NCBI GenBank assembly: GCA_022703645.1
Contig: JAKLDG010000001.1
Span: 443,277-507,276, forward strand
Length of the DNA: 64,000 nucleotides
From: Patescibacteria group bacterium
Lineage (GTDB): Bacteria > Patescibacteriota > JACPGU01
Reading direction: 5' to 3'
In this document: one piece after another, positions 1 through 64,000 of the stretch
Position numbering within the stretch: position 1 is the first letter of the stretch
Layout: each line of letters begins with the position of its first letter
The notes under the pieces: model-generated
What the model was told of the DNA's origin: nothing
The model's input: the letters and a program-made list of their open reading frames with translations, nothing else
Database searches by the model: none
Translations under genes and position numbers: made by a program

Positions 1-173
1 AACTATTTTATAAAAATAGCGGTTTAAGTCAGTTTTTAATAAAAATACTTGCCAAGGTTATTTATTTGTGTTATAATTACTGATGTTCAAACAAATGGGG
101 GAGGGGAAGAGTGCTTCGAACGCACTCATCTTAATTCAAATAAACCCAAAAATATAACTAAAATAAGACAAAT

Positions 174-734
174 ATGACACCAAACAACAAAAAAGAGGCG
201 AGTATCGACCTTGATATTGTGCGACATTTATTAGAATCTGCCGAGGCCCAAATAAGATCGGCAAAACAACTCTTATCTGAATCTGACGGTAAACCAACCA
301 AAAGATTAAAAAGAACTAATTTTGATGAGAAAGCAGCTGATTTGAATATTCTTTCTGAAGGACGAATTATTGAAGGAATTTTTGACGGTGAAATGATGAT
401 CGGACCTGATAAGAAAAAATATCCCGTACCGGCAAACTACGCAAGCAAATCAAAATTTGTTGCTGGAGATGTTCTAAAATTAACTATTGAAGATGATGGA
501 TCTTTTATTTATAAACAAATAAAGCCAGTTGACAGAAAGCGCCTAGTAGGTTCATTATTGTATGAAGAAGGGCAATACAAAGTTCTGGCCGGTGGCAAAG
601 CATATAAAGTGCTTTTAGCTTCTGTAACATACTTCAAATTGCAACCGGGCGACAGTGTTACTGTAGCAGTTCCATCCGAAGATGATTCTGATTGGGCGGC
701 AATTGAAAGCGCGGCAATTAACCAAGAAGAATAA
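174..734 (+). CDS. hypothetical protein (charged, no recognisable domain)
   Basis: 186-aa ORF on the rare plus strand; lysine-rich N-terminus; no motif I can assign. Confidence 0.5.
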   Translation: MTPNNKKEASIDLDIVRHLLESAEAQIRSAKQLLSESDGKPTKRLKRTNFDEKAADLNILSEGRIIEGIFDGEMMIGPDKKKYPVPANYASKSKFVAGDVLKLTIEDDGSFIYKQIKPVDRKRLVGSLLYEEGQYKVLAGGKAYKVLLASVTYFKLQPGDSVTVAVPSEDDSDWAAIESAAINQEE

Positions 735-783
735 AAGTTTATTTATAGTTTTTAAATTAAAAAAATAATAATAAGCCACCCAA

Positions 784-3264
784 ATGAAAGCTACAAAAAC
801 ATTGTTTATTGCTCTATTTTTTTCGCTATTATTCCTTTGCATTCCTTCTGTAAAAGCCGATTCTCTAATATCGAATATTGCTGCCGGAACAAAACCGGTC
901 GCGATCGCAGTCAACCAGACGACGAATAAGATCTATGTGGCCAACCAAACAAGCGGCAATGTTTCGGTTATTAATGGCGCAACTAATGCGTGGATAAAAA
1001 ACATTACTGTCGGCACGGGCCCCAGAGCAATCGCGGTTAACTCAGTTACTAATCGAATTTTTGTAGCAAATACTAGCTCAAATAATGTATCAGTTATTGA
1101 TGGATCAACTGATACTCTGATTTCAAATATCGCAACAGGTAATAATCCTTTATCATTAGATATCAATACTGCGACAAATAAGGTTTATGTTGCAAACAGC
1201 GGACTAAGTAAAAACGTTACTATTATTGACGGCGCAACTCTTACAACAACAAATGTTGGTGTTGGAACTTATCCGACCGATATTATAGTAAACCAAGCAG
1301 CAAATAAAATTTATGTTGTTAATAATGGCGATAGCACTGTAAGCGTTATTAACGGCGCAACAGGGACAGTTTCCAAAACTATCAGCGCGGCTGGTTTTTA
1401 TATTGCTTTTAATTCAGCAACAAATAAATTCTATTTATCTACAACAAGCAATGGAAATATCAGCGTTATCAATGGCGCAACTGATACTCTTTCCTCAACT
1501 ATAGCTGTAACAGGAGGATTTGGGATGTATAAACCATCAGTCAACATAACTACTAATAAGATTTATCTTGCTGATCCATTTGCAAATAGTGTTTTTATTC
1601 TTGATGGCGCAACCGATGCTCTTTCTACTCAAATAAGTTTGGGAGCAGGAAACAGCCCGCGCTACGTTTCATATAATCCCATAACAAATAAAATCTACGT
1701 AACGAATTCCGCTACCAATTTATTAAAAGTTTATGATGGGTCATCAAATAATCTGGTAAGTTCTTTGACTACCGGAGCATATCCAATGGCTATCGGAATT
1801 AATCAAGCTACAAGTAAAATTTATGTTCTCAATCAAAACGGAAGTAACGTTTCAATCTTTGATGGAAGTATTCCAACTATCACGACATTAACTCCAAATT
1901 CAGGTATTGTAGGCTCTTCTGTAACGATTTCTGGAACTGGTTTTGGGTCTGTACAGGGAACTTCCACAGTTAAATTTAATGGTATAACTGCGACAGTTAC
2001 CAGCTGGTCAGCAACAAGTATTGTTGTTACAGTACCAACTGGAGCAACAACTGGAAATGTTATTGTAACGACAAGCGCGGGAACGAGTAATGGAATATCC
2101 TTTACCGTAACTGTTCCTTCAAGTCCATTACAAAACCTGCAAGGTGGGGCTTACTATATGGTAGGTGACAAAAACCAAGGAAAAATTTACGCGCTAATGG
2201 CACTGGACACTTTTAAATTCGCAATTATTGACCATGCAACTGGAAGTGTATCTTATAAAAATGTTTCCGGTTTTGCGCCGAAAGAAACTGCTGCTCTTCA
2301 TTTTTCCATCAACCCGACAACAAGCAAGATCTATCTCCCATATTCTAAACCCAATTCATCAATGAAAAACAATCTGGCTATTATAGACGAAAACACATTT
2401 AAAACCATAAAAGATTTTAAAAATCTTGCTTCAATTGATATTAAAAAAATCGTTGTCGATGAGACTGGAAATCGAATTTTTGTCCTTGACGGCAGCGGAA
2501 CAATAACCGTAATTTCTGGTTCAACAAATAAAACAGTTACTGAACTTTCGGTTTCTACTGGATATTCCTATGTAGCAACAGATATTGAATATGATCCCAT
2601 TAGAAACAAAATTTATACTATTGGTTATAATAATTCCGCAAAAACAAAATCCATGACTGTAGTAAATGGAGCTACATACAAAATCTTGAAATCAATGGTT
2701 TTTACGGGAAAATTAAACCCTGGAGGACAGATATTTTTAGATAGCACAAATGCAAAAGTGTATGTAAATTTTCCAGTATCAGCATATCCTTCAAGCGGAT
2801 TGGTTTTTGCGATTGACGGTATATCAGATACTATAACTAAAACTATCACCTTACCAGACTTTTTTGTAGGGTTATCAATAGATTCAGCCCACGGCAAGGT
2901 TTATATATTAACTAGCTACAAGATTATCGTTATTAATGCCGGCACTTTGGCTGATATTACCACAATTACAAGCACCGATCGTAATTTCCTTATCACAGCA
3001 AACCAGCAAACAGGTAAAATCTATGTCTTTCAAGATTCCGTTTCTGCACCAATTCATGACGGTACTGGATATCAAGTAAAAGTTTATGATGGCACAAGTT
3101 ATTCATTGATAGATACTAAAACCTTTCCGTATCCAGTTGCAGCCGGAACGTCTTGCAATAAATTAGCAATAGAGTTTAATAATAAGTACTATATTATTGG
3201 CACAGTTGCTTGGCAGTATGCAAAAGTCAGCAGCGCACCAGCATACTTGATGATTGCTAATTAA
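784..3264 (+). CDS. secreted surface protein with tandem YVTN-type beta-propeller repeats and an IPT/TIG-like domain
   Basis: N-terminal signal peptide MKATKTLFIALFFSLLFLCIPSVKA. More than 10 copies of a ~40-aa unit 'NKIYVANxxSGNVSVI(N/D)GATN' (YVTN beta-propeller signature). Segment 'SGIVGSSVTISGTGFG..TVKFNGITATVTSWSATSIVVTVPTGATTGNVIVTT' is a typical IPT/TIG fold signature. Confidence 0.75.
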   Translation: MKATKTLFIALFFSLLFLCIPSVKADSLISNIAAGTKPVAIAVNQTTNKIYVANQTSGNVSVINGATNAWIKNITVGTGPRAIAVNSVTNRIFVANTSSNNVSVIDGSTDTLISNIATGNNPLSLDINTATNKVYVANSGLSKNVTIIDGATLTTTNVGVGTYPTDIIVNQAANKIYVVNNGDSTVSVINGATGTVSKTISAAGFYIAFNSATNKFYLSTTSNGNISVINGATDTLSSTIAVTGGFGMYKPSVNITTNKIYLADPFANSVFILDGATDALSTQISLGAGNSPRYVSYNPITNKIYVTNSATNLLKVYDGSSNNLVSSLTTGAYPMAIGINQATSKIYVLNQNGSNVSIFDGSIPTITTLTPNSGIVGSSVTISGTGFGSVQGTSTVKFNGITATVTSWSATSIVVTVPTGATTGNVIVTTSAGTSNGISFTVTVPSSPLQNLQGGAYYMVGDKNQGKIYALMALDTFKFAIIDHATGSVSYKNVSGFAPKETAALHFSINPTTSKIYLPYSKPNSSMKNNLAIIDENTFKTIKDFKNLASIDIKKIVVDETGNRIFVLDGSGTITVISGSTNKTVTELSVSTGYSYVATDIEYDPIRNKIYTIGYNNSAKTKSMTVVNGATYKILKSMVFTGKLNPGGQIFLDSTNAKVYVNFPVSAYPSSGLVFAIDGISDTITKTITLPDFFVGLSIDSAHGKVYILTSYKIIVINAGTLADITTITSTDRNFLITANQQTGKIYVFQDSVSAPIHDGTGYQVKVYDGTSYSLIDTKTFPYPVAAGTSCNKLAIEFNNKYYIIGTVAWQYAKVSSAPAYLMIAN

Positions 3265-3295
3265 AATAATTCAAAGAAAATTATATCTAATGCAA

Positions 3296-3318
3296 AAACC
3301 GCCGAATGGCGGTTTTTG
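3296..3318 (+). terminator. rho-independent terminator of the beta-propeller gene
   Basis: Perfect hairpin ACCGCC-GAAT-GGCGGT (3298-3313) followed by TTTTT, about 30 nt after the stop at 3264. Confidence 0.75.
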
Positions 3319-3921
3319 CATTTCCAAAATTTGTATTTTTTAACATTCTCTATAATTCCTATTTGAATTTTCAATCTCAAATGAACAAATACTCGTCAAA
3401 TTATAGAAAATCGATTCTAGAGCATTTAAACGCGAAATAGTCATTTTTCCAGGTTCAATTAGGGTGAGATTAGTAGGATTTATAGGATTTTTAAGACATT
3501 TTTGACATTTGAGAAAAAAATTAAAAAATGAGTAGGGGAGACTAGAGTAGATTTTGCGACATTCGCGGAATCCAAACGAATGTGCGCAAAATCTACGATA
3601 TGTTATGTGACAATGAAGAAGGGGAGCGAAAGCAAAAATATTTTTAATTTCCAAAATATTTATTGTAAATTTGAATAGCGGGGAATAAACCTTTTCTAAA
3701 TGAAACCCTTCTTCAGTGTCGCATAACATATATTGTGCGACGTACTAAAACTGTTACCCTATCTCAATTTGTCACGTTTTTTTATGCGCAACAAAATGCG
3801 CATTTTTTTGACCCCCCTACTCCCCAGCTCAATCATTCCTATAAAATTCCAGATTTTTCGGTATTTATATATTGCAACATATTCCCCTATTTTGTCAAGT
3901 ATTACTATTTTCAAAATAACA

Positions 3922-3938
3922 GGGCGCTTTTGGCGCCC
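3922..3938 (-). terminator. terminator downstream of the DAHP synthase gene
   Basis: GGGCGC-TTTTG-GCGCCC hairpin; on the minus strand it is followed by a T-rich run (TGTTATTTTG). Confidence 0.5.
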
Positions 3939-3965
3939 CATTTAAAAATGAAAATTTAAAAATAC

Positions 3966-4991
3966 TTAGATAGCCTTATCAAATACCGGAGCAATGCGCT
4001 TCAGCTCGCTCATAAGTTTTCCAAATTTTTCTATCGTAAGGCTTTGCGGACCATCGCAAAGTGCCTCCCATGGTTTGGGATGAACTTCGACCAATAATCC
4101 ATCAAACCCCCCTGCGACCGCCATTTTTGTGCTAATAGCGATCAGCTCGCGTATTCCAGTACCATGCGAAGGATCTATTATAACAGGCAGGTGTGTCATA
4201 ACAGTTTTCAGATATGCCGCGCCACCAAGATCTAGGGTGTTGCGCGTAGCTGTTTCAAAAGTACGTATTCCCCTCTCGCAAAGAATAACATTGGGATTAC
4301 CTTCCGATAAAATGTATTCTGCACTTTGCATTAATTCGTCCAGCGTCATTGAAAGTCCTCTTTTTAGAACCACTGGACGGACTCCCCTGCCGACTTCTTT
4401 CAGCAGATCGGAATTCTGCGCATTACGCGCGCCAATTTGCAAAATATCAACTACTTCACTCATTTTCTCGACCATCTGAGGTCTTGTGATCTCTGAAACA
4501 ATTGGCAAACCAATTTCTCCTTTAAGGCCATGAACGATCTCTATGCCCTCTTCTTCCATCCCCTGAAAAGCATACGGACCAGTTCTGGGCTTGTAAATGC
4601 CAACTCGCAGCATTGCGGCACCAGCCGCTTTTACCCCAGCTGCAGCGCTCATGAGCTGTTCCGGCGATTCCAGAGCGCAGGGACCGGCAATTACCACAAA
4701 TCTACCGTTGCCTATTTCTACATCCCCTACATGAATCTTTGTTTGAATCTTCGCCGCTTTTGCCGTAAGCTTGTAAGGCTTTGTTATTGGAGTTACTCTT
4801 TCCACCCCGTCCATTTGGGAAAAATGATCGATTAGTGGCTGCCTCTGATTGGTATCAATTATACCAATTATGGCAACCACAACGTTTTCTTTTCCCCTAT
4901 TCTCAACCACTTCAAAGCCCCTTGCCTCAACTTCCTTGCGAACCGTAGAGATATGTGATTCGCTTGCGCCACTTCTCATAATAATAACCAT
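3966..4991 (-). CDS. 3-deoxy-7-phosphoheptulonate (DAHP) synthase, class I-beta, with N-terminal ferredoxin-like/ACT regulatory domain (KDO8P synthase not fully excluded)
   Basis: 341 aa. N-terminal ~70-aa regulatory domain, then a catalytic core with 'RFVVIAGPCALES', 'LRVGIYKPRTGPYAFQG', 'VSEI', 'LQIGARN', 'VILCERGIRTFE' and 'IIDPSHG', characteristic of the DAHPS/KDO8PS TIM-barrel family. Architecture resembles Thermotoga/Bacillus-type DAHPS. Confidence 0.7.
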   Translation of the reverse strand: MVIIMRSGASESHISTVRKEVEARGFEVVENRGKENVVVAIIGIIDTNQRQPLIDHFSQMDGVERVTPITKPYKLTAKAAKIQTKIHVGDVEIGNGRFVVIAGPCALESPEQLMSAAAGVKAAGAAMLRVGIYKPRTGPYAFQGMEEEGIEIVHGLKGEIGLPIVSEITRPQMVEKMSEVVDILQIGARNAQNSDLLKEVGRGVRPVVLKRGLSMTLDELMQSAEYILSEGNPNVILCERGIRTFETATRNTLDLGGAAYLKTVMTHLPVIIDPSHGTGIRELIAISTKMAVAGGFDGLLVEVHPKPWEALCDGPQSLTIEKFGKLMSELKRIAPVFDKAI

Positions 4992-5200
4992 CTTCTTCCT
5001 ATCCTCCTTGTATTTTTTGATTTTTTAATGAACAAATAAAAAACTGACCGTTTTCGATCAGCTTTATACTTATTTAATCGATGATAAATAAAAGTTAGCT
5101 GATCGGTTGGTCAGTAAAGAAAAAGAAATACCAGCTATTCAACCTAACTATATTTTTCATAAAATTAATTATAATATAATATTCAAAGTCTTGTCAAATA

Positions 5201-8191
5201 TTAATGCAATTGAATTGATCCACCGGGATGAATAACGTTCTCATCTTTTTTATCTTCCTCTTCTGGCTGCGGCACTTGGGTATTTACAACTACCGTCCCC
5301 TGGTCTTCGTTTGAATCTTTTTTCATTATTTCAATACTGCCAAAATCCTTTGCAAGTTCTTCTTCGTTTGGTTTTTTATCGGCTGGTTCGGTATTTACTA
5401 CCACTCCCCCACTCTCCATTAGATTTTGAACCTGTTGAACAGGTTTAGTTTCCGTTTTTTCTTGCGGAATTTCTTTAATTTCCTCTTTAATTTCTTCCTT
5501 TTCCCCTTTTCCCTGTTTCTCTTCTAAATTCGTTATTCCAGATTCTAGATTCTTCTCCGCCTTCTTTTTTGCATACCAAATCCCACCTACTTTATCCTTA
5601 ATTTCACGGAATTTTTCGCCTGGTTTTTCTGTCACTTCTGGCAAAGATTCAGCGTCAATTAACTTGCCAAATCCCTTTTTATCTCCGAAATCTTTTTTCT
5701 TACCTTCAAGCTCCGCCATCTGAGCTGACCAAGTTAAAATAGCTTGTTCAACATCAGCTCTTGGCACAGCATATTTTGCGCGGGACTCTGCAATTATTCT
5801 ATCTCCAAGACCTTGAAACTTTCTAATATCTTTGAAATAAACGGTAGTAGCAGAAAAAGCTGGGTTTACCGCACCGTCAATTGTCATCTTCACGTAAATA
5901 TGTCTGTTGCTAAGATTTACCAAGTCAACTTCATCAAACACTGGTTCAAATGTTTTCTTAAATACTGGAGCATCATCCACGCTCACACGGAATGCGATAG
6001 TATTTCCTACGTTACCAAATACGGCATCACGGATTTCCGGATCCATTTGCGCGACATATTGGTGAGCCATTATTAGATTCAATTTATATTTTCTAGCCTC
6101 TGCAAGAATTGTTGCAAAAGAAGTGGTCGCAAAGTTCTGGAACTCGTCAACGTATAAGTAAAAGTCTTTCATATCTTCTTCTCTCATCGTTGATCTTTCC
6201 ATAGCGGTCAGCTGAATTTTGGTAATAATCATTGCACCAAGTAGAGCCATATTATCTTCACCGATTTCACCCTTGGAAATTTTTACCAAGAGGATTTTTT
6301 GATTATCCATTATATCTTTGATATCAAAAGTGCTTTGCGGCTGGCCAACAATATTACGAATCGATGGAACAGACAAAAATTGTCCAATTTTATTTTGAAT
6401 CGGAGCAATCGCTTCGGTAGCAAAACGCGGATTGGTTTTGAGTTGTACCTCATATTCATCTGTCCAAAATGCTTTTACGACTGGATCAGCAATATTATCC
6501 ACAATCATTTTGCGATAACCAGTATTCGTCAACATCTTGGTGGCTGAAAGCATTGTCGTTCCAGGTGTTTCCATGAGAGCGAGAATGATGTTTTTCATGA
6601 TATATTCCATACGCGCAGACCAGACGCCTTCCCATATTTTTTTGAATATACTCATCATCCCGGATGCTAATATTTCCCTCTTATGAACATCCACATTTTC
6701 GAGCAGATTGAATCCAAGACTGTATTCTCTATCTCCAGGATTTAGGTAGACAACATCATTAATACGTTTTTCCGGAATATAATCGAGCGCGGTATCCACA
6801 AATTCTCCGTGCGGATCAATAATCGCCAATCCCCTGCCCTCATCAATATCATCAAGTACCATGTTCTTCATCACGGTTGTTTTACCGGTTCCAGTTTGAC
6901 CAATGATATACATATGACGTCTGCGATCATCCATCTTAATTCCAAAATTCATATCTTTATCGCGGAAATTAACTTTACCAAAAACAGTCAAATCCTGTGA
7001 ATCCACAACTCCTTCCAAAGGCAATGTTGCAGGAGGCTCGCCTTTTTTGCTGCCTGCCCAATCGATGGTTGGAGTCTCTACAGTAACAGTTGGCAAGTGG
7101 AAAAGTGATGCCAACTCCTCAATATTAAATATGAACCCAGATTCTTCAAAATGTCTGGCTTGTACTGCATTAAGGTATTCGAAATCATCAAAATAAAGTC
7201 CTTTTGCCGCAAATCCATTGAGGTTTGAAGCATTAAATTGTTTAAAAGCTCCAACGATTGACTGCATTTTTATTTTCAGTTCTTCTGAAGATTTATTTGA
7301 TAAAAATGTTAAACGAATTTTTGTTTCATAACCAAGTTTGGTTGATTTTTCTTCAATCGCTTTCACTGCTTGTTCTACTGGACCGGGTAATTTAAAATCT
7401 TTTGATCCTTTACTTAAAGCTTCGGGAGATGCCAACAATTTAAAAAATAAAAATACTATTGAAAATAACTTCTTAATTATCCCCATTCCTGTAAAGGTAA
7501 ATTTAGAATCAGGTTTTTTACCAGATTTAATATCCGATACATATTTCATTGCACTTTGCTGCCATAAATCATCGACAGGACGGGTCAAAATCTGGATCCA
7601 AATCTGCTCGCCTTCATTCAATTGTGATATTACTCCGGTTATACTCGCCAAGGGATCCACTTCGAAATTTTGAAAAGATTTAATCGGATAAAAACTATTT
7701 CTGTTTAATATCAATTCTGTTCCGACAAAATGTATTCCCTCCGGCCTTTTGACTAATGTATAGTCTTCAACTTCTGATATTTCTACTGTCGGATATTGAG
7801 CATAAATCTGACCTTGAACAAAATCAACAAGATGTACCGGCACATAAACATAGAACCGCAGGTATTTATCTGAAGATACGATTTCAAAACTGATATGCTC
7901 CTGAAAAGATCCTTCTTCTAGTTTTTCTTTGGTACTTTTATGAATACCATGAAGAGACGCAAACATCATTTGTGCCGAAAGTGGCCCTTTTTCGTTCGCC
8001 CGAGGAACCTTAATAAGTAATGTGGTGTATTTTTGCTTTACTAGCCAAAGTCTTTTTCTACGCTTGCTATAAGCTTTTATAATTAACGAAAAACCAAAAA
8101 TCCAACCACCTATGATTAGTAAATAAAAAATGATTCGAAATGCGCCGAATAAGATGTCGGAGAAACTAAAACCATTAGATATTGATTCCAT
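5201..8191 (-). CDS. membrane-anchored P-loop ATPase of the type IV coupling protein (VirD4/TraG/TrwB-like) family
   Basis: 996 aa. N-terminal transmembrane segment (FGAFRIIFYLLIIGGWIFGFSLII). Walker A 'HMYIIGQTGTGKTTVMKNMVLDDIDEGRGLAIIDPHGEF' parallels TrwB 'GxTGxGKS...IVDPNG'. Walker B 'YLYVDEFQNF'. Long acidic/lysine-rich C-terminal tail. Confidence 0.65.
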   Translation of the reverse strand: MESISNGFSFSDILFGAFRIIFYLLIIGGWIFGFSLIIKAYSKRRKRLWLVKQKYTTLLIKVPRANEKGPLSAQMMFASLHGIHKSTKEKLEEGSFQEHISFEIVSSDKYLRFYVYVPVHLVDFVQGQIYAQYPTVEISEVEDYTLVKRPEGIHFVGTELILNRNSFYPIKSFQNFEVDPLASITGVISQLNEGEQIWIQILTRPVDDLWQQSAMKYVSDIKSGKKPDSKFTFTGMGIIKKLFSIVFLFFKLLASPEALSKGSKDFKLPGPVEQAVKAIEEKSTKLGYETKIRLTFLSNKSSEELKIKMQSIVGAFKQFNASNLNGFAAKGLYFDDFEYLNAVQARHFEESGFIFNIEELASLFHLPTVTVETPTIDWAGSKKGEPPATLPLEGVVDSQDLTVFGKVNFRDKDMNFGIKMDDRRRHMYIIGQTGTGKTTVMKNMVLDDIDEGRGLAIIDPHGEFVDTALDYIPEKRINDVVYLNPGDREYSLGFNLLENVDVHKREILASGMMSIFKKIWEGVWSARMEYIMKNIILALMETPGTTMLSATKMLTNTGYRKMIVDNIADPVVKAFWTDEYEVQLKTNPRFATEAIAPIQNKIGQFLSVPSIRNIVGQPQSTFDIKDIMDNQKILLVKISKGEIGEDNMALLGAMIITKIQLTAMERSTMREEDMKDFYLYVDEFQNFATTSFATILAEARKYKLNLIMAHQYVAQMDPEIRDAVFGNVGNTIAFRVSVDDAPVFKKTFEPVFDEVDLVNLSNRHIYVKMTIDGAVNPAFSATTVYFKDIRKFQGLGDRIIAESRAKYAVPRADVEQAILTWSAQMAELEGKKKDFGDKKGFGKLIDAESLPEVTEKPGEKFREIKDKVGGIWYAKKKAEKNLESGITNLEEKQGKGEKEEIKEEIKEIPQEKTETKPVQQVQNLMESGGVVVNTEPADKKPNEEELAKDFGSIEIMKKDSNEDQGTVVVNTQVPQPEEEDKKDENVIHPGGSIQLH

Positions 8192-8255
8192 AATATTATA
8201 ATACCAGAATTGTAAATGTATTTAAAGTGGATTTGATATCAAGATTGATATCATT

Positions 8256-8280
8256 CGGGCCGCGCTAAAAGCGCGGCCCG
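8256..8280. terminator. GC-rich hairpin (terminator-like) between the sigma-like gene and the coupling-protein gene
   Basis: Perfect 10-bp stem CGGGCCGCGC-TAAAA-GCGCGGCCCG, striking in an AT-rich intergenic region; A-rich upstream and TTTTTT downstream on the plus strand. Confidence 0.5.
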
Positions 8281-8322
8281 AATTATTCTATTTTTTGATT
8301 AATTGTTTTATTGCTTTTATGT

Positions 8323-9411
8323 TTATTTTTTCACTATGTAACCTTCGGCTGTTTTGCTGAATTTTGGTGAGTTTTGCAGGTTTATGAGTACCGTTGCTTT
8401 CTTAACTTTCTTTTTCTTCATAACTTCTTCGACTATATCTTCCTGACTCATTGGCTGCCCTTTAGTTAATATCTTTTCAATAACTTCTTCTACAGTTCCA
8501 GGTTCAAATCCCCAGTCGGATAGTCCGTACAACCCCCTGCCAACAAGTATAAAGCGTTTGTCAGAGATCAGTTCATTATGAATTGTTTGTACAGTAGCGT
8601 TCTTTTGATCAAAGGAAGCGTTTTTTATTGAATTAAATATCTCAGTAAAATGCATTGGTTCATTCTTTTTTGACAAAACATAGAATATCTTGTCGCGAAT
8701 GGTTTTTGGTTTTACCCAAGGCCAGCTTGTCAAGCCTCTTTTACCATCTTCAGTAGCGTGTAGCTTTTTTGATATATCAATAGTTGATTTTAGGAATTCC
8801 GGATTAACGTATTTCGCATGTTTTTGTGCCACAGCATGTTTTAAAACTTCAGCCATTATAATTTCATCATTCATAGTTTCTTTTCTGCTATCAAGAATTT
8901 CACCAAAAGCTTTCACAATGTCTTCTATCACCTCTTTTTTATAAGTTGCAAGAGCCCATCCAGATTTAGTATGTTCCGTTTCTTCGATAGTTTGAATTTC
9001 ATTGCTCAAAAGCAAAAGGAATTTTAAAATCTTTTTGATTTCTTCGGTTCTGTTCTGCTCAAGATCAAGAATTAATTCATTAACTAGTTTATCTTCTTGG
9101 ATAACTCCCCCATTATTTTCGATAATAGTCTTTATTTTATCAAAAACCGGTTTATTGTGCTCTAAAATAACAAGTTTTCTTAACTTATTCAAAGAAGCAA
9201 CTTCTATCTGACGAATTCTTTCTCTGGTAACACCAAACTCCTTCCCTATTGCATCTAGAGTTATTTTCTTTCTGCCAGAAAGACCAAAACGTTTCATGAG
9301 AACCTTTTGCTGTTTTTCTTTCAGGTTGGAAACAAGATCACGAGCAAACTGATTAAAATGAGAATCTTTGATCCTTATTTCTCCTCCTACGTTTTTGGTT
9401 GTATTAGCCAT
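8323..9411 (-). CDS. DNA-binding protein: sigma-70 region-4-like HTH (N-terminal) fused to a HARE-HTH domain (C-terminal)
   Basis: 362 aa. The N-terminal stretch 'RFGLSGRKKITLDAIGKEFGVTRERIRQIEVASLNKLRK' is a canonical sigma-70 region 4.2 HTH. The C-terminal stretch 'EPMHFTEIFNSI...TVQTIHNELISDKRFILVGRGLYGLSDWG' matches the HARE-HTH pattern of RNA polymerase delta (RpoE) N-terminal domains. Confidence 0.6.
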   Translation of the reverse strand: MANTTKNVGGEIRIKDSHFNQFARDLVSNLKEKQQKVLMKRFGLSGRKKITLDAIGKEFGVTRERIRQIEVASLNKLRKLVILEHNKPVFDKIKTIIENNGGVIQEDKLVNELILDLEQNRTEEIKKILKFLLLLSNEIQTIEETEHTKSGWALATYKKEVIEDIVKAFGEILDSRKETMNDEIIMAEVLKHAVAQKHAKYVNPEFLKSTIDISKKLHATEDGKRGLTSWPWVKPKTIRDKIFYVLSKKNEPMHFTEIFNSIKNASFDQKNATVQTIHNELISDKRFILVGRGLYGLSDWGFEPGTVEEVIEKILTKGQPMSQEDIVEEVMKKKKVKKATVLINLQNSPKFSKTAEGYIVKK

Positions 9412-9555
9412 ATTACCACTTCTTATTTATAAGTAAACTCTCCTTTAAAAAAATAAGGCAAATCAAGCCATATTTGATTTATGCGAATATTATAACATGC
9501 CAGAAAAACCCTGTCAACACTTTTTTATTTCAGTACTGCTAATCTGTACAAAATA

Positions 9556-9580
9556 TAACAAAAAAGGGCTTTTGGCCCTT
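9556..9580 (-). terminator. rho-independent terminator of the small membrane protein gene
   Basis: AAGGGC-TTTTG-GCCCTT hairpin (9564-9580); on the minus strand it is followed by TTTTTG. Confidence 0.6.
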
Positions 9581-9604
9581 AATCATAAACCTTATAAAAC
9601 ATTA

Positions 9605-9976
9605 TTATAGAATAGTCCCCTTTTCATCTTTTTCTTTATCTTTGAGAAATCTCTTAAAGTAAAAATCACTCAAAACTCCAATATTTTGCATAATTCGGAA
9701 CATAAAAACCACTATTATTCCTAGGTATAGATCAAGATTAAGTTTATCACCAAGATAAACAAAAAAGGTTGCCAAGAACATATAGAATAAAAGGCTCACA
9801 ATAAAGTTTGCAATGCGGAACTCTTTCTTTGACTGTGCGCAGATGGCCCCAATTATTGAATCAAGTATTGCAAGAATGGCTACGGCAGTATAGCGAGAAT
9901 AATCTACAGGAATATTGAAAGGTATAAAAACCCCAAGAACTGTACCAGCTAAAATCCCTAGAAGTGCATAAAGCAT
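9605..9976 (-). CDS. small integral membrane protein (DUF1290 / small-basic-protein-like)
   Basis: 123 aa, 3-4 predicted TM helices, basic C-terminal tail; resembles Bacillus Sbp-type small basic proteins. Family assignment is tentative. Confidence 0.5.
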   Translation of the reverse strand: MLYALLGILAGTVLGVFIPFNIPVDYSRYTAVAILAILDSIIGAICAQSKKEFRIANFIVSLLFYMFLATFFVYLGDKLNLDLYLGIIVVFMFRIMQNIGVLSDFYFKRFLKDKEKDEKGTIL

Positions 9977-10046
9977 ATTTTGTGTTTATTTATTATCTAA
10001 TACCCATTAGTGATAATTCGTCTTAATTCGAGATAATTCGCGATTC

Positions 10047-10937
10047 CTAAATTTTCGTGCCCTTGTGCCAGAGAACCATTATAACTGAAGCAACGAATAT
10101 TGATGAATAGGTACCAACTATAATACCGATAAATAGTGCAAATATGAACCAAAAAGTTGAAGCTCCGCCGAAGAGTAATAACGCTAAAAGGGTAAAAAGA
10201 ACTGTTGCTGAAGTACTGATCGATCGGCTCATCGTCTCTGTAATACTTTTATTTGTGATATAAACCAAATCTCCCGAAGTAGTTTTCAGATTTTCCCTGA
10301 TTCTATCAAATACCACAATCGTATCATGCACTGAGAAACCCATAATCGTCAGAAGCGCGGTAATAAAAAGCGTATCAACCTCAACATTCATAAAATGCCC
10401 TAGGATTGCAAATATGCCAATTATGGTAATCAGATCATGAACAAGCGCAATAACGGCTGAGATACCAAATTTCCAAGAGCTAAGAGGCTTTGGTACGGAT
10501 CGGAAAGCCCAAGCGATATAAATAATAATCATTATAGAGGCCAAAACTAATGCCCAGACAGCTTTTGTTGCAAGATCCTTACTAACAGTTGGCCCTACAG
10601 TCTCATATTTTACCTCTTTTGTGGTTCCTATTTTTTCTGTCAAAGCTTTATTCAGATCAAGATATTGCGCATGATCAATAACGTGAGTTCGGGAAAGAAA
10701 AGAATTTTTACTCGTTAATGAAATCTGCGCGTTTTTTATTTCCTTATCTGCAAACACTTTGCTAATTTCATCAACAGTTACGCTTTGTTTGCTTGGAAAT
10801 TGGATTTCAATAAGAGTACCACCAGAAAAATCAATACCAAGATTCAAACCATAAACAGACAATGCTATAACCCCAGGAATAATTACTATAAGCGAAAGCG
10901 CAATCCATATTTTCCATTTTTCAATAATTTTTATCAT
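10047..10937 (-). CDS. secF: protein translocase subunit SecF
   Basis: 296 aa. N-terminal 'LNLGIDFSGGTLIEIQF' SecF signature, six TM helices, immediately downstream of secD. Confidence 0.9.
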   Translation of the reverse strand: MIKIIEKWKIWIALSLIVIIPGVIALSVYGLNLGIDFSGGTLIEIQFPSKQSVTVDEISKVFADKEIKNAQISLTSKNSFLSRTHVIDHAQYLDLNKALTEKIGTTKEVKYETVGPTVSKDLATKAVWALVLASIMIIIYIAWAFRSVPKPLSSWKFGISAVIALVHDLITIIGIFAILGHFMNVEVDTLFITALLTIMGFSVHDTIVVFDRIRENLKTTSGDLVYITNKSITETMSRSISTSATVLFTLLALLLFGGASTFWFIFALFIGIIVGTYSSIFVASVIMVLWHKGTKI

Positions 10938-10958
10938 ATTTATTTGCTTAATTATTAA

Positions 10959-12236
10959 TTAGTAATCTTTTTTATTTACTTTATTATTCAAGAATAAATA
11001 AAGCAGATTTCTGGTAACTGTTATCGCTGTAAACAAACTAACCAATATACCAAGTGCAAGAGTAACAGCAAAACCTTTTACAACTCCCGTACCGAATATG
11101 AATAATATTGTACAGGTTATAAGAGATGAGACGTTTGAATCACGGATAGATGTCCAAGCTCTTGCAAAACCCGTTTTAATAGACGAAGAATAATTTCTAC
11201 CCCTTCGAAGTTCTTCTTTCATTCTTTCAAATATTAGGATATTCGCGTCCACAGCCATACCTATCGAGAGGATAAATCCGGCAATGCCAGCTAAAGTTAA
11301 GGTAATTGCAAATACTTTAAATAGAGCAAGAGTAATTAATGAATAAATAATCAGAGCCATACAAGCAATAAACCCTGGGAAACGATAGCGGATAACCATG
11401 AATAACATTACGAATAGAATACCAAGAAGTCCTGCAATAAAACTTTTATGAATAGAATCTTTACCAAGAGTAGCGCCAACATTTCTCTGCGCAATTAATT
11501 TTGCTGGAACCGGTAGCATACCCTCGTTTAACCTTTTTGCAAGATTCTGCGCTTCAGCTATATCATTATTACCAGTAATCACTGCTTCACCGTTTTCAAT
11601 CGCGGATTGAACTGTTGGAGCGGATACAATCTTATTATCTAGAACAATTGCTACCCTTTTTTGTAAATTATCAGTAGTTAATTTTTTGAAAAGTTCTTTT
11701 CCGGCATCGTCAAATTTTATTGCAACTACAACTGATAAATCAGATTGAGATTGAACTGACGCGCTAACGAGATTTTTACCTGATAATTCAGATGGTTTCC
11801 AGTATCCGGGATATGTAACATTAGCGTTTGTATAATCCTTATAGATCTGACCATCCTCTTTTGTGCCTTCGGTCATAAATTTCAGGTCATAGGTCTGTCC
11901 TATTCTTTCAATCGCTTGATTTATATCACTGATACCTGGTAATCCGATAATTATTCTGTTTGAACCAGCAGTTTGAATCGATGGTTCTGAAACACCAAAC
12001 TCATTTATACGCGCCTCAAATACCCCAGAAAGATTTTCAATATCCGCGCTCGCATTTTTTGATTTGGAAACATCCGCTTCATAAGTAAGCTCCGTTCCGC
12101 CAACCAGATCAAGCCCTTGATGAACTTTCAGGTTCTTGATGTACTTTATATTCGGTTCCTTGGGATAGCTTAGCAATCCCGCAACTACTGTAATAATCAA
12201 AATCAAAACAATATTAATCCAGATTTTCTTTCGCAT
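10959..12236 (-). CDS. secD: protein translocase subunit SecD
   Basis: 425 aa. 'GLDLVGGTELTYEAD' periplasmic-domain signature; C-terminal RND-like TM bundle. Confidence 0.9.
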   Translation of the reverse strand: MRKKIWINIVLILIITVVAGLLSYPKEPNIKYIKNLKVHQGLDLVGGTELTYEADVSKSKNASADIENLSGVFEARINEFGVSEPSIQTAGSNRIIIGLPGISDINQAIERIGQTYDLKFMTEGTKEDGQIYKDYTNANVTYPGYWKPSELSGKNLVSASVQSQSDLSVVVAIKFDDAGKELFKKLTTDNLQKRVAIVLDNKIVSAPTVQSAIENGEAVITGNNDIAEAQNLAKRLNEGMLPVPAKLIAQRNVGATLGKDSIHKSFIAGLLGILFVMLFMVIRYRFPGFIACMALIIYSLITLALFKVFAITLTLAGIAGFILSIGMAVDANILIFERMKEELRRGRNYSSSIKTGFARAWTSIRDSNVSSLITCTILFIFGTGVVKGFAVTLALGILVSLFTAITVTRNLLYLFLNNKVNKKDY

Positions 12237-12424
12237 AGTAAAGAAGTTACTTTTAGTTATATATGCATTGTAATGAAGTTCTTCACATTTTGCAAGAAGA
12301 AAAACGGGAAATTGTTAGCTTGTTATCTTGCTAACTTGCTAAGAGATTATAAACAAGATAACAATCTGCATATTTTAACAATCCATTGTATCGCCAATTA
12401 TAGCTTGTTTTAATTAAAAACTAT

Positions 12425-12453
12425 TGACACGTGAGCTATTTTATGATATATTT
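12425..12453 (+). promoter_or_regulatory. near-consensus sigma-70 promoter for the plus-strand secreted-protein gene
   Basis: TTGACA, 17-nt spacer, TATATT; perfect AGGAGG Shine-Dalgarno at 12584-12589, 8 nt before the ATG at 12598. Inverted repeat GTTATCTTG...CAAGATAAC (12328-12362) lies upstream as a possible operator. Confidence 0.55.
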
Positions 12454-12597
12454 ATTATATAATTTTTTAATCCGTATTGTAACTTAATATCTAATTTTTG
12501 GCTATTAAACCCTATTTTTGGGTTTTAATATAAACAAAAGCTATAACTTCCCTCGTCCGCTGGACAGGGATGAAAAAATTTTACAGGAGGTTCAGTA

Positions 12598-13368
12598 ATG
12601 AAAAAACTGACCATTATAGCAATCGTGGCAATCGTGTTAAGCACCATCGCCATCACGGGAACAACATCCGTCCGCGCCGACGACATTTCACAGGCTGTAT
12701 TTACAGCTTACAATGCCGATCCGAGCGGCGGCGCGTTCAAGGCAACAGGATATGCTTGCCTCAGCGCTGTAGATCCTATTCAGGGCGCTGAATCCGAATC
12801 CGATTACGGCATTACATATGCCCTGAGAGTGTGTTCCGGAGATTCACCCGCCCAGTATAATAAACGCGCCTGCAAGTCGCTAAAGTCGGGAGTAAACCGC
12901 ACAGCGGTTTATATGCGCGGAAAAGACGCTAAACTCGTCATTATGGATTGCCATTCAGCAATGAATGGCAGTCATATCTTCTTCCAAGAAAAAGAAAGTA
13001 TGGGGGAAGCAACCTTTGGCGACATGGACGAGTTCATGGGCGGACAGAAAACGGTCAACGGGAAAATTGTCGCGAACCAAAAGCAAATTCTCGACAACAT
13101 GGAAGCCGACACTTATAACAAAGGTGAAGCGAACAAAGTTCGCGTCGCAGCCGTGAAAAAGTCCTACAAGAAGATGGGAGTGACGAGAATTATCAACCTC
13201 GGCACATCCTTCATCAAGGACGAAGACACGCGCCGGGCAGTTGAGGCCGGAGCCGATTTCCTCGGCTACGACTACAACGCAATAACCGCTAATAACAGTA
13301 TCAAATCGCTGGAAGGAGATATTATCTCCGACGGCGGATTGCCCGAAGAAGAAACCGAGGAGCAATAA
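12598..13368 (+). CDS. secreted hypothetical protein (GC-rich ORFan)
   Basis: 256 aa. Signal peptide MKKLTIIAIVAIVLSTIAITGTTSVRADD. Four Cys, acidic C-terminus. Local GC is far above the window average. Plus strand in a minus-strand region. Confidence 0.7.
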   Translation: MKKLTIIAIVAIVLSTIAITGTTSVRADDISQAVFTAYNADPSGGAFKATGYACLSAVDPIQGAESESDYGITYALRVCSGDSPAQYNKRACKSLKSGVNRTAVYMRGKDAKLVIMDCHSAMNGSHIFFQEKESMGEATFGDMDEFMGGQKTVNGKIVANQKQILDNMEADTYNKGEANKVRVAAVKKSYKKMGVTRIINLGTSFIKDEDTRRAVEAGADFLGYDYNAITANNSIKSLEGDIISDGGLPEEETEEQ

Positions 13369-13399
13369 CCTCGGCAACAACATCAACTTTTAAATTTAA

Positions 13400-13428
13400 A
13401 AGCGACCCCGCAAGGGCCGCTTTTTTAT
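13400..13428 (+). terminator. rho-independent terminator
   Basis: GCGACCC-CGCAA-GGGCCGC hairpin (one mismatch) followed by TTTTTT. Confidence 0.65.
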
Positions 13429-14168
13429 TTCAAAATTTTCTTTAAATCCTCCGGCAAATCCGAATTGAAAAATAATTTCTTTCCAGTAACAGGATGTTTG
13501 AACGTTAACTCCGTTGCATGCAAGAATTGCCGGCTTAGTCCAATATTTTTTGAAAATACCTCCGAATCTCTATTTTTATATACCTGATCCCCAACTACCG
13601 GATGTCCAATCGCAAACATATGCGCGCGAATTTGATGAGTGCGTCCGGTCTCAATTTGAACTTTCAATAACGATATTGGATATTGGATATCGGATATCGG
13701 ATATTTTTTGTAATCGGATACTTCGTAGTGAGTTATTGCTAATTTTGCATCCTTTGATTTAGAAGCCACAAATCTTGTTCTATTTTTCAGATCCCGCTTT
13801 AATGCAATATTTATAGTCCCCTTCTTTGGTTCCAGCTTTCCAAATACTAATGCTGAGTAAATTTTCAAAACTCTATGAGAAGCAAATTGGTTTTGTAGAT
13901 TTATGAGAGCCTCTTTTGTCTTTGCGATGACCATTAAACCCGATGTATCGCGGTCAAGCCGATGGACTATACCGGATCTGGGCAGATCGATTCCAAAGTC
14001 TTTTTTCAATATAGTTTCAAGCGTTTGGTCATCTTTTTTTTGTGATTCAACAATAAGACCGGCTGGCTTGTTAATAACAAGTAAGCATGGATCTTGATAA
14101 ACAATGTTTAAATTTTCTTTAGCCATTAGTTGCAAAAAAATACTCAATGCCCAATTTCCAATACCCAA
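13425..14168 (-). CDS. RluA-family 23S rRNA pseudouridine synthase
   Basis: 247 aa. 'HRLDRDTSGLMVIAK' catalytic-Asp motif, 'VYQDPCLLVINKPAG', 'THQIRAHM'. Contains an in-frame heptamer repeat at 13667-13705. Confidence 0.85.
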   Translation of the reverse strand: MGIGNWALSIFLQLMAKENLNIVYQDPCLLVINKPAGLIVESQKKDDQTLETILKKDFGIDLPRSGIVHRLDRDTSGLMVIAKTKEALINLQNQFASHRVLKIYSALVFGKLEPKKGTINIALKRDLKNRTRFVASKSKDAKLAITHYEVSDYKKYPISDIQYPISLLKVQIETGRTHQIRAHMFAIGHPVVGDQVYKNRDSEVFSKNIGLSRQFLHATELTFKHPVTGKKLFFNSDLPEDLKKILK

Positions 14169-14230
14169 TTAGATATTAAATCATTGGATATTGATTGAAT
14201 ATTGAGTATTGGTTATTGGATATTATTAAC

Positions 14231-14908
14231 TTATTTATTCTTTCCGTTCTTTTTCTTCTTCTTGAAATTTTTATCTATAATTTTGAAAGCTTCTTCAGCT
14301 GTATTTACAAGCTCAAATAGTTTCAAATCTGCTTTGTCGATCGTTGCATAATCATCTAACATTTTTTCTTTTAGTACATCAATAAATGGTTTCCAAAAAT
14401 CTTTTCCTATCAATATCAGAGGTATACTTTCAATTTTTTTTGTCTGAACTAAAGTTACAATCTCAAAAAATTCATCAAAAGTACCATATCCGCCCGGAAA
14501 ATATACGAAAGCATTTGCTGAAAAACTCATACAAACTTTTCGCGTGAAAAAGTAATGAAAAGCCATTGATCTCTCGACATATGGATTTACCCTTTGTTCT
14601 TTTGGAAGTTGAATGTTTAATCCGATACTGTCCCCTGGAGTTCCACCAAATGCCCCGCGATTAGCCGCTTCCATAATACCAGGACCTCCACCAGTTACCA
14701 CATGGTAGCCTTTTTTTGTTAACATTAGGGCTAATTTTTGTGTCTCTTTGTACCAGTGATTGGTTTCATGAATTCTTGCCGAACCGAAAATAGTAACCGA
14801 ATTTTTTAGTTTTGAAATAAATTCGAAACCATTTGTAAATTCACCCATAATGCGGAACATTCTCCATGCCGCATTTTCTGCATAATCAAATTCTTGTGGT
14901 GCTTTCAT
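14231..14908 (-). CDS. LOG-family (TIGR00730) Rossmann-fold nucleotide phosphoribohydrolase
   Basis: 225 aa. 'VTGGGPGIMEAANRGA', 'PGGYGTFDEFFEI' and 'HYFFTRK' are LOG/YvdD hallmarks. Confidence 0.8.
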   Translation of the reverse strand: MKAPQEFDYAENAAWRMFRIMGEFTNGFEFISKLKNSVTIFGSARIHETNHWYKETQKLALMLTKKGYHVVTGGGPGIMEAANRGAFGGTPGDSIGLNIQLPKEQRVNPYVERSMAFHYFFTRKVCMSFSANAFVYFPGGYGTFDEFFEIVTLVQTKKIESIPLILIGKDFWKPFIDVLKEKMLDDYATIDKADLKLFELVNTAEEAFKIIDKNFKKKKKNGKNK

Positions 14909-14949
14909 TTTTATTTTTTATTTTTATTATTTAATTTACTTTTTTAATA

Positions 14950-15846
14950 TTATACTTCAAATAATCCCGTACTCAAATATTTTTCTCCCCTATCCGGGAA
15001 AATAGTTATAATATTCCCGCTTTTAATTTTATCAGCTATTTTTTTCGCAGCTAACATAGCCGCGCCCGAACTCATTCCTACAAAAATTCCTTCCTTTCGA
15101 ACGATATCTCGCGCCATTTCATAAGCCTCTTCGGTATCAATCATTATAATATCATCAAGTTTTGATTTATCGTAAATTGATGGCACAATCGCCTCTTCCA
15201 TGTTTTTCAAACCTTGGATATAATGCCCTACTACCGGTTCTGCGCTCACTACTTTTATTTTCGGATTATATTTCTTTAAGCTTTCTGAAACTCCCATCAA
15301 AGTCCCAGACGTCCCGATGGCCGCAATAAAATAATCAACGTTTCCGCCCGTTTGTTCCCAAATTTCGCGCGCTGTTGTTTCATAATGCGCGACCGCATTG
15401 TATTCGTTGGAAAACTGATCGGTATGATAATACTTGCCCGGATTTTGTTTAACTAATTCTTGAACTTTTTTTATTGCCCCATCTGTACCAAACCTTCCGT
15501 CTGTTAAAGTGATTTTTGCGCCATAAGCTTTAATCGTATTTTGTCTTTCAATCGACACAGCAGAGCTCATGACAATTTCAACTTTGTAACCTTTTACTGC
15601 GCCAATCATAGCCAGTGCGATTCCCGTATTGCCGCTGGTTGCTTCGATAATGGTTTTTTCTTTAGTGAGTAAACCCGCTTCTTCAGCTTTTTCAATCATT
15701 TTCAAAGCAATTCTGTCTTTAATGCTTCCACCCGGATTTACTCCTTCTATTTTCGCGTAAATATTAACACCAGGCTTGTTGATAAGCTTGTTAATTTTCA
15801 CTAACGGAGTATTGCCAATTGTTTCGAGAATATTATTATATAACAT
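14950..15846 (-). CDS. cysK: cysteine synthase (O-acetylserine sulfhydrylase), PLP-dependent
   Basis: 298 aa. 'IGNTPLVKINKL', 'EATSGNTGIALAMIGAVKGYK' (PLP-Lys region), 'GTSGT' loop. Confidence 0.85.
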   Translation of the reverse strand: MLYNNILETIGNTPLVKINKLINKPGVNIYAKIEGVNPGGSIKDRIALKMIEKAEEAGLLTKEKTIIEATSGNTGIALAMIGAVKGYKVEIVMSSAVSIERQNTIKAYGAKITLTDGRFGTDGAIKKVQELVKQNPGKYYHTDQFSNEYNAVAHYETTAREIWEQTGGNVDYFIAAIGTSGTLMGVSESLKKYNPKIKVVSAEPVVGHYIQGLKNMEEAIVPSIYDKSKLDDIIMIDTEEAYEMARDIVRKEGIFVGMSSGAAMLAAKKIADKIKSGNIITIFPDRGEKYLSTGLFEV

Positions 15847-15847
15847 A

Positions 15848-15918
15848 AATTTTCAATTTTACAATTTTCAATTTAATACATCGCGAAGCGATACTTACAA
15901 TGGAAATTGGAAATTTTT
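15848..15918. repeat. intergenic inverted-repeat element: (AATTTTC)n arm, ATCGCGAAGCGAT mini-hairpin, (GAAATTG)n arm
   Basis: AAATTTTCAATTTTACAATTTTCAATTT ... ATCGC-GAA-GCGAT (15880-15892) ... GGAAATTGGAAATTTTTT. Same architecture recurs at 22481-22592 and 29161-29272. Confidence 0.7.
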
Positions 15919-15948
15919 TGCAATAAATATTTTATAAGTCAAAAAACG

Positions 15949-16551
15949 TTAGTAGGCTTTACGTCCTTCCAAAGACTTGTTCAAAGTTACTTCATCTGCA
16001 TATTCTATATCTCCGCCAAAAGGAATCCCACGCGCAATTCTAGTGATGTTAATTCCAAGCGGATATATGAGGCGGTGAATATACATAGCAGTCGCTTCCC
16101 CTTCGGTCGTTGGGTTTGTTGCAAGAATTATTTCTTTAATTTCAGAATCTTTTCCAATACGCTCAAGTAATTCTTTAATTTTCAAGTCATCCGGACCGAT
16201 ACCGTCAACTGGTGAAATCGATCCTTGTAATACATGGTAAAGTCCTTTGAAATAACCAGATTTTTCAAAAGCTAATATATCGAGCGGTTCTTCAACAACG
16301 CAAATAATAGATCTATCGCGACTGGCGTCAGAACAAATAGCGCATCTCCCCGAGTCAGAAATATTCTGACACTCTGCGCAAATATTTATATTTTTCTTGA
16401 GACCCATTATTGCCTGGCCAATGTCCTCGCTGTATTTTTTATCTCTTCGCAAAAGATAGAAAGCAAGCCTTTGGGCTGTTTTTGGCCCAATTCCAGGAAG
16501 GGAACCAAATGCGTCTATGGCTTTTTGTATCGATTCAGGTAGTGTTTTCAT
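15949..16551 (-). CDS. recR: recombination protein RecR
   Basis: 200 aa. 'LPGIGPKTAQRLAFYLL' HhH motif, C4 zinc finger (CAECQNISDSGRCAICSD), Toprim domain. Confidence 0.9.
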   Translation of the reverse strand: MKTLPESIQKAIDAFGSLPGIGPKTAQRLAFYLLRRDKKYSEDIGQAIMGLKKNINICAECQNISDSGRCAICSDASRDRSIICVVEEPLDILAFEKSGYFKGLYHVLQGSISPVDGIGPDDLKIKELLERIGKDSEIKEIILATNPTTEGEATAMYIHRLIYPLGINITRIARGIPFGGDIEYADEVTLNKSLEGRKAY

Positions 16552-16612
16552 GGCTTCTATTATATATGAATAATAATATTTAGTAAATAAAAAAGGGAAG
16601 GTTTTGATATCA

Positions 16613-17359
16613 TCAATCCCTTCCCTTTGTTTTTCTTAAATGGCTGAATTTAATAATTTGGGCGTTATCATCCTCATTGCCCCGCGATCCTTTTTTTGGA
16701 TGTATATCAAGATCCTCTCCCGGTAATTTCTTAATTTTGTGAAATTTTTCCGCAATCCTCTTTACTGCTTTATCAATGTCTGCTCCCTTTTCACTATCTC
16801 GCCTATCAAGATAGCTGATAACATCTTCGATGTCATTCGCGCATTCTTGTTTGACGTCTTTCATGAGAGAGTCTGCGTTGAAAGTTTTATATGCTACATC
16901 AAAATGATGCATAAGCTGGTCAGCAAGCGCGGCATAGGCGAAAACTTTTGAAGTTCCTCCTTTATGTATGAGCTTGTTTAGCATCTTTCTTCGCGCAGTG
17001 CTTCTTGTGATCACAAGAAACGCAGAGGACATATTAGCATAGATCCGTAAAAAATCCGCGAACTTTGCTAACTTAATCTTGCTTTCATCCAGATCATCGA
17101 GAGCAGTAATATCAATAATGAAGATAAAGCTTTTGACCGATGCCATTTTTTTCTGCAATTCGGCAAGAGCTAAACCCGAGACTGACAAATCTATCTCGGA
17201 ACTACACCCCAGTTCACAAACAAATTTAGCAATCGAAAATCGTTTGCAGTAATCATAGACTGCTTGCGGTGGCGGGTATGCTACTTTCCAGTATTCTTTC
17301 GTATTCATATGTCTATTCTCCTTATTTTCAATTTTTAAACAACGTCTTTGCACCATCAT
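16613..17359 (-). CDS. hypothetical protein
   Basis: 248-aa ORF; probable true start at the internal MNTKEYW. No recognisable motif. Confidence 0.5.
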   Translation of the reverse strand: MMVQRRCLKIENKENRHMNTKEYWKVAYPPPQAVYDYCKRFSIAKFVCELGCSSEIDLSVSGLALAELQKKMASVKSFIFIIDITALDDLDESKIKLAKFADFLRIYANMSSAFLVITRSTARRKMLNKLIHKGGTSKVFAYAALADQLMHHFDVAYKTFNADSLMKDVKQECANDIEDVISYLDRRDSEKGADIDKAVKRIAEKFHKIKKLPGEDLDIHPKKGSRGNEDDNAQIIKFSHLRKTKGRD

Positions 17360-17424
17360 AAAAGATGCTAGTTTCTATTATTTTAGAACTAATTTATAAA
17401 TATGTCAATACTTATTACTATATT

Positions 17425-18735
17425 TTACCTAATAGAACCAAAAACACCTTTCCCCTTAAATATCGCTCTATCACCCAATTCCTCTTCTATTCTTAAAATC
17501 TGGTTGTATTTTGATACCCTCTCGCTACGTGATAATGACCCCGTTTTTATTTGTCCAGTGCCAGCGCCAACAACAAAGTCTGCTATAAAGGAATCTTCTG
17601 TTTCACCGCTCCTATGTGAAACAATGGCCGTATACTTATTTTCTAAAGCTAAATTTATAGTCTCACAGGTTTCGGAAACACTGCCAATCTGATTTAATTT
17701 AATTAATATTGAATTTGCCACACATTTCTGAATTCCAGTTCGCAGTCTTTCCGTGTTTGTCACAAAAAGATCATCTCCAACCAATTGTACTCTATGCTTA
17801 AGATTTTCCGTCAATTTTACCCAACCTTCCCAATCATCTTCGGACAAACCGTCTTCAAGCGAAATAATTGGATATTTACCTATCCAATCCTCATAAAGCG
17901 CAATCATTTCATTACTGTTTCGGATAGAACCATCTTTAAATATATATTTGCCATTTTCAAAGAAAGACGAAGCAGCTGGATCGAGCGCAATAAAAATCTG
18001 CTCACCAGGCAGATACCCTGCATTTTTTATTGCTTGGACCAAAAACTTTAATCCTTCTTCATTATTTTTTAGATTAGGCGCAAATCCCCCTTCATCTCCA
18101 ACACCAGTAGATAAACCTTCTTTTTTTAATATATCTTTCAAGGCGTAAAAAGTTTCTGAACCAGCTCTTAGAGCCTCACGGAACGAATTAAATCCTGCCG
18201 GAACAATCATCATTTCTTGTATATCAACACTGCTGTCAGCATGTTTTCCGCCATTTAGAACATTCATCATAGGGACCGGCATAGTATATACATCTCGATA
18301 CACATCGCGCACATCAAGGTTAAACACAGTTCGAATGAATTGATAAAGTGGGATTTTTTTTGAACTTGCTTTTGCTTTTGCCAAAGCCATACTCGTGCCA
18401 AGTATCGCATTAGCACCAAGTTTGCTTTTATTAATAGTACCATCAAGAGCTATCATCATCCGATCCATTGCGCGAAGTTTTCCTACATCTTGCCCGACTA
18501 GTAAGTCGCGGATCGAATCATTAACATTTTTTACAGCAGTTAAAACCCCCTTACCACCATATCTATTTGGATCGCCATCGCGCAATTCTAATGCTTCGTG
18601 TATTCCGGTTGATGCGCCTGATGGAACGCTAGCTCTACCAAATCCACCGTCGTCAAATGTAACATCAACCTCAACAGTTGGGTTTCCACGTGAATCTAAT
18701 ATTTCTCTCGCACGAATGTCTTTAATTGTTGGCAT
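17425..18735 (-). CDS. eno: enolase (phosphopyruvate hydratase)
   Basis: 436 aa. '[22 protein letters not shown]', '[15 protein letters not shown]', '[14 protein letters not shown]', '[18 protein letters not shown]'. Confidence 0.93.
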
Positions 18736-18775
18736 AGTTTTTGTTTTATTGTTTTTTGCTTTTTTGTTTTATTAA

Positions 18776-19288
18776 TTATCTATGTTCATCTACCTTCTTC
18801 ATTAATTCGTCTTTCAACGTTTTTGCATCATTAATCGCGACCGCAACCAAGACTGCAGCAGCTTCCTCTTCCTCCCCTTCCCCCGCAGTCTTTATATCCA
18901 TTCGTCCTAATCCTAATAATCTTAGAAATATATCTTGGATAACTTCAACATCCTGAATATTATCATAGGGAATAGAAATAAATTCTTTTGAAATAACTCC
19001 AAACTCTTGCTTAAAACTGTCAGCCGTCATTTCATAACTATAGCTGTTGTAAAACAACAATGCCCATGTATATAAAGCGCCAATGTATAAAAAGAAAACT
19101 ATTAAAGATACTGTTAGAGGCATCGCATATGAACTACTAATCAGATCTGCGCTAACCCCAGAAGCTGTACTGAAATTTGCTGTGATAATGAAAAATATTA
19201 CTGCGCAAAAAACTATAGCAAAAACACCCGTCTTAAAAAGATATTGTAAAAAAAATAATCCAATTGCTTTATGATCAAGCTTTTTCAT
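18776..19288 (-). CDS. membrane protein with bacterial PH domain (bPH_2/DUF304, YdbS-like)
   Basis: 170 aa. Two N-terminal TM helices, then 'YEMTADSFKQEFGVISKEFISIPYDNIQDVEVIQDIFLRLLGLGRMDIKTAG'. Confidence 0.6.
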   Translation of the reverse strand: MKKLDHKAIGLFFLQYLFKTGVFAIVFCAVIFFIITANFSTASGVSADLISSSYAMPLTVSLIVFFLYIGALYTWALLFYNSYSYEMTADSFKQEFGVISKEFISIPYDNIQDVEVIQDIFLRLLGLGRMDIKTAGEGEEEEAAAVLVAVAINDAKTLKDELMKKVDEHR

Positions 19289-19330
19289 TTTTATTTTCTT
19301 AATTGATTTATTGCTTTTTTGTTTTCCTGA

Positions 19331-20296
19331 TTACTTGTCCCGATATTGCATTAATATCTGATGCTCTTCGCACGTCGGGCATAGTCCATAAATTTCAATG
19401 TTAGCATCGCATATTTTTTGCAGTTTTTTAATAATTTTTTTTCCTTCATCATTTTTGAACAGATGCTTGTAGCGTCCTTGTAAAGCCAAGTAATCCTCAA
19501 TCTTTGGTTTTAAGGCTGAAGTTTTTAAAACTTTTATTACATCTCCATTGATAATTTCTAAAACCGGATAAAATCCAGTTGTTGCGGCAAGCCGTGCCAC
19601 CTCAACTGTTTTAGATGGATCTATACCCCATCCTGGAACACAAGGTACAAGAATCTGGATATATTTTGGACCCTGATATTTCATCGACTCGCGGATTTTA
19701 TTCTCTATATCTTTCGGATAAGCAGCAGTAGAAGTCGCGACGTAAACCGCACCCATACTAACCGCAAATGCGACCATATTCTTTTTTTGTTGATCTGCCC
19801 CCCAAGACATTTTTCCTATTGGAGTCGTTGTAGTCTCTGTACCAAGCGGTGAAGACCCAGAAGCCTGCGCGCCGGTGTTTTGGTACCCTTCATTATCAAA
19901 ACAAATATATGTAATATTTTCTCTTCTTTCAAACATTCCCGCAAGCAGCCCAAACCCAATATCGAATGTTGAACCGTCGCCTGCAAAGACAACTACATTC
20001 GGCATTTCTGATTCTTGATTTGTTGTTTTTTTGTTTTCTTGTTTTCTTGATTTCAACGCTGCCAAAATTCCTGATGCTACCGCGGATGGATTCTCGAAAA
20101 GTGAATGTATATATGGAACATTCCATGCGCTTTCACCATATTTCGTCGTTGTAACTTCCAGACACCCTGTCGCGTCAGATACAATAGTATTTGGTCCAAA
20201 AGCGTTGATCACATGGATAGCGGTCATATTCTGCCCGCAACCAGCGCAAGCGGTGTGGCCGGGAAAAAGTAAGTTGTTATTTTTGTATTTTGCCAT
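19331..20296 (-). CDS. porB: pyruvate:ferredoxin oxidoreductase beta subunit (TPP-binding)
   Basis: 321 aa. 'CAGCGQ', 'GDGSTFDIGFGLLAGMFERRENITYICFDNEGYQNTG' (TPP fold); last gene of a porGDAB-type cluster. Confidence 0.85.
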   Translation of the reverse strand: MAKYKNNNLLFPGHTACAGCGQNMTAIHVINAFGPNTIVSDATGCLEVTTTKYGESAWNVPYIHSLFENPSAVASGILAALKSRKQENKKTTNQESEMPNVVVFAGDGSTFDIGFGLLAGMFERRENITYICFDNEGYQNTGAQASGSSPLGTETTTTPIGKMSWGADQQKKNMVAFAVSMGAVYVATSTAAYPKDIENKIRESMKYQGPKYIQILVPCVPGWGIDPSKTVEVARLAATTGFYPVLEIINGDVIKVLKTSALKPKIEDYLALQGRYKHLFKNDEGKKIIKKLQKICDANIEIYGLCPTCEEHQILMQYRDK

Positions 20297-20314
20297 GTTC
20301 TAAGTTAATATTTA

Positions 20315-21070
20315 TTATTTCGCGAATACTTTAAATGTTTCCTGCCAAGCTGGCTCATTCTCAACTGCTATGTAATACTGGCCAATACTAAAAAAGAAGA
20401 ATCTGTCGGGATTATTTTGATCCATCATAAATGCTCTTATGCCGTTTGTTGCTGCGTATTCTTTTGGACAATCACCCATATTTACAAAAAAAGGATCTTC
20501 TGGATTTGTTGGTACTGGGTATTTTAACGCACTCGTAAAAATATAGCTTTTTGGATATTCAACCGCATTAAAAAAATTAAGCGTTCCCGATGGGGCGGCA
20601 GTCTGGTTCGCCCAGCATTTATCTTTTGAAATTCCCTGCAAAAGTTTTTTCTCAATCGCTTGAACCAAAGTGTCACGTTTATCTTTATTAAAAACTTCTA
20701 CAAACTGCCCATCTGAAATAGGACGACCCTCAAAATTGATAAAAATCTTATCGCCCTCTTCTATAACAACAACTCCGATGCTTGAATCAGGATTTTTTAT
20801 TGTTTTGGGGTAACAAAAGCCAACCCCCAAATTATTAGAAATATATTCAGTGTAATTTTTAGGACAGTTAAGAGATGCTCCGTTATTCGTTTCCGGTTTT
20901 ACAGTAATACTTTGATTAAGATTGCTTTGATTCGCCTTCAAATCATCAATTGCTTTTTGAAGCATAGCTTTCTCTTTGTCAAAAATACTTTTTTGCCAAT
21001 ACCATACTCCGTAGCTGGAAAGCCCTGCCGCAAGAATAATTAAAAAAATTATAAAAAATATTTTTTTCAT
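20315..21070 (-). CDS. membrane-anchored hypothetical protein inserted between porA and porB
   Basis: 251 aa. N-terminal signal anchor MKKIFFIIFLIILAAGLSSYGVWYW, no known domain. Start overlaps the porA stop by 4 nt (ATGA), suggesting translational coupling. Confidence 0.6.
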   Translation of the reverse strand: MKKIFFIIFLIILAAGLSSYGVWYWQKSIFDKEKAMLQKAIDDLKANQSNLNQSITVKPETNNGASLNCPKNYTEYISNNLGVGFCYPKTIKNPDSSIGVVVIEEGDKIFINFEGRPISDGQFVEVFNKDKRDTLVQAIEKKLLQGISKDKCWANQTAAPSGTLNFFNAVEYPKSYIFTSALKYPVPTNPEDPFFVNMGDCPKEYAATNGIRAFMMDQNNPDRFFFFSIGQYYIAVENEPAWQETFKVFAK

Positions 21071-22161
21071 ACTAATAGATTTTTTATATCTTCCACACTG
21101 ACATTTCTTCCACCAAGCCCAACTATCTCATCGGCAATTTTCACTTTGCATTTTCCATAAAGAGCTTTTTTTATTTCAGTGGTGAGAATTCCTTCCGCGC
21201 CAAGAGAAACTGCGCGGTTTATCACAATCACTTTCTTCATCTTGCTGAGTACCGCCAAAATCTCTTTATCAGGAAAAGGCCGGAACATATTTATCGCTAC
21301 CAACCCAACCGGTTTTCCGGATTTTCTCAATTCATCTACTGCGATTTTGGCGGTTCCATAAATCGAACCCATACAAACATAAACTGTCTTCGCTCCAGCC
21401 GTTTTATAAGTGCTAACAGGTTCTAAGGTTCTTCCAAAACTATTTTTGAAATCCTTCATCGTTTTAATAATCAAGGACCTTGAATTTTTAACCTTTTCGT
21501 GTAGTTGGAGGCGGATCTCTTGGTATTCTTTCTGCGTTGCAAGATAACCAAAAGTTTTGGGATTTTTTACATCAAGAAAATCTACCGGTTTAAATTTTGG
21601 TAAAAACCTGTCAACATTGGTTTGTTCTGGTATATTCACTTCTTCCATCGTATGTGTCAGATAAAAACCATCCATATTCACCATCACGCTTTGATTTATC
21701 CCTTCGGCAACTTTATAAGCAACAAGATGAAGGTCAACCGCTTCTTGAATATTTTTGGCAAAGAGCATTATCCAACCAGTGTCGCGTACCGTCATCGCAT
21801 CTTGCTGATCGTTCCAAATATTTATCGGCGCGCCGACCGCTCGATTGGCGCAAGTCATCACTACCGGCAATTCCAATCCGGCAATATTGTATAAAACTTC
21901 GAGCATGAGAAGTAACCCCTGGGAAGTTGTCGCAGTATATGTTCGTGTGCCAGCGGCAGATGCGCCAAGTACGACAGAAGCAGCCGCAAACTCGCTTTCG
22001 GTGCGCACGAATTCATACTCCGCTTCCCCATCGGCTTTGAGTTTTGCCAAATCTTCAACTATATGCGTTTGCGGGGTTATCGGATACGCGCTAACAACTC
22101 CCGGTTTGCACCGGTTAATTATCTGCGCGATAGCTTGTGAACCTTCTAAAAGTTTTTTCAT
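21067..22161 (-). CDS. porA: pyruvate:ferredoxin oxidoreductase alpha subunit
   Basis: 364 aa. 'GSQAIAQIINRCKPGVVSAYPITPQTHIVE' N-terminal PFOR domain I signature. Confidence 0.85.
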   Translation of the reverse strand: MKKLLEGSQAIAQIINRCKPGVVSAYPITPQTHIVEDLAKLKADGEAEYEFVRTESEFAAASVVLGASAAGTRTYTATTSQGLLLMLEVLYNIAGLELPVVMTCANRAVGAPINIWNDQQDAMTVRDTGWIMLFAKNIQEAVDLHLVAYKVAEGINQSVMVNMDGFYLTHTMEEVNIPEQTNVDRFLPKFKPVDFLDVKNPKTFGYLATQKEYQEIRLQLHEKVKNSRSLIIKTMKDFKNSFGRTLEPVSTYKTAGAKTVYVCMGSIYGTAKIAVDELRKSGKPVGLVAINMFRPFPDKEILAVLSKMKKVIVINRAVSLGAEGILTTEIKKALYGKCKVKIADEIVGLGGRNVSVEDIKNLLV

Positions 22162-22162
22162 A

Positions 22163-22453
22163 TTAATTTTGTTTCTCCATTCTAATACATTTCACTGGAC
22201 AAACTTCAGCACAAATACCGCAGCCTTTGCAATAATCCAGATCCGCTTCGTAATATTTCCCCTTCAGGCTTGGTTGTTTTGTTTTTACGCTATCAAATTG
22301 CAGGATACAACCTTCAGGACAATAATTGGCGCAAGTTGCACAATTAATACAACTACTTTTATCTACAATAGGATAATATGTTCTCCAACCGCCAGTTTTA
22401 TTCTTCAGCGAACCGCCCGGGTTGTCAAAATTTTGATATTTTGTTTTATTCAT
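22163..22453 (-). CDS. porD: pyruvate:ferredoxin oxidoreductase delta subunit (2x[4Fe-4S] ferredoxin)
   Basis: 96 aa. Two CxxCxxCxxxCP motifs (CINCATCANYCP, CKGCGICAEVCP). Confidence 0.85.
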   Translation of the reverse strand: MNKTKYQNFDNPGGSLKNKTGGWRTYYPIVDKSSCINCATCANYCPEGCILQFDSVKTKQPSLKGKYYEADLDYCKGCGICAEVCPVKCIRMEKQN

Positions 22454-22480
22454 AATTATTTCTTTTTCTAAATTATTTTT

Positions 22481-22592
22481 GAAATTTTCAATTTTCAGTT
22501 TTCACTGTAGGTATCGCTTCGCGATATATTTAATTAAAAAATCGGATTATTGAAACATTGGTTGAAAATTGGAAATTGTAAAATTGAAAATT
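22481..22592. repeat. intergenic inverted-repeat element with central TATCGCTTCGCGATA hairpin, between porG and porD
   Basis: GAAATTTTCAATTTTCAGTTTTCAC ... TATCGC-TTC-GCGATA (22512-22526) ... TTGAAAATTGGAAATTGTAAAATTGAAAATTTG. Confidence 0.7.
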
Positions 22593-22596
22593 TGCT

Positions 22597-23253
22597 TTAA
22601 CTGTCTACCACCATTTTGTCTTCATCAACCACAGCCAGATGCTGTTCCCCCGGTATAACTACAAACTGTTTGTGCGGATCAAAATGATCATAAGCTTTTT
22701 GCGCAAGTTCGATATTTTTATTAACCATTTCGGGACCTTTATCGCCAAGTTTTTCTTCAATGGCAGCCCTCACAGCTTTCATGTCAAAAATCCCTGTGCA
22801 AAATGCAAACGCGCCAAGCAATGCCGTATTTACTATCGGTTTTCCAATGATATCGATAGCTAGAGTAACTGCATCAATACACTTAATTTTGACATCCGGA
22901 TATATTGAAAATATCTTTTTTATCTCATCTTCGCCTTTGGAAGAGTTAATCAAAACCATGTCTCCTTTATCAAGACCATTCAACATACCTTTGTTTTCAA
23001 GCAATGTCGGATCGAGAATTACCAGGTAATCCGGATTTGCAATATGATCGCGTCTGGAAATCTCTTTTTCACTAATTCGCACATAAGCTTCCACGGGAGC
23101 GCCTCGTCTTTCTACACCAAAAGAAGGAAAAGCTTGAACAACTTTCCTAGAATTGTAAGCACAAAGAGCTATCATCTCTGCCATCGTCACAGCTCCCTGC
23201 CCTCCTCTGCCATGTATGCGAACTTCTTTTAGCATATAAAAATTATAACACAA
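22597..23253 (-). CDS. porG: pyruvate:ferredoxin oxidoreductase gamma subunit
   Basis: 'MLKEVRIHGRGGQGAVTMAEMIA' gamma-subunit N-terminus. Likely true start is the second Met (about 23235). Confidence 0.82.
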   Translation of the reverse strand: MCYNFYMLKEVRIHGRGGQGAVTMAEMIALCAYNSRKVVQAFPSFGVERRGAPVEAYVRISEKEISRRDHIANPDYLVILDPTLLENKGMLNGLDKGDMVLINSSKGEDEIKKIFSIYPDVKIKCIDAVTLAIDIIGKPIVNTALLGAFAFCTGIFDMKAVRAAIEEKLGDKGPEMVNKNIELAQKAYDHFDPHKQFVVIPGEQHLAVVDEDKMVVDS

Positions 23254-23325
23254 ATAAAATGAATGGGAATAACAAAAATCCCCCGATTACTCGGGGGATT
23301 TATTAACGATTTTTCCAAGAAGTTT

Positions 23326-26061
23326 TTATTTTGACTTAAATATATCTTTTAAGTTAATACTTTTGGTCTTTGTTTGTTTCTTCTCAGAGGTACTTGCGGT
23401 TTGAGTAGTCTTAGTTCCCATTTGTTCCTTAGTCTTCTTCTTGGTAGCAGAAGTCATTTTAACAGTCTTTATTTTGCCTTGATGATTTAGTTTTAGCGTT
23501 GAATCGACATTAAATTCTTTTGGACTACCAATGTCACTTACTTCAAATGCGACTATTTTCGATGTATTAGCAATAAATGTTTGCATACAGCTAGAAGTAG
23601 AAACCAACTGCCCATTTTCATCATAAGCCCCGACCACCTTGTAACCATTTGGTACTGATGCGCAGACATCAGCTGACCAATCAGAATCAGAAGTAAAAAT
23701 GTATGGATATATATAGTTCTGAACGCCTTCCTCCCAACTTACATTTTGCGGGTAAACAACCGATAGCAAAGAACCTGTATATTCATCCTCATCAGCTGGA
23801 TTAATCTGGATACAAATCTTGGATGGGTTATTTTTTACACAATTATCTTTTATTGCTTTAAGAACTGTCGTCTTTACTTGAGCTACTGGATCGGATATTT
23901 TATCGCCATTGTAATCAAAATTAAACTTATCGGGGCTACTAATCTTACGACAAACAGTTGCAATTCTAGTTAAACCATCAATTGGGTCAGCTATTTCCAC
24001 TCTTTCAGCTACAATGTATTTATCTTTTGCTGATACACCAACTAGATCTGGACTTGAATCTAATTGCGCCTGAGTTACAGGAGTTACCTTTATATCCTTT
24101 TTGTAAGTAGTTGTGACTTGATCATAAATATCTGCGCAAGAATTTTTATAACTGCTTTCATAATCCTTATCAAAGTCATTTTTAGGACTACCGAATTTAG
24201 CTTTGACTTTTTCATAAGAGAACACCTTTGCAGTTACTGAATTAATTATCTCACCTCGAGAATCCCCTACTGGTCCCGGTATCATAGCGATTTTACTTGA
24301 ATTTTTTTGTTTGCCATTACTATCAGTTCCGGCATAACCGCTAGTTTTACCGGAATAGACAATGTGTAGATATCCTTTAATTGAAATAGCTGCTGGACAT
24401 CCTTGGAATTCAGGTTTGCCATTCATATTTGAACAGTTGTCAAAGTTATCATAGATACCATCGCCATCAGAGTCTTTGTCGATCTTAATCACTAACATCT
24501 TGTTTTCTTCCCTATTGCCAGCATTATCAGTAGAGTAATAGTAGAAGTTGTTTACTCCAAGAGTATTAACTGTAACCGGACTAGTGTATTCAGAGAAACT
24601 CCCCGTATCTCCTATTCGATAATAAGTTTTATCTACACCGGAAACGACAGGACCTGTGGTGGTTGGAGGAATGATTACTGGAACCGAATTTTGTATTATT
24701 ATTGAACCTTCTGTTGAAACCGGAAGTGTCGCTGAGATATAGTTACTTCCTGAGCCAGTGTAAACTTTTGCAAAGGCATCAGTAACTATATCAAAACCAA
24801 AGCTTTGTAATTGCATCATAATACTTGCAAAAGTATCTGGCCCCATACTATACCAAGTCCAGTGGAACACAAGCGGATCTGGGTTGCCCATTGCGCCAGC
24901 AGGAATAGTAAGGGTGGTTAAATAAGCGTAAAGATCAGGAAGCGGCTGAGGAATTGGGAGCACTGCGGGAAGAGGCTTTGGTCCTTCATTACCCCAAACC
25001 AAAACACCGGCAGGACTGCCATCCACAAACGGATAAGGTTCATTGTAATCAATTCCATTGACGCTTAAACCGGTAGCGCTAAAAAGATAACCGGCTGAAG
25101 TGCCCGAACTTGAAACAAGCAGGTTGGAGTTGATATTATCCCAACTAGTAATGATTTTGTTATTTTGATTATCATTGCGTACTCCAAATGAAACTCTCGA
25201 TAAACCGCTCCAAGGGGTAAAACTGGTCCATAGAGAAGAGCTGTTAGATGTGCCGTCCATATCCGTATCAACCATGAATCGCACCTGGCTTTGATCATTA
25301 ATCTCAAGTCGAAGTCTAATTGTTTGTCCTATTGAAATCGGATAGGTAGTAAGGAATTCATGTACTTCCGATCCACCATCCATTATATTATACATAACCC
25401 TGCCATTACCATTTTGGGAAAAATCAATACTAAACTGCAGGGCTTTACTATTATCACTGCCTCCGCTTTCCAGACCAAAAGATATTCTACCATTAGCAAT
25501 ATCAAGTTCATTAATCGTAAGATCAGTTTCAAGGAATATTGGTTTTGGGTTATTGTTTAAGTCAACATAATATGAAGGATCACTATAGAAAAATATTGAT
25601 GAATTTACTCCATTTACAGTTGTATCTAACACACCGTTATTCACGCTATAGTTTGCATCGCCATTAGTAGAATAGTCCCAAATATTACTATTGAAACCAC
25701 CATCGAAATTATCAGAAAAAGTCTGTGTGCCGGGTTGAGCTTCTTGATAAGTAGCTGAGAGATCGGGCGCACCGGCAGCTTTACTGATTTGCGGCACTTC
25801 GCCACCACCATCACCTGGATCGGTAGCTGATAGAGTTACTACCGCTTGGTCTTTGTACCAATCAGCAAAAGGCGCTATTTCTTTATCGCCTGTTACAGTT
25901 GCGGTTGTTACGGGAGCGGTAATGTCTGAACTAGCGCGAGTATAAATAATTCCCGCTACTATGACTACCAATACCAATACTCCTGCCCATAACCATTTTG
26001 GATTCATTTTCTTCTTCATTTTTTTTGTTTTTATTAGTATTTTTACCCTGCCAAACAACAC
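23326..26061 (-). CDS. large secreted hypothetical protein (911 aa) with lysine-rich C-terminal tail
   Basis: N-terminal anchor MNPKWLWAGVLVLVVIVAGII (probable start at MKKKMNPKW); Gly/Ser/Thr/Asn-rich extracellular body with a predicted Ca-binding-like 'DKDSDGDGIYDNFDNCSN' stretch; KKK-rich C-terminus. Confidence 0.7.
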   Translation of the reverse strand: MLFGRVKILIKTKKMKKKMNPKWLWAGVLVLVVIVAGIIYTRASSDITAPVTTATVTGDKEIAPFADWYKDQAVVTLSATDPGDGGGEVPQISKAAGAPDLSATYQEAQPGTQTFSDNFDGGFNSNIWDYSTNGDANYSVNNGVLDTTVNGVNSSIFFYSDPSYYVDLNNNPKPIFLETDLTINELDIANGRISFGLESGGSDNSKALQFSIDFSQNGNGRVMYNIMDGGSEVHEFLTTYPISIGQTIRLRLEINDQSQVRFMVDTDMDGTSNSSSLWTSFTPWSGLSRVSFGVRNDNQNNKIITSWDNINSNLLVSSSGTSAGYLFSATGLSVNGIDYNEPYPFVDGSPAGVLVWGNEGPKPLPAVLPIPQPLPDLYAYLTTLTIPAGAMGNPDPLVFHWTWYSMGPDTFASIMMQLQSFGFDIVTDAFAKVYTGSGSNYISATLPVSTEGSIIIQNSVPVIIPPTTTGPVVSGVDKTYYRIGDTGSFSEYTSPVTVNTLGVNNFYYYSTDNAGNREENKMLVIKIDKDSDGDGIYDNFDNCSNMNGKPEFQGCPAAISIKGYLHIVYSGKTSGYAGTDSNGKQKNSSKIAMIPGPVGDSRGEIINSVTAKVFSYEKVKAKFGSPKNDFDKDYESSYKNSCADIYDQVTTTYKKDIKVTPVTQAQLDSSPDLVGVSAKDKYIVAERVEIADPIDGLTRIATVCRKISSPDKFNFDYNGDKISDPVAQVKTTVLKAIKDNCVKNNPSKICIQINPADEDEYTGSLLSVVYPQNVSWEEGVQNYIYPYIFTSDSDWSADVCASVPNGYKVVGAYDENGQLVSTSSCMQTFIANTSKIVAFEVSDIGSPKEFNVDSTLKLNHQGKIKTVKMTSATKKKTKEQMGTKTTQTASTSEKKQTKTKSINLKDIFKSK

Positions 26062-26147
26062 TTTACAGTGATTTTGCGAAAAGCAAAATTGTTCAACAGG
26101 ATCAATATGACTTAATTAAATAATTTTAAAATATTTTACACAAAAAG

Positions 26148-26231
26148 TTATCCACAAATGGTAATCATTTGCATTTATAATAACATATTTAAAATATAGA
26201 GCAAGCTATATAAAATATTTTCTGTGGATAA
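26148..26231. promoter_or_regulatory. pair of inverted DnaA-box 9-mers (TTATCCACA at 26148-26156; TGTGGATAA at 26223-26231) upstream of the 911-aa secreted protein gene
   Basis: Two perfect 9-mers 66 bp apart in opposite orientation; both in the extended form AGTTATCCACA(A/G)A. Confidence 0.5.
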
Positions 26232-26828
26232 CTATATCCTATAAACGTAGATGTTTTTTAGGCTTCCCTTAGCGATAAAATACGTCCAGATTGGTTCCAT
26301 ATTCTGGAAACAAAATGTATTGCAAATAATGTACGTTCCAGTTTTGCACTCTTTTTTGATTTTTTCTTCAAGCTTCTCCACAATCTCAGGGAATAAATAT
26401 AGATATATTATATCCGCCTTCGAAAGATCTGTTTTGAAAAAATTGCCAAATTTTATCTTTGAGTTTTTTCTTACCTTTGATCCCGATATCAGTCTTTTGA
26501 CTTTTGCATAAAGCAGAACAGCAGGATTGATTTCAAAGCCTGTACTTTTTACCGGAAATTTTTTCGTTAAAGCAAACAGAGCCATTCCCCTCCCGCATCC
26601 GAGATCATAAAGTACCTTACCCTGGACAAATATGTCTTTGAAATATGGGTCATCGATTATTTTTTTGATAACAAATTTGTTGCTGCTCAGACTCGGCACG
26701 CGAATCATAATCATGGAAAATATAATATCGAACAGTATAAAGACTGTCGCCCCAAAAAGTATCAACATAAAAATAATATAAAGTATCTGCATAAAATGAT
26801 TATAACATAAAAAATAAAAAGGACGCAT
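26232..26828 (-). CDS. class I SAM-dependent methyltransferase with N-terminal TM helix
   Basis: 198 aa. 'VLYDLGCGRGMALFAL' motif I; 'ADIIYLYLFPE' motif-II-like. Confidence 0.75.
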   Translation of the reverse strand: MRPFYFLCYNHFMQILYIIFMLILFGATVFILFDIIFSMIMIRVPSLSSNKFVIKKIIDDPYFKDIFVQGKVLYDLGCGRGMALFALTKKFPVKSTGFEINPAVLLYAKVKRLISGSKVRKNSKIKFGNFFKTDLSKADIIYLYLFPEIVEKLEEKIKKECKTGTYIICNTFCFQNMEPIWTYFIAKGSLKNIYVYRI

Positions 26829-26852
26829 ACAATGCGCCCCTACAAATTAATC

Positions 26853-29162
26853 TTAATCTTTTTTCTCCTCTTCCTTGTTTTCTTGATTTTTTGTTTTTAT
26901 GTTTTCTTGCCCCTTAGTCGGATCTTCCCAACTTGCCCATTTACAATCAGGATAAGCGGAACATCCCCAGAATTTTTTGCGGCGTTTTGTAAATTTTACA
27001 ACAACATCACCTTTGCCGCAGTCTGGACACTTCATATCAAGTTTTTGCTCATTCATAGACTTTACATTTTTGCATTTTGGGTAAGCCGAACAAGCCAGAA
27101 ATTTTCCAAATCGTCCTTGCTTGATTACCATTTCAGAACCGCATTTTTCGCATTTTCCTCCGTTAGATTCTTTAACTGCCTCCGCTTCTTCTTTCGTTTC
27201 TTCGAGAGGCTGAGTATGTTTGCAATCCGGGAATCCTGTACAAGCAAGAAATTTACCGAACCGTCCAAATTTTTCTTTCAGCGGTTTCCCGCACTTTGGA
27301 CACATTATATCAGTAATTTTCTCTTCTCCCATAATATCTTCTTTTGAAATATCTTTATCTTTTTCTTCCAGATTTTTTTCAAATGGTCCATAGAAATCTT
27401 TAATCATTTTGTGCCAATCCTCTTTGCCTTCTGCGATATCATCAAATTCTTCTTCTACCTTCGCTGTAAAACCAATATCAACTATCTGCGGAAAATGTTC
27501 TACCAAAACATCATTCACGATTAATCCAATTTCTTGCGGATGAAATTTTTTCTCAATTAGTGTCACATATCCCCTATCTTGAATTGTCGCAAGAGTCGGA
27601 GCGTATGTGGATGGACGTCCGATTTCATTTTTTTCGAGTTCTTTTACCAGAGATGCTTCGGTAAATCTTGGCGGCGGTTGAGTAAATTTTTGTTGAGGAT
27701 CTAGATTTACCAGATCAAGATTATCCTTTTCATTAAGAGGTGGTAAAAATCCTTCTTTATCCTCTTCATCGATCTTGTCACCTTCGTCAATATCCTCTAT
27801 ATATACCTTTATAAAACCGGGAAATTTTACCACTGAACCTGTAGCGCGGAACATATAGTTTTTCGCATTAATATCTACCGATGTAGTGTCCATAACGGCC
27901 GGAACCATTTGAGATGCAACGGCTCTTTTCCAGATGAGAGTGTATAGACGAATCTGATCTTTATCTAGATATGCTTCTACATCATCAGGAGACAATTCCG
28001 GATGAGATGGGCGGATAGCTTCATGCGCTTCCTGCGCGCCCTTTGATTTATTTTTATAAAAATTTGCGTTATCCGGCAAGTATTCTTTGCCAAACTTATC
28101 ATTTATTTGTTGGCGAATAGCGGTTAGTGCTTCGCTCGCTAAGTTTAGCGAATCAGTACGCATATATGTTATCAAACCAAGATGTCCATGGGAACCCAAA
28201 TTCATACCTTCATAAAGCCTTTGCGCCACCATCATAGTTTTCTTTGCAGAGAACCCAAGTTTGCGCGCTGCTTCCTGCTGAAGTGTTGAGGTAGTAAATG
28301 GCGGAGATGGATAGCGGTTTTTTTCTTTCCTGCGAACTTCACCAACTACATAATCAGCCTTCTCTAATTCATTTAAAATCTGATCCGCCTGTTCTTTATT
28401 GACTACTTTTAATTCTTTACCATCCTTCTTAATCAATTTCGCTTGAAATTTTTCTTCTTGTTTTTTTGCTTTTTTGCTTTCTTGTTTAATTAATTCCGCT
28501 ATCAATTCCCAATATTCTTCAGGATTAAACGCCTGAATTTCGCGTTCTCTTTCAACAACTAATCGAACCGCAACAGATTGAACTCTGCCGGCTGAAAGAC
28601 CTTTTTTTACTTTTCTCCATAGAAATGGTGAAAGTTTGTAACCTACAAGACGGTCAAGGACTCTGCGAGCCTGCTGAGCATTCACAAGATTTATATCTAG
28701 TTCTCTTGGATTTGCAACCGCATCCTTCACCGCACTATCAGTTATCTGGTTAAATACAATCCTATGAACTTTAATATCATCGCTTGGCGATTCCTTAACT
28801 TTTAACTTTGAACTTTTAACTTTTAACTTCTTGGCATTTAATCCTAATGCAATACTTAAATGCCAAGCGATGGCCTCTCCTTCTCGGTCCAAGTCCGTCG
28901 CAAGATAAAGAGTTTTCACTTTTTTCAGGTCTTCTTTGAGTGCCGATACAGTTTTCTTCGCTTTTGTCGGTATTATATATTGAGGCTCAAAATCGTGTTC
29001 AACATCAACACCGAGCTTGCTTTTCGGCAAATCGCGAACATGTCCGTAACTCGCACGAACCATAAAATCTTTCCCCAATATTTTTTCGATCGTTCCTGCT
29101 TTTGCTGGGGACTCTACAATTACCAAGTTCTTACTCATAAAAGTATTTATTATAATTTTCAA
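26853..29162 (-). CDS. topA: DNA topoisomerase I with C-terminal zinc-ribbon repeats
   Basis: 769 aa. 'LVIVESPAKAGTIEKILG' Toprim, 'YLATDLDREGEAIAWH', catalytic Tyr region 'GLITYMRTDS', C4 zinc ribbons (CPKCGK...C..C). In-frame (AACTTTT)n repeat at 28786-28830. Confidence 0.92.
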   Translation of the reverse strand: MKIIINTFMSKNLVIVESPAKAGTIEKILGKDFMVRASYGHVRDLPKSKLGVDVEHDFEPQYIIPTKAKKTVSALKEDLKKVKTLYLATDLDREGEAIAWHLSIALGLNAKKLKVKSSKLKVKESPSDDIKVHRIVFNQITDSAVKDAVANPRELDINLVNAQQARRVLDRLVGYKLSPFLWRKVKKGLSAGRVQSVAVRLVVEREREIQAFNPEEYWELIAELIKQESKKAKKQEEKFQAKLIKKDGKELKVVNKEQADQILNELEKADYVVGEVRRKEKNRYPSPPFTTSTLQQEAARKLGFSAKKTMMVAQRLYEGMNLGSHGHLGLITYMRTDSLNLASEALTAIRQQINDKFGKEYLPDNANFYKNKSKGAQEAHEAIRPSHPELSPDDVEAYLDKDQIRLYTLIWKRAVASQMVPAVMDTTSVDINAKNYMFRATGSVVKFPGFIKVYIEDIDEGDKIDEEDKEGFLPPLNEKDNLDLVNLDPQQKFTQPPPRFTEASLVKELEKNEIGRPSTYAPTLATIQDRGYVTLIEKKFHPQEIGLIVNDVLVEHFPQIVDIGFTAKVEEEFDDIAEGKEDWHKMIKDFYGPFEKNLEEKDKDISKEDIMGEEKITDIMCPKCGKPLKEKFGRFGKFLACTGFPDCKHTQPLEETKEEAEAVKESNGGKCEKCGSEMVIKQGRFGKFLACSAYPKCKNVKSMNEQKLDMKCPDCGKGDVVVKFTKRRKKFWGCSAYPDCKWASWEDPTKGQENIKTKNQENKEEEKKD

Positions 29163-29272
29163 TTATCAATTCACAATTTTCAATCAATGATACAATTAAC
29201 AATTTTCAAATTTAAGAATTGAAACATTGAAAATTTATTGAGAACTGAAAATTGAAAATTGAAAATTTTTTA
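29161..29272. repeat. intergenic inverted-repeat element of (AATTTTC)n / (GAAAATT)n heptamer arrays between dprA and topA
   Basis: AATTTTCAATCAATGATACAATTAACAATTTTCAAATTT ... GAAAATTGAAAATTGAAAATTTTTT. Confidence 0.65.
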
Positions 29273-29402
29273 ACTTTCCCTTTATATCACACTTACCAAT
29301 GTCTTGTCAAAAAATATTTAATTATTTGATATTAGGAATTAGAGCTTAGAAATTTTTTGCAACAAAATACCATGATGCATAAAAACTTTACAAAAGTAGA
29401 AA

Positions 29403-30536
29403 TCATCTCTTCGCTCTCATGTAGTTTCCCCCGCCTACATTCCTCACTAACCCCTTCATTTCCATTGTCACGAGCGTACCGTTCAAATCTGAAATCGCAA
29501 TCCCCGCTTCGCGCGCTATTTCATCAATATGCTTGCTTTCTAATTCCAAAACCTTCAAAACTTTTTCTTCATTTTCGTTTTCTGGAATTATTTCATGAGC
29601 TTCAATATTTTCTGCCACATTTTTCAAGTGCAACTCTTCCAGAATATCATCAACTCTTTCAACTAATTTTGCGCCTTTTTTTATCAGCGCATTTGGACCT
29701 GATGCGTTTTTATTATAAATCGAGCCCGGAACCGCAAAAACATCTCTCCCCTGTTCCAGCGCAAATTGTCCAGTGATCAGCGATCCGCTTACCTCCGTCG
29801 CTTCGACGACTAATACGCCAAGCGAAAGCCCGGAAATAATTCTATTTCTTGCTGGAAAATTTTGTTTGAGCGGTGGCGTAAATATCGGATATTCTGATAT
29901 TATCGCTCCTCTCCCATTAATAATTTCGGCTGCCAGAGCACGGTTTTCTGTGGGGTAAATACTCGCATCGTCAATTCCACAACCCAAGACCGCGATCGTT
30001 CTGGCATCTTTAATTGCAAGAGCCGCTTGATGCGCGATTCCGTCTATGCCTGCAGCTAACCCTGAAATAATCGTTATTTTATTTTGCGCCAAACCGGTTA
30101 CTAATTCTTTAGTAACCTGCCTGCCGTAATCAGAGCAACGTCTAGCTCCCACAACCGCAAAGGCAAACTCATCTTCACTTTTCAGCTCACCTCGAACATA
30201 AAGCAAAAACGGCGGGTTATAAATCTCTTTCAACAATTTCGGATAATTTTTATCTTTGATCGTAATCAAGCGAATCCCCTCTTTCTCGATTTTTTCCATC
30301 TCAATATCAAGATTTATTTCGCCGCGCGCTTTTTTTATTTCAGTGATAATAGTCTCTTCAATTCCTGCGCGAGAGAGATCGGAATCGCTCGCTTTCCAAG
30401 CATTTTCCATAGAATCAAAAAAGCTCACCAAACGATTCCCGCGAGCAGCCCCAATTCCCGGTATCATTGAAAATCCAACCCAATATTTTAGATCGTCTTT
30501 TTTCATATTTTCAGCGTAACATAAATTTTTTACCAA
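29403..30536 (-). CDS. dprA: DNA-processing protein DprA (Smf)
   Basis: 377 aa. 'AFAVVGARRCSDYG', 'IISGLAAGIDGIAHQAAL', 'AVLGCGID' Rossmann DprA core, C-terminal winged-helix. Confidence 0.88.
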   Translation of the reverse strand: MVKNLCYAENMKKDDLKYWVGFSMIPGIGAARGNRLVSFFDSMENAWKASDSDLSRAGIEETIITEIKKARGEINLDIEMEKIEKEGIRLITIKDKNYPKLLKEIYNPPFLLYVRGELKSEDEFAFAVVGARRCSDYGRQVTKELVTGLAQNKITIISGLAAGIDGIAHQAALAIKDARTIAVLGCGIDDASIYPTENRALAAEIINGRGAIISEYPIFTPPLKQNFPARNRIISGLSLGVLVVEATEVSGSLITGQFALEQGRDVFAVPGSIYNKNASGPNALIKKGAKLVERVDDILEELHLKNVAENIEAHEIIPENENEEKVLKVLELESKHIDEIAREAGIAISDLNGTLVTMEMKGLVRNVGGGNYMRAKR

Positions 30537-30629
30537 ACCAAGTAAAATAAAATAATCTTTACATATTGGCTTATTTATGCTATAATTTAAAGCATTAGGA
30601 AGAACATTACAAATTCAAGGAGGGCTAAA

Positions 30630-31304
30630 ATGCCTGAAAAAAAGAAGGTATTTCTGACAGATCCAAACTGGAGGGTGTTCGAAATTTCTTGGACGCCAAA
30701 AGACTATGGGGAAATAAAAAAGAAAAAAATCTCCAAGTTTTTAGCGGAACATCAGGACGGATGGTTCATGAATATCCTTTCACTGTCCAACGGAACGCTG
30801 ACTTTCCGCATCAAGGCAACTAAGAAAGAAAAAGAAAGTATTAGCTCACCGGTTTTCATCGGGAGAATTCTGACAAGAGCACAGAAAACTCTCTCCGGAG
30901 AAAAAATGGGGTTTATCGATGCCGATACCCATATTCGTGAAGAAGACTGCTCCATAAAAATCTTATACGTTTTCATAATTTCCGGAGACAACCTTCTTTA
31001 CCCGGTAAAAAGAATCGGCACTTCTGAAAAAAAAGTCTTGCTCGCACTAAACCCAGGCCGCGAAATCGTCAACATGAAGGTCTCAAAAGAAGAGCTGAAA
31101 GGAACATCAGCAGAATTCGCACCAACACTTCGGTCCTGCAAGAAAAATATCTGCTGGAAAAAAGAGTTCCCGATCGCGAAAGCCATCGAGGAAGAAATGC
31201 GCGAGCATCAAGAAAAAAAAGCATCAAACGCGAATACTCCTGCGAAAAAAGGTAGAAAGAAAGAAAGGTATGCAATCCCGGGTCAAGGAAATCTTGATCT
31301 ATAA
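30630..31304 (+). CDS. hypothetical protein (plus-strand ORFan with elevated GC)
   Basis: 224 aa, basic. Preceded by an extended -10 (TGCTATAAT at ~30580) and an AGGAGG SD 7 nt before the ATG. Confidence 0.6.
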   Translation: MPEKKKVFLTDPNWRVFEISWTPKDYGEIKKKKISKFLAEHQDGWFMNILSLSNGTLTFRIKATKKEKESISSPVFIGRILTRAQKTLSGEKMGFIDADTHIREEDCSIKILYVFIISGDNLLYPVKRIGTSEKKVLLALNPGREIVNMKVSKEELKGTSAEFAPTLRSCKKNICWKKEFPIAKAIEEEMREHQEKKASNANTPAKKGRKKERYAIPGQGNLDL

Positions 31305-31344
31305 CAATGCCACTTTTCCCTCAGTCTTTTTAGACTGCCGGGAA

Positions 31345-31366
31345 TTGCCTTCCGAAAGGGAGGCAT
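31345..31366 (+). terminator. rho-independent terminator between convergent genes
   Basis: GCCTTCC-GAAA-GGGAGGC hairpin then ATTTTTATTTT; sits between the stops at 31304 (+) and 31369 (-). Confidence 0.6.
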
Positions 31367-31368
31367 TT

Positions 31369-34300
31369 TTATTTTGCAAGATCCTCAATCAGGTTTTCCA
31401 ACTTTCTCAGCCAATCACTTCCTAACTTTTCCAAATCAATACGAACCAACATATTGCCAAAATACCAATAGCCATTTGTCGCAACAATTTTTCGTGATTC
31501 TTCTTTTGTTAAAACATGGTCAAATTCGATATATAATTTTTTGACCTTTACATCCGCAATCGATAAAACATCCTTTACGACCATAGATTTAATTCCAGCG
31601 GCCTTTGCAAGAATTTTTAATTTAATCAGTTCGAATAAATTATCAAACTTTTGTGGTATTTTACTTTCCTGATTTATAATTTCCTCCTTAATTTCCTCAA
31701 TTTCTTCAATTTCATCTATGCTTGCCAATTTCTGATACATTTTTATCTTATCCTCTTCCTTTTCATAAAATCCATCCGGAATTAACGCGGAAATCGGTAA
31801 ATCAATCTTAATTTCATCCTCGCTTTTTGCAAATGTCGATTTGCCTTCTTTAATATTCCCCACTGCTTCTTCGAGTAATCGAAGGTAGTATCCAACACCA
31901 ACCATTTGCATCGATCCATGCTGTTCTTTTCCAAGTATGTTTCCGGAACCTCTGATATCAAGATCTTCAAGTGATAACTGGTAGCCGGAACCAAGATCGC
32001 CTTTTTCGGTAATAGTTTTAAGCCGTCTTGCGGCATTGCCAACCAAGTCCTTCGAATCATAAAGAAAATATGCGTATGCTTGGCGGAAGCTTCTACCGAT
32101 TCTCCCGCGAAGTTGATGCAGTTGGGATAGACCAAACTTTGTCGCTTTGTCCACTATGAGAGTATTAACGGTTGAAATATCCAGCCCCGACTCAATAATC
32201 GTAGAACAAACCAAAACTTGGAATTTCCCTGCGGCAAAATCATTCATCACGTGAGCTAAAGCTTCCTCCCCCATTTGTCCATGTCCAATTCCAAAAGTCA
32301 CTTTTGGCAATAATGTTTTTAGTTTTCCCGCCAAGGCAGTAATTGTCCGCACTTCATTATGAACGAAGTAAACTTGTCCATCACGATCAATTTCTCTTTG
32401 AATTGCTTCTCGTATAATCTCTTCATCACCTTTTATCACGATGGTTTTTATTGGCAGTCTTCCTTCCGGCGGAGTCGCAATAACGCTAATATCTTTCAGC
32501 CCTGATAAACCCATGTAAAGAGTTCTTGGAATTGGGGTCGCAGTCATAGTGAGAATGTCCACTTTGTCGCGCAATTTTTTGAGCTTTTCCTTATGCTTTA
32601 CGCCGAATTTTTGTTCCTCATCAATAACTATCAACATGAGATTTTTGAATTTCATATCAGATGATAATAATCTGTGGGTCCCGATCACAATATCCACGTT
32701 TCCGCTTGCAATTTTTTTCACAATCTCTTTCTGCTCAGTAGTACTATGAAACCTAGACAAAGATTCTATATTGCAATGCAGAAATTCCAATCTTTCTCGG
32801 AATGTCTGCAGATGCTGCTCAGCAAGAATTGTTGTTGGTGTTAATACTGCAACTTGTCCACCCGAATCAATGACACGAGCAGCAGCGCGAATTGCCACTT
32901 CTGTCTTGCCATAGCCGACGTCTCCGCAGACAAGCCTATCCATCGGCTTTGCTTCCATCATGTCAGAAAGCACATCATCAATCGCTTTTTGCTGATCTGG
33001 CGTCGTTTTGTAAGCAAAGCTACGAGAAAGAGCGTCTTGCTCCTTCGCATCATTAATATATCGGTAAGGTTTTTCTCCAGATCGCAAAGCTTGCGTTTCG
33101 ATTAATTCTTTAGCGATTTTTTCAACATTTTCCTGAACTTTTTTACGGACTTTTAGCCAGTTTCCGGATTTCAAAGATGATAAAAGAGGACTTTGATTCC
33201 CAACGCTGATATATTTTGTTATTTTATCTGCCTGATCGAGTGGAACAAAAATCTTATCTCCTCCTCCGTATTCAATGAAAATATATTCCCGGCTGATTTT
33301 GTCTACTGTGATTTCCCCGAATCCGGTAAAAATACCAATACCATGATCAATATGCACGACATACTCACCTTTCTTCAGGTTTGTAATTGCCGAAAAATCT
33401 ATCTTTTTTTTCTTCCTGTTTTTAAATTGGCCAAATATCTCTTTATCACTAAAAATCGTGATGCCAAGACTTCCAAGATCAACTCCCTCGCTAAGATGCC
33501 CTCCAATAATTTGTACGGCCGAATGGCTGTTTGACCCTACTTCAATAGAGTTTTCCAATAAAAATTTCTTCATCTCATCTATCTTCTCGGTAACAATAAA
33601 AACCTCCCTCTCTTTTGTTTTATTGTTTTCTTGTTTTATTGTTTTCTTGATTTCATGAACAAATTCCATCACCGCGCCTTTATAGTTTTTCGGCGCAAAC
33701 CAAGAAAGGTTCACACCCTTTTTTTCATCTACATGGAATGGTTCAATATAAACAACCTTTTGTTTTTTTACAAAAGCCTCAAGATCTTTAAGTTTTTCGA
33801 TTTCGTCTTCGGTAACTTTATAATCATCAGATGAAAAATACGAAAAGAAACTGTTATTAAATTGATCTTCACCATCAACCAAAAAAACAAAACCGTCAAG
33901 ATATTTGAGAAAAAAATCACTTCCTTCTGTAATTTTATTTGGGTAGACTTCAATTTTCTCAAACTCTTTTTCGTTTACCAAGTCTGAAATTTTTTCAACT
34001 TCATCTCCAAAAAATTCAATTCTATATTGCTTTTCAAAAATATTTATCTCAAGAACATCTCCTTTCACACCAAACTCTCCCCTACTGCCGACTTTTTTCA
34101 CTTTTTCATATCCGTTTTTAACCAACTGATCCGGAATCTGATGCGCGATATCATATTTCTCGCCCTTTTTGATTTCAAAAAAACTCTCTTTGTAGTTTTC
34201 GATTGGAATGACGCGAGTAAATAGTGTTTCGAAATCGATAAATACCGCCTTATTTTTATTCTCCGGCAAGTACAATTCTTCAACGTTGTCTGTTCTTAAC

Positions 34301-34566
34301 CAAAAAAAGCTGTCAAACCCAAGAGTTTTAGTGTTGCTAATTATATCCCCGGAATCGAGAATCTTTTTACTTGATAGGAAAACCACTCTCTTTTTATCCG
34401 CTTTACCGGGTATTTCATAGAGCTCGTTATGAAAATAACTTAGCAATATAGACTTGCTTATATCCCCTACTTCACCAATAAAAAAAGGCGTAGGTACACG
34501 AACCCCCGCCTCAAATAGTTTTGAGTTGGTTATTTTCTCTGAAATTTGTTTTGCTAAATTCTTCAT
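31369..34566 (-). CDS. mfd: transcription-repair coupling factor Mfd
   Basis: 1065 aa. RecG-like helicase core 'LVCGDVGYGKTEVAIRAA', 'DEEQKFGV', 'TATPIPRT'; N-terminal UvrB-homology and C-terminal TRCF domains. Confidence 0.9.
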   Translation of the reverse strand: MKNLAKQISEKITNSKLFEAGVRVPTPFFIGEVGDISKSILLSYFHNELYEIPGKADKKRVVFLSSKKILDSGDIISNTKTLGFDSFFWLRTDNVEELYLPENKNKAVFIDFETLFTRVIPIENYKESFFEIKKGEKYDIAHQIPDQLVKNGYEKVKKVGSRGEFGVKGDVLEINIFEKQYRIEFFGDEVEKISDLVNEKEFEKIEVYPNKITEGSDFFLKYLDGFVFLVDGEDQFNNSFFSYFSSDDYKVTEDEIEKLKDLEAFVKKQKVVYIEPFHVDEKKGVNLSWFAPKNYKGAVMEFVHEIKKTIKQENNKTKEREVFIVTEKIDEMKKFLLENSIEVGSNSHSAVQIIGGHLSEGVDLGSLGITIFSDKEIFGQFKNRKKKKIDFSAITNLKKGEYVVHIDHGIGIFTGFGEITVDKISREYIFIEYGGGDKIFVPLDQADKITKYISVGNQSPLLSSLKSGNWLKVRKKVQENVEKIAKELIETQALRSGEKPYRYINDAKEQDALSRSFAYKTTPDQQKAIDDVLSDMMEAKPMDRLVCGDVGYGKTEVAIRAAARVIDSGGQVAVLTPTTILAEQHLQTFRERLEFLHCNIESLSRFHSTTEQKEIVKKIASGNVDIVIGTHRLLSSDMKFKNLMLIVIDEEQKFGVKHKEKLKKLRDKVDILTMTATPIPRTLYMGLSGLKDISVIATPPEGRLPIKTIVIKGDEEIIREAIQREIDRDGQVYFVHNEVRTITALAGKLKTLLPKVTFGIGHGQMGEEALAHVMNDFAAGKFQVLVCSTIIESGLDISTVNTLIVDKATKFGLSQLHQLRGRIGRSFRQAYAYFLYDSKDLVGNAARRLKTITEKGDLGSGYQLSLEDLDIRGSGNILGKEQHGSMQMVGVGYYLRLLEEAVGNIKEGKSTFAKSEDEIKIDLPISALIPDGFYEKEEDKIKMYQKLASIDEIEEIEEIKEEIINQESKIPQKFDNLFELIKLKILAKAAGIKSMVVKDVLSIADVKVKKLYIEFDHVLTKEESRKIVATNGYWYFGNMLVRIDLEKLGSDWLRKLENLIEDLAK

Positions 34567-34675
34567 TCATAAATATTATACCAGTATCAATGTAAAACTC
34601 AAGGTTATCGTTAGTTAAATATAGCCCAAGAGTACTAAATCCTATCATCCTAATCCCCGTAACCTATTCTAAAAG

Positions 34676-34684
34676 TTATCCACA
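34676..34684 (+). promoter_or_regulatory. DnaA-box 9-mer TTATCCACA in the mfd upstream region; box-like variants at 34786-34810
   Basis: Perfect TTATCCACA ~110 bp upstream of the mfd start. Nearby TTGTGGACAA and TTATCCATT, and an inverted repeat TGGTCAATT...AATTGACCA. Confidence 0.45.
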
Positions 34685-34859
34685 GTGGTCAATTTATATG
34701 CTATTTTTTAATTGACCAGTGTGTAAAATATTCAAGTATATTTGTCCATCTATTACATAATAATGGCTTAATTAAGTCAATATTATTTGTGGACAAATTA
34801 TCCATTGACAATTAGAAATCATTGTGCTATATTATAAGCAAAATTCAGTATCGAAAGAA

Positions 34860-35460
34860 AGCACATTCATAAAAAATCTATATCACTTCTCACTAACTTT
34901 AGACATATGGAGTTGGTAGAGAAAGTGCTAGTCACGAAGAGTCAGTCTGGTCTCAAAGAAAATTTATTTCCTTTGTCTCCTCTCTAACTTTCTCGCGGTT
35001 AGCACTCTCTCTACCAATACTTAGAAAAAATTTTCAAGAGGTTCGCCTTTTGAAAAAATATCAAAGTTGTTTGTGGAGAGAAAACTACTTGCGAACTCTC
35101 AACGCAAGTTGAGATTCGGAAAATCTTTTAGCCCTCCTTTAAGAAATTCCTACTCGCAAGTAGTACTCTCCCCATTAGCACCCACGCACTAGCTCAGAAA
35201 TCCTATTGGAGGAGCTAGGGTCAAAATAATGTCGCCTAGACAGAATAGTTTGGGAATTCTGCTAGTGAGGAGTAATTTGGACGGATCGTCCCGGATGTAA
35301 AGGTCTCATAGCCTACCAAAATAAAAATAAAACTATAAATACATTAATATGAGGCCTCCCCACCCAGGAGGATCCGTCCAAAACATCTACACCACCTCCA
35401 AATCTCTCAACACCGAAGTAGCACCTTCGGAGCCAGCGCCAAGCTGGCTACTACTCGTAC
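34860..35460. ncRNA. candidate structured noncoding RNA of unknown family (ORF-free, hairpin-rich, GC-elevated region between mfd and pth)
   Basis: No ORF of 60 aa or more on any frame across ~960 bp. Multiple GNRA-capped hairpins (TCTCAAC-GCAA-GTTGAGA; TACTC-GCAA-GTAGTA). Local helices CCGAAG..CTTCGG and AGCCAGC-GCCAA-GCTGGCT. Long-range complementarities GGTAGAGAAAGTGCTAG / TTAGCACTCTCTCTACC and GACGGATC...GATCCGTC. Region ends just upstream of a perfect bidirectional terminator. Confidence 0.35.
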
Positions 35461-35465
35461 AAAAA

Positions 35466-35485
35466 AACCGGTCATTCGACCGGTT
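35466..35485 (-). terminator. bidirectional rho-independent terminator (pth terminator; may also close the upstream structured region)
   Basis: AACCGGTC-ATTC-GACCGGTT perfect 8-bp stem flanked by A7 upstream and TTTTTATTTTT downstream. Confidence 0.75.
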
Positions 35486-35533
35486 TTTATTTTTGATTTT
35501 TTGATTTCTTGCTTTCTTGTTTAATTGTCTCCC

Positions 35534-36097
35534 CTACATTCCCAAATACTGAATTCCATTTATCAATAAATCCTCAATGACGTTTTCAATAATCTCCTTT
35601 TCACTAACCTTTAGAGCCTGCAAAACCCAATCTTCAATCTTTGTTAATTCATCCTCTGGTCTGCCGATACCGATTCTGACGCGTATAAAGCGCTCTGTAC
35701 CGAGATTATCTATAATAGACTGTAATCCTCGATGGCCCGCAGAAGAACCTTCAGCGCGCATTTTTATCTTCCCCAAAGGAATATCTATGTCATCGTATAT
35801 AACTATCAAGTCTTTTTCTGGGTTTACTTTATAAAAATCAACTACTTTACGCACTGCAATTCCGGAATTATTCATAAAAGTCTGCGGTTTGACGAGGATT
35901 ATATCTTCCTTGCCCAATTTTAACTTTGCAACCTCCGCATCAAACTTTTTTTCAAGCTTAAATTCTTGGATAATCGAAACCTTGCTTTCTTGTTTTTTTG
36001 TTTTATTGATTATTTGTTCCAACCCCAAAAACCCCACATTATGTCGTGTGTTTGTGTATTTCTTCCCCGGATTTCCCAACCCAACTATTATTTTCAT
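35534..36097 (-). CDS. pth: peptidyl-tRNA hydrolase
   Basis: 187 aa. 'IIVGLGNPGKKYTNTRHNVGF', 'LGKIKMRAEGSSAGHRGLQSI'. Confidence 0.92.
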   Translation of the reverse strand: MKIIVGLGNPGKKYTNTRHNVGFLGLEQIINKTKKQESKVSIIQEFKLEKKFDAEVAKLKLGKEDIILVKPQTFMNNSGIAVRKVVDFYKVNPEKDLIVIYDDIDIPLGKIKMRAEGSSAGHRGLQSIIDNLGTERFIRVRIGIGRPEDELTKIEDWVLQALKVSEKEIIENVIEDLLINGIQYLGM

Positions 36098-36101
36098 ATA
36101 T

Positions 36102-36114
36102 TGTCGCGAAGCGA
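36102..36114. promoter_or_regulatory. GTCGC-GAA-GCGAC mini-hairpin immediately upstream of the pth start codon
   Basis: Same GCGAAGC-centred palindrome as in the elements at 15880 and 22512; 5 nt from the pth ATG. Confidence 0.4.
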
Positions 36115-36136
36115 CTCCAAAACTTTTAACTTCTTC

Positions 36137-36445
36137 CTACATCCCCAATCCCCCCATTAGCCCATCAAGTCCGCCCATTTCTTTCATTTTATTTGCAGCG
36201 ACTTGCTGTGCTTGGGAGAGGCCTGAAGACATAACATTCTTCAATTGAAATTCTAATTGCTCTTTCTTTTCAGCAACAAGGTAACTCTCATCAATCAGGA
36301 TAGATTGAATTTTCAGATCCGCGCTAACTTCAATTTTTATCAAATCATCTGGGCTTGTCGCTTCAATTATAGTCTGCGCTAATACTTTTTGCAGCGCGGT
36401 CGCCTGTTGTTTCAATTTATATAAGTCTTTTACTTTGTCAAACAT
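36137..36445 (-). CDS. ybaB: YbaB/EbfC family nucleoid-associated protein
   Basis: 102 aa. Pattern 'KLKQQATALQ...EATSPDDLIKIEVSADLKIQSILID...' and Gly/Met-rich C-terminus match the YbaB family. Confidence 0.75.
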   Translation of the reverse strand: MFDKVKDLYKLKQQATALQKVLAQTIIEATSPDDLIKIEVSADLKIQSILIDESYLVAEKKEQLEFQLKNVMSSGLSQAQQVAANKMKEMGGLDGLMGGLGM

Positions 36446-36464
36446 TTAAATACCTCCGGAATTT

Positions 36465-36565
36465 TTAATTTTTAATTTTTGAATTTTTAAAGAATGCTTT
36501 AAATTCAAATTTTTAAAAATTAAGATTTATTTATAAAATTAAAAATTACAAAATTAAAAATTTAG
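36465..36565. repeat. AT-only tandem repeat tract (AATTTTT/AAAAATT units) between rplI and ybaB
   Basis: TTAATTTTTAATTTTTGAATTTTTAAAG...AATTAAAAATTACAAAATTAAAAATTT. Confidence 0.5.
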
Positions 36566-36567
36566 AA

Positions 36568-37014
36568 CTATACCTGCGGTTCGATCTTTAATTTCAGAAT
36601 ACCTTTTTTATCGCCAGCTTTCACCTCAACCTCATATTCTCCAACCTTTTTAATTGGCTCCTTCAACATAATATATTCCTCGTCAATACTTTTGCTAATC
36701 TTTTTTGCTAATTCTTCAACTATATCAGCCGCATGAATTGAAGCAAAGAGATTCCCTTTTTCGTTTGCTTTTGCCTTAATAGCTAATTCAACTCCTTCAA
36801 GCTCTTTAATGAAAGCTACCATGGCAGAATCATCAACAACAGCTGCTTTATCGAATTTACGTGATCTTATTTTTGCTTCTTTAATTAATCCCGGCGTAGC
36901 TGGTGTAGCAAAACCTTGTGGAATAAGAAAATTCGTCGCATAACCGCGGGCAACGTTTTTAACCTCTCCCGGATTACCTAATGTTTTTACCTTCTTTACT
37001 AAAACGATTTGCAT
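36568..37014 (-). CDS. rplI: 50S ribosomal protein L9
   Basis: 148 aa. 'MQIVLVKKVKTLGNPGEVKNVARGYATNFLIPQG'. Confidence 0.9.
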   Translation of the reverse strand: MQIVLVKKVKTLGNPGEVKNVARGYATNFLIPQGFATPATPGLIKEAKIRSRKFDKAAVVDDSAMVAFIKELEGVELAIKAKANEKGNLFASIHAADIVEELAKKISKSIDEEYIMLKEPIKKVGEYEVEVKAGDKKGILKLKIEPQV

Positions 37015-37031
37015 GGCATTCTCCTTTTAAA

Positions 37032-38279
37032 TTATTTAATTAGTTTTTTAATCTCTTCAACTGCTCGATCTAATTGATTGTCTTTATTAATATCACTGCT
37101 ATCTTCATATTTTACCTCAATATCCGGATTTAGTCCATTCTTGTCTATCGTTGTACCATTTGGAGTGAGCCATTTCGCTACCGTTATTTTAAGAGCGCCG
37201 CCAGTGGTTAGAGGCGTCATTTCCTGCACAGATCCTTTACCGAATGTTTTTTCACCAATGAGCAATCCCCTCTTTAGATCTTTGATTGCGCCAGCAACTA
37301 TTTCTGAACCAGAAGCGCTTCCTTCATTAACCAAAACATTCATTGGGATATCAAAGAAGTTTCCCTTTCCTGTCGCATTTATCGTATCGCGCCTTCCATC
37401 TTTGTATTGTTCTATGACAATAGGACCATCTTTAATAAATTCAGAAGAAAGATCTACCGCCGCGTCCAGATAACCTCCGGGATTATTCCGAAGATCAAGA
37501 ATTAATCCTTTACTACCATTCTTTTTTATTTCAGAAACAAAAAGATCGAATAGGCTTTTTGTGGTATTGTCAAATCTCAAAACCCTGACATAAGCAACCC
37601 CGCCATCAAGCTGTTTATATTCCACGCTTTTTACATTAATAACATCGCGTTTTATGGTTAATTCAATTGGTTTTTCTGTTCCTCTAATTATAGATAATTT
37701 GACTTCCGTTCCTTTCTTGCCGCGCATCATGAGAATCGCTTCATCAATAGTCATACTGGATACATCTTTCCCATCAATCAGACCGATGATATCTCCAGGC
37801 TTTACTCCCGCTTTTTCGGCTGGGGCTCCTTCCAGTGGAGCTATTACAACCAATTTACCATCACGCGCTGTTACTTCTGCTCCGATTCCCTCAAAAGTAC
37901 CCGTCACCTCGCTATTAAATAGTCCGAGTGTTTTTGTATCAAAATATGTTGTAAATGGGTCACCGAGACTTGCGGTCATTCCAGCAATTGCGCCATCAAC
38001 TAATTTACTGTAATCAACATCTCCGATATATTTAGCTTCAAGCATTCCTACCGCTTCCCAGAATCTACTAAAATCAATGTCTTTATATTTTACCGGGGCT
38101 TGCGTATTTACTAATTTTTGCTTAACAATATCCGGAGATTTTGTTGCAAAATATGCTCCAATAATAAAAAATCCAATGGCATTTGCGATAAAAGCCATTA
38201 TCACAATAACAACAATAAATCTGTTTGATCCATTGCGCTTTTCTTTCGGATCAATTTTTACGATCTCTTCTTGTACCAT
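37032..38279 (-). CDS. ctpA: carboxy-terminal processing protease (S41 family, PDZ domain)
   Basis: 415 aa. N-terminal TM helix; PDZ domain 'GVKPGDIIGLIDGKDV'; S41 catalytic region 'LRNNPGGYLDAAVDLSSEF' and 'VLVNEGSASGSEIVAGAIKD'. Confidence 0.88.
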   Translation of the reverse strand: MVQEEIVKIDPKEKRNGSNRFIVVIVIMAFIANAIGFFIIGAYFATKSPDIVKQKLVNTQAPVKYKDIDFSRFWEAVGMLEAKYIGDVDYSKLVDGAIAGMTASLGDPFTTYFDTKTLGLFNSEVTGTFEGIGAEVTARDGKLVVIAPLEGAPAEKAGVKPGDIIGLIDGKDVSSMTIDEAILMMRGKKGTEVKLSIIRGTEKPIELTIKRDVINVKSVEYKQLDGGVAYVRVLRFDNTTKSLFDLFVSEIKKNGSKGLILDLRNNPGGYLDAAVDLSSEFIKDGPIVIEQYKDGRRDTINATGKGNFFDIPMNVLVNEGSASGSEIVAGAIKDLKRGLLIGEKTFGKGSVQEMTPLTTGGALKITVAKWLTPNGTTIDKNGLNPDIEVKYEDSSDINKDNQLDRAVEEIKKLIK

Positions 38280-38314
38280 ATAAAAATTCTAACCTATTTT
38301 TTCAGAAATAACAA

Positions 38315-38340
38315 GAGGAATGCTTTTTAAGGCATTCCTC
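38315..38340 (-). terminator. terminator hairpin after the M23 peptidase gene
   Basis: GAGGAATGC...GCATTCCTC 9-bp stem; T-rich run follows on the minus strand. Confidence 0.55.
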
Positions 38341-38344
38341 TTTA

Positions 38345-38386
38345 TTCTAGATTCTAGATTCTAAATTCTAGATTCTAGATTCTTGC
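38345..38386. repeat. (TTCTAGA)6 heptamer microsatellite
   Basis: TTCTAGATTCTAGATTCTAAATTCTAGATTCTAGATTCTTG between the peptidase stop codon and its terminator hairpin. Confidence 0.8.
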
Positions 38387-38388
38387 CC

Positions 38389-39660
38389 TTAGAACAATGG
38401 TGGCAATATACTTAAGTAGTTGTGTGGGTTTATTGAATTTCCTTTGTAGTCATCTATCTCGAAGTGTAAGTGTGATCCGGTGGTAAACACACCCGCTCCA
38501 TGTGATCCAGGAGCGCCACCAGAAGCGCCAATCGTATCTCCCGTATTAACTATATCGCCATTCTTCACATAGATCGCGCTAACATGCAAGTATTTTGTGA
38601 CTAATCCATTTCCATGATCGATAGCGATATATGATAATCCAGTACCGCCACTATCGTGAGCAACCAATACTGTACCTGCGCCTGCTGCTAATACTGGAGT
38701 ACCTTGTTTTGCAGCTAAGTCAACTCCTGTATGAGGGAATCCCATTCCATATGATGGATCCATATAGTCACCACCAGTAATACTAATTCTATTTGAACCA
38801 GGTAATGGGTAGCCGAATCCACCTTTATTAACAACTTGCTCACGGCCTTCACGCCCAGCTACCGCAGCTTCTCTTTGACGTCTTGCCTGTTCTTGAACAA
38901 GGTTGGTAATCTCTGAAGCAATAGCCTGCTCTTCAGCGTTTGCTTTTGCTAATTGTGATTGATAAGCAGATTCCTGACCTTTGGTTGCCTGCATAATCTG
39001 AAGTTTTGCTGCTTTCTGATCTTCAAGACCTGTTTCTTCAACTTGTTTATCACTCTTTAATTGTTCCAGATCTTTTGACTTCTTATCCAATTCTACCTTT
39101 TGCTTTTCAAGTTCGGTCTTTAAAGTATTTAGTTTATCAATGTTTAATTTTAGTTGAGCGCGGATGCGAGTTAGGTATTCAGTTCTTTCTACCAACTCAG
39201 AAAAGCTTGTAGAAGATACGATAACTGCCAATAAGCTATTATCTTTCTCCATATATATTTCTCTGATTACGAGGTTAATATTCGATCTTTGTTTCTCAAT
39301 CTCAACCTCTTTTTGCTTGATATCATTCTCGTTCTTCTCTATTTCAGCGTTCGTCTTCTCTATTTCAGCTTGAGTGGATTGCAATTGCAATTGAATTAAC
39401 TCCACTCGGCTGTCAATTACTGCAAGCTGGCTGTTCAAAGATGAAATTTCTTTCTGCTTGCTATCAATGAAGCTTTTTAACTCTTGAATTTTTTTGGTAG
39501 TAGAATTTATCTGAGCCTGTTTTGCAGCAATAGCATTAGATAGGTCATCAGCTTTTGCTGGCTGTATAAATGCCGCGCCAATTGAGAAAACCATTGATAG
39601 AGAGACAATCCCCATTAATAGTTTGGCAGTAGCTGATTTTTTGTTTTGTATTGTTTTCAT
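38389..39660 (-). CDS. M23 family metallopeptidase with N-terminal coiled-coil (EnvC-like, FtsEX-associated)
   Basis: 423 aa. Signal peptide; ~250-aa coiled coil; C-terminal LytM domain 'HTGVDLAAKQGTPVLAAGAGTV...HLHFEI'. Directly downstream of ftsE-ftsX. Confidence 0.85.
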   Translation of the reverse strand: MKTIQNKKSATAKLLMGIVSLSMVFSIGAAFIQPAKADDLSNAIAAKQAQINSTTKKIQELKSFIDSKQKEISSLNSQLAVIDSRVELIQLQLQSTQAEIEKTNAEIEKNENDIKQKEVEIEKQRSNINLVIREIYMEKDNSLLAVIVSSTSFSELVERTEYLTRIRAQLKLNIDKLNTLKTELEKQKVELDKKSKDLEQLKSDKQVEETGLEDQKAAKLQIMQATKGQESAYQSQLAKANAEEQAIASEITNLVQEQARRQREAAVAGREGREQVVNKGGFGYPLPGSNRISITGGDYMDPSYGMGFPHTGVDLAAKQGTPVLAAGAGTVLVAHDSGGTGLSYIAIDHGNGLVTKYLHVSAIYVKNGDIVNTGDTIGASGGAPGSHGAGVFTTGSHLHFEIDDYKGNSINPHNYLSILPPLF

Positions 39661-39974
39661 TATTACCTTTCCTTATATATTATTTGATACGAAAGGGCTT
39701 ACTTTTTGGGTGTGGATTTTCTCCACAACCCTTTTTGAGCAAACCATATCAGTGTATCATAAAAAATCGAGCTTGTCAACCTTATTCGATGGTTAACACA
39801 CTTTTTTCGTGTTATATATTTACATTCAGTTTATGTGAAAATCAGGTTAAAATAGCTATATATAGCGATTTTTCCATACAAAAAGGGCGCGATGTGCCCC
39901 CCTAAAATACCAAATTTCGCTTATTTACCTTATTAGTAGTATAGCATGGTATTTTATAATAAAAAACTGTGGAG

Positions 39975-39983
39975 TTATCCACA
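39975..39983 (+). promoter_or_regulatory. DnaA-box 9-mer TTATCCACA inside the palindrome CTGTGGAGTTATCCACAG, upstream of the M23 peptidase gene
   Basis: Perfect 9-mer; flanking sequence forms a 7-bp inverted repeat. Confidence 0.45.
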
Positions 39984-40023
39984 GTTACCTTTTCCCCACT
40001 TACTCACATTTTGAGAATGGTTA

Positions 40024-40929
40024 TCACCCTTTCAGATATCTACTTATTGCAATAAACGCGCTGACTACGCTAACAGCAATACTGATGCCGAACTGCCAAG
40101 CGATAATCATAACACCATATGAATAAATTGAATTATAGAAATTCGAACCAAATTCAGAGAAATATGACCGAATTGATGGCTCGCCAAGACGCAGCGCTAT
40201 AATAACCGCGGCCGAAGCAAAAAGCATTGATATCAGCCCATAAAAAGCTCCTTCAAGAATAAATGGCCAGCGAATATACCAATTCGTCGCGCCAACAAGT
40301 TTCATAATTTCAATCTCCTCTTTTCTCGTATACATTGTCATACGAATAGTATTTAAGACCACAATCAAGCTCGTAATAATAAATATCAAGCTCAAAACAA
40401 TGCCGCCTTTATTTACATATCCGCCAAAAGAAATTAATTTTTGCACTACATTTCGATTTTTTTCATAGCTGGTATTGTATACCATCGCGTCATATTTCCC
40501 TCCGCGGAAAAGCGCGTTGATCTTTTCCGTATCCTCCGCTTTGGTTACATTTATACGAAGCGAGGCTGGAATTGGGTTATCTTTTTCCGTAATAGTTTCA
40601 TAAAGCGCCGGATCATTTTTATTCGATTCTTTAAAATCTTGGAAAGCCTGTTCTTTCGAAATATATTTAATATCCTTGATCTCCGGCATATTTGAAATAT
40701 CTCGCTTTACATTTAGAATGTCTGTTTCGGCAATGTTATCATTGAAATATACTTCAAGATCGATCTTTGACTTTACTGTATCGATAGTCGAATTAATCAA
40801 AATACTAAGAATAATAAAAACACTCACCGTAAAAAGTGTCAATGTCATTACAGTAACAGTGGCAAATGTAAGCCATTTGTTTCGTATGAGACTATGAACT
40901 GCATTTTTGAAAGTTTTGTAGCTAAACAT
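40024..40929 (-). CDS. ftsX: cell division permease FtsX
   Basis: 301 aa. N-terminal TM, large periplasmic loop, three C-terminal TM helices; adjacent to ftsE. Confidence 0.88.
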   Translation of the reverse strand: MFSYKTFKNAVHSLIRNKWLTFATVTVMTLTLFTVSVFIILSILINSTIDTVKSKIDLEVYFNDNIAETDILNVKRDISNMPEIKDIKYISKEQAFQDFKESNKNDPALYETITEKDNPIPASLRINVTKAEDTEKINALFRGGKYDAMVYNTSYEKNRNVVQKLISFGGYVNKGGIVLSLIFIITSLIVVLNTIRMTMYTRKEEIEIMKLVGATNWYIRWPFILEGAFYGLISMLFASAAVIIALRLGEPSIRSYFSEFGSNFYNSIYSYGVMIIAWQFGISIAVSVVSAFIAISRYLKG

Positions 40930-40934
40930 ATTTT

Positions 40935-41615
40935 TTATAATTGGTATCGTCCTAATTTCTTATCACTGATTAATTTTCCATCTTCTAAAACTATCACTCT
41001 TTTGCGCAGGTTATCAACGACATCTTTATTGTGAGTAGCCAGAATTACAGTAGTGCCAAGCTTATTAATTTTCAAAAGCAATTTTACAATGTCTTCGGTA
41101 TTTACCGGGTCCAGATTTCCTGTTGGCTCATCAGCTATCAGCAGATGCGGGTCATGCACCAAGGCGCGGGCTATTGCCGCTCTTTGAATTTCTCCACCTG
41201 ACAATTCTCTTGGAAAACGATCTTCTTTACCTTCAAGGCCTACTAATTTTAATATTTTTGGTACGCGTGCATTTATTTCCGCTTGAGATTTTTCCACTAC
41301 CTCAAGCGCATAAGCGACATTTTCAAAAATAGTTTTATTCTGTAATAATTTAAAATCCTGCCAGACCACGCCAATCTTTCTACGATAATAAGGAACATGA
41401 CGACGGCTTAAACGAGTAATATCTTTATCCCCAATCAAAATCTGGCCTTTTGTAGGACGTTCTTGCGCTATCAACATTCGGATAAGAGTTGATTTGCCAG
41501 CGCCAGAGGGGCCAACCAAAGAAATAAATTCTCCAGATTCAATCTGCGCGGAGAAATCATCAAGCGCTATAATTTTTGGCGGATAAACTTTGGTTAGATT
41601 CTTTATAACAATCAT
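40935..41615 (-). CDS. ftsE: cell division ATP-binding protein FtsE
   Basis: 226 aa. 'GPSGAGKSTL' Walker A, 'LSGGEIQRAAIARAL' ABC signature, 'LLIADEPTGNLD' Walker B. Confidence 0.9.
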   Translation of the reverse strand: MIVIKNLTKVYPPKIIALDDFSAQIESGEFISLVGPSGAGKSTLIRMLIAQERPTKGQILIGDKDITRLSRRHVPYYRRKIGVVWQDFKLLQNKTIFENVAYALEVVEKSQAEINARVPKILKLVGLEGKEDRFPRELSGGEIQRAAIARALVHDPHLLIADEPTGNLDPVNTEDIVKLLLKINKLGTTVILATHNKDVVDNLRKRVIVLEDGKLISDKKLGRYQL

Positions 41616-41678
41616 CGCATTTCGTTATTACTTTTTTACCATTATACATCAAATTACAATTGAGGCAAGGCAGCAAAT

Positions 41679-41802
41679 GTCAAATTTCAAATTTCCAATT
41701 TCAAATTAATGACTAAATTTCAAATGATAAAATAATACGCTCATAAATTTGACATTAAACATTTGACATTGATTTGACATTTGTCATTTTTAATTTGTCA
41801 TT
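41679..41802. repeat. (CAAATTT)n heptamer array followed by five direct TTGWCAT repeats upstream of ftsE
   Basis: CAAATTTCAAATTTCCAATTTCAAATT ... CATTTGACATTAAACATTTGACATTGATTTGACATTTGTCATTTTTAATTTGTCATT. Confidence 0.6.
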
Positions 41803-41823
41803 AAAAAGAATTTAAAGAATATT

Positions 41824-42858
41824 TTATTTTTTCCTGCGAAGCTCCTCATCTATAAACTCCTCAATATCTCCATCGAGAACTGCGTCCACATCTCCGACTT
41901 CAAAATCCGTTCTGTGATCTTTCACCATTCTATATGGATGCAGTACATATGAACGGATCTGATGTCCCCATGAAGCCTGCACATTTTCACTCTTTAATTT
42001 TTTTACCTCAGACTCTTTTTGTTGTTCAAGAAGCAATGCCAAACGCGACTTCAAAACTTTCATCGCTCTTTCTTTATTTTGATGCTGGCTTCTTTCTGAC
42101 TGACAGCTGACTGTGATGCCGGTCGGTATATGGACAATTCGTACTGCGCTATCAGTGACATTTACTTTTTGTCCACCTTTTCCAGACGCGCGGAACGTAT
42201 CAATTCGTAGGTCTTTTTCATCAATATCGATTTCGCTTTCATCTGCCAAGACTGGTAGAACTTCAACCAGCGCAAAAGATGTCTGACGCAGATTTTGTGA
42301 ATTAAATGGCGATTTTCGGACTAACCTATGAACTCCATATTCGTTTTTCAGTAACCCATATGCATAAACACCTTTAATTTCTATTGTTACGCTTTTTATG
42401 CCCGCTTCCTCTCCTGCTGAAATATGCAGGATCTCTGTGCTCCAACCTTTGCTCTCAGCATAACGAAGGTACATGCGCATTAGCATTTCCGACCAATCCA
42501 TCGCGTCCACTCCTCCCGTTCCGGAATGGATTGAAAGTATCGCATCTCCCCTATCATATTTTCCATTGAGAAAAGTTTTGACTTCAAGCGCCGCAAAACG
42601 CTTGTTAAGATTTTCTATTTCAGTATTATCAACCGCGCCCGTACAATCCAATTCCAATTGCTCCCAATCCCCTACTTCTTTCTGTAAATCAGCCAACTCA
42701 CGCATAATCTTACCGGCAGTTTCGCTATTCTGCCAGAAAGATTGATCGGTTGATAATTTTTCCAGTTCTGATATCCTATCATAAATACCCTTCTCTTTGA
42801 GAAAGGTTTTGTTGCGGTCTATTTCGAGTAATAATTCTTCGAGGGAAAGTATGTTCAT
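41824..42858 (-). CDS. prfB: peptide chain release factor 2, encoded without the programmed +1 frameshift
   Basis: 344 aa. 'RKSPFNS' (SPF tripeptide = RF2), '[24 protein letters not shown]' (GGQ). The N-terminal 25 codons read straight through (…[10 protein letters not shown]…) with no CTT TGA site. Confidence 0.85.
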
Positions 42859-43015
42859 AAAAAATTAAAATATTATGAAAATATTACAGAATATTTCAAA
42901 ATATTATTTCTTTAATATTTTACAATATTTTACAATATTTTCAAACCGCTTTTACCAAAACAAAAAACCTCAGGTTTTAACCTAAGGTTTTTTGTCTCAC
43001 TTAATGCGAGTGTAA

Positions 43016-45073
43016 TTATCTATTGATTACTTTCAAAGCTTTGTCCAAATTACCACTTTCTTTCATATAGATGTAAGAAGCGATAGAGATGAATGCAGCT
43101 AATAGTATCAATGCAAGAACTGTTTCAGAAGTTCCTGAGCTTGGCAAAGTTGTTACAGCTCCACCACCCAAATTGATGGTAACTAAGCTTGAAACAGATG
43201 TAATGCCATCAGCGGTACCGTTTGCAGAGTAAGTCAATTGAGAGATATTACTTGGAGTATCACTCTTCACCTTTGCAGAAAATTCATAATACCCAGTAGC
43301 ACCCACGCTTAAGTCGCCTAGACTTATACCATTTGAGAATGAGCTGTCAGCAGTAGAGGTTGTGTTACCAGATAAAACTACTTTTACTGAACCAGCAACA
43401 AACTCCATATTTTTTGGCAACGCATTTGTTAACTTAACGTTAGCAAGCTCAGCATTTCCAACGTTTGCGAAATCAACATGGAATTTGATAACATCGCCTC
43501 TGTTTGCAGAAACAACATTATTGAATCCAATTGATTTTGCAGCTGTTGAATTATATGCAGTAGCATTTACGAATAAGTTCTTTGCAGCTGTAGGTTCACC
43601 GCTTACTGTAATAATACCATTGTTATCTGATAATGAAATTCCAGAACCAATTACTTGGTTGTCAGCAGCATATGTACCAGCAGCAGTGTTACCAGAAACC
43701 TTAACTTTATAAGTTAAGTAAAACCAGTGAGCACCTGCTAAATCAGGTAATATAACACCATTACCAGCACCATTGATAGCGTCAGCTAATGGCATAACTT
43801 GGTCAGTACCTGTCGCATCTTCATAATACAATTTTGAAAATCCTGGAACGTATTCAATTCCAGCTGGCATTATAGCGCGAGCGTGAAGAATTGTAGCAGC
43901 TGAGCTACCACGGTTTGTGATAGTCATTCTGTAGATTAATTCGTCGCCTGGGTTTGCATTAACGCTTTGTGTGTAAGCTTTGTCTCCCTTTGTAAGATTA
44001 TACAAAGATGAAGCCAAAGTTACATTTGTGTTGATAGTTGTACCAACAGCAATCAAGCCATTGTTATCTGATAATGAAATTCCAGAACCAATTACTTGGT
44101 TGTCAGCAGCATATGTACCAGCAGCAGTGTTACCAGAAACCTTAACTTTATAAGTTAAGTAAAACCAGTGAGCACCTGCTAAATCAGGTAATATAACACC
44201 ATTACCAGCACCATTGATAGCGTCAGCAATTGGAATAACTTGGTCAGTACCTGTCGCATCTTCATAATACAATTTTGCAAATCCTGGAACGTATTCAATT
44301 CCAGCTGGCATTATAGCGCGAGCGTGAAGAATTGTAGCAGCTGAGCTACCACGGTTTGTGATAGTCATTCTGTAGATTAATTCGTCGCCAGCAGATGCAT
44401 TAACGCTAGGGTTATAAGCAGTCTCACCTTTTGTTAAATTGTATAGAGATGATGCAAGATATACTTGTGGTTGGCTAGTATTTGTATTGTCACCAACGCT
44501 TGAAGTAGCAGGAGTACCTGTCGTAACGCTTGCAGGTACGCTCGCGCCACCAGCAACAACTGATGCGTTATTTGCTGATAATGCAACTCCGCCATTTGCC
44601 ATTACCTGATTATCAGGGGCAAATGATCCGCTAGCAGCAGAAACAGTAGCTTTGTAAGTTACAAAAGCAGTAGTTCCAGCTGGAATGTCAATTCCAAGAG
44701 AAGTTCCTGCAGCTGAAGCGATAGCATCAGCAACTGGAGCTACTTTGTCAGCACCACTTAAATCTTTGTAATATACTTTTGAATATCCGGCAGTATATTG
44801 TAAACCGGCTGGCATAGTAACTCTTGCCATTACTCCTGTTGCAGGAGTTGCAGAACCATTAGTAATGTTCATTGCAAAAAGCACGCTATTACCATTAGCT
44901 GCATTGACAGAATTTGTCCATACCTTATTTCCAGATGTAATATTTGCTACAGCGGATGTCAAAGACAAACCGGCAGCAGATGTTGCAACTGGAGCAACAA
45001 TAGCGAAAGTCATAAGACCAATCGCTAAATAATTTATTAATTTTTTAATCATTTTTTCTCCTTTTGATAACAT
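43016..45073 (-). CDS. surface protein with DUF11-like repeat domains and LPXTG-like C-terminal sorting signal
   Basis: 685 aa. Signal peptide (probable start MIKKLINYLAIGLMTFAIVAPVATSAAG). Two near-identical ~147-aa internal repeats. C-terminus 'LPSSGTSETVLALILLAAFISIASYIYMKES' = LPxxG, hydrophobic span, charged tail. Confidence 0.7.
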   Translation of the reverse strand: MLSKGEKMIKKLINYLAIGLMTFAIVAPVATSAAGLSLTSAVANITSGNKVWTNSVNAANGNSVLFAMNITNGSATPATGVMARVTMPAGLQYTAGYSKVYYKDLSGADKVAPVADAIASAAGTSLGIDIPAGTTAFVTYKATVSAASGSFAPDNQVMANGGVALSANNASVVAGGASVPASVTTGTPATSSVGDNTNTSQPQVYLASSLYNLTKGETAYNPSVNASAGDELIYRMTITNRGSSAATILHARAIMPAGIEYVPGFAKLYYEDATGTDQVIPIADAINGAGNGVILPDLAGAHWFYLTYKVKVSGNTAAGTYAADNQVIGSGISLSDNNGLIAVGTTINTNVTLASSLYNLTKGDKAYTQSVNANPGDELIYRMTITNRGSSAATILHARAIMPAGIEYVPGFSKLYYEDATGTDQVMPLADAINGAGNGVILPDLAGAHWFYLTYKVKVSGNTAAGTYAADNQVIGSGISLSDNNGIITVSGEPTAAKNLFVNATAYNSTAAKSIGFNNVVSANRGDVIKFHVDFANVGNAELANVKLTNALPKNMEFVAGSVKVVLSGNTTSTADSSFSNGISLGDLSVGATGYYEFSAKVKSDTPSNISQLTYSANGTADGITSVSSLVTINLGGGAVTTLPSSGTSETVLALILLAAFISIASYIYMKESGNLDKALKVINR
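43617..44498. repeat. tandem duplication (2 x 441 bp) within the surface-protein gene
   Basis: 43617-44057 and 44058-44498 are nearly identical over ~330 bp (e.g. CCATTGTTATCTGATAATGAAATTCCAGAACCAATTACTTGG...GTTAAGTAAAACCAGTGAGCACCTGCTAAATCAGG), diverging towards the 3' ends. Period 441 = 147 codons, in frame. Confidence 0.85.
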
Positions 45074-45403
45074 TTTCGTCTATTCTTATTCTCGTGTCAT
45101 CGACCCTCACCAACCTGACACTTCAAAAAATCCCAAGACAAAAACGTACAAATTTAAGTTTATTATTATTTGTTAACTATTATTAATCTATTCTAAAAAA
45201 TATTTAATATAGATTATTATTTTAAGTTATCAAGTTTGTTTGCTCGCTAATTATCACTAATTAATCGCTAATTTCGCTAATGGATTCAAAATTACCCATT
45301 CGTGAAATTCGTGAAAAATTCGCGACAATTCGCATTTCTCTATTATATATATTCAGTTAAGGAAAACAAATTTTTTGCGAATACCTTTATAAAAAATATG
45401 AGT

Positions 45404-45432
45404 GCGGCGAATGGGGAAACCCCCATTCGCCG
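45404..45432 (-). terminator. rho-independent terminator of the GC-rich lipoprotein gene
   Basis: Perfect 13-bp stem GCGGCGAATGGGG-AAA-CCCCATTCGCCGC; T-run follows on the minus strand. Confidence 0.7.
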
Positions 45433-45551
45433 CATACATTTCAAAAGGAATTGCGGTTAAACACTTAACTACTCCGGGGAAGCAGTTTCAGCGCTAACCA
45501 TTGGGTTGAATGTCCTCTCTCGACTGATTTTGCCCATAGGCAGGGTAAAAC

Positions 45552-47060
45552 TCAGAAGAGAGAAGAGTTGCTCTCCGCGGCCGGAGGAGGAGGCGGAGGC
45601 GGAGGAACTACCCCCACCGACGCCACATTCGAAATATTGGTCTTGCCTGAATCCTCAAAACCAGAAGTCTTCACTGCCGACGTCGGATTGGATCGCGGAG
45701 AAGGTTCCGGCCATGCGTTCGCGCCGATAACTGAGGTACTGGTGCCTGCGCCACCGGTCGTACCGGGAGCGGGCTGCCAGTCAGAATCCCATACTTGAGA
45801 ATTCGGAACGTCAGGGGTTATACCCGAGACGTTCGTGGTATCCGCAACATTTCCGCATTTCTCGCAATACTGTCCGGCACCGCCATTGCCGTTTCCTGGT
45901 GTCGGATTCGGGTTCGGATTCGATGCGGGAGGAGGTGGAGGGACAGGCCGATTCTTACCGAAAACATTATCCTGAATCTTCTTCGGCATAATATTTACTG
46001 TGGCATCCCAGAGTAAATAGTCGAAGAAAAGTCCGGCTGGGTTAAGCACGCACTTGCGTCCGTGCATCGACTTCTTGAGGCTCATGTCGCACAGAGGCTT
46101 GTCGATGTACATATCTCCGAGCGTCCCCATGGTTGCGCCGATAATAGTATCTCTTTTGTTCTTCTTCGGCTTGGCCGCGAGCGAGTTGCAGTAGGAGCCA
46201 AGACTTTTGTACCATGTGTTGTTCGGGTCGAGCTCGATGAGTCTGCCGATCATCTTACAAAGAGCGTTCCAGTCACCAGCGTTATATAACGCCCGCGCCT
46301 GATTGTCCAGATCGTTTGCAGTATTGCCTGCGGAGGCTTTTTTCTTCTTGCCCGCTGGCGGTACTGAACCAACTGTCGGTTTCGTGTTCGTCGCGAAGCT
46401 GGGGCTGGTCACGATCTTGTGAATATCGTTGACCTGTTTCCCGGTTTTGATGATCACTGGTTTAGTTTCCCGCACGATCTTGACGGTTTCAGCGGTATCT
46501 TTCTTGATGTCCTTGATACCGGATTTGATTTCCTTGTGGTCGGCTTTGTTTTCGCGCAGTGCGTCGAAAACATTTGGGACATCTTCGCTGGGTACACCAA
46601 GTTTGTCGTCTACGACTTCAATGCCGAACTCGGTCAAGGCGGTATAGACGCACGTCAGATGTTCAATGTCCTTACCCTCTTTCGAAATGCAAGGGTCTAC
46701 GATACGCGCCTTATAATCATTGGGGCAATTAGCAATCATTTTCCTGATCATGTCCGGCTTTGCCTTCTGGGCTACCAGACGCTGAGCGACCTTACCCCCA
46801 GGGGCACAGACCATCGTACATGTTTGCACGAGGCCCTTGTCCACAAGCTCCTCGCATTTAATGATATTCCCCTTGGGAACGACATCCTTTAGGAGTTTGC
46901 TGGCATCTTTCGCTGTCCCCGTGCCGGCGTCCTTTGTGACGACGGTCGGGTTCTTCGATACCTTCTGTGTCTTGGCGCATCCGCCGGCAAAAACCGCTCC
47001 GGCGAGAATCGCAATCATCAGAATCATCGGTAGCAATGCTACCTTGCGCAACCTCTTCAT
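45552..47060 (-). CDS. secreted lipoprotein, hypothetical (GC-rich, Pro/Gly-rich C-terminal half)
   Basis: 502 aa. Lipobox-like 'LAGAVFAGGC'. C-terminal 'PPPPPPAAESNSSLF' and 'PVPPPPPASNPNPNPTPGNGNGGAG'. Strong SD (AGGAGG 9 nt before the ATG). GC far above the window average. Confidence 0.7.
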   Translation of the reverse strand: MKRLRKVALLPMILMIAILAGAVFAGGCAKTQKVSKNPTVVTKDAGTGTAKDASKLLKDVVPKGNIIKCEELVDKGLVQTCTMVCAPGGKVAQRLVAQKAKPDMIRKMIANCPNDYKARIVDPCISKEGKDIEHLTCVYTALTEFGIEVVDDKLGVPSEDVPNVFDALRENKADHKEIKSGIKDIKKDTAETVKIVRETKPVIIKTGKQVNDIHKIVTSPSFATNTKPTVGSVPPAGKKKKASAGNTANDLDNQARALYNAGDWNALCKMIGRLIELDPNNTWYKSLGSYCNSLAAKPKKNKRDTIIGATMGTLGDMYIDKPLCDMSLKKSMHGRKCVLNPAGLFFDYLLWDATVNIMPKKIQDNVFGKNRPVPPPPPASNPNPNPTPGNGNGGAGQYCEKCGNVADTTNVSGITPDVPNSQVWDSDWQPAPGTTGGAGTSTSVIGANAWPEPSPRSNPTSAVKTSGFEDSGKTNISNVASVGVVPPPPPPPPAAESNSSLF

Positions 47061-47692
47061 AGCGTTTTACCTCCTGTTATCCATAGATTTACCTCTTTCA
47101 AAAGTGAATGAGGCGGTGGTTGGGGTTTTCGCTATGTACTATCCCTATGCTTGTCCCCCCGCAGGAAAGCACTTGGAATCAAAAATATGTTTACTGATCC
47201 CTGCCTCAAAAATATCGAGGGCCTATCAGGAATCAGGTAACCTCCTTTCATTTTCTTGCTCCCCTTCCAAATTTGGAAAGAAAGTTTTGTTGTCCTTAAC
47301 TGAATATAATAATAGAATTATTTATTCTTACTCTGCTCGATTTTTAATGTACATATCCTTTTATAAAAACAAAAACCCAAGACAAATAACTATTTGGCCC
47401 GAGTTTCTGTTTTCATTGTGTATTGGCTTTTTTTGTCCATGTTTCCATAGACTTGGCTTTTTGTCATATAAAAGATATTTTGGCTTTTTTAAAAATGATC
47501 CCTTTTACGATATGTGGCCATTTTAACACATTTTTTCAATAACGTCAATAATATTTATGTAAAATAAGCTATTTTATAAAAACAACCTAGAAAAACAAAA
47601 AGGACAAAATAATTTTTGCCCTCCTCAAAAACTTTTTTTCTCTCATTTTTAAATATTTTAGCAAATTTTAAATGGGTAGTCAACGGGATAAA

Positions 47693-48748
47693 TTACAACT
47701 CTTCCTCTCTCGGCCTGTCTACTTCCACTGTACTAATTAATTCCCTTTCAACCCCGCCAATTTTTACGACATCTTTATCGATTTTTGTAAACTCTTTTCT
47801 CGCGCTTTCATAAGCCCCTACCGTAGCGCCAAGATTACTGCCAAGTTTACCCATGTATGCTTCATATTTCCGGATATGCGTATCAAGATCGCCAACTTTT
47901 TTTATAATAGATTTTGTTTGTTCTTCAATTTTGAATGCCCGCAAACCCTGCAAAACGGTTTGCAGATATGCAGCAAATGTAGTTGGGGATACTATAATCA
48001 CCTTTCTTTCTTTGAATGCATAGTCAATTAGACTTCTCGTATTAACAGAAACTTCTCCGACTTCATTTACCAGTAGGTCATAATAAATTGCTTCGGCTGG
48101 GATAAACATGAAAGCAAAGTCCAGCGTCCCCTCTTTTGGCTTTATATATTTACTGGTCTCATCAATTCTTTTTTTCAGATCATTCTTGAATTCTTTTTCG
48201 AGCGCTTTTCTTTTTTCCTTGCTTTCTTCCGCAATAACGCGCGTATAGTTTTCAAGTGAAAACTTCGCATCAACTGGTATAATCCCGTCTTTCGTAAATA
48301 TTGCAGCATCTACCGTATCTCCATCTTTGAAGGAATATTGTAACTGAAATGCGGTTGGCGGTAGAATATTTTCGAGAACTAACTGAAGCCCAGCCTCACC
48401 CAGATTCCCTCTTTGTTTCTGACTAGTCAAAACTTTCTGCAGATTATTCAGTTGTTCCGAAAACCCAATTACCTGTTTATTCGTCTCATCAAGCTTGGTT
48501 AATTTCTCGGTAACTTCAGAAATTATTTTGGCGCTTTGTCCGAATTGCATCTGCATGCTTTTTGTACTTTCGCCTAATTTTGCATCCATAACCTTCGACA
48601 ATTCTTGCAGTTGGTTCTGGATAAGAAGAAATGCTTTATCATCCCCCACCGGTTCGCTCTTCTTTTTATTAAGGGAAACCAAAATATAGACTGATATGAT
48701 AATCAGCACGACCACAAGCACTGTTAAAATTAAAATTGTTGGTTCCAT
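47693..48748 (-). CDS. rmuC: DNA recombination protein RmuC
   Basis: 351 aa. N-terminal TM, long coiled-coil, C-terminal 'FAFMFIPAEAIYYDLL' RmuC nuclease-like core. Confidence 0.8.
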   Translation of the reverse strand: MEPTILILTVLVVVLIIISVYILVSLNKKKSEPVGDDKAFLLIQNQLQELSKVMDAKLGESTKSMQMQFGQSAKIISEVTEKLTKLDETNKQVIGFSEQLNNLQKVLTSQKQRGNLGEAGLQLVLENILPPTAFQLQYSFKDGDTVDAAIFTKDGIIPVDAKFSLENYTRVIAEESKEKRKALEKEFKNDLKKRIDETSKYIKPKEGTLDFAFMFIPAEAIYYDLLVNEVGEVSVNTRSLIDYAFKERKVIIVSPTTFAAYLQTVLQGLRAFKIEEQTKSIIKKVGDLDTHIRKYEAYMGKLGSNLGATVGAYESARKEFTKIDKDVVKIGGVERELISTVEVDRPREEEL

Positions 48749-48849
48749 ATTTATAATCTACCACAAAAAATTAAAACTTTCTACATCAGTTAAAAACCTT
48801 TGACTTTTTCGCTTTTTTATGGTACAATTATACGGTTTTGTCAAAAGCT

Positions 48850-48858
48850 GTGGATAAA
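48850..48858 (-). promoter_or_regulatory. DnaA-box 9-mer (TGTGGATAA) in the divergent promoter region between rmuC and the 192-aa secreted protein gene
   Basis: Perfect reverse-complement box, 27 bp upstream of the plus-strand start at 48885. Confidence 0.45.
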
Positions 48859-48884
48859 GCCAAAAACATAAATAAAAACAAAGA

Positions 48885-49463
48885 ATGAAAGAGCAAACTT
48901 TAAAAAGATTCCTAACAACAATGAGCTTCGTCTTACTAATGTCATTAGCCCACCAGATTGAAGCAAGCGAATTAAAAAACGAGTCAAATCGCGAAACTGA
49001 TGGTATTGCTATTTCTCAAAGACTTGGGAATATTAATATGACTTCAAACGATGAATATCCTGAAATATTACCACTACAACAAGGTATTATTAAAGAAAAT
49101 AAGTTTCTTGATATGGGACAAGTAAAAATAGCGGTTAAGCAGTTTAAACAGGATATTAAAGGAACTGAATTAGAAAACCTAACTGAACAGAACATTTTTG
49201 GTTCGTTATCGCAAAGCAAAAACCTCGGTAAAATCCGCAATTTCCTATCGGAGAAAGAACGTAAGTTGGCAGAAAAAAATTTATATATAGAACATGGCGG
49301 TTTATCTTATAACCCCAAGAAAAACGAAGCAAAGAGTTATGAATTTGTCCTAAACCCAAAAAAAGGTATCACGGCTGGCTATTCAAAGGAGTCGGAGAAC
49401 AAAGCAATGAAAATAAAGGTTGATAAAAACTCAGTAAACTTAGAAAAATCATTTAAGTTTTAA
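48885..49463 (+). CDS. secreted hypothetical protein
   Basis: 192 aa. Signal peptide MKEQTLKRFLTTMSFVLLMSLAHQIEA; Lys/Asn/Glu-rich. Confidence 0.6.
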   Translation: MKEQTLKRFLTTMSFVLLMSLAHQIEASELKNESNRETDGIAISQRLGNINMTSNDEYPEILPLQQGIIKENKFLDMGQVKIAVKQFKQDIKGTELENLTEQNIFGSLSQSKNLGKIRNFLSEKERKLAEKNLYIEHGGLSYNPKKNEAKSYEFVLNPKKGITAGYSKESENKAMKIKVDKNSVNLEKSFKF

Positions 49464-49496
49464 AAGATAAATAGAAAAGAGCCGCGAGGCTCTTTT

Positions 49497-52400
49497 CTAA
49501 ACTACTGAATCATCGCAATATCTGGAGAATGGACAATTTTCACAGTCCATTTTCGATGGAGTAGCTGTAAATTCTTGCGCACGGATACCATTTGAAGCAC
49601 GAATAATATTTTCTTTTACTTTTTCCAGCGACGTTTCGGTCGGAGTAAATGCCCCAACGATACCATTCATGAGAAAGAAAAGCCCCACTCGTTCTGGCAA
49701 TTCCCCTGTTAATTCCTTTATCGCAAGGGCATAAACTCCCAGCTGAGTATTGTCACGCGCCCTATTGTCTGCTTTTTTCTGATCGTCAATCTCAGAAGTC
49801 TTGAAATCAATGATTCCCACTCCCCCATTTGAGGTTTTTTCGAGCGCGTCAATTCGCCCTTCGATAATATTATTTTCTATTTCAAATTTAAAAGGCTTTT
49901 CTATTTCTAAAACCTCAATATTGTTTGAATATTCTGCAACAAACTTTTTTATCACCCCAATACCTTCATCATATCGCTGCTTTTCGTGTTCTGCTGAGAT
50001 GAACCCCTCACTACTCCAGTTTTGTTTATAAATTTCTAAAAGCTGATCCATATTTAATGTTTTTGAATTTTGGATTTGTGATTTGTTTGTAATTTGTAAT
50101 TTGTCATTTGAAATTTTTGCCTTATAGTATTCTTCAATCACTTTGTGAATAGCGCGACCAAATATAATCTGATGATTGGTCATGAGCTTGATCGGAGTAA
50201 TGTGAATAAATTTATATTTGCGTGGACAAGTCAGGTAATCGTCCACTTCAGCGCGTGATAATCTCAATTTCTCATCCTTAAGTTTTAGTCTGGTTGAGTA
50301 AAGCGGAACTTCTTTTGGCGCAAAATGTTCTATTCGCTCGAGCTCCGTCTGCTTTGAATATTCCGGATTTACATTTTCCGTTCCAAGCGCTTCCACAACA
50401 AATCGGCTGATTTTTACTGATTTTTTTCCGCCATAATCACGACCAAATGTCAGATAAAGCCTTTCAGCTGCTCTGGTCATACCAACATAAAAAAGTCTGC
50501 GCTCTTCAGCAAGATGGAGAGTTTTGCTGTCCGGCTCATCCTCATTTTCGTCAACACCAACCCAACCACCTTTTAATTCTTTCGGAAACCTTATTGGGTC
50601 GCCCATATTTCTCGACGGAAATTTCGAATCAGAAAGTCCAACCATAAATACATATTTGAATTCCAGCCCCTTCGCGCCATGAATTGTCAGAATCTTTACT
50701 GCATCATATGTCGGATCGTCCATTTCATCCGTAGGATCTTCGCCGATTTCTAAGAGAAGGTTAAGATATTCCATAAATTTCTGAATACCAACATCCAGAT
50801 TTGCTTCTTGAAACCCAAGAATACGATCAAAAAAATGTGAAATAGAAACTATTTTTTCGCCTGAATTCATATCTCCTTTTTTCTCATTTGTCGCAAGCTT
50901 TTTCAGATATCCACTGTCTGAAATAAATTTGTAGAGAACTTCTCCCGCACTCGCAGTAATACTCTCTCTCCTAATATTTTGTAATATTTCTAATATTTCT
51001 TTAATATTTTCCAGATTCCCCTTTCCTAGGTCTTTTTCTAATACTTTTTCGTCTTCGGTTCTCAAGTACTCCTCAAGCGGAATGTTTTTTGATCGGACTT
51101 TGTGCAATACTACACTAATTCGGTCGAAATCAACCCCTACAAATTCCCCAACCAAGAGATTAAAAAGCGCTAGATTATCGGCTGGGTTTATTAATATTGA
51201 AAAGAAAGCGATCACATTTTTTATAATACTCTTACGAAAAAGCCCTTCGTTTCCCGTAAATAAATAAGGGATTTTTTTGCCAGATAGCGCGTTGGTAAAT
51301 GGTAAAGCCTGATTATTTGACCGAATCAAAATCGCAAAGTCTGAGTATTTAATTTCTTTATTAATTTCTTTTAATTTCCTAATTTCCTCTGCAACATTTG
51401 CTGCTTCCTCTGTAGCGTTTTCAAAGAAAAGCAATTCCGGTTTTTTGCCATTTTGCATGTTTGAATTTAACTTTTTATTGATACCATATTTTGTCTCAAG
51501 ACGATCTGGATTATTGAATTGAATTAATTTATAGCTCGCATCCAGTATTTCCTGAGTATTGCGATAATTTTCCGTTAAAACTACCTGTTTAGTATCCTCC
51601 CAATTTTCTTTAAATTCTAGAATATTTGAAATATCTGCCCCACGAAATTTGTAAATTGACTGGTCATCGTCCCCCACTACAGTAATAGTTGGTAAGTTAT
51701 AAGTTGTAAGTTGTAAGTTTTTAGGATTTTGAATTTTATTGGGTATTGGGCATTGGTCATTGGGAATTTCTAAGGTTAATACCTTTAGCAGTTCATTCTG
51801 CGCAAAATTCGTATCCTGAAATTCATCAACTAATATATATTTATACTTTTTGCGAAAGTTTGAGAGAAGCTGTTCTTTTTCTCTCAATGCTTTGTTCATA
51901 TTAAAAATCAGATCGCCAAAATCCATTCTATCATTGAGAGCCATCAGCTCCTGATATGTTTTATATGAATAAGCCAACTCCAATTGTTGCTCAGCATACT
52001 CTTTCTCAATTTTGCTATCAGCTTTATTTGAAAGATTCTGTGCAAATTCCAGGTATTGATAAGGACCAATAAGCTCGTCTTTGAGATGCGAGAAATGGTG
52101 GATCATATCTTGGACAAAACGCGTAGGATCCCCTAGCGGTCGGTAAACCTTCAGATTAAAATCAAATATATGATCACGAATAAATAATATCTGTTGTGGC
52201 TCGGTGAGAATCTTGAAAGCCGTGGAATATCCGAGAGAATATGCGTTTTCCCGCAAAAATTCTTCGGCTAGAGAATGAAAATTACACGCTTTTACGTCAT
52301 TGTATCCGTATGGTAAAACGATATCTAACCTTTCCTCCATCTCTGCCGCAGCTTTTTTCGTAAATGTGATTGCTAATATTTCCGATGGCTTGGCTTTTTT

Positions 52401-52547
52401 TTCGGAAATTAGATATGCGATTTTGCTGATTATTACTTTTGTTTTCCCGGTACCCGCTCCCGCCACCACCATAAGAGGGCCACCATCGTATGTGACAGCT
52501 TCCCTCTGCGCATCGTTCAACTCTTCAAGAATTTCTTTTGTTTGCAT
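49497..52547 (-). CDS. UvrD/PcrA-like superfamily-1 helicase fused to a C-terminal Fe-S PD-(D/E)XK (RecB/AddB/Cas4-type) nuclease
   Basis: 1016 aa. 'VVAGAGTGKTKVI' (motif I), 'VDEFQDTN' (II), 'VVGDDDQSIYKFRGA' (III), 'TENYRNTQEIL' (IV), 'IHGAKGLEF' and 'VGMTRAAE' (V-VI). C-terminal 'YLTCPRKYKF' + 'GRIDALEK...IIDFKTSE' + 'CENCPFSRYC' = Cys4 RecB-family nuclease. Two in-frame repeat-derived insertions at 50040-50110 and 51700-51790. Confidence 0.85.
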   Translation of the reverse strand: MQTKEILEELNDAQREAVTYDGGPLMVVAGAGTGKTKVIISKIAYLISEKKAKPSEILAITFTKKAAAEMEERLDIVLPYGYNDVKACNFHSLAEEFLRENAYSLGYSTAFKILTEPQQILFIRDHIFDFNLKVYRPLGDPTRFVQDMIHHFSHLKDELIGPYQYLEFAQNLSNKADSKIEKEYAEQQLELAYSYKTYQELMALNDRMDFGDLIFNMNKALREKEQLLSNFRKKYKYILVDEFQDTNFAQNELLKVLTLEIPNDQCPIPNKIQNPKNLQLTTYNLPTITVVGDDDQSIYKFRGADISNILEFKENWEDTKQVVLTENYRNTQEILDASYKLIQFNNPDRLETKYGINKKLNSNMQNGKKPELLFFENATEEAANVAEEIRKLKEINKEIKYSDFAILIRSNNQALPFTNALSGKKIPYLFTGNEGLFRKSIIKNVIAFFSILINPADNLALFNLLVGEFVGVDFDRISVVLHKVRSKNIPLEEYLRTEDEKVLEKDLGKGNLENIKEILEILQNIRRESITASAGEVLYKFISDSGYLKKLATNEKKGDMNSGEKIVSISHFFDRILGFQEANLDVGIQKFMEYLNLLLEIGEDPTDEMDDPTYDAVKILTIHGAKGLEFKYVFMVGLSDSKFPSRNMGDPIRFPKELKGGWVGVDENEDEPDSKTLHLAEERRLFYVGMTRAAERLYLTFGRDYGGKKSVKISRFVVEALGTENVNPEYSKQTELERIEHFAPKEVPLYSTRLKLKDEKLRLSRAEVDDYLTCPRKYKFIHITPIKLMTNHQIIFGRAIHKVIEEYYKAKISNDKLQITNKSQIQNSKTLNMDQLLEIYKQNWSSEGFISAEHEKQRYDEGIGVIKKFVAEYSNNIEVLEIEKPFKFEIENNIIEGRIDALEKTSNGGVGIIDFKTSEIDDQKKADNRARDNTQLGVYALAIKELTGELPERVGLFFLMNGIVGAFTPTETSLEKVKENIIRASNGIRAQEFTATPSKMDCENCPFSRYCDDSVV

Positions 52548-52629
52548 AAAAGTATTATAAATTAATCCTACTAAAATTTCTATTAAATAAAAAAGGCGTC
52601 TAAAAACGCCTTTATAAATTTATTTTTGC

Positions 52630-53001
52630 CTATTTCACTTCTTCAATCTCGCTAACGGTTATCAAAACTCCCCCATCGGTACCTAATTCTTTCGGATCAC
52701 CAGATATTCGAACATTCTTTCCAATGAATTTATCAAGGTTGATACCAGTACCATTTGCCAGAGCGGCAATCGTTATTCCTCCAGCTTCCAAAACATGCGT
52801 TCCCTCGCTGAATTGTCCTTCGGGCATTACGCGAACAATTCCCTCGATCCCTTGTGTATCGTCAGATTCAACTTGCTTTTGGGCAGAACTATCAACAGGC
52901 GTGGCTTTTTTTTGACTAACATTAAAACTCCCTATAAATGGCAGCGACATTGACACTGCCAAGATGACAATGATTGCAATGAATACAGCTCTTTTGTTCA
53001 T
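52630..53001 (-). CDS. small secreted/membrane protein, hypothetical
   Basis: Start placed at MNKRAVFIAIIVILAV to avoid overlap with rnhA; single TM/signal anchor. Confidence 0.5.
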   Translation of the reverse strand: MNKRAVFIAIIVILAVSMSLPFIGSFNVSQKKATPVDSSAQKQVESDDTQGIEGIVRVMPEGQFSEGTHVLEAGGITIAALANGTGINLDKFIGKNVRISGDPKELGTDGGVLITVSEIEEVK

Positions 53002-53038
53002 AAAAATTTTTTCTATAATTAATAGATTTTTTGATTTT

Positions 53039-53446
53039 TTATTTTCTTGCTTGGTTGTCCAAAGCTTCATTTACCAGCTCATCGGCGAGTTTGTTTTTTT
53101 CTCTGGGAATGTGATGATAACTGACTTTTTTGAAATCGCCTTCGGCTTTTTTAACTTTTGCAAAAAGTTCTTTCAATTCTTCGTTTTTTACTTTATATTC
53201 CCCTCTTAATTGTTTCACAACCAATTCACTGTCAAGATTGCATTTTAATTCTTTTATACCCATTTTTGCTGCCACTTGCAATCCACCAAGAATTGCTCGG
53301 TATTCAGCTTGATTATTGGTCAGTGTGTCTCCGAGATATTTACCTTTTGCGAATATCACTTCACCGTCTTTTTTCAAAATAATTCCGACCGCGCCCGGTC
53401 CGGGATTACCGCGCGCTCCCCCATCTGTATATAATTCGTAATTCAT
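53039..53446 (-). CDS. rnhA: ribonuclease HI
   Basis: 135 aa. 'LYTDGGARGNPGPGAVG' (DxG), 'TNNQAEYRAILGGL' (E), 'DSELVVKQL' (D), 'HHIPREKNKLADELVNEA' (H...D). Confidence 0.88.
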   Translation of the reverse strand: MNYELYTDGGARGNPGPGAVGIILKKDGEVIFAKGKYLGDTLTNNQAEYRAILGGLQVAAKMGIKELKCNLDSELVVKQLRGEYKVKNEELKELFAKVKKAEGDFKKVSYHHIPREKNKLADELVNEALDNQARK

Positions 53447-53468
53447 AATTCCTCTTCTTTATTCGATA

Positions 53469-54077
53469 CTAATAATTTCTTGGGCTAACTGACGTAGTCA
53501 ATGTTACAACTGTTGGATTCCTTTTATCAGTACTTTGCGACTTGATAGTTATGTTTAATTTTGGAGGTATCAAAAGTAAAGGATCTGGCGCCGGATTTGT
53601 GGTAATTTCAGGAGTAAATTCATTTATTTTTATATCTGCAGGGTTGTTTAAAATGACCGCTGCGCCACTTGCCCAACCGCTTGTTGCGCCAATGTCTTTT
53701 GTGGAAGTGATTATTTGAAGGTTATTTCCACCTGTCGGTATAAAATATTCGTTTTTTGTAACCTTTCCTGCCAAAACGTCAGTATTTACTATGACAAGTC
53801 TTCCGCTATCAACCTTATAAGCAACACTGACCCTCTCTCCGGCAGAATTTAGTTCACCATTGGCGTTCCTCGCCTCTCTCGTAATTGTTTCAAGAATATA
53901 GCGTGTATTTTCCTGAGTCTGTCTTAGCACGGAAACCTTCTGATCTTGTCTAATAATATCGACCAAAGAAGAAGCGCCAAAAGTAATAAAAACCGCAAAG
54001 ATAGAAACAGCAACAAGAAGCTCTATCAGAGTAAAGCCACTTTCTTTTTGTCTTTTATTATTCTTTGTTTTTTTCAT
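53469..54077 (-). CDS. prepilin-type minor pilin / pseudopilin
   Basis: Leader then 'GFTLIELLVAVSIFAV' class-III signal (cleavage after G, Glu at +5). Confidence 0.75.
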   Translation of the reverse strand: MKKTKNNKRQKESGFTLIELLVAVSIFAVFITFGASSLVDIIRQDQKVSVLRQTQENTRYILETITREARNANGELNSAGERVSVAYKVDSGRLVIVNTDVLAGKVTKNEYFIPTGGNNLQIITSTKDIGATSGWASGAAVILNNPADIKINEFTPEITTNPAPDPLLLIPPKLNITIKSQSTDKRNPTVVTLTTSVSPRNY

Positions 54078-54174
54078 TCTAAAAGTTTATAATTTCTAAA
54101 TTATAAATTATAATTTCTAATTTGAGACTTTGACATTTTATTAGATATTATAATTTAGATATTAGACATTTCCT

Positions 54175-54687
54175 CTAATATTTGCTTTTCCAATCCGTCA
54201 AATATGTTTCCCCTTTCAGTTCCCCATCTTTGTTCCGATCCTTCCATGTAACTATAATAGTAAATTTTTTCTTTAAACCATCTTTTGGAGTTGGAGTTGA
54301 TGCGCCATTAATATAAAGCGGCACTTGCTGAATTGGAGTTATCGTGATCGTAGTAGTAAAATCTTTATTATTAATTCTATCTTTCTTCCCATCTTTGTAT
54401 GATGAAGAAGTTAACCACGCGTCATCCAGATTTGTGTCCCAATTCAAACCATTTGCAATATTTGTATCTCTCACATTATGCAGCTCTTCAATCGTTCTTT
54501 GTACAAGATTATAAGCAGCAGTTTTGCTTTGAGCGTTTTCCCACGTTTGAAAAGTTTGTTGCGCTAAGAAAGTCACAAAAGTAAGGATAAGAATCATTAT
54601 CCCAATACTAACAATTACTTCAACTAACCCAAACCCTGATTGCTTTGAGGAAATAACAGAAAATTGTTTTTTATTTGATATTTTCAT
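54175..54687 (-). CDS. prepilin-type minor pilin (divergent N-terminus GFGLVEV)
   Basis: 'KQSGFGLVEVIVSIGIMILIL' hydrophobic alpha1 segment with Glu at +5. Confidence 0.65.
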   Translation of the reverse strand: MKISNKKQFSVISSKQSGFGLVEVIVSIGIMILILTFVTFLAQQTFQTWENAQSKTAAYNLVQRTIEELHNVRDTNIANGLNWDTNLDDAWLTSSSYKDGKKDRINNKDFTTTITITPIQQVPLYINGASTPTPKDGLKKKFTIIVTWKDRNKDGELKGETYLTDWKSKY

Positions 54688-54689
54688 TT

Positions 54690-55253
54690 CTATGGTATTG
54701 TTGCTAAGGATAATGATATACTATTCGCGGCTTTATTTATATTTACGTTATAAGTATAATTCAAACCTTCTGTTGTTGAATAAACCTGAATATCGATACT
54801 ATTTTTTGCCAGCTCTGTTCCGTTATTATTATAAAACCTTACCAAACCGGAAGTACGGTTATCCCCCACTAAATACGTAATCGTAGCAGAGGTATCCAAA
54901 CCATCCGCCTTAATGTTTTTGATGCATACATTGCTCTTAAGAATTACAGTTTTTAAAGTTTGTGTTGTACTGTCGTTATGTATTTCAGATAAGTTAATCG
55001 TCTGCCCGCAAGTACCTGCGTTTGGCAGTATGATTTTATATTCTGTAGTATTCGCGCTTGATGGCGCCAATGCACGGCTTTGCGCCTCCCATAGCAGAGA
55101 TCTTAATTCTTTTGCGGCGTTTTTTACCTCATTCCTTCTTTGCTGCTGCCGATAGTTAGGGACTGCCATCAAAAAAAGTAAACCCATAATTGAAATAACA
55201 ACTAACAATTCAATTAAAGTGAAGCCTGTTTGTTTTTTGTTTATATTTTTCAT
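54690..55253 (-). CDS. prepilin-type minor pilin
   Basis: 'KKQTGFTLIELLVVISIMGLL'; start moved to the internal Met to remove the overlap with pilD. Confidence 0.75.
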   Translation of the reverse strand: MKNINKKQTGFTLIELLVVISIMGLLFLMAVPNYRQQQRRNEVKNAAKELRSLLWEAQSRALAPSSANTTEYKIILPNAGTCGQTINLSEIHNDSTTQTLKTVILKSNVCIKNIKADGLDTSATITYLVGDNRTSGLVRFYNNNGTELAKNSIDIQVYSTTEGLNYTYNVNINKAANSISLSLATIP

Positions 55254-55258
55254 ATTTA

Positions 55259-56056
55259 TTATCCGCCCAAATACCAATTCACTATATATTTTCCAATAAA
55301 TAAAGCCAATAAAGCGCCAATCACCAAAAATGGTCCAAATGGCACTATGTCTTTGCGCGTTTTTTTCTTTGCTGCTATTAAAATTATACTAACAATACTG
55401 CCAATAGTAAATGAGAAAAATAGTGAAACTAAGATCAATGGATAACCGAGAATAATGCCAATTAATAAACCTAATTTCACATCCCCCCAGCCCATTCCTT
55501 TTTCTTTTGTTGCCAATACCAATATCAAGAATAGCCCCCCACCAATGACAGGCCCTAACAAAATATTGAGAACCTCTGGCTTAAAAATAAAAAAATCCAG
55601 GTGAAAGATTATGTTTATAACCGCTAATACAGCAGATACTACGATAGCCGGTATGACAACTTTATCGGGAATGATATAGTGAAAAATATCAAAGAAAAAA
55701 ACTACGACAAAAATCATGATGACTAAAAGATAAAAGGCAAAAAATAGATAAAGATTTGCGCCGATCAGAACGTCCGCAAAACGAATGTAGAGTAAAGCAA
55801 ATAATAGACCTGTAACCAGCTCCACAAAAGGATAAAATATGCTGATTTTTTCTTTACAATGACGACACTTCCCTTTCAGAACGACAAAAGAAAGCAGCGG
55901 TACCAGCTCATAAGATCTCAATTTATTCTGACACTTCGGACATTTACTTCTGCCAAATATAATAGTCTCGTCTGTTTCCAAACGCGATATAACGACAGAA
56001 AGAAAACTGCCAATCATCAAGCCAAAAACAAAAAATATCAGGGTATTTAATATCAT
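55259..56056 (-). CDS. pilD: prepilin peptidase (A24 family)
   Basis: 265 aa. Multi-pass membrane protein; Cys4 cluster 'CPKCQNKL...CRHCKEKI'; catalytic Asp-containing loops. Confidence 0.85.
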   Translation of the reverse strand: MILNTLIFFVFGLMIGSFLSVVISRLETDETIIFGRSKCPKCQNKLRSYELVPLLSFVVLKGKCRHCKEKISIFYPFVELVTGLLFALLYIRFADVLIGANLYLFFAFYLLVIMIFVVVFFFDIFHYIIPDKVVIPAIVVSAVLAVINIIFHLDFFIFKPEVLNILLGPVIGGGLFLILVLATKEKGMGWGDVKLGLLIGIILGYPLILVSLFFSFTIGSIVSIILIAAKKKTRKDIVPFGPFLVIGALLALFIGKYIVNWYLGG

Positions 56057-56150
56057 GATTTAATTATAATCATTCTATAACAATTCACAAGACATTATAA
56101 AAGCCCGCTTGTTTCCAAGCGGGCTTTTGAATTTAACTTATCAACAAATA

Positions 56151-56606
56151 TTATGAACAGGTTCCTGTATTTGCTGCTTTAACCGGAGTAGAATTATTCC
56201 AATTTTGGTTATCAATACACCATGTACCTCCACCTTTCATTCCTGTAACACTTACTGCCCATTTCTGACCTATAGCGTCAGTCGTACACACTATCGTTCC
56301 TGAACCCGATAGATTTTTCTGAATATTATCACGAATTGTTATAACCGTTGGATCCATGAACATGCTGCCGGCAGCAGTACAACTAGATATTGCAACCGTT
56401 CCATTACCATTATAATTTCCATTTGTATCATAGAATATTTCAGATTGCGCTCTCAGACTATCAAGCCCAGCCCTTACAGCCGAATCAGCTGCTTTGGTTC
56501 TAGCTGAATTTAGTGATGCTAAAGCTATCAATGTTAATAAACCAATGATCGCAATCACCACCAAAAGTTCTATCAATGTAAAACCCCTTTCTCTTTTGTT
56601 CATCAT
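56151..56606 (-). CDS. pilA: type IV major pilin
   Basis: 151 aa. 'RGFTLIELLVVIAIIGLLTLIALASLNSAR' canonical T4a pilin N-terminus; two C-terminal Cys pairs. Confidence 0.85.
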   Translation of the reverse strand: MMNKRERGFTLIELLVVIAIIGLLTLIALASLNSARTKAADSAVRAGLDSLRAQSEIFYDTNGNYNGNGTVAISSCTAAGSMFMDPTVITIRDNIQKNLSGSGTIVCTTDAIGQKWAVSVTGMKGGGTWCIDNQNWNNSTPVKAANTGTCS

Positions 56607-56694
56607 GATTTCTCCTTGTAAAATTAATTAATAATTATTTATATTATAGGCTCATTCATTTATAACTCAAGAGGATTATTTTCCTCAATTAATT

Positions 56695-57909
56695 TTAATA
56701 AACACTTGATAATTGATATATCGGCATTATGATTGCTAAGACTAAGAAAAGTACCGCAACACCTACTATTAACATAATTATTGGTTCAAGCAATGCTGAG
56801 ATTCCTTTTAGAAGATTATTTGTATCTTGCTCATACATTCGAGAAACGTCAGAAAGTATTTTATCAAGCTGCCCTGTCTGCTCGCCCACCGCAATCATTG
56901 ACGATACTAAAGTTGGGAAAATCTTACTTTTCATCATCGGAGTTGATAGTGGTATTCCTTTTTCGACCTCCAAGACCATATGCTTTAATTCTTTTTCAAC
57001 AATTGAATTTCCCAGCGAATCGCTAACCATAGATAGAGATTTGATGATCGGCACTCCTCCGCTAACAAGTAGCGACAGTGTTTTGGAAAAATTTGTTATG
57101 TAAATTCCCCTGTTAATGGTTTTGAAAACTGGCATATTTAGCGCAAGAAAAGCCACCACGTCTTTCCCGGTACTTGTAGCGGAAAGATATTTTATCAAAA
57201 CCCCAAGCCCGATAAGCAATACTATCAATATATACCAATAATTGACCATGAAATTACTTAGACCTATCATTATTTTTGTTAAAAAAGGAAGTTGCGCACC
57301 AGAACTGGTAAAAATATCCTGCAACTGTGGAATAATATACACTAACGCCAAAATTCCAACAGCCGCTACTACTCCAAGAATGAAGGCGGGATAAATCATT
57401 GCTCCTCTGAGTTTTGATTTCATTGCGTAGCTGCTTTCGAGCTGATCAGCCAGATCGAGTAACACTTTGTCGAGCTTACCGCTTGCTTCACCGGATTTAA
57501 CCATATTTATAAAAATCTGTGAAAAAACATCGGGAAATTGAGAAAGAGCAAAAGAAAAGCTCTTGCCATTTTCTATCAAGCCAATAAGCTTAATGATTAT
57601 CTCTGATAATTTTTTGTTTGGGGTTTGTTTGGTGAGATATTTAAGAGAGTCCATTAGGGGCATACCTGCATTAATCATCGTTGAGAGCTGACGTGCAAAA
57701 ATTGCTTTGTCTTTTGCCTTGATCCCACCGAAAAGACCAGAAGCATAAGAAACCACCCTCGCCTCAAACGAAAGAAATGGCTTTATCGTAATAACCGCAA
57801 GCTTATTGTATTTCAGGACATCTTCAGCTGATTCGATACTGTCAGCCTCAATAATGCCTTTTACAATCTTGCCAGCTTGATCCCGCGCTTCGTAAATGAA
57901 TTTATCCAT
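56695..57909 (-). CDS. pilC: type IV pilus assembly platform protein PilC (GspF family)
   Basis: 404 aa; duplicated GspF domains, three TM segments. Confidence 0.88.
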   Translation of the reverse strand: MDKFIYEARDQAGKIVKGIIEADSIESAEDVLKYNKLAVITIKPFLSFEARVVSYASGLFGGIKAKDKAIFARQLSTMINAGMPLMDSLKYLTKQTPNKKLSEIIIKLIGLIENGKSFSFALSQFPDVFSQIFINMVKSGEASGKLDKVLLDLADQLESSYAMKSKLRGAMIYPAFILGVVAAVGILALVYIIPQLQDIFTSSGAQLPFLTKIMIGLSNFMVNYWYILIVLLIGLGVLIKYLSATSTGKDVVAFLALNMPVFKTINRGIYITNFSKTLSLLVSGGVPIIKSLSMVSDSLGNSIVEKELKHMVLEVEKGIPLSTPMMKSKIFPTLVSSMIAVGEQTGQLDKILSDVSRMYEQDTNNLLKGISALLEPIIMLIVGVAVLFLVLAIIMPIYQLSSVY

Positions 57910-57946
57910 TTTGATTTCTTGTTTTTTTGCTTTATTGCTTAATTGT

Positions 57947-59779
57947 TTATAGTGTCGTTACTCTATATACTTCTTCCATAGTTGTCATACCCTTCAAAAC
58001 CTTTATAATACCGTCTTGTTTCATTGTGATCATACCTTCTTTCAAACCTTGATTCAATATATCTGTAGCAGATGCACGCGCGATACAAAGTCTTTGAATT
58101 TCCTCGCTTACCCGCAATAGCTCATAGACACCAAATCTACCTTTGTATCCCCCGCCACCGCAATTGGCACAGCCAACACTTTCATACATTTTTTTATCTT
58201 CTATTTTTAATTCCAATCCTTGTCTATAATGTTCTGGAATTTTATCGTATTCTTCCTTCATATCGTCATAAACCGCTGCGGGAATCTCTACCAGCTTTTT
58301 ACAATCAGGACAAAGCTTACGCACAAGTCTCTGGCCGACTATTGTATGAAGTGATGAGGCAATTAAGAATGGTTCCACTCCCATATCTATGAGACGTGGA
58401 ATTGCCCCAGCAGCATCATTAGTGTGCAATGTTGAAAAAACCAAGTGACCCGTAAGAGCCGATTGAATCGCCATTTCTGCAGTTTCACGATCGCGGATTT
58501 CTCCAACCATTATTATATTTGGATCTTGACGCAGAATTGATCGCAGTCCATTGGCAAAGGTATAACCAATATATGGCTTTACCTGAGATTGATTCACTCC
58601 CACCATCTGATACTCTACAGGATCTTCTAGTGTTACAATATTCACACCTTCTTTATTTATTCGCGAAATTGCCGCATAAAGAGTTGTTGATTTACCGCTA
58701 CCAGTAGGTCCGGTAACGAGCAATATCCCATGTGGAATTTGAATTGCTTCCAAGAAATTATCATAAGATTTACCAGTTAACCCCAGGTCTTCAATCGTTA
58801 TTAATCCTCCTGATTTATCGAGAATTCTCATTACAACTTTTTCGCCGTTAATAGTTGGGAAAGTTGAAATTCTTAAGTCGATTTCTTTTTTACCAAAAAC
58901 AACATCGATACGGCCATCCTGCGGGACACGTTGTTCATCAATTTTTAATTTTGCCAAAATTTTGATGCGCGAAACCAGCGCTGCATGATCTTTTCTGGCA
59001 ATAGTAGCAACTTGGTTTAAAATTCCGTCAATTCTATATCGTATTCTTGTATCCGCGCCTTCCAAAGGCTCGATATGAATATCGGACGCTTTGATAGCAA
59101 CACCATACTTTATTAATGCTGCCACTATACGTGGAACTGCAGAATTTTTAATTATTTCTTCTAATTGTTCTTTTGTTTTGAGGTCTTCTTTTACTAATTC
59201 AGCGATGCGCGAAAAATCAACTTCATCAGTAGCTTTTTCTTCAGGTTTTTTTTCTATTTTTTTCAATATACCTGAGGCTAAATCTGCCTTTGGTGCTGTT
59301 TCCATCCCAGTTTCTTTTTCTACCATTATCGGACTCTTATACTGTTCAATAATTTCATTTAATCCTTTGACACTAACTATATATGGCTCAATATTTAGAT
59401 GATTGCCTTTGCTAATAAAATCAAGCGCTTTTTTGGTTACTGGATCCCAAGGACGTGCTAAACCGACCTTCAGAGTTTGATCATCGGTAATTTCAAATAC
59501 AACCATATTGTATTTTATCGCTACATCTTCTGGAAATTTTGATAAAACCACAAAAGGAACTTTTTTCCCAGAAAGCGAAGCGTAAGGTAGCCCATAAACC
59601 TCGCCTATTGCTTTTACCATATCTTCTTCACGGCCAATCCCTAATGAAAAAATAGCATCTTCCAAATATGCTTTGTTTTCACCTGCGATTTGTTGGGCTT
59701 TTGTAATGTCGCTGGGCGTTACTATCCCCTTTGAAATTAAAACATCAGAGACATTTTGTGTTAAAGATTGATTTGCCAT
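57947..59779 (-). CDS. pilB: type IV pilus assembly ATPase PilB (GspE family)
   Basis: 610 aa. N-terminal GSPII_E_N domains; 'LVTGPTGSGKSTTLYA' Walker A; Asp/His boxes; tetracysteine 'CPDCKK...CANCGG'. Confidence 0.9.
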   Translation of the reverse strand: MANQSLTQNVSDVLISKGIVTPSDITKAQQIAGENKAYLEDAIFSLGIGREEDMVKAIGEVYGLPYASLSGKKVPFVVLSKFPEDVAIKYNMVVFEITDDQTLKVGLARPWDPVTKKALDFISKGNHLNIEPYIVSVKGLNEIIEQYKSPIMVEKETGMETAPKADLASGILKKIEKKPEEKATDEVDFSRIAELVKEDLKTKEQLEEIIKNSAVPRIVAALIKYGVAIKASDIHIEPLEGADTRIRYRIDGILNQVATIARKDHAALVSRIKILAKLKIDEQRVPQDGRIDVVFGKKEIDLRISTFPTINGEKVVMRILDKSGGLITIEDLGLTGKSYDNFLEAIQIPHGILLVTGPTGSGKSTTLYAAISRINKEGVNIVTLEDPVEYQMVGVNQSQVKPYIGYTFANGLRSILRQDPNIIMVGEIRDRETAEMAIQSALTGHLVFSTLHTNDAAGAIPRLIDMGVEPFLIASSLHTIVGQRLVRKLCPDCKKLVEIPAAVYDDMKEEYDKIPEHYRQGLELKIEDKKMYESVGCANCGGGGYKGRFGVYELLRVSEEIQRLCIARASATDILNQGLKEGMITMKQDGIIKVLKGMTTMEEVYRVTTL

Positions 59780-59785
59780 ATTTGA

Positions 59786-60046
59786 TTAAAAATTATATGG
59801 ATTTGATTTGCCCAGTTCATTTGGATCAACATTGATCGGCAACGATTCCGGTCTATTCAAAGCATTAATTTCGCTTTCTAAAGTTGGATTTTCTATCTGT
59901 GGTATAGAAACTATGGGTCGTGTTTTTAGATCCTTGGAACTCGGAATTGTTGTATAGTAAATATACCCGACAAATACAAGCGCTAAAGCATTTAGCGCTA
60001 TTCCTATAATTACTATCAAGTCTGTTTTCTTTTTTATATTTTCCAT
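59786..60046 (-). CDS. small single-pass membrane protein within the pilus operon
   Basis: 86 aa. TM 'LIVIIGIALNALALVFVGYIYY'; start is 7 nt after the stop of the PilO-like gene region. Confidence 0.5.
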   Translation of the reverse strand: MENIKKKTDLIVIIGIALNALALVFVGYIYYTTIPSSKDLKTRPIVSIPQIENPTLESEINALNRPESLPINVDPNELGKSNPYNF

Positions 60047-60071
60047 TGTATTTTATTAAATTATTTTTTTG

Positions 60072-60101
60072 AAAATTGCAAAATTGAAAATTGAAAATTT
60101 A
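60072..60101. repeat. (GAAAATT)4 heptamer array
   Basis: GAAAATTGCAAAATTGAAAATTGAAAATTT between the PilO-like gene and the small membrane protein gene. Confidence 0.7.
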
Positions 60102-60102
60102 T

Positions 60103-60717
60103 TTATTGATAGTATATATATCCGCTGATATTAAACCGCAATACTTCAGATGCTCCAGCTTTGATATTGCCGCCTCCCTTGATAGAAATATTAGATATAT
60201 TTACCGGACGTATATTTACCTCTAACTTCTTCAGAAACTCTTTTAGGTTCGGATAACTGCCAGTAATATCAATCTGCAATGCAACTCTTTTATAATCTGT
60301 TTTTACTACACCTGTTTGACCAGGGATAGGAGTGTCATCAACTATTTTTGGAGTGAAGTTATTTATAAAAAGATTATTATCGGTAGCCAATTTTGAAATC
60401 ATCAGCAATGCTTCAGCAATTTGCGGATCCTGCGGCAGCACCTCTTTTGTTTGATTAATAAAAACTTGTTTCTCTTTTATTGTCTTCTCAAGATTTTGTA
60501 ATTTTGTTTGTTTTTCCTGTAAAACAGACTTATCAATGCTCAAATTTTCAAGCTCTAACCTATTCGCACGATATGCCGATGCAACAGGCATCAAAAAGAA
60601 GTAAACTGCAACAAAAGCAACAATCGCAGCCAAAAGAACCATGACTGGTATTTTTTCCTCTTCTTTTATCTTGATGCTTGTTGAAAAGAAAGATTTCTTT
60701 TTATTTTGTTGTTCCAT
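60103..60717 (-). CDS. PilO-like type IV pilus assembly protein
   Basis: 204 aa. Short cytoplasmic N-terminus, one TM, coiled-coil, then a ~100-aa periplasmic-type domain. Confidence 0.55.
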   Translation of the reverse strand: MEQQNKKKSFFSTSIKIKEEEKIPVMVLLAAIVAFVAVYFFLMPVASAYRANRLELENLSIDKSVLQEKQTKLQNLEKTIKEKQVFINQTKEVLPQDPQIAEALLMISKLATDNNLFINNFTPKIVDDTPIPGQTGVVKTDYKRVALQIDITGSYPNLKEFLKKLEVNIRPVNISNISIKGGGNIKAGASEVLRFNISGYIYYQ

Positions 60718-60788
60718 TTTTTATATTCTTAAAGATATTTTATTTGCATTAAATAACTATTCAACCTACTGCGCTACAAACCTCTCTC

Positions 60789-61595
60789 CTATAATACTGG
60801 CAGAGAACTCCCACTTTCCGGGGTAGTTGTTGGAGCAGGCGTAGGTTCCGGTGTTGGAGTGGTTTCAGGAACTGGAGAAACTTCCGTATTAGTTGTTGGA
60901 TTTTCAGCTGGTGTAGTTTCATTTACGACTGGCGTACTCTCCTCTACCGTAGGTTGTGTAATTGCTGGAGCTGCCGGATAGAGCGCCTGATGACTGATTT
61001 TTTTTGCAACTCCAAAATTAATAACAAAATCAACATATTTATTATTATTTAATGTAACCAAAGAAGCATTAGACAGCGAAACATTCGCAAAAACATTTTT
61101 TGATTGATCCGAACTTTCTTCGTCTTTCATTTGCTGCATTGCGACAACCAAAGTGGACAATGTCGGGTAGTCAGGACTTAGTCCCGCAATCTTCATTGAT
61201 GAAGGAGAATCGGCTTCAAAACCGGAAAAAGTAATACCGGTTGGGACTACTTTTTCAAGTTCATCAAAAACAAAAGACCAATTTGGGTTGTTATTTAGTA
61301 TTATTGCGACGCTATTATTTCTTTTTTCAATTTCTTTTCCCACGCTTTCCACGCTTAACATCCCCTGATTCACGCTCGTTAGTTGCGCAATTTCTTTTTG
61401 CGCCTGTACAACTTGTTTCTTATTCATATTTGAAAAAATCAGAAACGAAAACGCAGCAATAATAAAAATAGTCAAAAAAACTATAGAAAAAATCATAACA
61501 TTTTTCCTTTGCTTTTTTGACTCTTCATTCTCAATAAAACGCGCCGTTGGCTCGCCTATTTCGCTAGCTATTTTAGATACGTCAATGTCTATCAT
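60789..61595 (-). CDS. PilN-like type IV pilus assembly protein with Pro/Thr-rich C-terminal tail
   Basis: 268 aa. Cytoplasmic N-terminus, TM 'MIFSIVFLTIFIIAAFSFLIF', coiled-coil, C-terminal 'PVPETTPTPEPTPAPTTTPE'. Confidence 0.5.
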   Translation of the reverse strand: MIDIDVSKIASEIGEPTARFIENEESKKQRKNVMIFSIVFLTIFIIAAFSFLIFSNMNKKQVVQAQKEIAQLTSVNQGMLSVESVGKEIEKRNNSVAIILNNNPNWSFVFDELEKVVPTGITFSGFEADSPSSMKIAGLSPDYPTLSTLVVAMQQMKDEESSDQSKNVFANVSLSNASLVTLNNNKYVDFVINFGVAKKISHQALYPAAPAITQPTVEESTPVVNETTPAENPTTNTEVSPVPETTPTPEPTPAPTTTPESGSSLPVL

Positions 61596-61655
61596 TTGTT
61601 TTTGTTTATTTATAAATATTTTATAACATGTAGAAATTAATGCAATACTAAAATT

Positions 61656-63209
61656 TTATCCACCAAACATATTCGCGCTAAACCCAGGCGGCGGATTAAA
61701 TAACAATCTTACATCATATTGGAATTGTTCTGCCGGCTGTTTTATCAGATTTCCATTGATATCATAAATACCAAGATAGTTTCGTAGAAGTGTAAATCCT
61801 CTAGCTATAACTGCCCCTTTGATAACCAAAGTATCCTGATCGCCAGCTGGATCGCTTTCAGTTATAAACTTTCCGAGATTAAGATGCGTTGTATCTGAAT
61901 AGATATAGAATACCGCATCAACTTCTTTTACGTTGCTGCTGATAGTAACATTCCCATTTCTCACGATAACTCCTAACATACTATTTGAATTAGCATAGGT
62001 CAAATCTCCAGAAATAGTAACGTCCCCATCAACCAATATCGTATGTCTTCCTGAAATAGTTTCCGATGAAGAAATATTCAATCCATCCTGATACCACCAA
62101 ACTTTTCCTTCTGGAGGAGCGCTCGGATCGCTTGTAAAGTTGTTTGAAATAAATGATGATGATAAAGATTTTATCGCATCAAGAGAATTCGCTTCTGCAA
62201 CCTTTTCTAATTTTGAAATATTATTTTTCATTATCTTGCAGGCAGACCCCGGTACGCAGCCATCCAGGTCTAAATCAGAACCGCTTCCGGGCAATATTTC
62301 ATAACCTTTGATCTTCCAGTCATTCTCACTTGAGTTCGCTGGCGCGATACCTCCTCCTGCTGCAATAATATACTTCGCATTATATACCCCTTTAGTTGGA
62401 TCAGCTGAACGAAGGTTTAGATCGCCTTTCGCATAAATCGTACCGCCAATATTCTCTTGCCCGAAAGCATTAACGATAACATTTAAATCAGAAGCGCTAT
62501 CCTGACTCCCGTTTACTGAAATCTCAACATCATTTTCAACCACATCTGTTTCCAATAAACCCTCGCCATAGCTTGCCGTTACTTTTAAAAAATAATGCAC
62601 GCCAACCAAACTGTCGGGAAGAATATAGGTAAATTTGCGATTTGCTTCAGTATAAGTAGGAGCAATATTGTTGCATATACTTTGATCTGAATTACAATAT
62701 TGGACATTTGTAATACTTAAATTTGAATTTTGCACTTGATTGTTTTTTACATAAATACTGTCCGATATTGTTGCGCCTGAGTAAATGGTGCTGGTGTTAT
62801 TTACATAAAATTCAACATCATAAGTAGTGCTGCTCCTCGGAGCAACATATTCTTTATGATCAGTTTTGGAAATATGCGGTTCGGCTGCAGTGCCGATTGC
62901 CAGAATTTCTGCCGCCGATCGGTACCAATTAATTCCATTTTGCGAAATCTCTGCAACGCCTTTCAAAAGTTGAAGATTTGATAGAGTCCTCTTCGCTGAA
63001 GGAGTAAAAAGTAAAGTTTCAGCCGTAGTAATTGGCAGAGCTTTAAGATTGGAGCTCATATTATCATCTGATTGAGCTAACGCCTTTGAAGAAAAAGCCA
63101 ATATTAAAATCGCAAAAAAAGCCAACATTAAAATCGCAAAAAAAGCCAACATTAAAATCGCAACTGGTTTATTCTGTAAAAAAATAGTTTTTTTACATTT
63201 TCTTGGCAT
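61656..63209 (-). CDS. large extracellular hypothetical protein at the head of the pilus operon
   Basis: 517 aa. N-terminal hydrophobic region carrying a 3 x 8-aa tandem repeat (MLAFFAIL); Asn/Ser/Thr-rich beta-rich body. Confidence 0.65.
   Translation of the reverse strand: MPRKCKKTIFLQNKPVAILMLAFFAILMLAFFAILILAFSSKALAQSDDNMSSNLKALPITTAETLLFTPSAKRTLSNLQLLKGVAEISQNGINWYRSAAEILAIGTAAEPHISKTDHKEYVAPRSSTTYDVEFYVNNTSTIYSGATISDSIYVKNNQVQNSNLSITNVQYCNSDQSICNNIAPTYTEANRKFTYILPDSLVGVHYFLKVTASYGEGLLETDVVENDVEISVNGSQDSASDLNVIVNAFGQENIGGTIYAKGDLNLRSADPTKGVYNAKYIIAAGGGIAPANSSENDWKIKGYEILPGSGSDLDLDGCVPGSACKIMKNNISKLEKVAEANSLDAIKSLSSSFISNNFTSDPSAPPEGKVWWYQDGLNISSSETISGRHTILVDGDVTISGDLTYANSNSMLGVIVRNGNVTISSNVKEVDAVFYIYSDTTHLNLGKFITESDPAGDQDTLVIKGAVIARGFTLLRNYLGIYDINGNLIKQPAEQFQYDVRLLFNPPPGFSANMFGG
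63092..63173. repeat. 24-bp x 3 perfect tandem repeat inside the signal-peptide coding region
   Basis: AAAAAAAGCCAACATTAAAATCGC repeated three times (first copy with one substitution). Confidence 0.85.
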
Positions 63210-63313
63210 ATATTTATTTAAATATTTATAAAAAAGATATTATTAGCCACACTGGTAATCCGTGATTTTAATAATCTGTTTAAAAATTAAAAAATACAAA
63301 ATAAAAAATTTTT

Positions 63314-64000
63314 CTACGGTACTACCGGTGGCGTTACTTTGAATACCACATCATACTCGCCTGGTTTGGCTGTATAATTTGACCAATAAAGTGTTTCGTA
63401 ATTAGTAGTTGTATTAATATGACTTCCCGTGATTCCGTCCGGATTTGGTGCGCCGCTAACCATAGAATTGAAGGCAAATCCCGGCGGCAAACTAAATTTT
63501 AGTTTAACTATCTTTTCAATACTGCTCATATTCGAAACTTTCAAAGTATATGTAATCGCATTAGTATTTATGGGTGTTGTAGTTGTTGAAGCACTCGCAT
63601 CCCCTACTGTTGATGACGGACCTTGCGCTGAAAGATAGACCAGAACTCCAGTCAGACCGTAATCATTATTTACAATGGAAGGTGGCGCAACAGGACAATC
63701 GGATGGACAAGTTGTTGAATTTTCACCGGGATCACAAACCCCATTCCCGCAGGTCGATGTTGGTATTTCCGTTTGAATTATTATTAAATTAGAACCATCC
63801 TGCGAACCGGCGCCACCAGAACTACCGCCTAAAGACCCATCATAATTTGGAGCGCCTGTAACATCCATTATTTGTGAAGGTAATACATTATTAATATTAT
63901 TACCGCTTGCATCAATAAAATTTTGGGTTTTGATAGCGATTCTTCCACCCCCGCCACCACTGCCATTATATGCTACATTCGCACAAGACCCATTCGAGAG
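63314..64000 (-). CDS. secreted hypothetical protein, 5'-partial (reading frame runs off the window end)
   Basis: The frame stays open from 63868 up to 64000 (…GGGGRIAIKTQNFIDASGNNINN…). Gly/Ser/Thr-rich with a Cys-rich 'CGNGVCDPGENSTTCPSDCP' module. Confidence 0.55.
   Translation of the reverse strand, partial: LSNGSCANVAYNGSGGGGGRIAIKTQNFIDASGNNINNVLPSQIMDVTGAPNYDGSLGGSSGGAGSQDGSNLIIIQTEIPTSTCGNGVCDPGENSTTCPSDCPVAPPSIVNNDYGLTGVLVYLSAQGPSSTVGDASASTTTTPINTNAITYTLKVSNMSSIEKIVKLKFSLPPGFAFNSMVSGAPNPDGITGSHINTTTNYETLYWSNYTAKPGEYDVVFKVTPPVVP

What the first reader, a model, noticed from the sequence alone, without database searches (positions are those of the whole stretch)
34860..35490. ORF-free, hairpin-dense, GC-elevated ~630-bp region between mfd and pth: candidate large structured RNA of unknown family
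About 960 bp between mfd (start 34566) and pth (stop 35534) has no ORF of 60 aa or more in any frame. The distal ~630 bp is visibly richer in G+C than its surroundings. It contains at least two GNRA-tetraloop hairpins (TCTCAAC-GCAA-GTTGAGA, TACTC-GCAA-GTAGTA). It also contains the local helices CCGAAG...CTTCGG and AGCCAGC-GCCAA-GCTGGCT, and two long-range complementarities: GGTAGAGAAAGTGCTAG (34899-34916) pairing with TTAGCACTCTCTCTACC (34995-35012), and GACGGATC (35282-35289) pairing with GATCCGTC (35371-35379). The region ends at a perfect bidirectional terminator (35466-35485). I looked for hallmark motifs of tmRNA (tRNA-like TpsiC arm, ...CCA end), RNase P RNA (GGAAAGUCCGG, CGGCUUA) and SRP RNA domain IV and did not find them. 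It may therefore be a large ncRNA not matching the common housekeeping families, or a highly divergent one.
Basis: seen in the sequence. Interest (0 to 1): 0.72.

Follow-up and report, generated by a model that had tools for sequence, protein, structure and literature searches.

The report
Unknown large structured RNA beside pth
The gene-free gap between mfd and pth in this candidate-phyla-radiation (Patescibacteria) genome holds a real, strongly promoted, about 650-base non-coding RNA gene that folds into a conserved multi-domain structure, matches no RNA family in Rfam 15, and always sits tail-to-tail with pth in its relatives.

Summary
Window 34842-35495 (+) is an independent transcription unit. 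It has a near-consensus extended -10 promoter (34805-34833) and a bidirectional terminator (35463-35488), and it runs convergent with pth. Rfam 15 and ARAGORN give no hit.

Seventeen further distinct homologues were recovered, through pth relatives and through an invariant 19-mer. All keep the promoter, and all with enough flank are convergent with pth, down to 40% pth identity.

Over 15 sequences, 96.8% of cells in 53 proposed pairs are standard pairs. Twenty-six pairs show compensatory changes, and 0/500 shuffles reach these values. No ORF is conserved.

The core (35071-35382) has three parts:
- a three-way junction presenting an invariant C-rich loop, UUAGCCCUCCUUU, which resembles the anti-Shine-Dalgarno sequence;
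- a central domain with invariant UUAGCACCCA and AAUGUCGCCUAGACA;
- a long 3' hairpin.

One pyrimidine strand (35165-35178) can pair with either of two purine strands (35071-35084 or 35262-35272). Both pairings covary and cannot coexist, which points to a conformational switch.

Function is not shown. My best guess is a regulator acting through the C-rich loop. That loop is complementary over 14 nt to the ribosome-binding site of an orphan gene at 30630. The family is new at family level.

The parts
34676..34800 (.). Upstream regulatory region. It holds a perfect DnaA box TTATCCACA (34676-84), a one-mismatch box TTGTCCACA (34788-96, - strand) and further TTGTCCA/TTATCCA-like boxes that reach the -35 element.
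   Evidence: The perfect or near-perfect box is kept upstream of the RNA promoter in every family member. This includes L088 and L092, where other genes separate the RNA from mfd.
34805..34833 (+). Sigma-70-type promoter TTGACA-17-TGcTATATT (11/12 matches, extended -10). The predicted start is about 34840-34842.
   Evidence: The same promoter is found by regex in all 16 members whose 5' flank is present. The scan tool confirms it in L085 and L093.
34842..34912 (+). 5' leader, poorly conserved and C/A-rich. It contains CUUCUCACUA (34886-95), which is complementary to the 3' purine strand.
   Evidence: (I7).
34913..35017 (+). Lineage-specific long hairpin. It is a degenerate duplicate of the 5' domain's P1 helix and lacks the invariant loop.
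   Evidence: I2. It is absent from L085, L088, L090 and others. The profile HMM gives E = 2.6e-4 and the CM gives 37 bits.
35071..35084 (+). 5' purine strand UUGUGGAGAGAAAA (switch strand 1). It pairs with 35165-35177 in conformer A.
   Evidence: the whole P1 is 91.9% paired, with 9 pairs showing compensatory change and 0/500 shuffles as high. A is the minimum-free-energy state in 13 of 14 members and within 0.4 kcal/mol of it in the other (L106).
35085..35163 (+). 5' three-way junction. It comprises upper P1 (35085-94 with 35154-63), P2, a variable GNRA hairpin (35097-35114), and P3 (35118-35150).
   Evidence: the same junction folds in 17 of 18 members, and L094 lacks P2; upper P1 is 98% paired.
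35125..35143 (+). Invariant 19-mer CUUUUAGCCCUCCUUUAAG. The 13-nt P3 loop UUAGCCCUCCUUU (35128-40) is C-rich and resembles the anti-Shine-Dalgarno sequence.
   Evidence: It is identical in all 18 members. It was used as the probe.
35165..35178 (+). Contested pyrimidine strand ACUCUCCCCAUUAG (switch strand 2).
   Evidence: It pairs with strand 1 or strand 3. The same nucleotides covary with both.
35178..35261 (+). Central domain. It comprises invariant UUAGCACCCA (35175-84), P4 (35189-95 with 35212-18), invariant AAUGUCGCCUAGACA (35228-42, the mini-hairpin P5 UGUC-GCCUA-GACA) and a variable linker.
   Evidence: All 7 P4 pairs show compensatory change. P5 never varies.
35262..35272 (+). 3' purine strand CUAGUGAGGAG (switch strand 3). 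It pairs with 35168-78 in conformer B.
   Evidence: 97.6% paired, with 4 of 11 pairs showing compensatory change. RNAalifold chooses this helix.
35276..35382 (+). P6, a long 3' hairpin. It has the conserved internal loop CUGGAUGnAAAG / CUCCCCACCCAGG and an A-rich apical loop.
   Evidence: I1; 12 of 17 pairs show compensatory change and 95.4% of cells are paired.
35383..35462 (+). Variable 3' tail. It has a CU-rich stretch (CCACCUCC, 35387-35413) and two lineage-specific hairpins (35414-31 and 35432-50).
35463..35495 (+). Bidirectional intrinsic terminator (11-bp stem, A-tract before and U-tract after), shared with the convergent pth.
   Evidence: A hairpin plus U-tract closes the RNA in every member.
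30617..30630 (+). Candidate trans target. AAGGAGGGCUAAAA, the ribosome-binding site through the A of AUG of orphan gene 30630-31304, is a perfect 14-nt complement of the P3 loop.
   Evidence: The gene has no homologue. Conservation could not be tested.

Best explanation
What is shown:
- Window 34842-35495 (+) is a stand-alone gene for a structured non-coding RNA of about 650 nt (386-657 nt in relatives).
- It has a near-consensus promoter and ends at an intrinsic terminator shared with the convergent pth gene.
- It belongs to a family confined, as far as sampled, to a CPR3-like lineage of Patescibacteria.
- Possible simpler relatives of 130-170 nt occur in other Patescibacteria.
- The conserved core has three parts. 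A three-way junction (P1-P2-P3) displays an invariant 13-nt C-rich loop. A central domain holds two invariant single-stranded or mini-hairpin motifs. A long 3' hairpin follows.
- The lower half of P1 (5' purine strand with the pyrimidine strand) and a second helix (the same pyrimidine strand with a 3' purine strand about 95 nt downstream) are mutually exclusive. Both are maintained by compensatory change.

What is inferred:
- The RNA toggles between two conformers. Conformer A forms first during transcription and is favoured by 0-11 kcal/mol in nearest-neighbour energies. Conformer B closes the central domain and frees the 5' purine strand. B would need a ligand, a protein or tertiary contacts to be populated.
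- The RNA acts in trans through the exposed CCCUCC loop. The loop would bind G-rich Shine-Dalgarno-type sequences and occlude ribosome binding on selected mRNAs, as the C-rich loops of Staphylococcus RNAIII and RsaE/RoxS do. Alternatively it could mimic the 16S rRNA 3' end for a protein that binds it.
- A conserved DnaA-box cluster abutting the promoter suggests that its synthesis is tied to the replication cycle.
For: Independent transcription unit:
- The promoter scores 11/12 with an extended -10. It is present in all 16 members that have a 5' flank.
- The terminator is called in the window, and a hairpin plus U-tract ends every member.

Real RNA structure:
- Folding z = -9.1.
- Of the cells in 53 pairs, 96.8% are standard pairs and 26 pairs show compensatory change. 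No shuffle of 500 reaches this, and slid controls pair at about 40%.
- G-U pairs outnumber A-C 69 to 31, which favours the + strand.
- No ORF is conserved, and gap-run lengths in the alignment fall mostly outside multiples of three.

Conservation and synteny:
- Members were found through pth homologues.
- Members were also found independently, through the 19-mer, in metagenomes.
- All members with enough flank have pth convergent immediately downstream, at 40-100% pth identity.

Not a known family.

Switch: both helices covary over the same pyrimidine nucleotides, and their energies are compared.

Loop acting as an anti-SD element:
- The loop is invariant.
- It has a 14-nt perfect complement at the RBS of gene 30630.
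- Only about 8 of 53 genes in this window have any SD.
- In the candidate distant relatives L011, L019 and L022, a CCCUCCU-loop hairpin sits about 115-170 nt upstream of the start codon of a small ORF that carries an SD.

DnaA box: it is conserved next to the RNA promoter even where mfd is displaced.
Against: - No expression data exist. The start site and the 3' end are predictions.
- The candidate target gene is an orphan.
- No comparable complementary site was found in the 6-14 kb available around four other members (L098, L109, L110, L111). A conserved nearby target is therefore excluded, and the single match could be chance (my rough estimate is about 1e-3).
- A 19-nt invariant block is more than an RBS seed needs. 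The metagenome scan found no 19-nt complementary partner. Invariance may therefore reflect protein binding or tertiary docking instead.
- Conformer B is 0-11 kcal/mol less stable than A in every member, so it may be only transient.
- The link to the short Patescibacteria elements is weak. CM E-values are 6e-3 to 0.85, the L011 hit is on the wrong strand, and the order of the hairpins differs.
Confidence: 0.4

Rival explanations
1. Protein-binding or RNP scaffold RNA. The invariant motifs are UUAGCCCUCCUUU, UUAGCACCCA, GUCGCCUAGACA and the P6 internal loop. On this view they are protein recognition sites. The C-rich loop would mimic the 16S rRNA 3' end (…CCUCCUUU) and titrate or recruit a factor that binds it, such as Era, bS21 or a maturation RNase. 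Function would be housekeeping or ribosome-related rather than antisense.
For: - Blocks of 10-19 invariant nucleotides persist in members whose pth proteins are only 40-55% identical. This exceeds what a short antisense seed needs.
- UUAGC occurs in two invariant blocks, and the GCCUAGA motif recurs in the P6 apex of six members.
- CCUCCUUU is identical to the usual 16S 3' end (established knowledge).
- A very strong promoter is typical of housekeeping RNAs.
Against: No candidate partner gene is co-located. The neighbours are ctpB-like, rplI, ybaB, pth and mfd. The 16S 3' end of this lineage was not available for comparison. There is no direct evidence of protein binding.
Confidence: 0.25
2. 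Ligand- or signal-sensing RNA, that is, a riboswitch-like sRNA. One of the two domains would be an aptamer, and binding would decide which of the two exclusive helices forms. That in turn would change what the RNA exposes: the SD-like 5' purine strand or the central domain.
For: - The three-strand exchange covaries in both registers.
- The two conformers differ by a few kcal/mol in several members: 0.1 in L093 and 1.7 in L090 and L116.
- In L011, L019 and L022, related-looking elements sit as leaders in front of SD-bearing small ORFs.
Against: In the main family no gene lies downstream on the same strand. The RNA ends at a terminator facing pth. No terminator or SD takes part in the exchange. 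No known aptamer is matched.
Confidence: 0.15
3. Regulator of pth acting in cis or antisense. The RNA would exist because of its convergent arrangement. Its 3' end is complementary to the pth mRNA 3' end through the shared terminator, and read-through would give antisense pth RNA. It would therefore tune pth mRNA stability or termination.
For: The RNA-pth convergent adjacency is kept in every member with flank, down to 40% pth identity. It is also kept in members retrieved without reference to pth. The shared terminators are bidirectional.
Against: An elaborately conserved 320-nt structure with invariant loops is not needed for antisense or terminator effects. The terminator region itself is not conserved in sequence. 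Gene order in general is conserved in this lineage.
Confidence: 0.1
4. A highly divergent version of a universal RNA (RNase P RNA, tmRNA, SRP RNA or 6S RNA) that Rfam models fail to recognise in this lineage.
For: The promoter is strong, the size is several hundred nt, and the RNA is conserved in a reduced genome. The window contains no other RNA gene. GGAUGGAAAGU in P6 faintly recalls RNase P CR-I (my reading of the sequence).
Against: There is no Rfam match even at E<=10 and no ARAGORN tmRNA. The RNA has no tRNA-like end, no P4-type long-range pairing and no SRP domain IV motif. The order of motifs is incompatible with RNase P. Whether the lineage has normal copies elsewhere could not be checked.
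Confidence: 0.05
5. Not a functional RNA: a decayed gene, a mobile-element remnant, or DNA-level inverted repeats.
For: The opposite strand folds even better in silico. The first hairpin is a local duplication.
Against: - The element is single-copy in the window.
- It is syntenic and under purifying selection, with compensatory changes.
- The promoter and terminator are conserved.
- G-U pairs outnumber A-C on the + strand.
- There is no ORF remnant.
Confidence: 0.03

Closest known systems
Staphylococcus aureus RNAIII (514-nt agr effector RNA)
   Same: Both are large, multi-hairpin regulatory RNAs made from their own promoter. Both present C-rich hairpin loops complementary to Shine-Dalgarno regions. 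This analogy rests on established knowledge and was not tested here.
   Different: There is no sequence or structure match to any Rfam family. This RNA encodes no peptide. It has one invariant loop rather than three redundant ones. No target is validated. The phylum is different.
C-rich-loop sRNAs of Firmicutes (RsaE/RoxS, the UCCC-motif Rsa RNAs)
   Same: Both expose an unpaired CCC/CCUCC motif in a hairpin loop that can pair with GGAGG at ribosome-binding sites. Here a 14-nt perfect complement lies at the RBS of gene 30630.
   Different: Those sRNAs are about 100 nt, simple, and carry two or more C-rich regions. This RNA is 4-6 times larger, with two further conserved domains and a strand-exchange switch. 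There is no Rfam match.
Orphan large structured bacterial RNAs (OLE, ROOL, GOLLD, raiA)
   Same: Both are several hundred nt long, with many covarying helices and highly conserved unpaired nucleotides. Both are narrowly distributed, and both were found by comparative genomics before any function was known.
   Different: There is no hit to their Rfam models even at E<=10. The host lineage (CPR3-like Patescibacteria) and the gene context (convergent with pth) differ. Multimer formation is unknown here.
Three-strand conformational switches (riboswitch expression platforms, attenuators, ColE1 RNA II alpha/beta/gamma pairing)
   Same: One strand has two alternative partners, and both are conserved. 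The 5' partner is made first.
   Different: No terminator, SD or downstream gene is controlled by the exchange. No ligand is known. This is not an origin region, since GC skew is uniform.
Universal housekeeping RNAs (RNase P RNA, tmRNA, SRP RNA, 6S RNA)
   Same: Both have a strong promoter, are conserved in a reduced genome, and are stand-alone genes.
   Different: None of their defining elements is present.

Membership tests
Any Rfam 15 family (4227 covariance models) | Score at or above the family's gathering threshold | tested here: not met
   There are 0 hits in the 64-kb window and 0 hits in 12 related loci. At E<=10, only terminator look-alikes and miRNA-hairpin noise appear, all far below gathering score.
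tmRNA | tRNA-like domain (acceptor stem, T-arm, CCA end) plus a tag-peptide reading frame | tested here: not met
   ARAGORN finds no tmRNA or tRNA in the window. The RNA ends in an intrinsic terminator.
RNase P RNA (bacterial types A and B) | CR-I (GGAAAGUCC) and CR-V (…GGCUUA) forming the long-range P4 helix, plus the conserved S-domain | tested here: not met
   There is no RNase P model hit at E<=10. The only GGAAAG lies in P6 and pairs locally.
SRP RNA (4.5S or Bacillus type) | Domain IV helix with GNRA tetraloop and conserved symmetric and asymmetric loops | tested here: not met
   There is no SRP model hit at E<=10.
OLE / ROOL / GOLLD / raiA large RNAs | Match to the family covariance model | tested here: not met
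Riboswitch or cis-regulatory leader | A regulated gene lies downstream on the same strand, and its terminator or SD takes part in the alternative pairing | tested here: not met
   In all 18 members the RNA ends at a terminator facing pth, with no downstream same-strand gene. This feature is met only in the candidate distant relatives L011, L019 and L022.
Riboswitch or cis-regulatory leader | Two mutually exclusive conserved helices | tested here: met
Trans-acting C-rich-loop antisense RNA (RNAIII / RsaE type) | Unpaired C-rich motif displayed in a hairpin loop | tested here: met
   The P3 loop UUAGCCCUCCUUU is unpaired in the fold of every member and is invariant.
Trans-acting C-rich-loop antisense RNA (RNAIII / RsaE type) | Conserved complementarity to ribosome-binding sites of target mRNAs | tested here: inconclusive
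   There is one perfect 14-nt site at the RBS of orphan gene 30630. None was found in the limited flanks of other members. Whole genomes were not searchable.
Trans-acting C-rich-loop antisense RNA (RNAIII / RsaE type) | Demonstrated repression of target translation | not testable with these tools
   This needs toeprinting or reporter assays.
Independent sRNA/ncRNA gene | Own promoter and own terminator, with no conserved ORF | tested here: met
Chromosomal origin (oriC) or origin-associated RNA | DnaA-box cluster located at a GC-skew switch | tested here: not met
   DnaA boxes are present. However, GC skew is uniformly negative across the 64 kb and genes stay on the - strand on both sides.

The most novel reading that the evidence does not exclude
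This would be the founding member of a previously undescribed class of large, complex-folded RNA that is specific to candidate-phyla-radiation bacteria. Its ancestral core would be a P1-closed junction displaying a CCCUCCU loop that mimics the 16S rRNA 3' end, convergent with pth and widespread in Patescibacteria. It would work as a conformationally switched, DnaA-controlled regulator of translation initiation, or of a ribosome-associated factor, in organisms that otherwise make little use of Shine-Dalgarno sequences.
Probability: 0.3. Interest if true: 0.88.

Novelty: categorically new. Interest (0 to 1): 0.75.

Why it matters
Patescibacteria (the candidate phyla radiation) make up a large share of bacterial diversity. 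Most are uncultured, their genomes are about 1 Mb, and little non-coding RNA biology is known for them beyond rRNA and tRNA introns.

A 400-650-nt RNA that such a small genome keeps, transcribes from a near-perfect promoter and conserves more strictly than its neighbouring proteins is likely to do something important.

It offers several things:
- a new large RNA fold for structural work, following the precedent of OLE, ROOL and GOLLD;
- a natural example of a three-strand exchange in which both states are under selection;
- a testable link between an anti-Shine-Dalgarno-like loop, peptidyl-tRNA hydrolase synteny and DnaA boxes, in organisms where most genes in this window lack a Shine-Dalgarno sequence or are leaderless.

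If the simpler CCCUCCU-loop elements in other Patescibacteria are true relatives, the class is phylum-wide.

Tried and rejected
- **Known RNA families.** I ran Rfam at gathering score and at E<=10 on the window, on a minimal member (L094) and on 12 related loci, and ran ARAGORN. Nothing was found.
- **Repeat or mobile element.** The element is single-copy in the window. A viral-contig scan with the 19-mer gave one chance hit.
- **Coding region.** No ORF is conserved in position, strand or length. Gap-run lengths fall mostly outside multiples of three. The 19-mer shows no third-position variation.
- **oriC.** There are six perfect DnaA boxes in the window, five of them intergenic, but no GC-skew switch.
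- **Conserved nearby trans target.** The orphan gene 30630 has no homologue among 5.8 billion proteins or in any locus. No second site with two or fewer mismatches lies at an RBS in the long loci of other members.
- **Wider distribution by sequence.** A profile HMM of the core finds every family member (E 1e-44 to 1e-84). Among the 80 genome loci it finds only L007 and none of the other 79.
- **Wider distribution by structure.** A CM of the 5' domain gives only weak hits to the short elements. L011 is matched on the wrong strand because of the symmetry of its P1 helix. I therefore treat that homology as a lead only.
- **Triple helix.** I considered this as an explanation for the two purine strands and rejected it. 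Both are antiparallel to the pyrimidine strand and so parallel to each other, which does not fit a purine-motif triplex (inference).
- **Pairing of the CU-rich tail with either purine strand.** It is not supported by eye across members.
- **Literature.** Four full-text searches found no description of this RNA.
Full report
**1. The observation**

- The stretch 34567-35533 lies between mfd (31369-34566, -) and pth (35534-36097, -). Both genes were identified by Pfam.
- It has no ORF of 60 aa or more.
- G+C rises to 0.43-0.45 in 35100-35500, against 0.26-0.34 just upstream.
- The region folds far better than shuffled sequence. The + strand gives z = -9.1 and the - strand z = -11.6.
- Three imperfect hairpins with 21-35-nt arms dominate: 34913-35017, 35074-35174 and 35276-35382.
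- The supposed GCAA hairpin at 35151-66 is instead one strand of a longer helix.

**2. It is a transcription unit on the + strand**

- A promoter TTGACA-17-TGcTATATT (11/12 matches, extended -10) sits at 34805-34833.
- The only terminator-like site is at 35463-35488.
- This predicts an RNA of about 650 nt that is convergent with pth.
- Neither Rfam at gathering score (whole window) nor Rfam at E<=10 (34400-35700) gives a meaningful hit. ARAGORN finds nothing in 64 kb.

**3. Source organism**

- The pth protein is named in public sources as coming from a Patescibacteria MAG.
- Its closest named relative belongs to candidate division CPR3, whose genome names carry G+C of about 35%, like this window.
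- Contigs carrying the identical pth have an identical spacer.

**4. Relatives**

- nhmmer of the spacer against 80 pth loci from species-representative genomes hit only L007. The hit lies just downstream of pth on the opposite strand.
- I fetched the contigs of eight pth homologues at 57-71% identity. All have a 670-1020-bp gap downstream of pth free of long ORFs, and all contain the element.
- In L088, L092 and L093 other genes sit between the element and mfd, yet the element stays next to pth.
- An invariant 19-mer, CUUUUAGCCCUCCUUUARG, was then used to scan metagenome contigs. It returned eight further distinct members, some duplicates, and unrelated chance matches.
- Every one of these members with enough flank again has pth convergent immediately downstream, at pth identities down to 49% (L104) and 40% (L106).
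- In contrast, most of the other 79 pth loci have only 20-370 nt after pth.
- A profile HMM of the core hits none of those 79 loci.

**5. Anatomy**

- All 16 members with a 5' flank carry the same promoter (confirmed by the scan tool in L085 and L093).
- All members end in a hairpin plus U-tract, usually with an A-tract before it, so the terminator is bidirectional.
- Transcript lengths are 386-657 nt.
- The conserved core is window 35071-35382. It contains:
  - P1, whose upper part is CUACUUGCGA/UCGCAAGUAG;
  - P2, a variable hairpin, often with a GNRA loop, absent in L094;
  - P3, whose 13-nt loop UUAGCCCUCCUUU sits within a 19-nt invariant block;
  - the invariant UUAGCACCCA;
  - P4, where all 7 pairs show compensatory change;
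  - the invariant AAUGUCGCCUAGACA, a possible UGUC-GCCUA-GACA mini-hairpin;
  - P6, a long hairpin with a conserved internal loop and an A-rich apex.
- On a 15-sequence MAFFT alignment that was not fitted to the structure, 96.8% of cells in 53 pairs are standard pairs. Twenty-six pairs show change on both sides. No shuffle of 500 reaches any of the five measures, and slid controls pair at 36-45%.
- G-U pairs outnumber A-C by 69 to 31, which favours the + strand.
- No ORF is conserved, and gap-run lengths fall mostly outside multiples of three.
- The window's first hairpin (34913-35017) is a lineage-specific, degenerate duplicate of P1.
- L083, L103 and L113 carry a nested duplication instead.

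**6. Two exclusive helices**

- The pyrimidine strand after upper P1 (window 35165-78, consensus CUCUCUAUUAG) is complementary to two purine strands.
  - One is the 5' purine strand (35071-84, consensus UAGUGGAGAG). Pairing with it extends P1 and gives conformer A.
  - The other is a 3' purine strand (35262-72, consensus CUAGUAGAGAG). Pairing with it closes the central domain and gives conformer B.
- The same five pyrimidine-strand positions covary with both partners. Two examples:

| Member | Pyrimidine strand | 5' purine strand | 3' purine strand |
|---|---|---|---|
| L093 | CUCUUCGUUA | ACGAAGAG | AAUGAAGAG |
| L104 | UCUCCCUAUUA | UAAUAGGGAGA | UAAUAGGGAGA |

- The full P1 (upper P1 plus the conformer A helix) is 91.9% paired, with 9 pairs showing compensatory change.
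- The conformer B helix is 97.6% paired, with 4 such pairs.
- RNAalifold prefers B.
- Single-sequence thermodynamics prefer A by 0.1-10.8 kcal/mol.
- I infer a switch in which A forms first and B requires stabilisation. This is inference, and no probing data exist.

**7. Leads on function**

(a) The P3 loop contains CCUCCUUU, the usual 16S anti-Shine-Dalgarno end.
  - Its only perfect complement in the window, apart from the gene itself, is AAGGAGGGCUAAAA at 30617-30630. That site is the ribosome-binding site and first base of the start codon of gene 30630-31304.
  - Only about 8 of 53 genes here have an SD at all, so I estimate chance at about 1e-3.
  - The gene is an orphan, and no equivalent site lies in the flanks of four other members.
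  - This remains an unconfirmed single case.

(b) A perfect DnaA box plus weaker boxes lie directly upstream of, and run into, the RNA promoter. They travel with the RNA gene, not with mfd. GC skew excludes an origin at this position.

(c) The convergent pairing with pth is the most conserved context feature. Its meaning is unknown.

(d) In eight other Patescibacteria loci, a hairpin with loop (A/U)UCCCUCCU lies on the strand antisense to pth, 185-630 nt beyond its end.
  - It sits inside a long P1 of the form YCUGCGAG…CUCGCAGR.
  - In three of these loci an SD and a small ORF follow it. Two others are stand-alone RNAs of about 130-170 nt.
  - CM support is weak, the order of hairpins differs, and the L011 hit is on the wrong strand.
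  - None of these loci hits Rfam.
  - I regard these elements as possible distant relatives.

**8. Comparison and verdict**

- Membership tests for tmRNA, RNase P, SRP, OLE/ROOL/GOLLD/raiA and all other Rfam families fail.
- The riboswitch definition fails because there is no controlled downstream gene, although the two-helix exchange is riboswitch-like.
- Functionally, the nearest analogues are C-rich-loop antisense regulators (RNAIII, RsaE/RoxS). This is an analogy from established knowledge, not a tested membership.
- Four literature searches found no description of this RNA.
- I conclude with high confidence (>0.9) that this is a genuine structured RNA gene.
- At family level it is new.
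- The switch is supported at about 0.6-0.7.
- The mode of action remains a hypothesis at about 0.3-0.4.

Noticed in passing
window 26148-26156, 26223-26231(-), 34676-34684, 39975-39983, 48849-48857(-), 6495-6503: There are six perfect DnaA boxes (TTATCCACA, usually aGTTATCCACAg) in 64 kb, and five of them lie in intergenic regions. The box looks like a promoter-associated motif in this genome. GC skew shows no origin in the window.
   Followed up: partly
window 34566-34602 (mfd), also the starts at 8191, 48748, 52547 and 56056 (- strand genes): A TATAAT-like -10 box lies 4-8 nt before the ATG of mfd and several other genes, so these mRNAs are probably leaderless. Only about 8 of 53 genes have a recognisable Shine-Dalgarno sequence.
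   Followed up: partly
window 30630-31304 (+), with promoter about 30560-30590 and RBS 30617-30626: This is an orphan 224-aa lysine-rich protein with no Pfam match and no homologue among 5.8 billion proteins. It is one of the few genes here with a strong SD, and that SD is a perfect 14-nt complement of the RNA's invariant loop.
   Followed up: partly
window 1-64000: There is no tRNA, tmRNA or Rfam-recognised RNA anywhere in the 64 kb. Nearly all genes are on the - strand.
   Followed up: no
L101 4456-4490 (+): An isolated copy of the P3 hairpin sequence (AAGCCUUUUAGCCCUCCUUUAGGAUUU) lies on a different contig of the same metagenome as member L094/L110. It lacks the rest of the RNA. It may be a second locus or a chance match.
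   Followed up: no
P6 apical loops: window about 35304-35312; also L092, L097, L103, L111 and L116 (sequences): The invariant P5 motif (U)CGCCUAGA recurs at the start of the A-rich apical loop of P6 in six members. This suggests a repeated recognition module.
   Followed up: no
L011 about 4550-4745(-), L019 about 4790-5000(-), L022 about 4725-4890(-): Small ORFs of 65, 69 and 54 aa, two of them Cys-rich, with good SDs directly follow the short CCCUCCU-loop elements. They are not obviously similar to one another.
   Followed up: partly
L088 2615-3001, L090 2608-2940: Genes of the 23S_rRNA_IVP family (PF05635) sit immediately upstream of pth in some relatives. MazG or MFS fragments occupy this position in others. 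The slot before pth is variable while the RNA after it is fixed.
   Followed up: no
L093 2575-2882 (-), L094 about 3600-3830 (-), L088 4340-5341 (-), L092 4225-5105 (-): Small hydrophobic ORFs or two-gene insertions lie between the RNA promoter region and mfd in some members. The RNA-mfd adjacency is therefore less constrained than the RNA-pth adjacency.
   Followed up: no

What the first reader, a model, noticed from the sequence alone, without database searches (positions are those of the whole stretch)
50040..51790. The same heptamer-repeat family is inserted in-frame inside housekeeping coding sequences (UvrD-like helicase, topA, rluA)
Inside the UvrD-like gene, 51700-51790 reads GTAAGTTATAAGTTGTAAGTTGTAAGTTTTTAGGATTTTGAATTTTATTGGGTATTGGGCATTGGTCATTGGGAATTTC. 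This encodes a ~25-aa insertion (…PNKIQNPKNLQLTTYNLPTIT…) between helicase motifs II and III. A second tract, 50040-50110 (TTTGAATTTTGGATTTGTGATTTGTTTGTAATTTGTAATTTGTCATTTG), encodes QIQNSKTLN…. The ATTGGGT units match the reverse complement of the intergenic repeat at 14150-14225 (CCAATTTCCAATACCCAATT; CATTGGATATTG...TATTGGTTATTGGATATT). topA carries (AACTTTT)5 at 28786-28830 (encoding KVKSSKLKVK). rluA carries (TGGATAT/CGGATAT)4 at 13667-13705 (encoding YPISDIQYPIS). These tracts keep the reading frame open, so they look like tolerated insertions of a mobile or slippage-prone repeat. They are potentially phase- or length-variable.
Basis: seen in the sequence. Interest (0 to 1): 0.58.

Follow-up and report, generated by a model that had tools for sequence, protein, structure and literature searches.

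The report
In-frame heptamer repeat tracts in housekeeping genes
Three essential-type genes of a tiny-genome (Patescibacteria/CPR) bacterium carry short runs of 7-base DNA repeats that are read through as extra floppy protein loops; they are tolerated DNA-level clutter from a repeat family that fills the spaces between genes, not on/off switches, and in relatives the same kind of repeat forms the ends of a small selfish gene cassette.

Summary
Four tracts with 7-nt periodicity lie in frame in a UvrD/PcrA-type helicase-nuclease (two tracts), topA and an RluA-family gene. Period-7 arrays are far above chance in the window (11 vs 0) and about 20-fold denser in this CPR clade than in 1.3 Mb of control loci. 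Distant orthologues lack the tracts. Clade members carry tracts of different length and unit at the same loop sites, or none. The tracts share exact 12-mers with intergenic arrays. Coding arrays are stop-free on the sense strand (18/22 vs 18/62 intergenic strand-units). The topA array has a TAA-to-TCA change exactly where a stop would fall in frame. In the helicase, both tracts map to low-confidence loops of the structure model.

Phase variation is not supported. The tracts are degenerate and identical in all assemblies held. The rluA tract keeps its copy number in a species 27% diverged.

Best reading: heptanucleotide arrays grown by tandem duplication and filtered by selection. A rival is that they are solo arms of an element.

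New lead: in relatives, and on Nostoc, Calothrix and Picosynechococcus plasmids, S23p/four-helix-bundle genes are bracketed by inverted heptamer arrays. The Coxiella 23S IVS also carries tandem heptamers.

The parts
49497..52547 (-). UvrD/PcrA-type helicase fused to a PD-(D/E)XK nuclease, 1016 aa; host gene of two tracts
   Evidence: Pfam PF00580, PF13361 and PF12705. PcrA 1pjr E=4e-73.
51686..51776 (-). Helicase tract 1. About 13 heptamer units in one register (AAATTCC, CAATGAC, CAATGCC, CAATACC, CAATAAA ... CAACTTA x2, TAACTTA), encoding residues about 259-286 between motifs II and III.
   Evidence: Neighbouring units differ by 2.0 bases, and units 4 or more apart by about 4.7-5. pLDDT is below 50 for residues 263-283. 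PcrA has about 6 residues there against about 31.
50060..50117 (-). Helicase tract 2. (ACAAATT/ACAAATC-type) units encoding KISNDKLQITNKSQIQNSK at the start of the nuclease domain; +14 aa (42 nt = 6 units) relative to L003 and L005.
   Evidence: pLDDT is below 50 for residues 820-828.
26853..29138 (-). topA (type IA DNA topoisomerase), host gene
   Evidence: Pfam Toprim, Topoisom_bac and Zn_ribbon_Top1.
28787..28839 (-). topA tract (AAGTTAA)x5 just after the Toprim domain, encoding NAKKLKVKSSKLKVKES. The third unit is AGTTCAA where AGTTAAA would put TAA in frame.
   Evidence: The tract is absent in P0122, P0123, P0126, P0127 and the outgroups.
13425..14126 (-). RluA-family pseudouridine synthase, host gene
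   Evidence: Pfam PF00849.
13663..13715 (-). rluA tract (ATATCCG/ATATCCA)x4.7 encoding KKYPISDIQYPIS
   Evidence: The same unit count is seen in L112 (tract 89% identical, gene 73%). Outgroups lack it.
14140..14240 (.). Intergenic inverted pair of CCAATA-type heptamer arrays upstream of rluA; shares the exact 12-mer CCAATACCCAAT with helicase tract 1
41673..41802 (.). Intergenic inverted pair (GTCAAAT/GACAAAT units); shares the exact 12-mer AATGACAAATTA with helicase tract 2
   Evidence: (I16).
36098..36136 (.). ybaB/pth spacer holding AAGTTAAAAGTT (the topA unit) next to the hairpin GTCGCTTCGCGAC
53431..53451 (-). Solo (GAATTAT)x3 array at the pilin/RNase H junction. It supplies the RNase H start (MNYELY...). 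L005 and L091 carry an S23p/IVP cassette at this junction. The L091 cassette (and the L003 one, which lies at a different junction) has TIRs of this unit type; the L005 cassette uses AACTTAC.
22477..22583 (.). Gene-less inverted pair (AATTTTC)n / (GAAAATT)n with the ATCGCGAAGCGAT hairpin between the arms
   Evidence: z = -2.6; I24.
29154..29267 (.). Gene-less inverted pair of AATTTTC-type arrays upstream of topA (57-nt arms)
   Evidence: I1.
36460..36567 (.). Gene-less inverted pair (AATTTTT)n / (AAAAATT)n
   Evidence: I7, I10.
54083..54171 (.). Gene-less inverted pair (TAAATTA-type) between two pilin genes. The left arm is about 95% identical to L005; the site is empty in L003.
   Evidence: I4.
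38344..38383 (.). One-armed intergenic array (ATTCTAG)x5.7 just after a stop codon and before a terminator-like hairpin. The same unit occurs at 5535-5553 inside a TraG/TrwB-like ORF.

Best explanation
The four tracts are DNA-level repeat tracts, not designed protein features. In this Patescibacteria (CPR3/Microgenomates-like) clade, 7-nt units are tandemly duplicated (inferred: replication slippage or unequal exchange), building arrays all over the genome. Most arrays lie between genes.

Inside genes an array survives only under four conditions:
- (a) The net length change is a multiple of 3. Because 7 and 3 are coprime, the array is read in all three frames in turn and yields a 7-residue peptide period, for example (AAATCNC)3 = K-S-Q-I-x-N-x.
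- (c) It falls in a surface loop that tolerates a disordered insert.
- (d) It then decays by point mutation, which stabilises it.

The tracts therefore lengthen loops of the helicase, topA and RluA without a dedicated function. They turn over on the time scale of species, not of cell generations.

Shown: periodicity, excess, lineage specificity, sense-strand stop filter, loop location, identity across assemblies, and 63-nt and 42-nt indels between close species.

Inferred: slippage as the generating step; neutrality; whether the first units came from A-rich codons in place or from an arm of the clade's inverted-heptamer elements.
For: Periodicity and excess:
- 11 vs 0 arrays in the window.
- Clade 1.77 per 10 kb against 0.084 per 10 kb in 81 control loci.
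- Only lags 7-9 give segments.

In-place growth:
- The whole 91-nt helicase tract keeps one register, and neighbouring units are the most alike.
- The empty site in L003 already reads AAATCAAAAATTGCC, a proto-unit.

Lineage specificity and turnover.
- L088 vs L089 topA (92% aa) differ by a clean 63-nt = 9x7 gap. An orthologous array differs in every unit, (AAAAATC)5 vs (AAGAATC)4.5, which indicates concerted change.
- Site 2 is +42 nt in the window and in L092.

Selection filter:
- Sense-strand stop-free units 18/22 in ORFs, against 4/22 antisense and 18/62 intergenic strand-units; Fisher p = 3e-5.
- The topA unit 3 TAA-to-TCA change.
- Arrays are about 13-fold rarer per base in coding DNA (5 in 56 kb vs 9 in 7.5 kb).

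Loop location: pLDDT below 50 at residues 263-283 and 820-828; PcrA alignment gap.

Structure: the helicase and topA tracts do not fold, z about 0.

Known precedent: heptameric SSRs are over-represented in several bacteria, mostly non-coding (PMC4692102).
Against: - The tract shared by the window and L005 helicases is 38/39 identical (AATCCTAAAAACTTACAACTTACAACTTAYAACTTACCA). The two genes are only 66.7% identical, and closer relatives carry other tracts. This places the tract in the top 0.23% of 42-nt windows.
- The rluA tract is likewise better conserved than its gene, 89% vs 73%. Neutral clutter should diverge faster, so concerted evolution, constraint or copying from elsewhere must be invoked.
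- The same units recur at unrelated loci and genomes. AACTTAC flanks the L005 S23p gene. QYPIS occurs in the P0002 helicase and in the window rluA.
- In relatives, arrays abut small GC hairpins in a recurring layout, which hints at discrete elements.
- No mechanism explains why the step is 7 nt (and sometimes 8).
Confidence: 0.58

Rival explanations
1. The coding tracts are solo arms, or fragments, of a mobile element family whose terminal inverted repeats are heptamer arrays. The full form carries an S23p/IVP four-helix-bundle gene. Gene-less inverted pairs are its miniature derivatives. The tracts were inserted rather than grown in place, and survived only where they were in frame and stop-free, like Rickettsia palindromic elements.
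For: - 5 of 5 PF05635 genes in relatives are bracketed by 31-39-nt inverted heptamer arrays, 349-392 nt apart. These are among the longest such inverted repeats in each locus. The genes sit at different places in syntenic genomes.
- The L005 cassette uses the AACTTAC unit that also forms the helicase tract in L005 and in the window.
- The window and L005 share near-identical tracts or elements at two sites that are empty or different in closer relatives.
- The L090 gene-less pair shares a 23-mer with the window/L005 pilin-spacer element but lies at another locus.
- Most intergenic arrays in the window come as inverted pairs.
- The same architecture appears on Nostoc, Calothrix and Picosynechococcus plasmids and in the Coxiella IVS (PMC4990558).
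Against: - The window's coding tracts are one-armed and unstructured.
- They have no target duplication.
- They differ from each other in unit and length.
- They show a within-tract gradient typical of local duplication.
- Self-BLAST of the window finds no dispersed long copies of them.
- No S23p gene or Y1 transposase lies in the 64-kb window.
- A metagenome scan for one array+hairpin composite found no further copies.
Confidence: 0.27
2. The tracts are contingency loci. Slippage changes the repeat number at high frequency and switches or tunes the genes (phase or length variation).
For: The unit length is not a multiple of 3, and the tracts are tandem. Heptanucleotide SSRs do drive phase variation in Haemophilus (PMC8262952 and PMC12721329, listed).
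Against: - The tracts are interrupted, at 83-92% matches.
- The host genes are housekeeping genes, and the tracts sit mid-gene.
- Sequences are identical in all assemblies held, and there are no length variants in the 90% clusters.
- The rluA unit count is unchanged across species.
- One-unit changes would truncate topA or the helicase.
Confidence: 0.03
3. The inserts are selected at the protein level, as flexible linkers or interaction loops with a 7-residue period. The DNA periodicity would then be a by-product.
For: The tracts are retained at the same loop sites across many clade members. Two tracts are better conserved than their genes.
Against: - The same units occur in non-coding DNA on either strand.
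- The peptide sequence at one site differs completely between close relatives, and some relatives have no insert at all.
- The model gives disordered loops.
- The period is exact in DNA, not in chemistry.
Confidence: 0.07

Closest known systems
Heptameric simple sequence repeats / STRR of heterocystous cyanobacteria and Xanthomonas (Mazel et al. 1990 from memory; Rehm et al. 2015, PMC4692102)
   Same: Both are tandem 7-nt units with several unit families per genome. They are dispersed, strongly over-represented, mostly intergenic and close to gene ends, and rare on the coding strand. They often occur as inverted pairs. In Nostoc pNPUN02 the only strong period-7 arrays in 50 kb are one gene-flanking pair and one gene-less pair.
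   Different: Here the units are AT-rich (AAWTYNC-like) rather than G-rich, so a G-quadruplex is not possible. The host is a 0.87-Mb CPR genome. In-frame copies sit inside core enzymes and are the main source of protein length differences between close species.
Rickettsia palindromic elements (RPE) inserted in frame in protein genes (review PMC10969869)
   Same: Non-coding-type repeats are found in frame inside unrelated housekeeping genes. They are tolerated at surface positions and add peptide segments.
   Different: RPEs are discrete elements of about 150 bp with conserved sequence and palindromic structure. The tracts here are 35-90 nt, one-armed, differ in unit and length, and show internal 7-nt periodicity.
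23S rRNA intervening sequences carrying an S23p ORF (Coxiella, Leptospira; PMC4990558)
   Same: In relatives, an S23p/PF05635 ORF is bounded by terminal inverted repeats. In Coxiella, tandem heptamers (GACAGAT x2-3, variable between strains) lie directly upstream of the ORF. In the CPR relatives and in Nostoc the inverted repeats are heptamer arrays that run into the start and stop codons.
   Different: The cassettes here lie between protein genes, not in rRNA. The window itself holds no S23p gene. RNase III processing was not tested.
Phase-variable SSR contingency loci (e.g. the Haemophilus heptanucleotide repeats; PMC8262952 and PMC12721329, known here only as listed)
   Same: Tandem units whose length is not a multiple of three, in or near genes.
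   Different: Those tracts are perfect, lie at promoters or 5' ends of surface or virulence genes, and vary between isolates. None of this holds here.
Small dispersed repeats embedded in tandem heptamers in Nostoc (Elhai et al. 2008; the reference is confirmed, but the content is from memory because the paper is not held)
   Same: Short hairpin elements sit inside or beside heptamer arrays. Relatives show (CAAAAAT)5 + GTGGCTTCGCCAC (L005 helicase), (AAAAATC)5 + ATCGCTTCGCGAT (L088 topA) and L092 GTGCCTTCGGCAC, with a compensatory stem change.
   Different: There is no sequence similarity to the cyanobacterial SDR families. The window's own coding tracts have no hairpin. The GCGAAGC core as such is not enriched in the window, at 8 vs 5.7.

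Membership tests
Long simple sequence repeat (heptanucleotide SSR, STRR-like) | Head-to-tail copies of a 7-nt unit, 3 or more copies | tested here: met
   TRF gives 4.4-5.0 copies at 83-92% matches; lag-7 profile.
Long simple sequence repeat (heptanucleotide SSR, STRR-like) | Over-representation relative to chance and to other genomes | tested here: met
   11 vs 0 in shuffles; 1.77 vs 0.084 per 10 kb.
Long simple sequence repeat (heptanucleotide SSR, STRR-like) | Dispersed, mainly intergenic, depleted in coding DNA | tested here: met
   9 arrays in 7.5 kb non-coding against 5 in 56 kb coding.
Long simple sequence repeat (heptanucleotide SSR, STRR-like) | Copy-number differences between related genomes | tested here: met
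   Found between species: 63-nt and 42-nt indels and unit turnover. None found between assemblies of the same strain.
Cyanobacterial STRR families proper (STRR1-3) | Specific unit sequences (e.g. CCCCAGT; recalled) in Nostocales | tested here: not met
   Units here are AT-rich (ACAACTT, CCAATAC, ACAAATT, AAGTTAA, ATATCCA) in a Patescibacteria genome.
Phase-variable contingency locus | Uninterrupted repeat tract | tested here: not met
   All four tracts carry variant units.
Phase-variable contingency locus | Repeat-number polymorphism within a strain or population | tested here: inconclusive
   There are no variants in 3 + 2 assemblies or in the 90% clusters. However, the assemblies may derive from the same reads, and no read-level data were available.
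Phase-variable contingency locus | Located in the promoter or 5' end of a surface or accessory gene | tested here: not met
   The tracts are mid-gene in the helicase, topA and rluA.
RPE/MITE-type in-frame insertion | Discrete element of conserved length and sequence present at many loci | tested here: not met
   The tracts differ in unit and length, and no dispersed copies appear in the window self-comparison. Only 64 kb of the genome was seen.
RPE/MITE-type in-frame insertion | Terminal inverted repeats or palindromic fold | tested here: not met
   The helicase and topA tracts give z about 0. rluA gives z = -2.5 only because GATATC is self-complementary.
RPE/MITE-type in-frame insertion | Target-site duplication | tested here: not met
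   None at the clean L088/L089 63-nt gap.
RPE/MITE-type in-frame insertion | In-frame, at a structurally tolerant position | tested here: met
   Open frames; low-pLDDT loops.
S23p/IVP (PF05635) cassette with inverted-repeat ends (IVS-like) | PF05635 ORF between the arms | tested here: not met
   No PF05635 homologue in the window. The gene is present in relatives L003, L005, L088, L090 and L091.
S23p/IVP (PF05635) cassette with inverted-repeat ends (IVS-like) | Terminal inverted repeats forming a long stem | tested here: met
   Met for the relatives' cassettes and for the gene-less pairs in the window. Not met for the coding tracts.
S23p/IVP (PF05635) cassette with inverted-repeat ends (IVS-like) | Excision of the RNA by RNase III | not testable with these tools
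   Needs RNA end mapping.
REP/REPIN with RAYT | GTAG-led short palindrome, in inverted doublets, with a Y1 transposase gene in the genome | tested here: inconclusive
   Relatives have Y1_Tnp genes (L089, 25.8 bits against a cut-off of 23; L005 homologue). L088 has a GTAGGGGC... doublet inside mfd. In the window there are only small RTCGCTTCGCGAY hairpins and no Y1 gene. None of this is part of the coding tracts.

The most novel reading that the evidence does not exclude
Heptamer arrays of the STRR type are not plain microsatellites. They would be the terminal inverted repeats of a widespread, unrecognised class of small selfish cassettes that carry an S23p/'four-helix-bundle' (PF05635) gene and are relatives of the 23S rRNA intervening sequences. 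Gene-less inverted heptamer pairs would be their miniature derivatives. Solo in-frame tracts in core genes, as in this window, would be their debris. This would tie together three observations:
- the CPR clade (5/5 cassettes);
- Nostocales, Calothrix and Picosynechococcus plasmids (in Nostoc pNPUN02 the only heptamer arrays in 50 kb are the cassette ends and one gene-less pair);
- the heptamers in the Coxiella IVS.

It would give a testable origin for repeats that have been unexplained since 1990.
Probability: 0.3. Interest if true: 0.78.

Novelty: new variant of a known kind. Interest (0 to 1): 0.55.

Why it matters
For CPR genomics, these tracts are the main source of protein length differences between close species in this clade. 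Unexplained 'insertions' in CPR core proteins can therefore be read as DNA repeat debris rather than as adaptations. Alignments, trees and structure models should mask them.

For repeat biology, this is a clean natural experiment on what a coding sequence tolerates. A 7-nt unit is forced through all three frames. The survivors show the filter directly: the stop-free strand, a single stop-breaking change, and disordered loops.

The side finding matters more if it holds. S23p/four-helix-bundle genes are bracketed by inverted heptamer arrays in a CPR clade and on cyanobacterial plasmids, and tandem heptamers lie upstream of the S23p ORF in the Coxiella IVS. This gives a concrete, checkable hypothesis for the origin of heptameric repeats (STRR). 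It also suggests what the very common but function-less PF05635 proteins are associated with.

Tried and rejected
I used those loci as controls. Clade DNA had to come from the look-up of encoding contigs.

2. I tested whether the stable mini-hairpin core GCGAAGC is enriched. It is not in the window, at 8 vs 5.7 expected. Only versions with an extended stem are commoner in the clade: 6 of 25 occurrences have 3 or more extra pairs, against 3 of 256 in controls. I kept this as a side note only.

3. A metagenome scan for the array+hairpin composite TTAGGTGTGSCTTCGSCAC gave 19 hits. Only one (L093, which matches the L092 helicase sequence at this site) is related; the rest are unrelated genomes. 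So this is not a high-copy conserved element.

4. I looked for strain-level copy-number variants. None were found. The ENA and JGI assemblies may share reads, so this is weak evidence.

5. Rfam and tRNA scans of the window found nothing.

6. Literature searches found no description of heptamer repeats in Patescibacteria or Microgenomates, and no link between S23p and heptamers other than the Coxiella IVS paper. Elhai et al. 2008 is not held.

7. I considered hairpin or terminator function, frameshift signals and assembly artefact for the coding tracts. The tracts do not fold. They are identical across assemblies and conserved in other species.
Full report
**Source and setting.** The window is 37% G+C, and almost all ORFs lie on the minus strand. 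The helicase, topA and rluA products are identical to proteins of a Patescibacteria MAG with an 867-kb contig. The nearest named relatives are 'candidate division CPR3' and 'Candidatus Microgenomates'.

**Check of the observation.**
- The minus-strand ORF 49497-52547 encodes a 1016-aa UvrD/PcrA-type helicase fused to a PD-(D/E)XK nuclease.
- ORF 26853-29138 is topA and 13425-14126 is an RluA-family synthase.
- Tandem Repeats Finder reports period-7 arrays at 51687-51719, 51738-51768, 50069-50116, 28795-28829 and 13672-13705.
- A scoring scan finds 11 period-7 arrays in the window against none in 30 shuffles, while other periods give 0-3.
- A stricter lag test gives segments only at lags 7, 8 and 9.
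- The claimed link to the intergenic repeat near 14.15 kb is correct. CCAATACCCAAT is exact in both places.
- AATGACAAATTA links helicase tract 2 to the 41.8-kb spacer, and AAGTTAAAAGTT links the topA tract to the 36.1-kb spacer.

**Anatomy of the tracts.**
- Helicase tract 1 is a single degenerate array of about 13 units in one 7-nt register. Lag-7 identity is 0.69. Adjacent units differ by 2.0 bases on average, and units four or more apart by about 4.7-5.
- Because 7 and 3 are coprime, an array is read in all three frames in turn and gives a 7-residue peptide period. The peptide K-S-Q-I-x-N-x, common in relatives, is simply (AAATCNC)3.
- In topA the unit AAGTTAA would place TAA in frame in every third unit. 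Exactly that unit reads AGTTCAA.
- The helicase and topA tracts have no secondary structure beyond chance. By contrast, the paired intergenic arrays fold.

**Lineage specificity.**
- In a 21-sequence helicase alignment, outgroups at 41-44% identity have nothing between the helix after motif II and the motif III strand. PcrA has about six residues where the window has about 31.
- Clade members at 51-79% identity carry inserts of different length and sequence at that site, or almost none (P0003, P0007, P0014). The same holds at the second site.
- topA and rluA behave in the same way.
- Between close species nearly all indels of 3 residues or more are such tracts.
- At DNA level, L088 and L089 topA (92% protein identity) differ by a clean 63-nt gap, which is nine units. 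They also carry an orthologous array in which every unit differs, (AAAAATC)5 versus (AAGAATC)4.5.
- Site 2 is +42 nt in the window and in L092 relative to L003 and L005.

**Evidence for a selection filter.**
- Across 218 kb of clade DNA, 18 of 22 in-ORF arrays have a consensus unit free of stop codons on the sense strand. Only 4 of 22 are stop-free on the antisense strand, and 18 of 62 strand-units are stop-free for intergenic arrays (Fisher p = 3e-5, first seen).
- Arrays are about 13 times rarer per base in coding than in non-coding DNA of the window.
- In an AlphaFold model built from the alignment (mean pLDDT 79.5), residues 263-283 and 820-828, the two tracts, are below 50.

**Phase variation.**
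- The tracts are interrupted.
- They lie in the middle of housekeeping genes.
- They are identical in the other assemblies that hold them. The window equals L001 and L002 over 18.4 kb including several arrays, and L003 equals L004 over 18.9 kb.
- The 90%-identity clusters of the three proteins contain no length variants. The three rluA members differ only in start-codon choice.
- The rluA tract has the same number of units in L112, whose gene is 73% identical in DNA.
- Caveat: the ENA and JGI assemblies may come from the same reads, and no read-level data were available.

**Clade-wide picture.** Period-7 arrays occur at 1.77 per 10 kb in clade loci against 0.084 per 10 kb in 1.31 Mb of 81 loci from other bacteria. 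The units are more alike than random 7-mers of the window, with mean minimal distance 2.40 against 3.12 +/- 0.12, and a loose AAWTYNC form. This null does not correct for the AT-richness of spacers. Most intergenic arrays form inverted pairs.

**What does not fit simple neutral slippage.**
- The window and L005 helicases share AATCCTAAAAACTTACAACTTACAACTTAYAACTTACCA (38/39). The genes are only 66.7% identical, and the closer relatives L003, L090 and L092 carry other tracts. This is among the best-conserved 0.23% of 42-nt windows in the gene.
- The pilin-spacer element is likewise about 95% identical between the window and L005, yet absent from L003.
- In relatives, arrays abut short GC hairpins in a recurring layout. 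Examples are L005 helicase (CAAAAAT)5 + GTGGCTTCGCCAC, L092 + GTGCCTTCGGCAC with a compensatory stem change, and L088 topA (AAAAATC)5 + ATCGCTTCGCGAT. The last hairpin also stands in window spacers at 15.88 and 22.52 kb.
- A metagenome scan for one such composite found no further copies, so it is not a high-copy conserved element.

**Side finding.**
- Every PF05635 gene (23S rRNA IVS protein, S23p, 'four helix bundle protein') in the relatives is bracketed by inverted heptamer arrays that run into its start and stop codons. Each cassette has its own unit: TATGAAT, GTAAGTT, TAGCTTT or AAGATAT. The gene sits at different positions in otherwise syntenic genomes.
- These pairs are among the longest inverted repeats at 300-400 nt spacing in each locus.
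- The window has no such gene. It does have a solo (GAATTAT)3 array at the junction where L005 and L091 carry the cassette; the L091 cassette's TIRs are of this unit type.
- The L005 cassette uses the AACTTAC unit that also makes up the helicase tract.
- The Coxiella burnetii IVS is described as a selfish element with an S23p ORF and terminal inverted repeats that is cut by RNase III. It has two or three tandem heptamers just upstream of the ORF, varying between strains (PMC4990558).
- A tblastn of a CPR S23p protein against 72,556 plasmids hits 34 records, mostly Nostoc, Calothrix and Trichormus. From my own knowledge, these are the taxa in which STRR heptamers were first described.
- In Nostoc punctiforme pNPUN02 and Nostoc C052 the gene is preceded by (AGTCAGG/AGTCAGA)x5 and followed by its reverse complement across the stop codon. 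Calothrix and Picosynechococcus show inverted heptamer ends too. PCC 7120 gamma and Riemerella are less clear.
- In 50 kb of pNPUN02 (59 genes) the only strong period-7 arrays are the cassette end and one gene-less inverted pair.
- I found no paper linking S23p genes to genome-wide heptamer repeats. The search covers open-access text only.

**Verdict.** The tracts are in-frame, lineage-specific, DNA-level repeat tracts tolerated in disordered loops of core enzymes. They are best explained by tandem duplication of 7-nt units followed by a strict coding filter (confidence about 0.6).

The main rival is that they are solo arms of the clade's heptamer-ended cassettes (about 0.27). Phase variation (0.03) and protein-level function (0.07) are unlikely.

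As a kind of thing they belong with heptameric SSRs (STRR-like), and in their effect on proteins with Rickettsia RPEs. They fail the defining tests for contingency loci, RPE/MITE elements and the cyanobacterial STRR families proper.

The most novel reading not excluded is that heptamer arrays in general are the inverted ends of S23p cassettes.

Noticed in passing
L091:8734-9182; L003:4232-4661; L005:5329-5766; L088:705-1146; L090:19308-19761; also L113/L116 (Nostoc), L114 (Calothrix), L117 (Picosynechococcus): Every PF05635 (S23p / 23S rRNA IVS protein / four-helix-bundle) gene is bracketed by 31-39-nt inverted heptamer arrays that include its start and stop codons. The gene lies at different positions in syntenic CPR genomes. 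The same layout is seen on cyanobacterial plasmids, and the Coxiella IVS has heptamers upstream of its S23p ORF (PMC4990558).
   Followed up: partly
window 20005-20062, 28449-28495, 33607-33665, 35483-35533, 57907-57951 (also 18741-18773, 26874-26909, 35982-36018): A second repeat family with an 8-nt period (sense strand AAGAAAAC / AAGAAAGC type). Several copies lie inside ORFs, where they encode K/E/Q/N-rich stretches, for example topA IKQESKKAKKQEEK and mfd EIKKTIKQENNKTKE. Others lie at gene ends. Lag-8 segments: 5, against none at lags 4-6 and 10-12.
   Followed up: no
window 15877-15895, 22510-22528, 36100-36118; L088:10699-10714; L005:7420-7436: The small hairpin RTCGC-TTC-GCGAY (GCGAAGC core) recurs in spacers next to heptamer arrays. 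The same 16-nt hairpin is an in-frame insert in L088 topA relative to L089. The core itself is not enriched in the window (8 vs 5.7), but versions with an extended stem are commoner in the clade than in controls.
   Followed up: partly
L089:334-888; L005:11401-12012; L088:3908-3965: Relatives encode an IS200/RAYT-like Y1 transposase (PF01797, 25.8 bits; 59% identical copy in L005). L088 has a REPIN-like doublet, GTAGGGGCGACC...GGTCGCCC / GGGCGAGCC...CGCCCCTAC, inside the mfd ORF. GC-rich peptide inserts such as VGAGLKPAHV and ATLRGRPNAGGHIGPPLR in relatives' proteins look like translations of such palindromes. No Y1 transposase gene was found in the window.
   Followed up: partly
window 51691-51729 vs L005:7447-7487; window 54078-54174 vs L005:4557-4688: A repeat tract and a spacer element are 90-97% identical between two species whose helicase genes are 66.7% identical in DNA. 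They are absent or different in closer relatives. This is unexplained; concerted evolution, constraint or transfer are possible.
   Followed up: partly
window 34567-35533: An ORF-poor gap of about 970 nt between mfd and pth holds three similar hairpins (34913-35017, 35074-35174, 35276-35382). A similar hairpin lies between pth and mfd in L089 (4334-4444). There is no Rfam family and no tRNA.
   Followed up: no
window 43617-44473: A tandem duplication of about 420 nt (92.6% identical) lies inside the DUF11/CLIPPER-domain surface protein gene 43016-45073. Contigs of the other assemblies end here.
   Followed up: no
window 1-64000: There is strong strand asymmetry. About 49 of 53 long ORFs are on the minus strand, and the plus strand has T>A (21426 vs 18753) and C>G (13459 vs 10362). 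This is reminiscent of the strand disparity reported for a Microgenomates genome (PMC7143001).
   Followed up: no
window 10012-10044, 42867-42941, 45244-45333: Arrays with periods of 9-11 nt (GATAATTCGA, AATATTTTAC, TCGCTAATTA / ATTCGCGAA) lie in spacers. CGAATTA-type repeats also fill spacers in L006 and L090.
   Followed up: no
L007:16373-16403: An outgroup genome (31% G+C; helicase 41% identical; contig titled only as a metagenome scaffold) has (AAATTCC)x4.4 inside its pheT gene. In-frame heptamer arrays may therefore not be confined to the CPR3-like clade.
   Followed up: no

What the first reader, a model, noticed from the sequence alone, without database searches (positions are those of the whole stretch)
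53469..64000. Type IV pilus locus headed by two large extracellular proteins, one with a 24-bp x 3 repeat in its signal peptide
The contiguous minus-strand order is a partial secreted protein (63314-end), a 517-aa extracellular protein, a PilN-like gene, a PilO-like gene, an 86-aa membrane protein, pilB, pilC, pilA, pilD, three minor pilins and rnhA. No pilM, pilT or secretin is in the window. That fits a Gram-positive/CPR-type pilus, though those genes may lie elsewhere. The 517-aa protein has a perfect 24-bp tandem triplication in its signal-peptide region (MLAFFAIL x3), a likely slippage hotspot. The two large Asn/Ser/Thr-rich proteins could be pilus-associated adhesins or tip proteins. Together with dprA 25 kb away, this fits a DNA-uptake or attachment apparatus.
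Basis: partly seen in the sequence, partly recalled or inferred. Interest (0 to 1): 0.5.

Follow-up and report, generated by a model that had tools for sequence, protein, structure and literature searches.

The report
Patescibacterial pilus operon with solenoid accessory protein
This is a type IV pilus gene cluster from a probable ultra-small (CPR/Patescibacteria) bacterium, and its 517-aa lead protein belongs to a large unnamed family that sits at the head of such operons and has the fold of known pilus-tip proteins, so it is a plausible attachment or DNA-binding tip factor.

Summary
The 24-bp x 3 repeat is real but not perfect (71/72 bases; peptide AILMLAFF-AILMLAFF-AILILAFS). A second public assembly is identical over 21.5 kb except for exactly one missing repeat unit, so copy number varies between assemblies (3 vs 2).

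My best reading is a secreted, pilus-associated tip or adhesin protein, a stand-alone variant of the ComZ/PilX solenoid.

The window's clade lacks pilM in the locus, and its PilN has lost the INLLP motif. The window locus also lacks pilT. The 529-aa neighbour remains unassigned. Interest is moderate.

The parts
63314..64000 (-). C-terminal 228 aa of a 529-aa protein with an N-terminal hydrophobic segment. It has Gly-rich GGxI-type repeats and a C-terminal DUF11-like domain. No family is assigned.
   Evidence: Translation. Full length from L001. No Pfam, NCBIfam or PDB sequence hit. Its C-terminal domain is 26% identical over 144 aa to the 480-aa protein of the same cluster.
61656..63209 (-). 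X, a 517-aa secreted protein. It is the founding member here of an unnamed family that heads patescibacterial T4P operons.
   Evidence: 855 clusters; synteny; fold.
63072..63209 (-). Sec-type signal peptide of X (residues 1-46). It has a basic n-region (RKCKK), a hydrophobic core and an ALA|QS cleavage motif. It has no prepilin G-F-x-x-x-E motif.
   Evidence: Read directly from the sequence. Relatives have comparable N-termini.
63092..63163 (.). 24-bp tandem repeat, 3.0 copies, 71/72 identical. It is in frame and encodes the hydrophobic core of the signal peptide. The ENA assembly has 2 copies.
   Evidence: TRF. Comparison of L001 with L005. P0001 is 509 aa.
62475..62972 (-). Ig-like beta-sandwich domain of X (residues ~80-245), resembling Gram-positive adhesin and sortase-pilin domains.
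61659..62465 (-). Conserved C-terminal domain of X (residues ~249-517). It comprises the FxQExxGGxIY motif, a Cys pair, a long alpha-helix, a three-strand-per-turn beta-solenoid and a terminal PAExFxYDxR...PPPGF motif.
60789..61595 (-). PilN variant. Its cytoplasmic N-terminus is IDIDVSKIxxEIGEPTAR instead of INLLP. It has a Pro/Thr-rich tail ending in LPVL.
   Evidence: PF05137, 30.7 bits. Alignment of seven PilN sequences.
60103..60717 (-). PilO
   Evidence: PF04350, 36 bits. Also similar to GspM.
59786..60046 (-). 86-aa single-pass membrane protein with a conserved C-terminal VDPNELGKxNPY motif. It lies between pilO and pilB in seven of the loci.
   Evidence: No family hit.
57947..59779 (-). 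PilB-type assembly ATPase with an MshEN N-domain
   Evidence: T2SSE 3.4e-129. TIGR02538 528 bits.
56695..57909 (-). PilC platform protein
   Evidence: T2SSF 4.8e-59, two stretches.
56151..56606 (-). Major pilin candidate (151 aa, leader MMNKRERG|FTLIELLVV)
   Evidence: N_methyl 3e-10. It has a promoter-like site upstream and a strong hairpin downstream.
56098..56129 (.). 14-bp-stem GC-rich hairpin between pilA and pilD, a terminator- or attenuator-like element.
55259..56056 (-). PilD prepilin peptidase
   Evidence: A24_N_bact 2.7e-33 and Peptidase_A24.
54690..55253 (-). Minor pilin (187 aa from the likely start; KKQTG|FTLIELLVV)
   Evidence: N_methyl 6.5e-9 and GspH-like N-terminus. Gene call in L001.
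54175..54687 (-). Minor pilin (170 aa; SKQSG|FGLVEVIVS)
   Evidence: N_methyl 20.8 bits, just under the cut-off. Matches the N-termini of ComGE and PilV.
53469..54077 (-). Minor pilin (202 aa; QKESG|FTLIELLVA)
   Evidence: N_methyl 3.4e-8 and TIGR02532.

Best explanation
The region is the downstream two-thirds of a ~20-kb surface-structure gene cluster from a probable Patescibacteria (CPR) bacterium. It encodes a monoderm-type type IVa-like pilus. The parts present are the PilB motor, PilC platform, PilN/PilO alignment pair, a small conserved membrane protein, a major pilin with its own promoter-like site and hairpin, the PilD peptidase and three minor pilins.

The 517-aa protein X is exported by the Sec pathway. 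This is inferred from a basic n-region, a hydrophobic core and an ALA|QS site. X consists of an adhesin-type Ig sandwich followed by an ice-binding-protein/ComZ-type triangular beta-solenoid, which ends in a conserved acidic/basic PAExFxYDxR...PPPGF tail.

The solenoid domain is the conserved part of the family, and the N-terminal domains vary (Ig, PKD, GW-repeat and others). The gene sits directly before pilM or pilN in very divergent genomes. I therefore infer that the solenoid is the module that docks X onto the pilus, most likely onto the minor-pilin tip complex, as is proposed for the solenoids of ComZ and cyanobacterial PilX. The variable N-terminal part would then be the ligand-binding or adhesive part.

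The 24-bp repeat is an in-frame duplication-prone tract. It lengthens the hydrophobic core of the signal peptide by 8 residues per copy, most likely through replication slippage.

What is shown: gene content, family size, synteny, the predicted fold and the copy-number difference. What is inferred: Sec export, tip location, adhesive function and any consequence of repeat number.
For: - Pilus machinery.
- Family size: 855 clusters share the C-terminal domain, 19 of them the full module.
- Synteny of full-module relatives: X-like genes lie directly upstream of pilN-pilO-small gene-pilB in the window, L002, L003, L006, L007 and L008, at 31-40% identity.
- Synteny of distant relatives: they lie directly upstream of pilM-N-O-small gene-pilB in L009, L010 and the P0155 locus.
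- Model: pLDDT 71, with the solenoid blocks at 81-96.
- Literature: ComZ is proposed to be a tip-located DNA-binding pilin whose solenoid is closest to ice-binding proteins (PMC6561018). Cyanobacterial PilX carry the same solenoid, which is proposed to act as a tip plug in place of PilY1 (bioRxiv 10.64898/2026.02.12.705559). Saccharibacterial T4P loci also carry large accessory proteins without PilD signals that are proposed to be tip adhesins (PMC11623550).
- Ig domain: matches MSCRAMM and sortase-pilin adhesin domains.
- Repeat: 3 versus 2 copies in otherwise identical 21.5-kb sequences.
Against: - X has no pilin fold and no prepilin leader, so it cannot enter the filament the way ComZ or PilX do.
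- No interaction with any pilin was tested, because no multimer prediction was available.
- X sits at the machinery end of the operon, about 6 kb from the minor pilins.
- The solenoid fold is also common in non-pilus adhesins and ice-binding proteins, so fold alone does not place X on a pilus.
- The model has two low-confidence stretches (residues 45-77 and 253-312 of the protein), and the second covers a conserved motif.
- One weak relative (P0157, E 3e-8) is not next to pilus genes.
- The two assemblies that differ in repeat number may come from the same sample, since their contigs are 78,708 and 78,720 bp long. One allele could therefore be an assembler's choice between co-existing variants, or an error.
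Confidence: 0.55

Rival explanations
1. X is a general cell-surface adhesin or wall protein. It is co-transcribed with the pilus genes, together with the upstream PKD, Flg_new_2 and TPR proteins, as part of an 'attachment regulon', but it is not physically part of the pilus.
For: X has a Sec-type signal peptide and no pilin features. Its Ig domain resembles wall-anchored adhesins. The cluster upstream encodes several other surface proteins with PKD, Flg_new_2, TSP1 and DUF11-like domains. The ice-binding-protein fold is widespread in adhesins unrelated to pili. One weak relative lies outside a pilus locus.
Against: The gene keeps the same immediate position before pilM or pilN in nine loci, even where only the C-terminal domain is conserved at 23-33% identity. 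The other upstream surface proteins vary far more between loci. No wall-anchoring motif (LPXTG, SLH, LysM) was detected by Pfam.
Confidence: 0.25
2. X is an extracytoplasmic part of the assembly machine rather than of the filament. For example, it could be a wall-spanning collar or alignment partner docking on PilN/PilO, filling the role that PilP/PilQ have in diderms.
For: X occupies the operon slot next to the alignment genes rather than next to the minor pilins. In the pilM-less clade both X (which gains an extra conserved N-module) and PilN (new N-terminus, PT-rich tail, terminal LPVL) carry clade-specific features, which could reflect co-evolution.
Against: The N-terminal domains of the wider family are highly variable and adhesin-like, which is unusual for a core machine part. 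The fold matches tip proteins and adhesins, not PilP or secretin domains. No oligomerisation evidence was obtained.
Confidence: 0.12
3. The repeat-number difference is not biological. It is an artefact of assembling a 72-bp tandem array, and the signal peptide has a single true length.
For: The two contigs are otherwise identical over 21.5 kb and of nearly the same length, so they may be two assemblies of the same reads. Only one contig carries the 2-copy form, against six with the 3-copy form.
Against: A 72-bp array is shorter than typical reads and shorter than the k=141 used for the ENA contig (record name k141_273520), so both alleles can be assembled without collapse. The deletion is exactly one unit and in frame. 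The 2-copy hydrophobic stretch (18 aa) falls in the middle of the range seen in relatives (13-24 aa), whereas the 3-copy form (26 aa) is the longest of the 20 N-termini compared.
Confidence: 0.25

Closest known systems
ComZ of Thermus thermophilus (PDB 6qvi), a competence pilin proposed to sit at the pilus tip
   Different: In ComZ the solenoid is inserted into a GspK-like pilin fold with an N-terminal hydrophobic helix, and ComZ binds PilA2 and DNA. X has no pilin domain. It has a Sec-type signal peptide with an AxA site, an extra Ig domain, and the solenoid at the extreme C-terminus. There is no significant sequence similarity.
Cyanobacterial PilX minor pilins with a beta-solenoid (including HpsA-like proteins), proposed tip plugs
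   Same: They have the same ice-binding-like solenoid and the same proposed role as a substitute for PilY1 (bioRxiv 10.64898/2026.02.12.705559).
   Different: They are true pilins, with the solenoid between the last two strands of the pilin fold. X is a separate secreted protein. No direct comparison was run.
PilY1/PilC tip adhesins of diderm T4aP
   Same: The layout is the same: Sec signal peptide, variable N-terminal adhesive part and a conserved C-terminal domain. Both are non-pilin proteins encoded with pilus genes.
   Different: The C-terminal domain of PilY1 is a beta-propeller and that of X is a solenoid. X has no Pfam hit to the PilC/PilY1 family. PilY1 is encoded within the minor-pilin operon.
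PilX1/PilX2 of Nanosynbacter lyticus TM7x (Saccharibacteria)
   Same: They are large accessory proteins in patescibacterial T4P loci without a predicted PilD signal, proposed to be tip adhesins (PMC11623550).
   Different: They are reported to have a pilin-like lollipop core plus a jelly-roll domain (PilX1) or a seven-bladed propeller (PilX2), not a solenoid. Both TM7x machinery loci contain pilM.
Ice-binding proteins (DUF3494 fold) and Pfam DUF7305
   Different: X and its 13 closest full-length relatives hit neither Pfam model, even at E<=5. There is no reason to expect ice binding.

Membership tests
Type IVa-like pilus system (monoderm/CPR layout) | PilB-type assembly ATPase, PilC platform protein and PilD prepilin peptidase | tested here: met
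   T2SSE 3e-129 plus MshEN, T2SSF 5e-59, and A24_N_bact plus Peptidase_A24. TIGR02538 528 bits.
Type IVa-like pilus system (monoderm/CPR layout) | Pilins with a class III leader (G|F-x-x-x-E) | tested here: met
   Four genes have N_methyl or TIGR02532 matches and a visible G|F(T/G)L(I/V)E motif.
Type IVa-like pilus system (monoderm/CPR layout) | PilN and PilO alignment proteins | tested here: met
   PF05137 30.7 bits (cut-off 22.8). PF04350 36 bits (cut-off 22).
Type IVa-like pilus system (monoderm/CPR layout) | PilM actin-like ATPase, and the INLLP motif at the PilN N-terminus that binds it | tested here: not met
   There is no PilM_2 domain in any scanned ORF of the window or in the 10 kb upstream. 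PilN starts MIDIDVSKIASEIGEPTAR. The PilN of a pilM-containing relative starts MTIQLNLLPD. pilM elsewhere in the genome is not excluded.
Type IVa-like pilus system (monoderm/CPR layout) | PilT retraction ATPase | tested here: not met
   tblastn with PilB finds no second T2SSE gene in 64 kb. A second T2SSE gene, PilT-sized at 354-359 aa, follows pilB in L002, L007 and L010, directly before pilC; in L009 it follows a response-regulator gene and the next gene was not annotated.
PilY1/PilC tip adhesin family | C-terminal PilY1/PilC beta-propeller domain | tested here: not met
ComZ / solenoid-PilX type tip pilins | Triangular ice-binding-like beta-solenoid | tested here: met
ComZ / solenoid-PilX type tip pilins | Solenoid embedded in a pilin fold with an N-terminal pilin helix | tested here: not met
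   The N-terminus is a Sec-type signal peptide with an ALA|QS site. No pilin domain appears in the model, and the solenoid is C-terminal.
ComZ / solenoid-PilX type tip pilins | Binding to a partner minor pilin and location at the pilus tip | not testable with these tools
No multimer tool was available.
Pfam DUF7305 (PF23981) | Score above the gathering threshold (27 bits) | tested here: not met
   X and 13 close relatives give no hit at E<=5. The link is only transitive, through 6 of 66 distant relatives.
Contingency (phase-variable) repeat loci | Repeat copy number varies between otherwise identical genomes | tested here: met
   3 versus 2 copies with 0 mismatches in 21.5 kb. Whether the two assemblies are independent is unknown.
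Contingency (phase-variable) repeat loci | Copy-number change switches expression or function (typically by frameshift) | tested here: not met
   The unit is 24 bp, so changes stay in frame. A functional effect through signal-peptide length was not tested.

The most novel reading that the evidence does not exclude
X may be a 'split' version of the solenoid tip pilin. In this reading the ComZ/PilX-type plug domain is made as a separate Sec-secreted protein and attaches in trans to the minor-pilin tip complex through its conserved C-terminal strand and PPPGF tail.

In this pilM-less clade the in-frame 24-bp repeat might then act as a tuning switch. An 18-residue hydrophobic core would give a cleaved, released tip protein. 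A 26-residue core would behave as a membrane anchor and keep X at the cell surface. Copy number would thereby change how much X reaches the pilus.
Probability: 0.1. Interest if true: 0.7.

Novelty: new variant of a known kind. Interest (0 to 1): 0.5.

Why it matters
All cultivated Patescibacteria live attached to other microbes, and their type IV pili are implicated in host binding, twitching and survival (PMC11623550). The proteins that give those pili their specificity are mostly unknown.

This analysis defines a large family (at least 855 clusters at 50% identity) that has essentially no Pfam coverage. It consistently heads the pilus operon, and it combines a variable adhesin-like front with a conserved solenoid of the kind found in known or proposed pilus-tip proteins. 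That makes it a concrete candidate for the host- or DNA-recognition module of CPR pili, and it gives a domain boundary and motifs that can be tested.

The analysis also flags a clade whose pilus locus has no pilM and whose PilN has lost the PilM-binding motif. This raises the question of how the motor is coupled to the alignment proteins in that clade.

Tried and rejected
- Word-indexed homology searches with X alone, with a 4-sequence alignment and with a 27-sequence alignment found only 4, 3 and 14 proteins. The full HMMER scan was needed to find the family.
- The first AlphaFold run, with 4 sequences, was too poor to use (pLDDT 50).
- Searches against PDB sequences with X-family profiles and with the 529-aa protein gave nothing significant. 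The best hit, the T4 gp5 needle at E 0.03, reflects a generic beta-helix repeat pattern.
- The afdb50 fold library was not available.
- I first considered that X replaces PilM, because it occupies the slot before pilN. I rejected this because X is extracytoplasmic, and because distant relatives sit upstream of a normal pilM.
- I considered that the hydrophobic N-terminus of X is a non-canonical pilin helix. I rejected this as the primary reading because X and several relatives have AxA-type cleavage motifs after the hydrophobic core and none of the N-termini read has a Gly/Glu+5 motif.
- No paralogue of X exists in the window or in the 10 kb upstream.
- No paper mentions DUF7305.
- No tRNA gene lies in the window that might mark an island.
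- Base composition is uniform across the locus, so there is no sign of recent horizontal acquisition.

Full report
**1. What is in the sequence**

Profile searches confirm the assignments.
- PilB: T2SSE 3e-129 with an MshEN N-domain.
- PilC: T2SSF, two stretches.
- PilD: A24_N_bact plus Peptidase_A24.
- A 151-aa pilin and three further pilins, each with a visible G|F(T/G)L(I/V)E leader.
- PilN: PF05137, 30.7 bits against a cut-off of 22.8.
- PilO: PF04350, 36 bits against a cut-off of 22.
- RNase H follows at 53039-53446.

The pilin gene has a promoter-like site upstream and a 14-bp-stem hairpin downstream at 56098-56129. Both fit a highly expressed major pilin.

No second T2SSE ATPase exists in the 64 kb. 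No PilM or secretin domain was found in any scanned ORF, and every minus-strand ORF of 247 aa or more was scanned. dprA is at 29403-30536, but it is separated from the locus by unrelated housekeeping genes.

**2. The repeat**

Tandem Repeats Finder reports 63092-63163 with period 24, 3.0 copies and 97% matches. The array is two perfect units plus a third with one G>A change, so it is not perfect. The peptide is AILMLAFF-AILMLAFF-AILILAFS. It forms the hydrophobic core of an N-terminus that reads as a Sec signal peptide: MPRKCKK... followed by the hydrophobic core and then SSKALA|QS.

The same protein, one 8-residue unit shorter, exists in another public assembly (P0001, 509 aa). At the DNA level the two loci are identical over 21,554 bp apart from one 24-bp gap at the repeat.

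The uncharged N-terminal stretch is 26 residues in the 3-copy form and 18 in the 2-copy form. It is 13-24 residues in 18 relatives. The window's allele is therefore unusually long.

There is a caveat. The two contigs are 78,708 and 78,720 bp long and may be two assemblies of one sample. The difference shows that two alleles were assembled, not yet that they segregate between populations.

**3. The locus extends beyond the window**

The public contig carrying the identical sequence (L001) shows that the partial ORF at 63314-64000 is the end of a 529-aa protein. Seven more same-strand genes lie upstream:
- a coiled-coil protein;
- a 480-aa protein whose C-terminal domain is related to that of the 529-aa protein (26% over 144 aa);
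- a Flg_new_2/TSP1 protein;
- two TPR proteins;
- a 734-aa PKD/Flg_new_2 protein;
- a 186-aa protein.

A divergently oriented YkuD transpeptidase gene closes the cluster. No pilM or pilT lies there.

**4. The 517-aa protein X is a member of a large unnamed family**

X hits no Pfam or NCBIfam model and no PDB sequence. Word-indexed searches found only three relatives, at 31-54% identity, plus the 509-aa allele. These relatives share a ~470-aa module that starts right after the signal peptide of X and follows extra N-terminal domains in the others.

A full HMMER scan of 1.84 billion representative proteins with that module found 855 clusters at E<=1e-3. Nineteen of them (E<1e-30) match most or all of the module; the best fifteen span it end to end. 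The rest share only profile positions ~200-485. That region always lies at the extreme C-terminus of proteins of 180-1800 aa and ends in the motif PAExFxYDxR...PPPGF.

The N-terminal parts of the distant relatives differ: GW-type repeats, DUF11, Laminin_G_3 and others. Six of 66 hit Pfam DUF7305, with a best E-value of 1.2e-8. No paper mentions DUF7305.

**5. Synteny**

Full-module relatives sit directly upstream of pilN-pilO-small membrane gene wherever downstream sequence is available, and pilB follows wherever the contig continues. This holds in L002, L003, L006 (a MAG labelled Patescibacteria group), L007 (a MAG labelled Saccharibacteria, with a PDDEXK_3 gene inserted) and L008.

Distant relatives that share only the C-terminal domain sit directly upstream of pilM-pilN-pilO-small gene-pilB in L010 and the P0155 locus; in L010 pilT-pilC-pilin-pilD follow. 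In L009 the relative sits directly upstream of pilM, three further genes, pilB, a response-regulator gene and a second T2SSE gene.

One weak hit (P0157) is not near pilus genes, and one (P0158) is uninformative. That gives 9 of 11 informative loci. TPR and PKD/Flg_new_2 genes recur upstream in several of them.

X is therefore not a substitute for PilM. It is a conserved first gene of these operons.

**6. Fold**

A second AlphaFold run with a 27-sequence alignment gave pLDDT 71.4 and pTM 0.62.
- Residues ~80-245 of the protein form a confident beta-sandwich.
- Residues 253-312 are poorly modelled.
- A 17-residue helix follows, and then a regular three-short-strands-per-turn beta-solenoid with block pLDDT of 81-96.

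ComZ is a competence pilin proposed to sit at the pilus tip. Its solenoid is closest to an ice-binding protein, and ComZ binds PilA2 and DNA (PMC6561018). Cyanobacterial PilX minor pilins carry the same solenoid, which is proposed to plug the tip in place of PilY1 (bioRxiv 10.64898/2026.02.12.705559).

**7. Interpretation**

The layout of X parallels PilY1: a Sec signal peptide, a variable adhesive front and a conserved C-terminal domain. The fold of the conserved domain parallels ComZ and PilX.

X is not a member of either family. It has no propeller, no pilin fold and no prepilin leader.

The most economical reading is a secreted accessory protein that associates with the pilus, probably at the tip with the minor pilins, and presents an adhesive or ligand-binding domain. 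Tip location, partner and ligand are inferences.

There are two rivals. X could be an independent surface adhesin that is merely co-regulated with the pilus, or it could be an extracytoplasmic part of the assembly machine. Neither is excluded.

Large accessory proteins without PilD signals are also proposed as tip adhesins in TM7x, but with different folds (PMC11623550).

**8. A pilM-less clade**

All six loci with the full X module lack pilM between X and pilN. Their PilN proteins share the N-terminus (M)IDIDVSKIxxEIGEPTAR. Five of the six share a Pro/Thr-rich tail ending in GLPVL or SLPVL.

By contrast, the PilN of a pilM-containing relative begins MTIQLNLLPD. That is the canonical PilM-binding motif, which I take from established knowledge of PilM-PilN complexes.

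TM7x has pilM in both of its machinery loci, and pilM is reported as widely conserved in Patescibacteria (PMC11623550).

pilT follows pilB in L002, L007, L009 and L010, but it is absent from the window locus. Whether pilM and pilT lie elsewhere in this genome cannot be determined from the window.

**9. The 529-aa neighbour**

It has an N-terminal hydrophobic segment, Gly-rich GGxI-type repeats and a DUF11-like C-terminal domain. It matches no Pfam, NCBIfam or PDB sequence. Only a relative of its C-terminal domain was seen in one other locus (L006). Its link to the pilus rests on adjacency alone.

**10. Verdict**

The locus itself is an ordinary kind of system. The added value is threefold:
- a large, essentially unannotated, operon-leading solenoid protein family in Patescibacteria;
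- a pilM-less variant with a re-modelled PilN;
- an in-frame repeat polymorphism in a signal peptide.

Interest is moderate.

Noticed in passing
window 60789-61595; L002 5175-5897; L003 2830-3615; L006 12018-12800; L007 12052-12699; L008 12378-13172: The PilN proteins of the pilM-less loci share a conserved cytoplasmic N-terminus, IDIDVSKIxxEIGEPTAR, in place of INLLP. Five of the six also share a Pro/Thr-rich C-terminal tail ending in G/S-LPVL. This may be a docking peptide for an unknown partner.
   Followed up: partly
window 59786-60046 and the equivalent gene in L002, L003, L006, L007, L008 and L010: A 75-92-aa single-pass membrane protein always lies between pilO and pilB. The six pilM-less loci share a C-terminal VDPNE(L/I)GKxNPY motif; the L010 copy keeps the size and position but not the motif. 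It has no family assignment and is possibly a new conserved machine component.
   Followed up: partly
window 57909-57947 compared with L002 8672-9736, L007 16540-17619 and L010 16810-17886: A PilT-sized T2SSE gene (PilT-like ATPase) lies between pilB and pilC in three relatives. In the window, pilB is followed directly by pilC, and no PilT-like gene exists in the 64 kb.
   Followed up: yes
window 56098-56129: A 14-bp-stem GC-rich palindrome with T/A runs on both sides lies between the major pilin gene and pilD. A promoter-like site lies upstream of the pilin at 56643-56670. This is a likely pilin-specific expression unit inside the operon.
   Followed up: no
L001 1-10000 (upstream of the window end): The cluster continues upstream with a coiled-coil protein, a 480-aa protein with a DUF11-like domain, a Flg_new_2/TSP1 protein, two membrane-anchored TPR proteins, a 734-aa PKD/Flg_new_2 protein and a 186-aa Cys-rich protein. 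TPR and PKD genes recur upstream of X in L002, L007, L008 and L010.
   Followed up: partly
L007 11567-11923; L003 34-432: Small PDDEXK_3 nuclease-family genes sit next to the X homologue. One lies between X and pilN in L007 and one just upstream of X in L003, where it overlaps the X start. They look like inserted selfish or defence-type genes.
   Followed up: no
window 5201-8191 (-): A 996-aa protein with TrwB/VirD4-type coupling-protein and TraG-D_C domains, which hints at a conjugative or type IV secretion-related element elsewhere in the window.
   Followed up: no
window 43016-45073 (-), 45552-47060 (-), 23326-26061 (-): These are further large proteins. One is a 685-aa DUF11/DUF7927/NPCBM_assoc protein. 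The other two, of 502 aa and 911 aa, have no Pfam hit at all.
   Followed up: no
window 53039-53070: The RNase H gene overlaps by 32 bp the longest ORF (146 aa) of the downstream gene. The ENA gene call starts that gene later (123 aa), so the overlap may come from choosing the longest ORF.
   Followed up: no
window 1-64000: ARAGORN finds no tRNA gene in 64 kb. Nearly all genes lie on the minus strand, with steadily negative GC skew.
   Followed up: no
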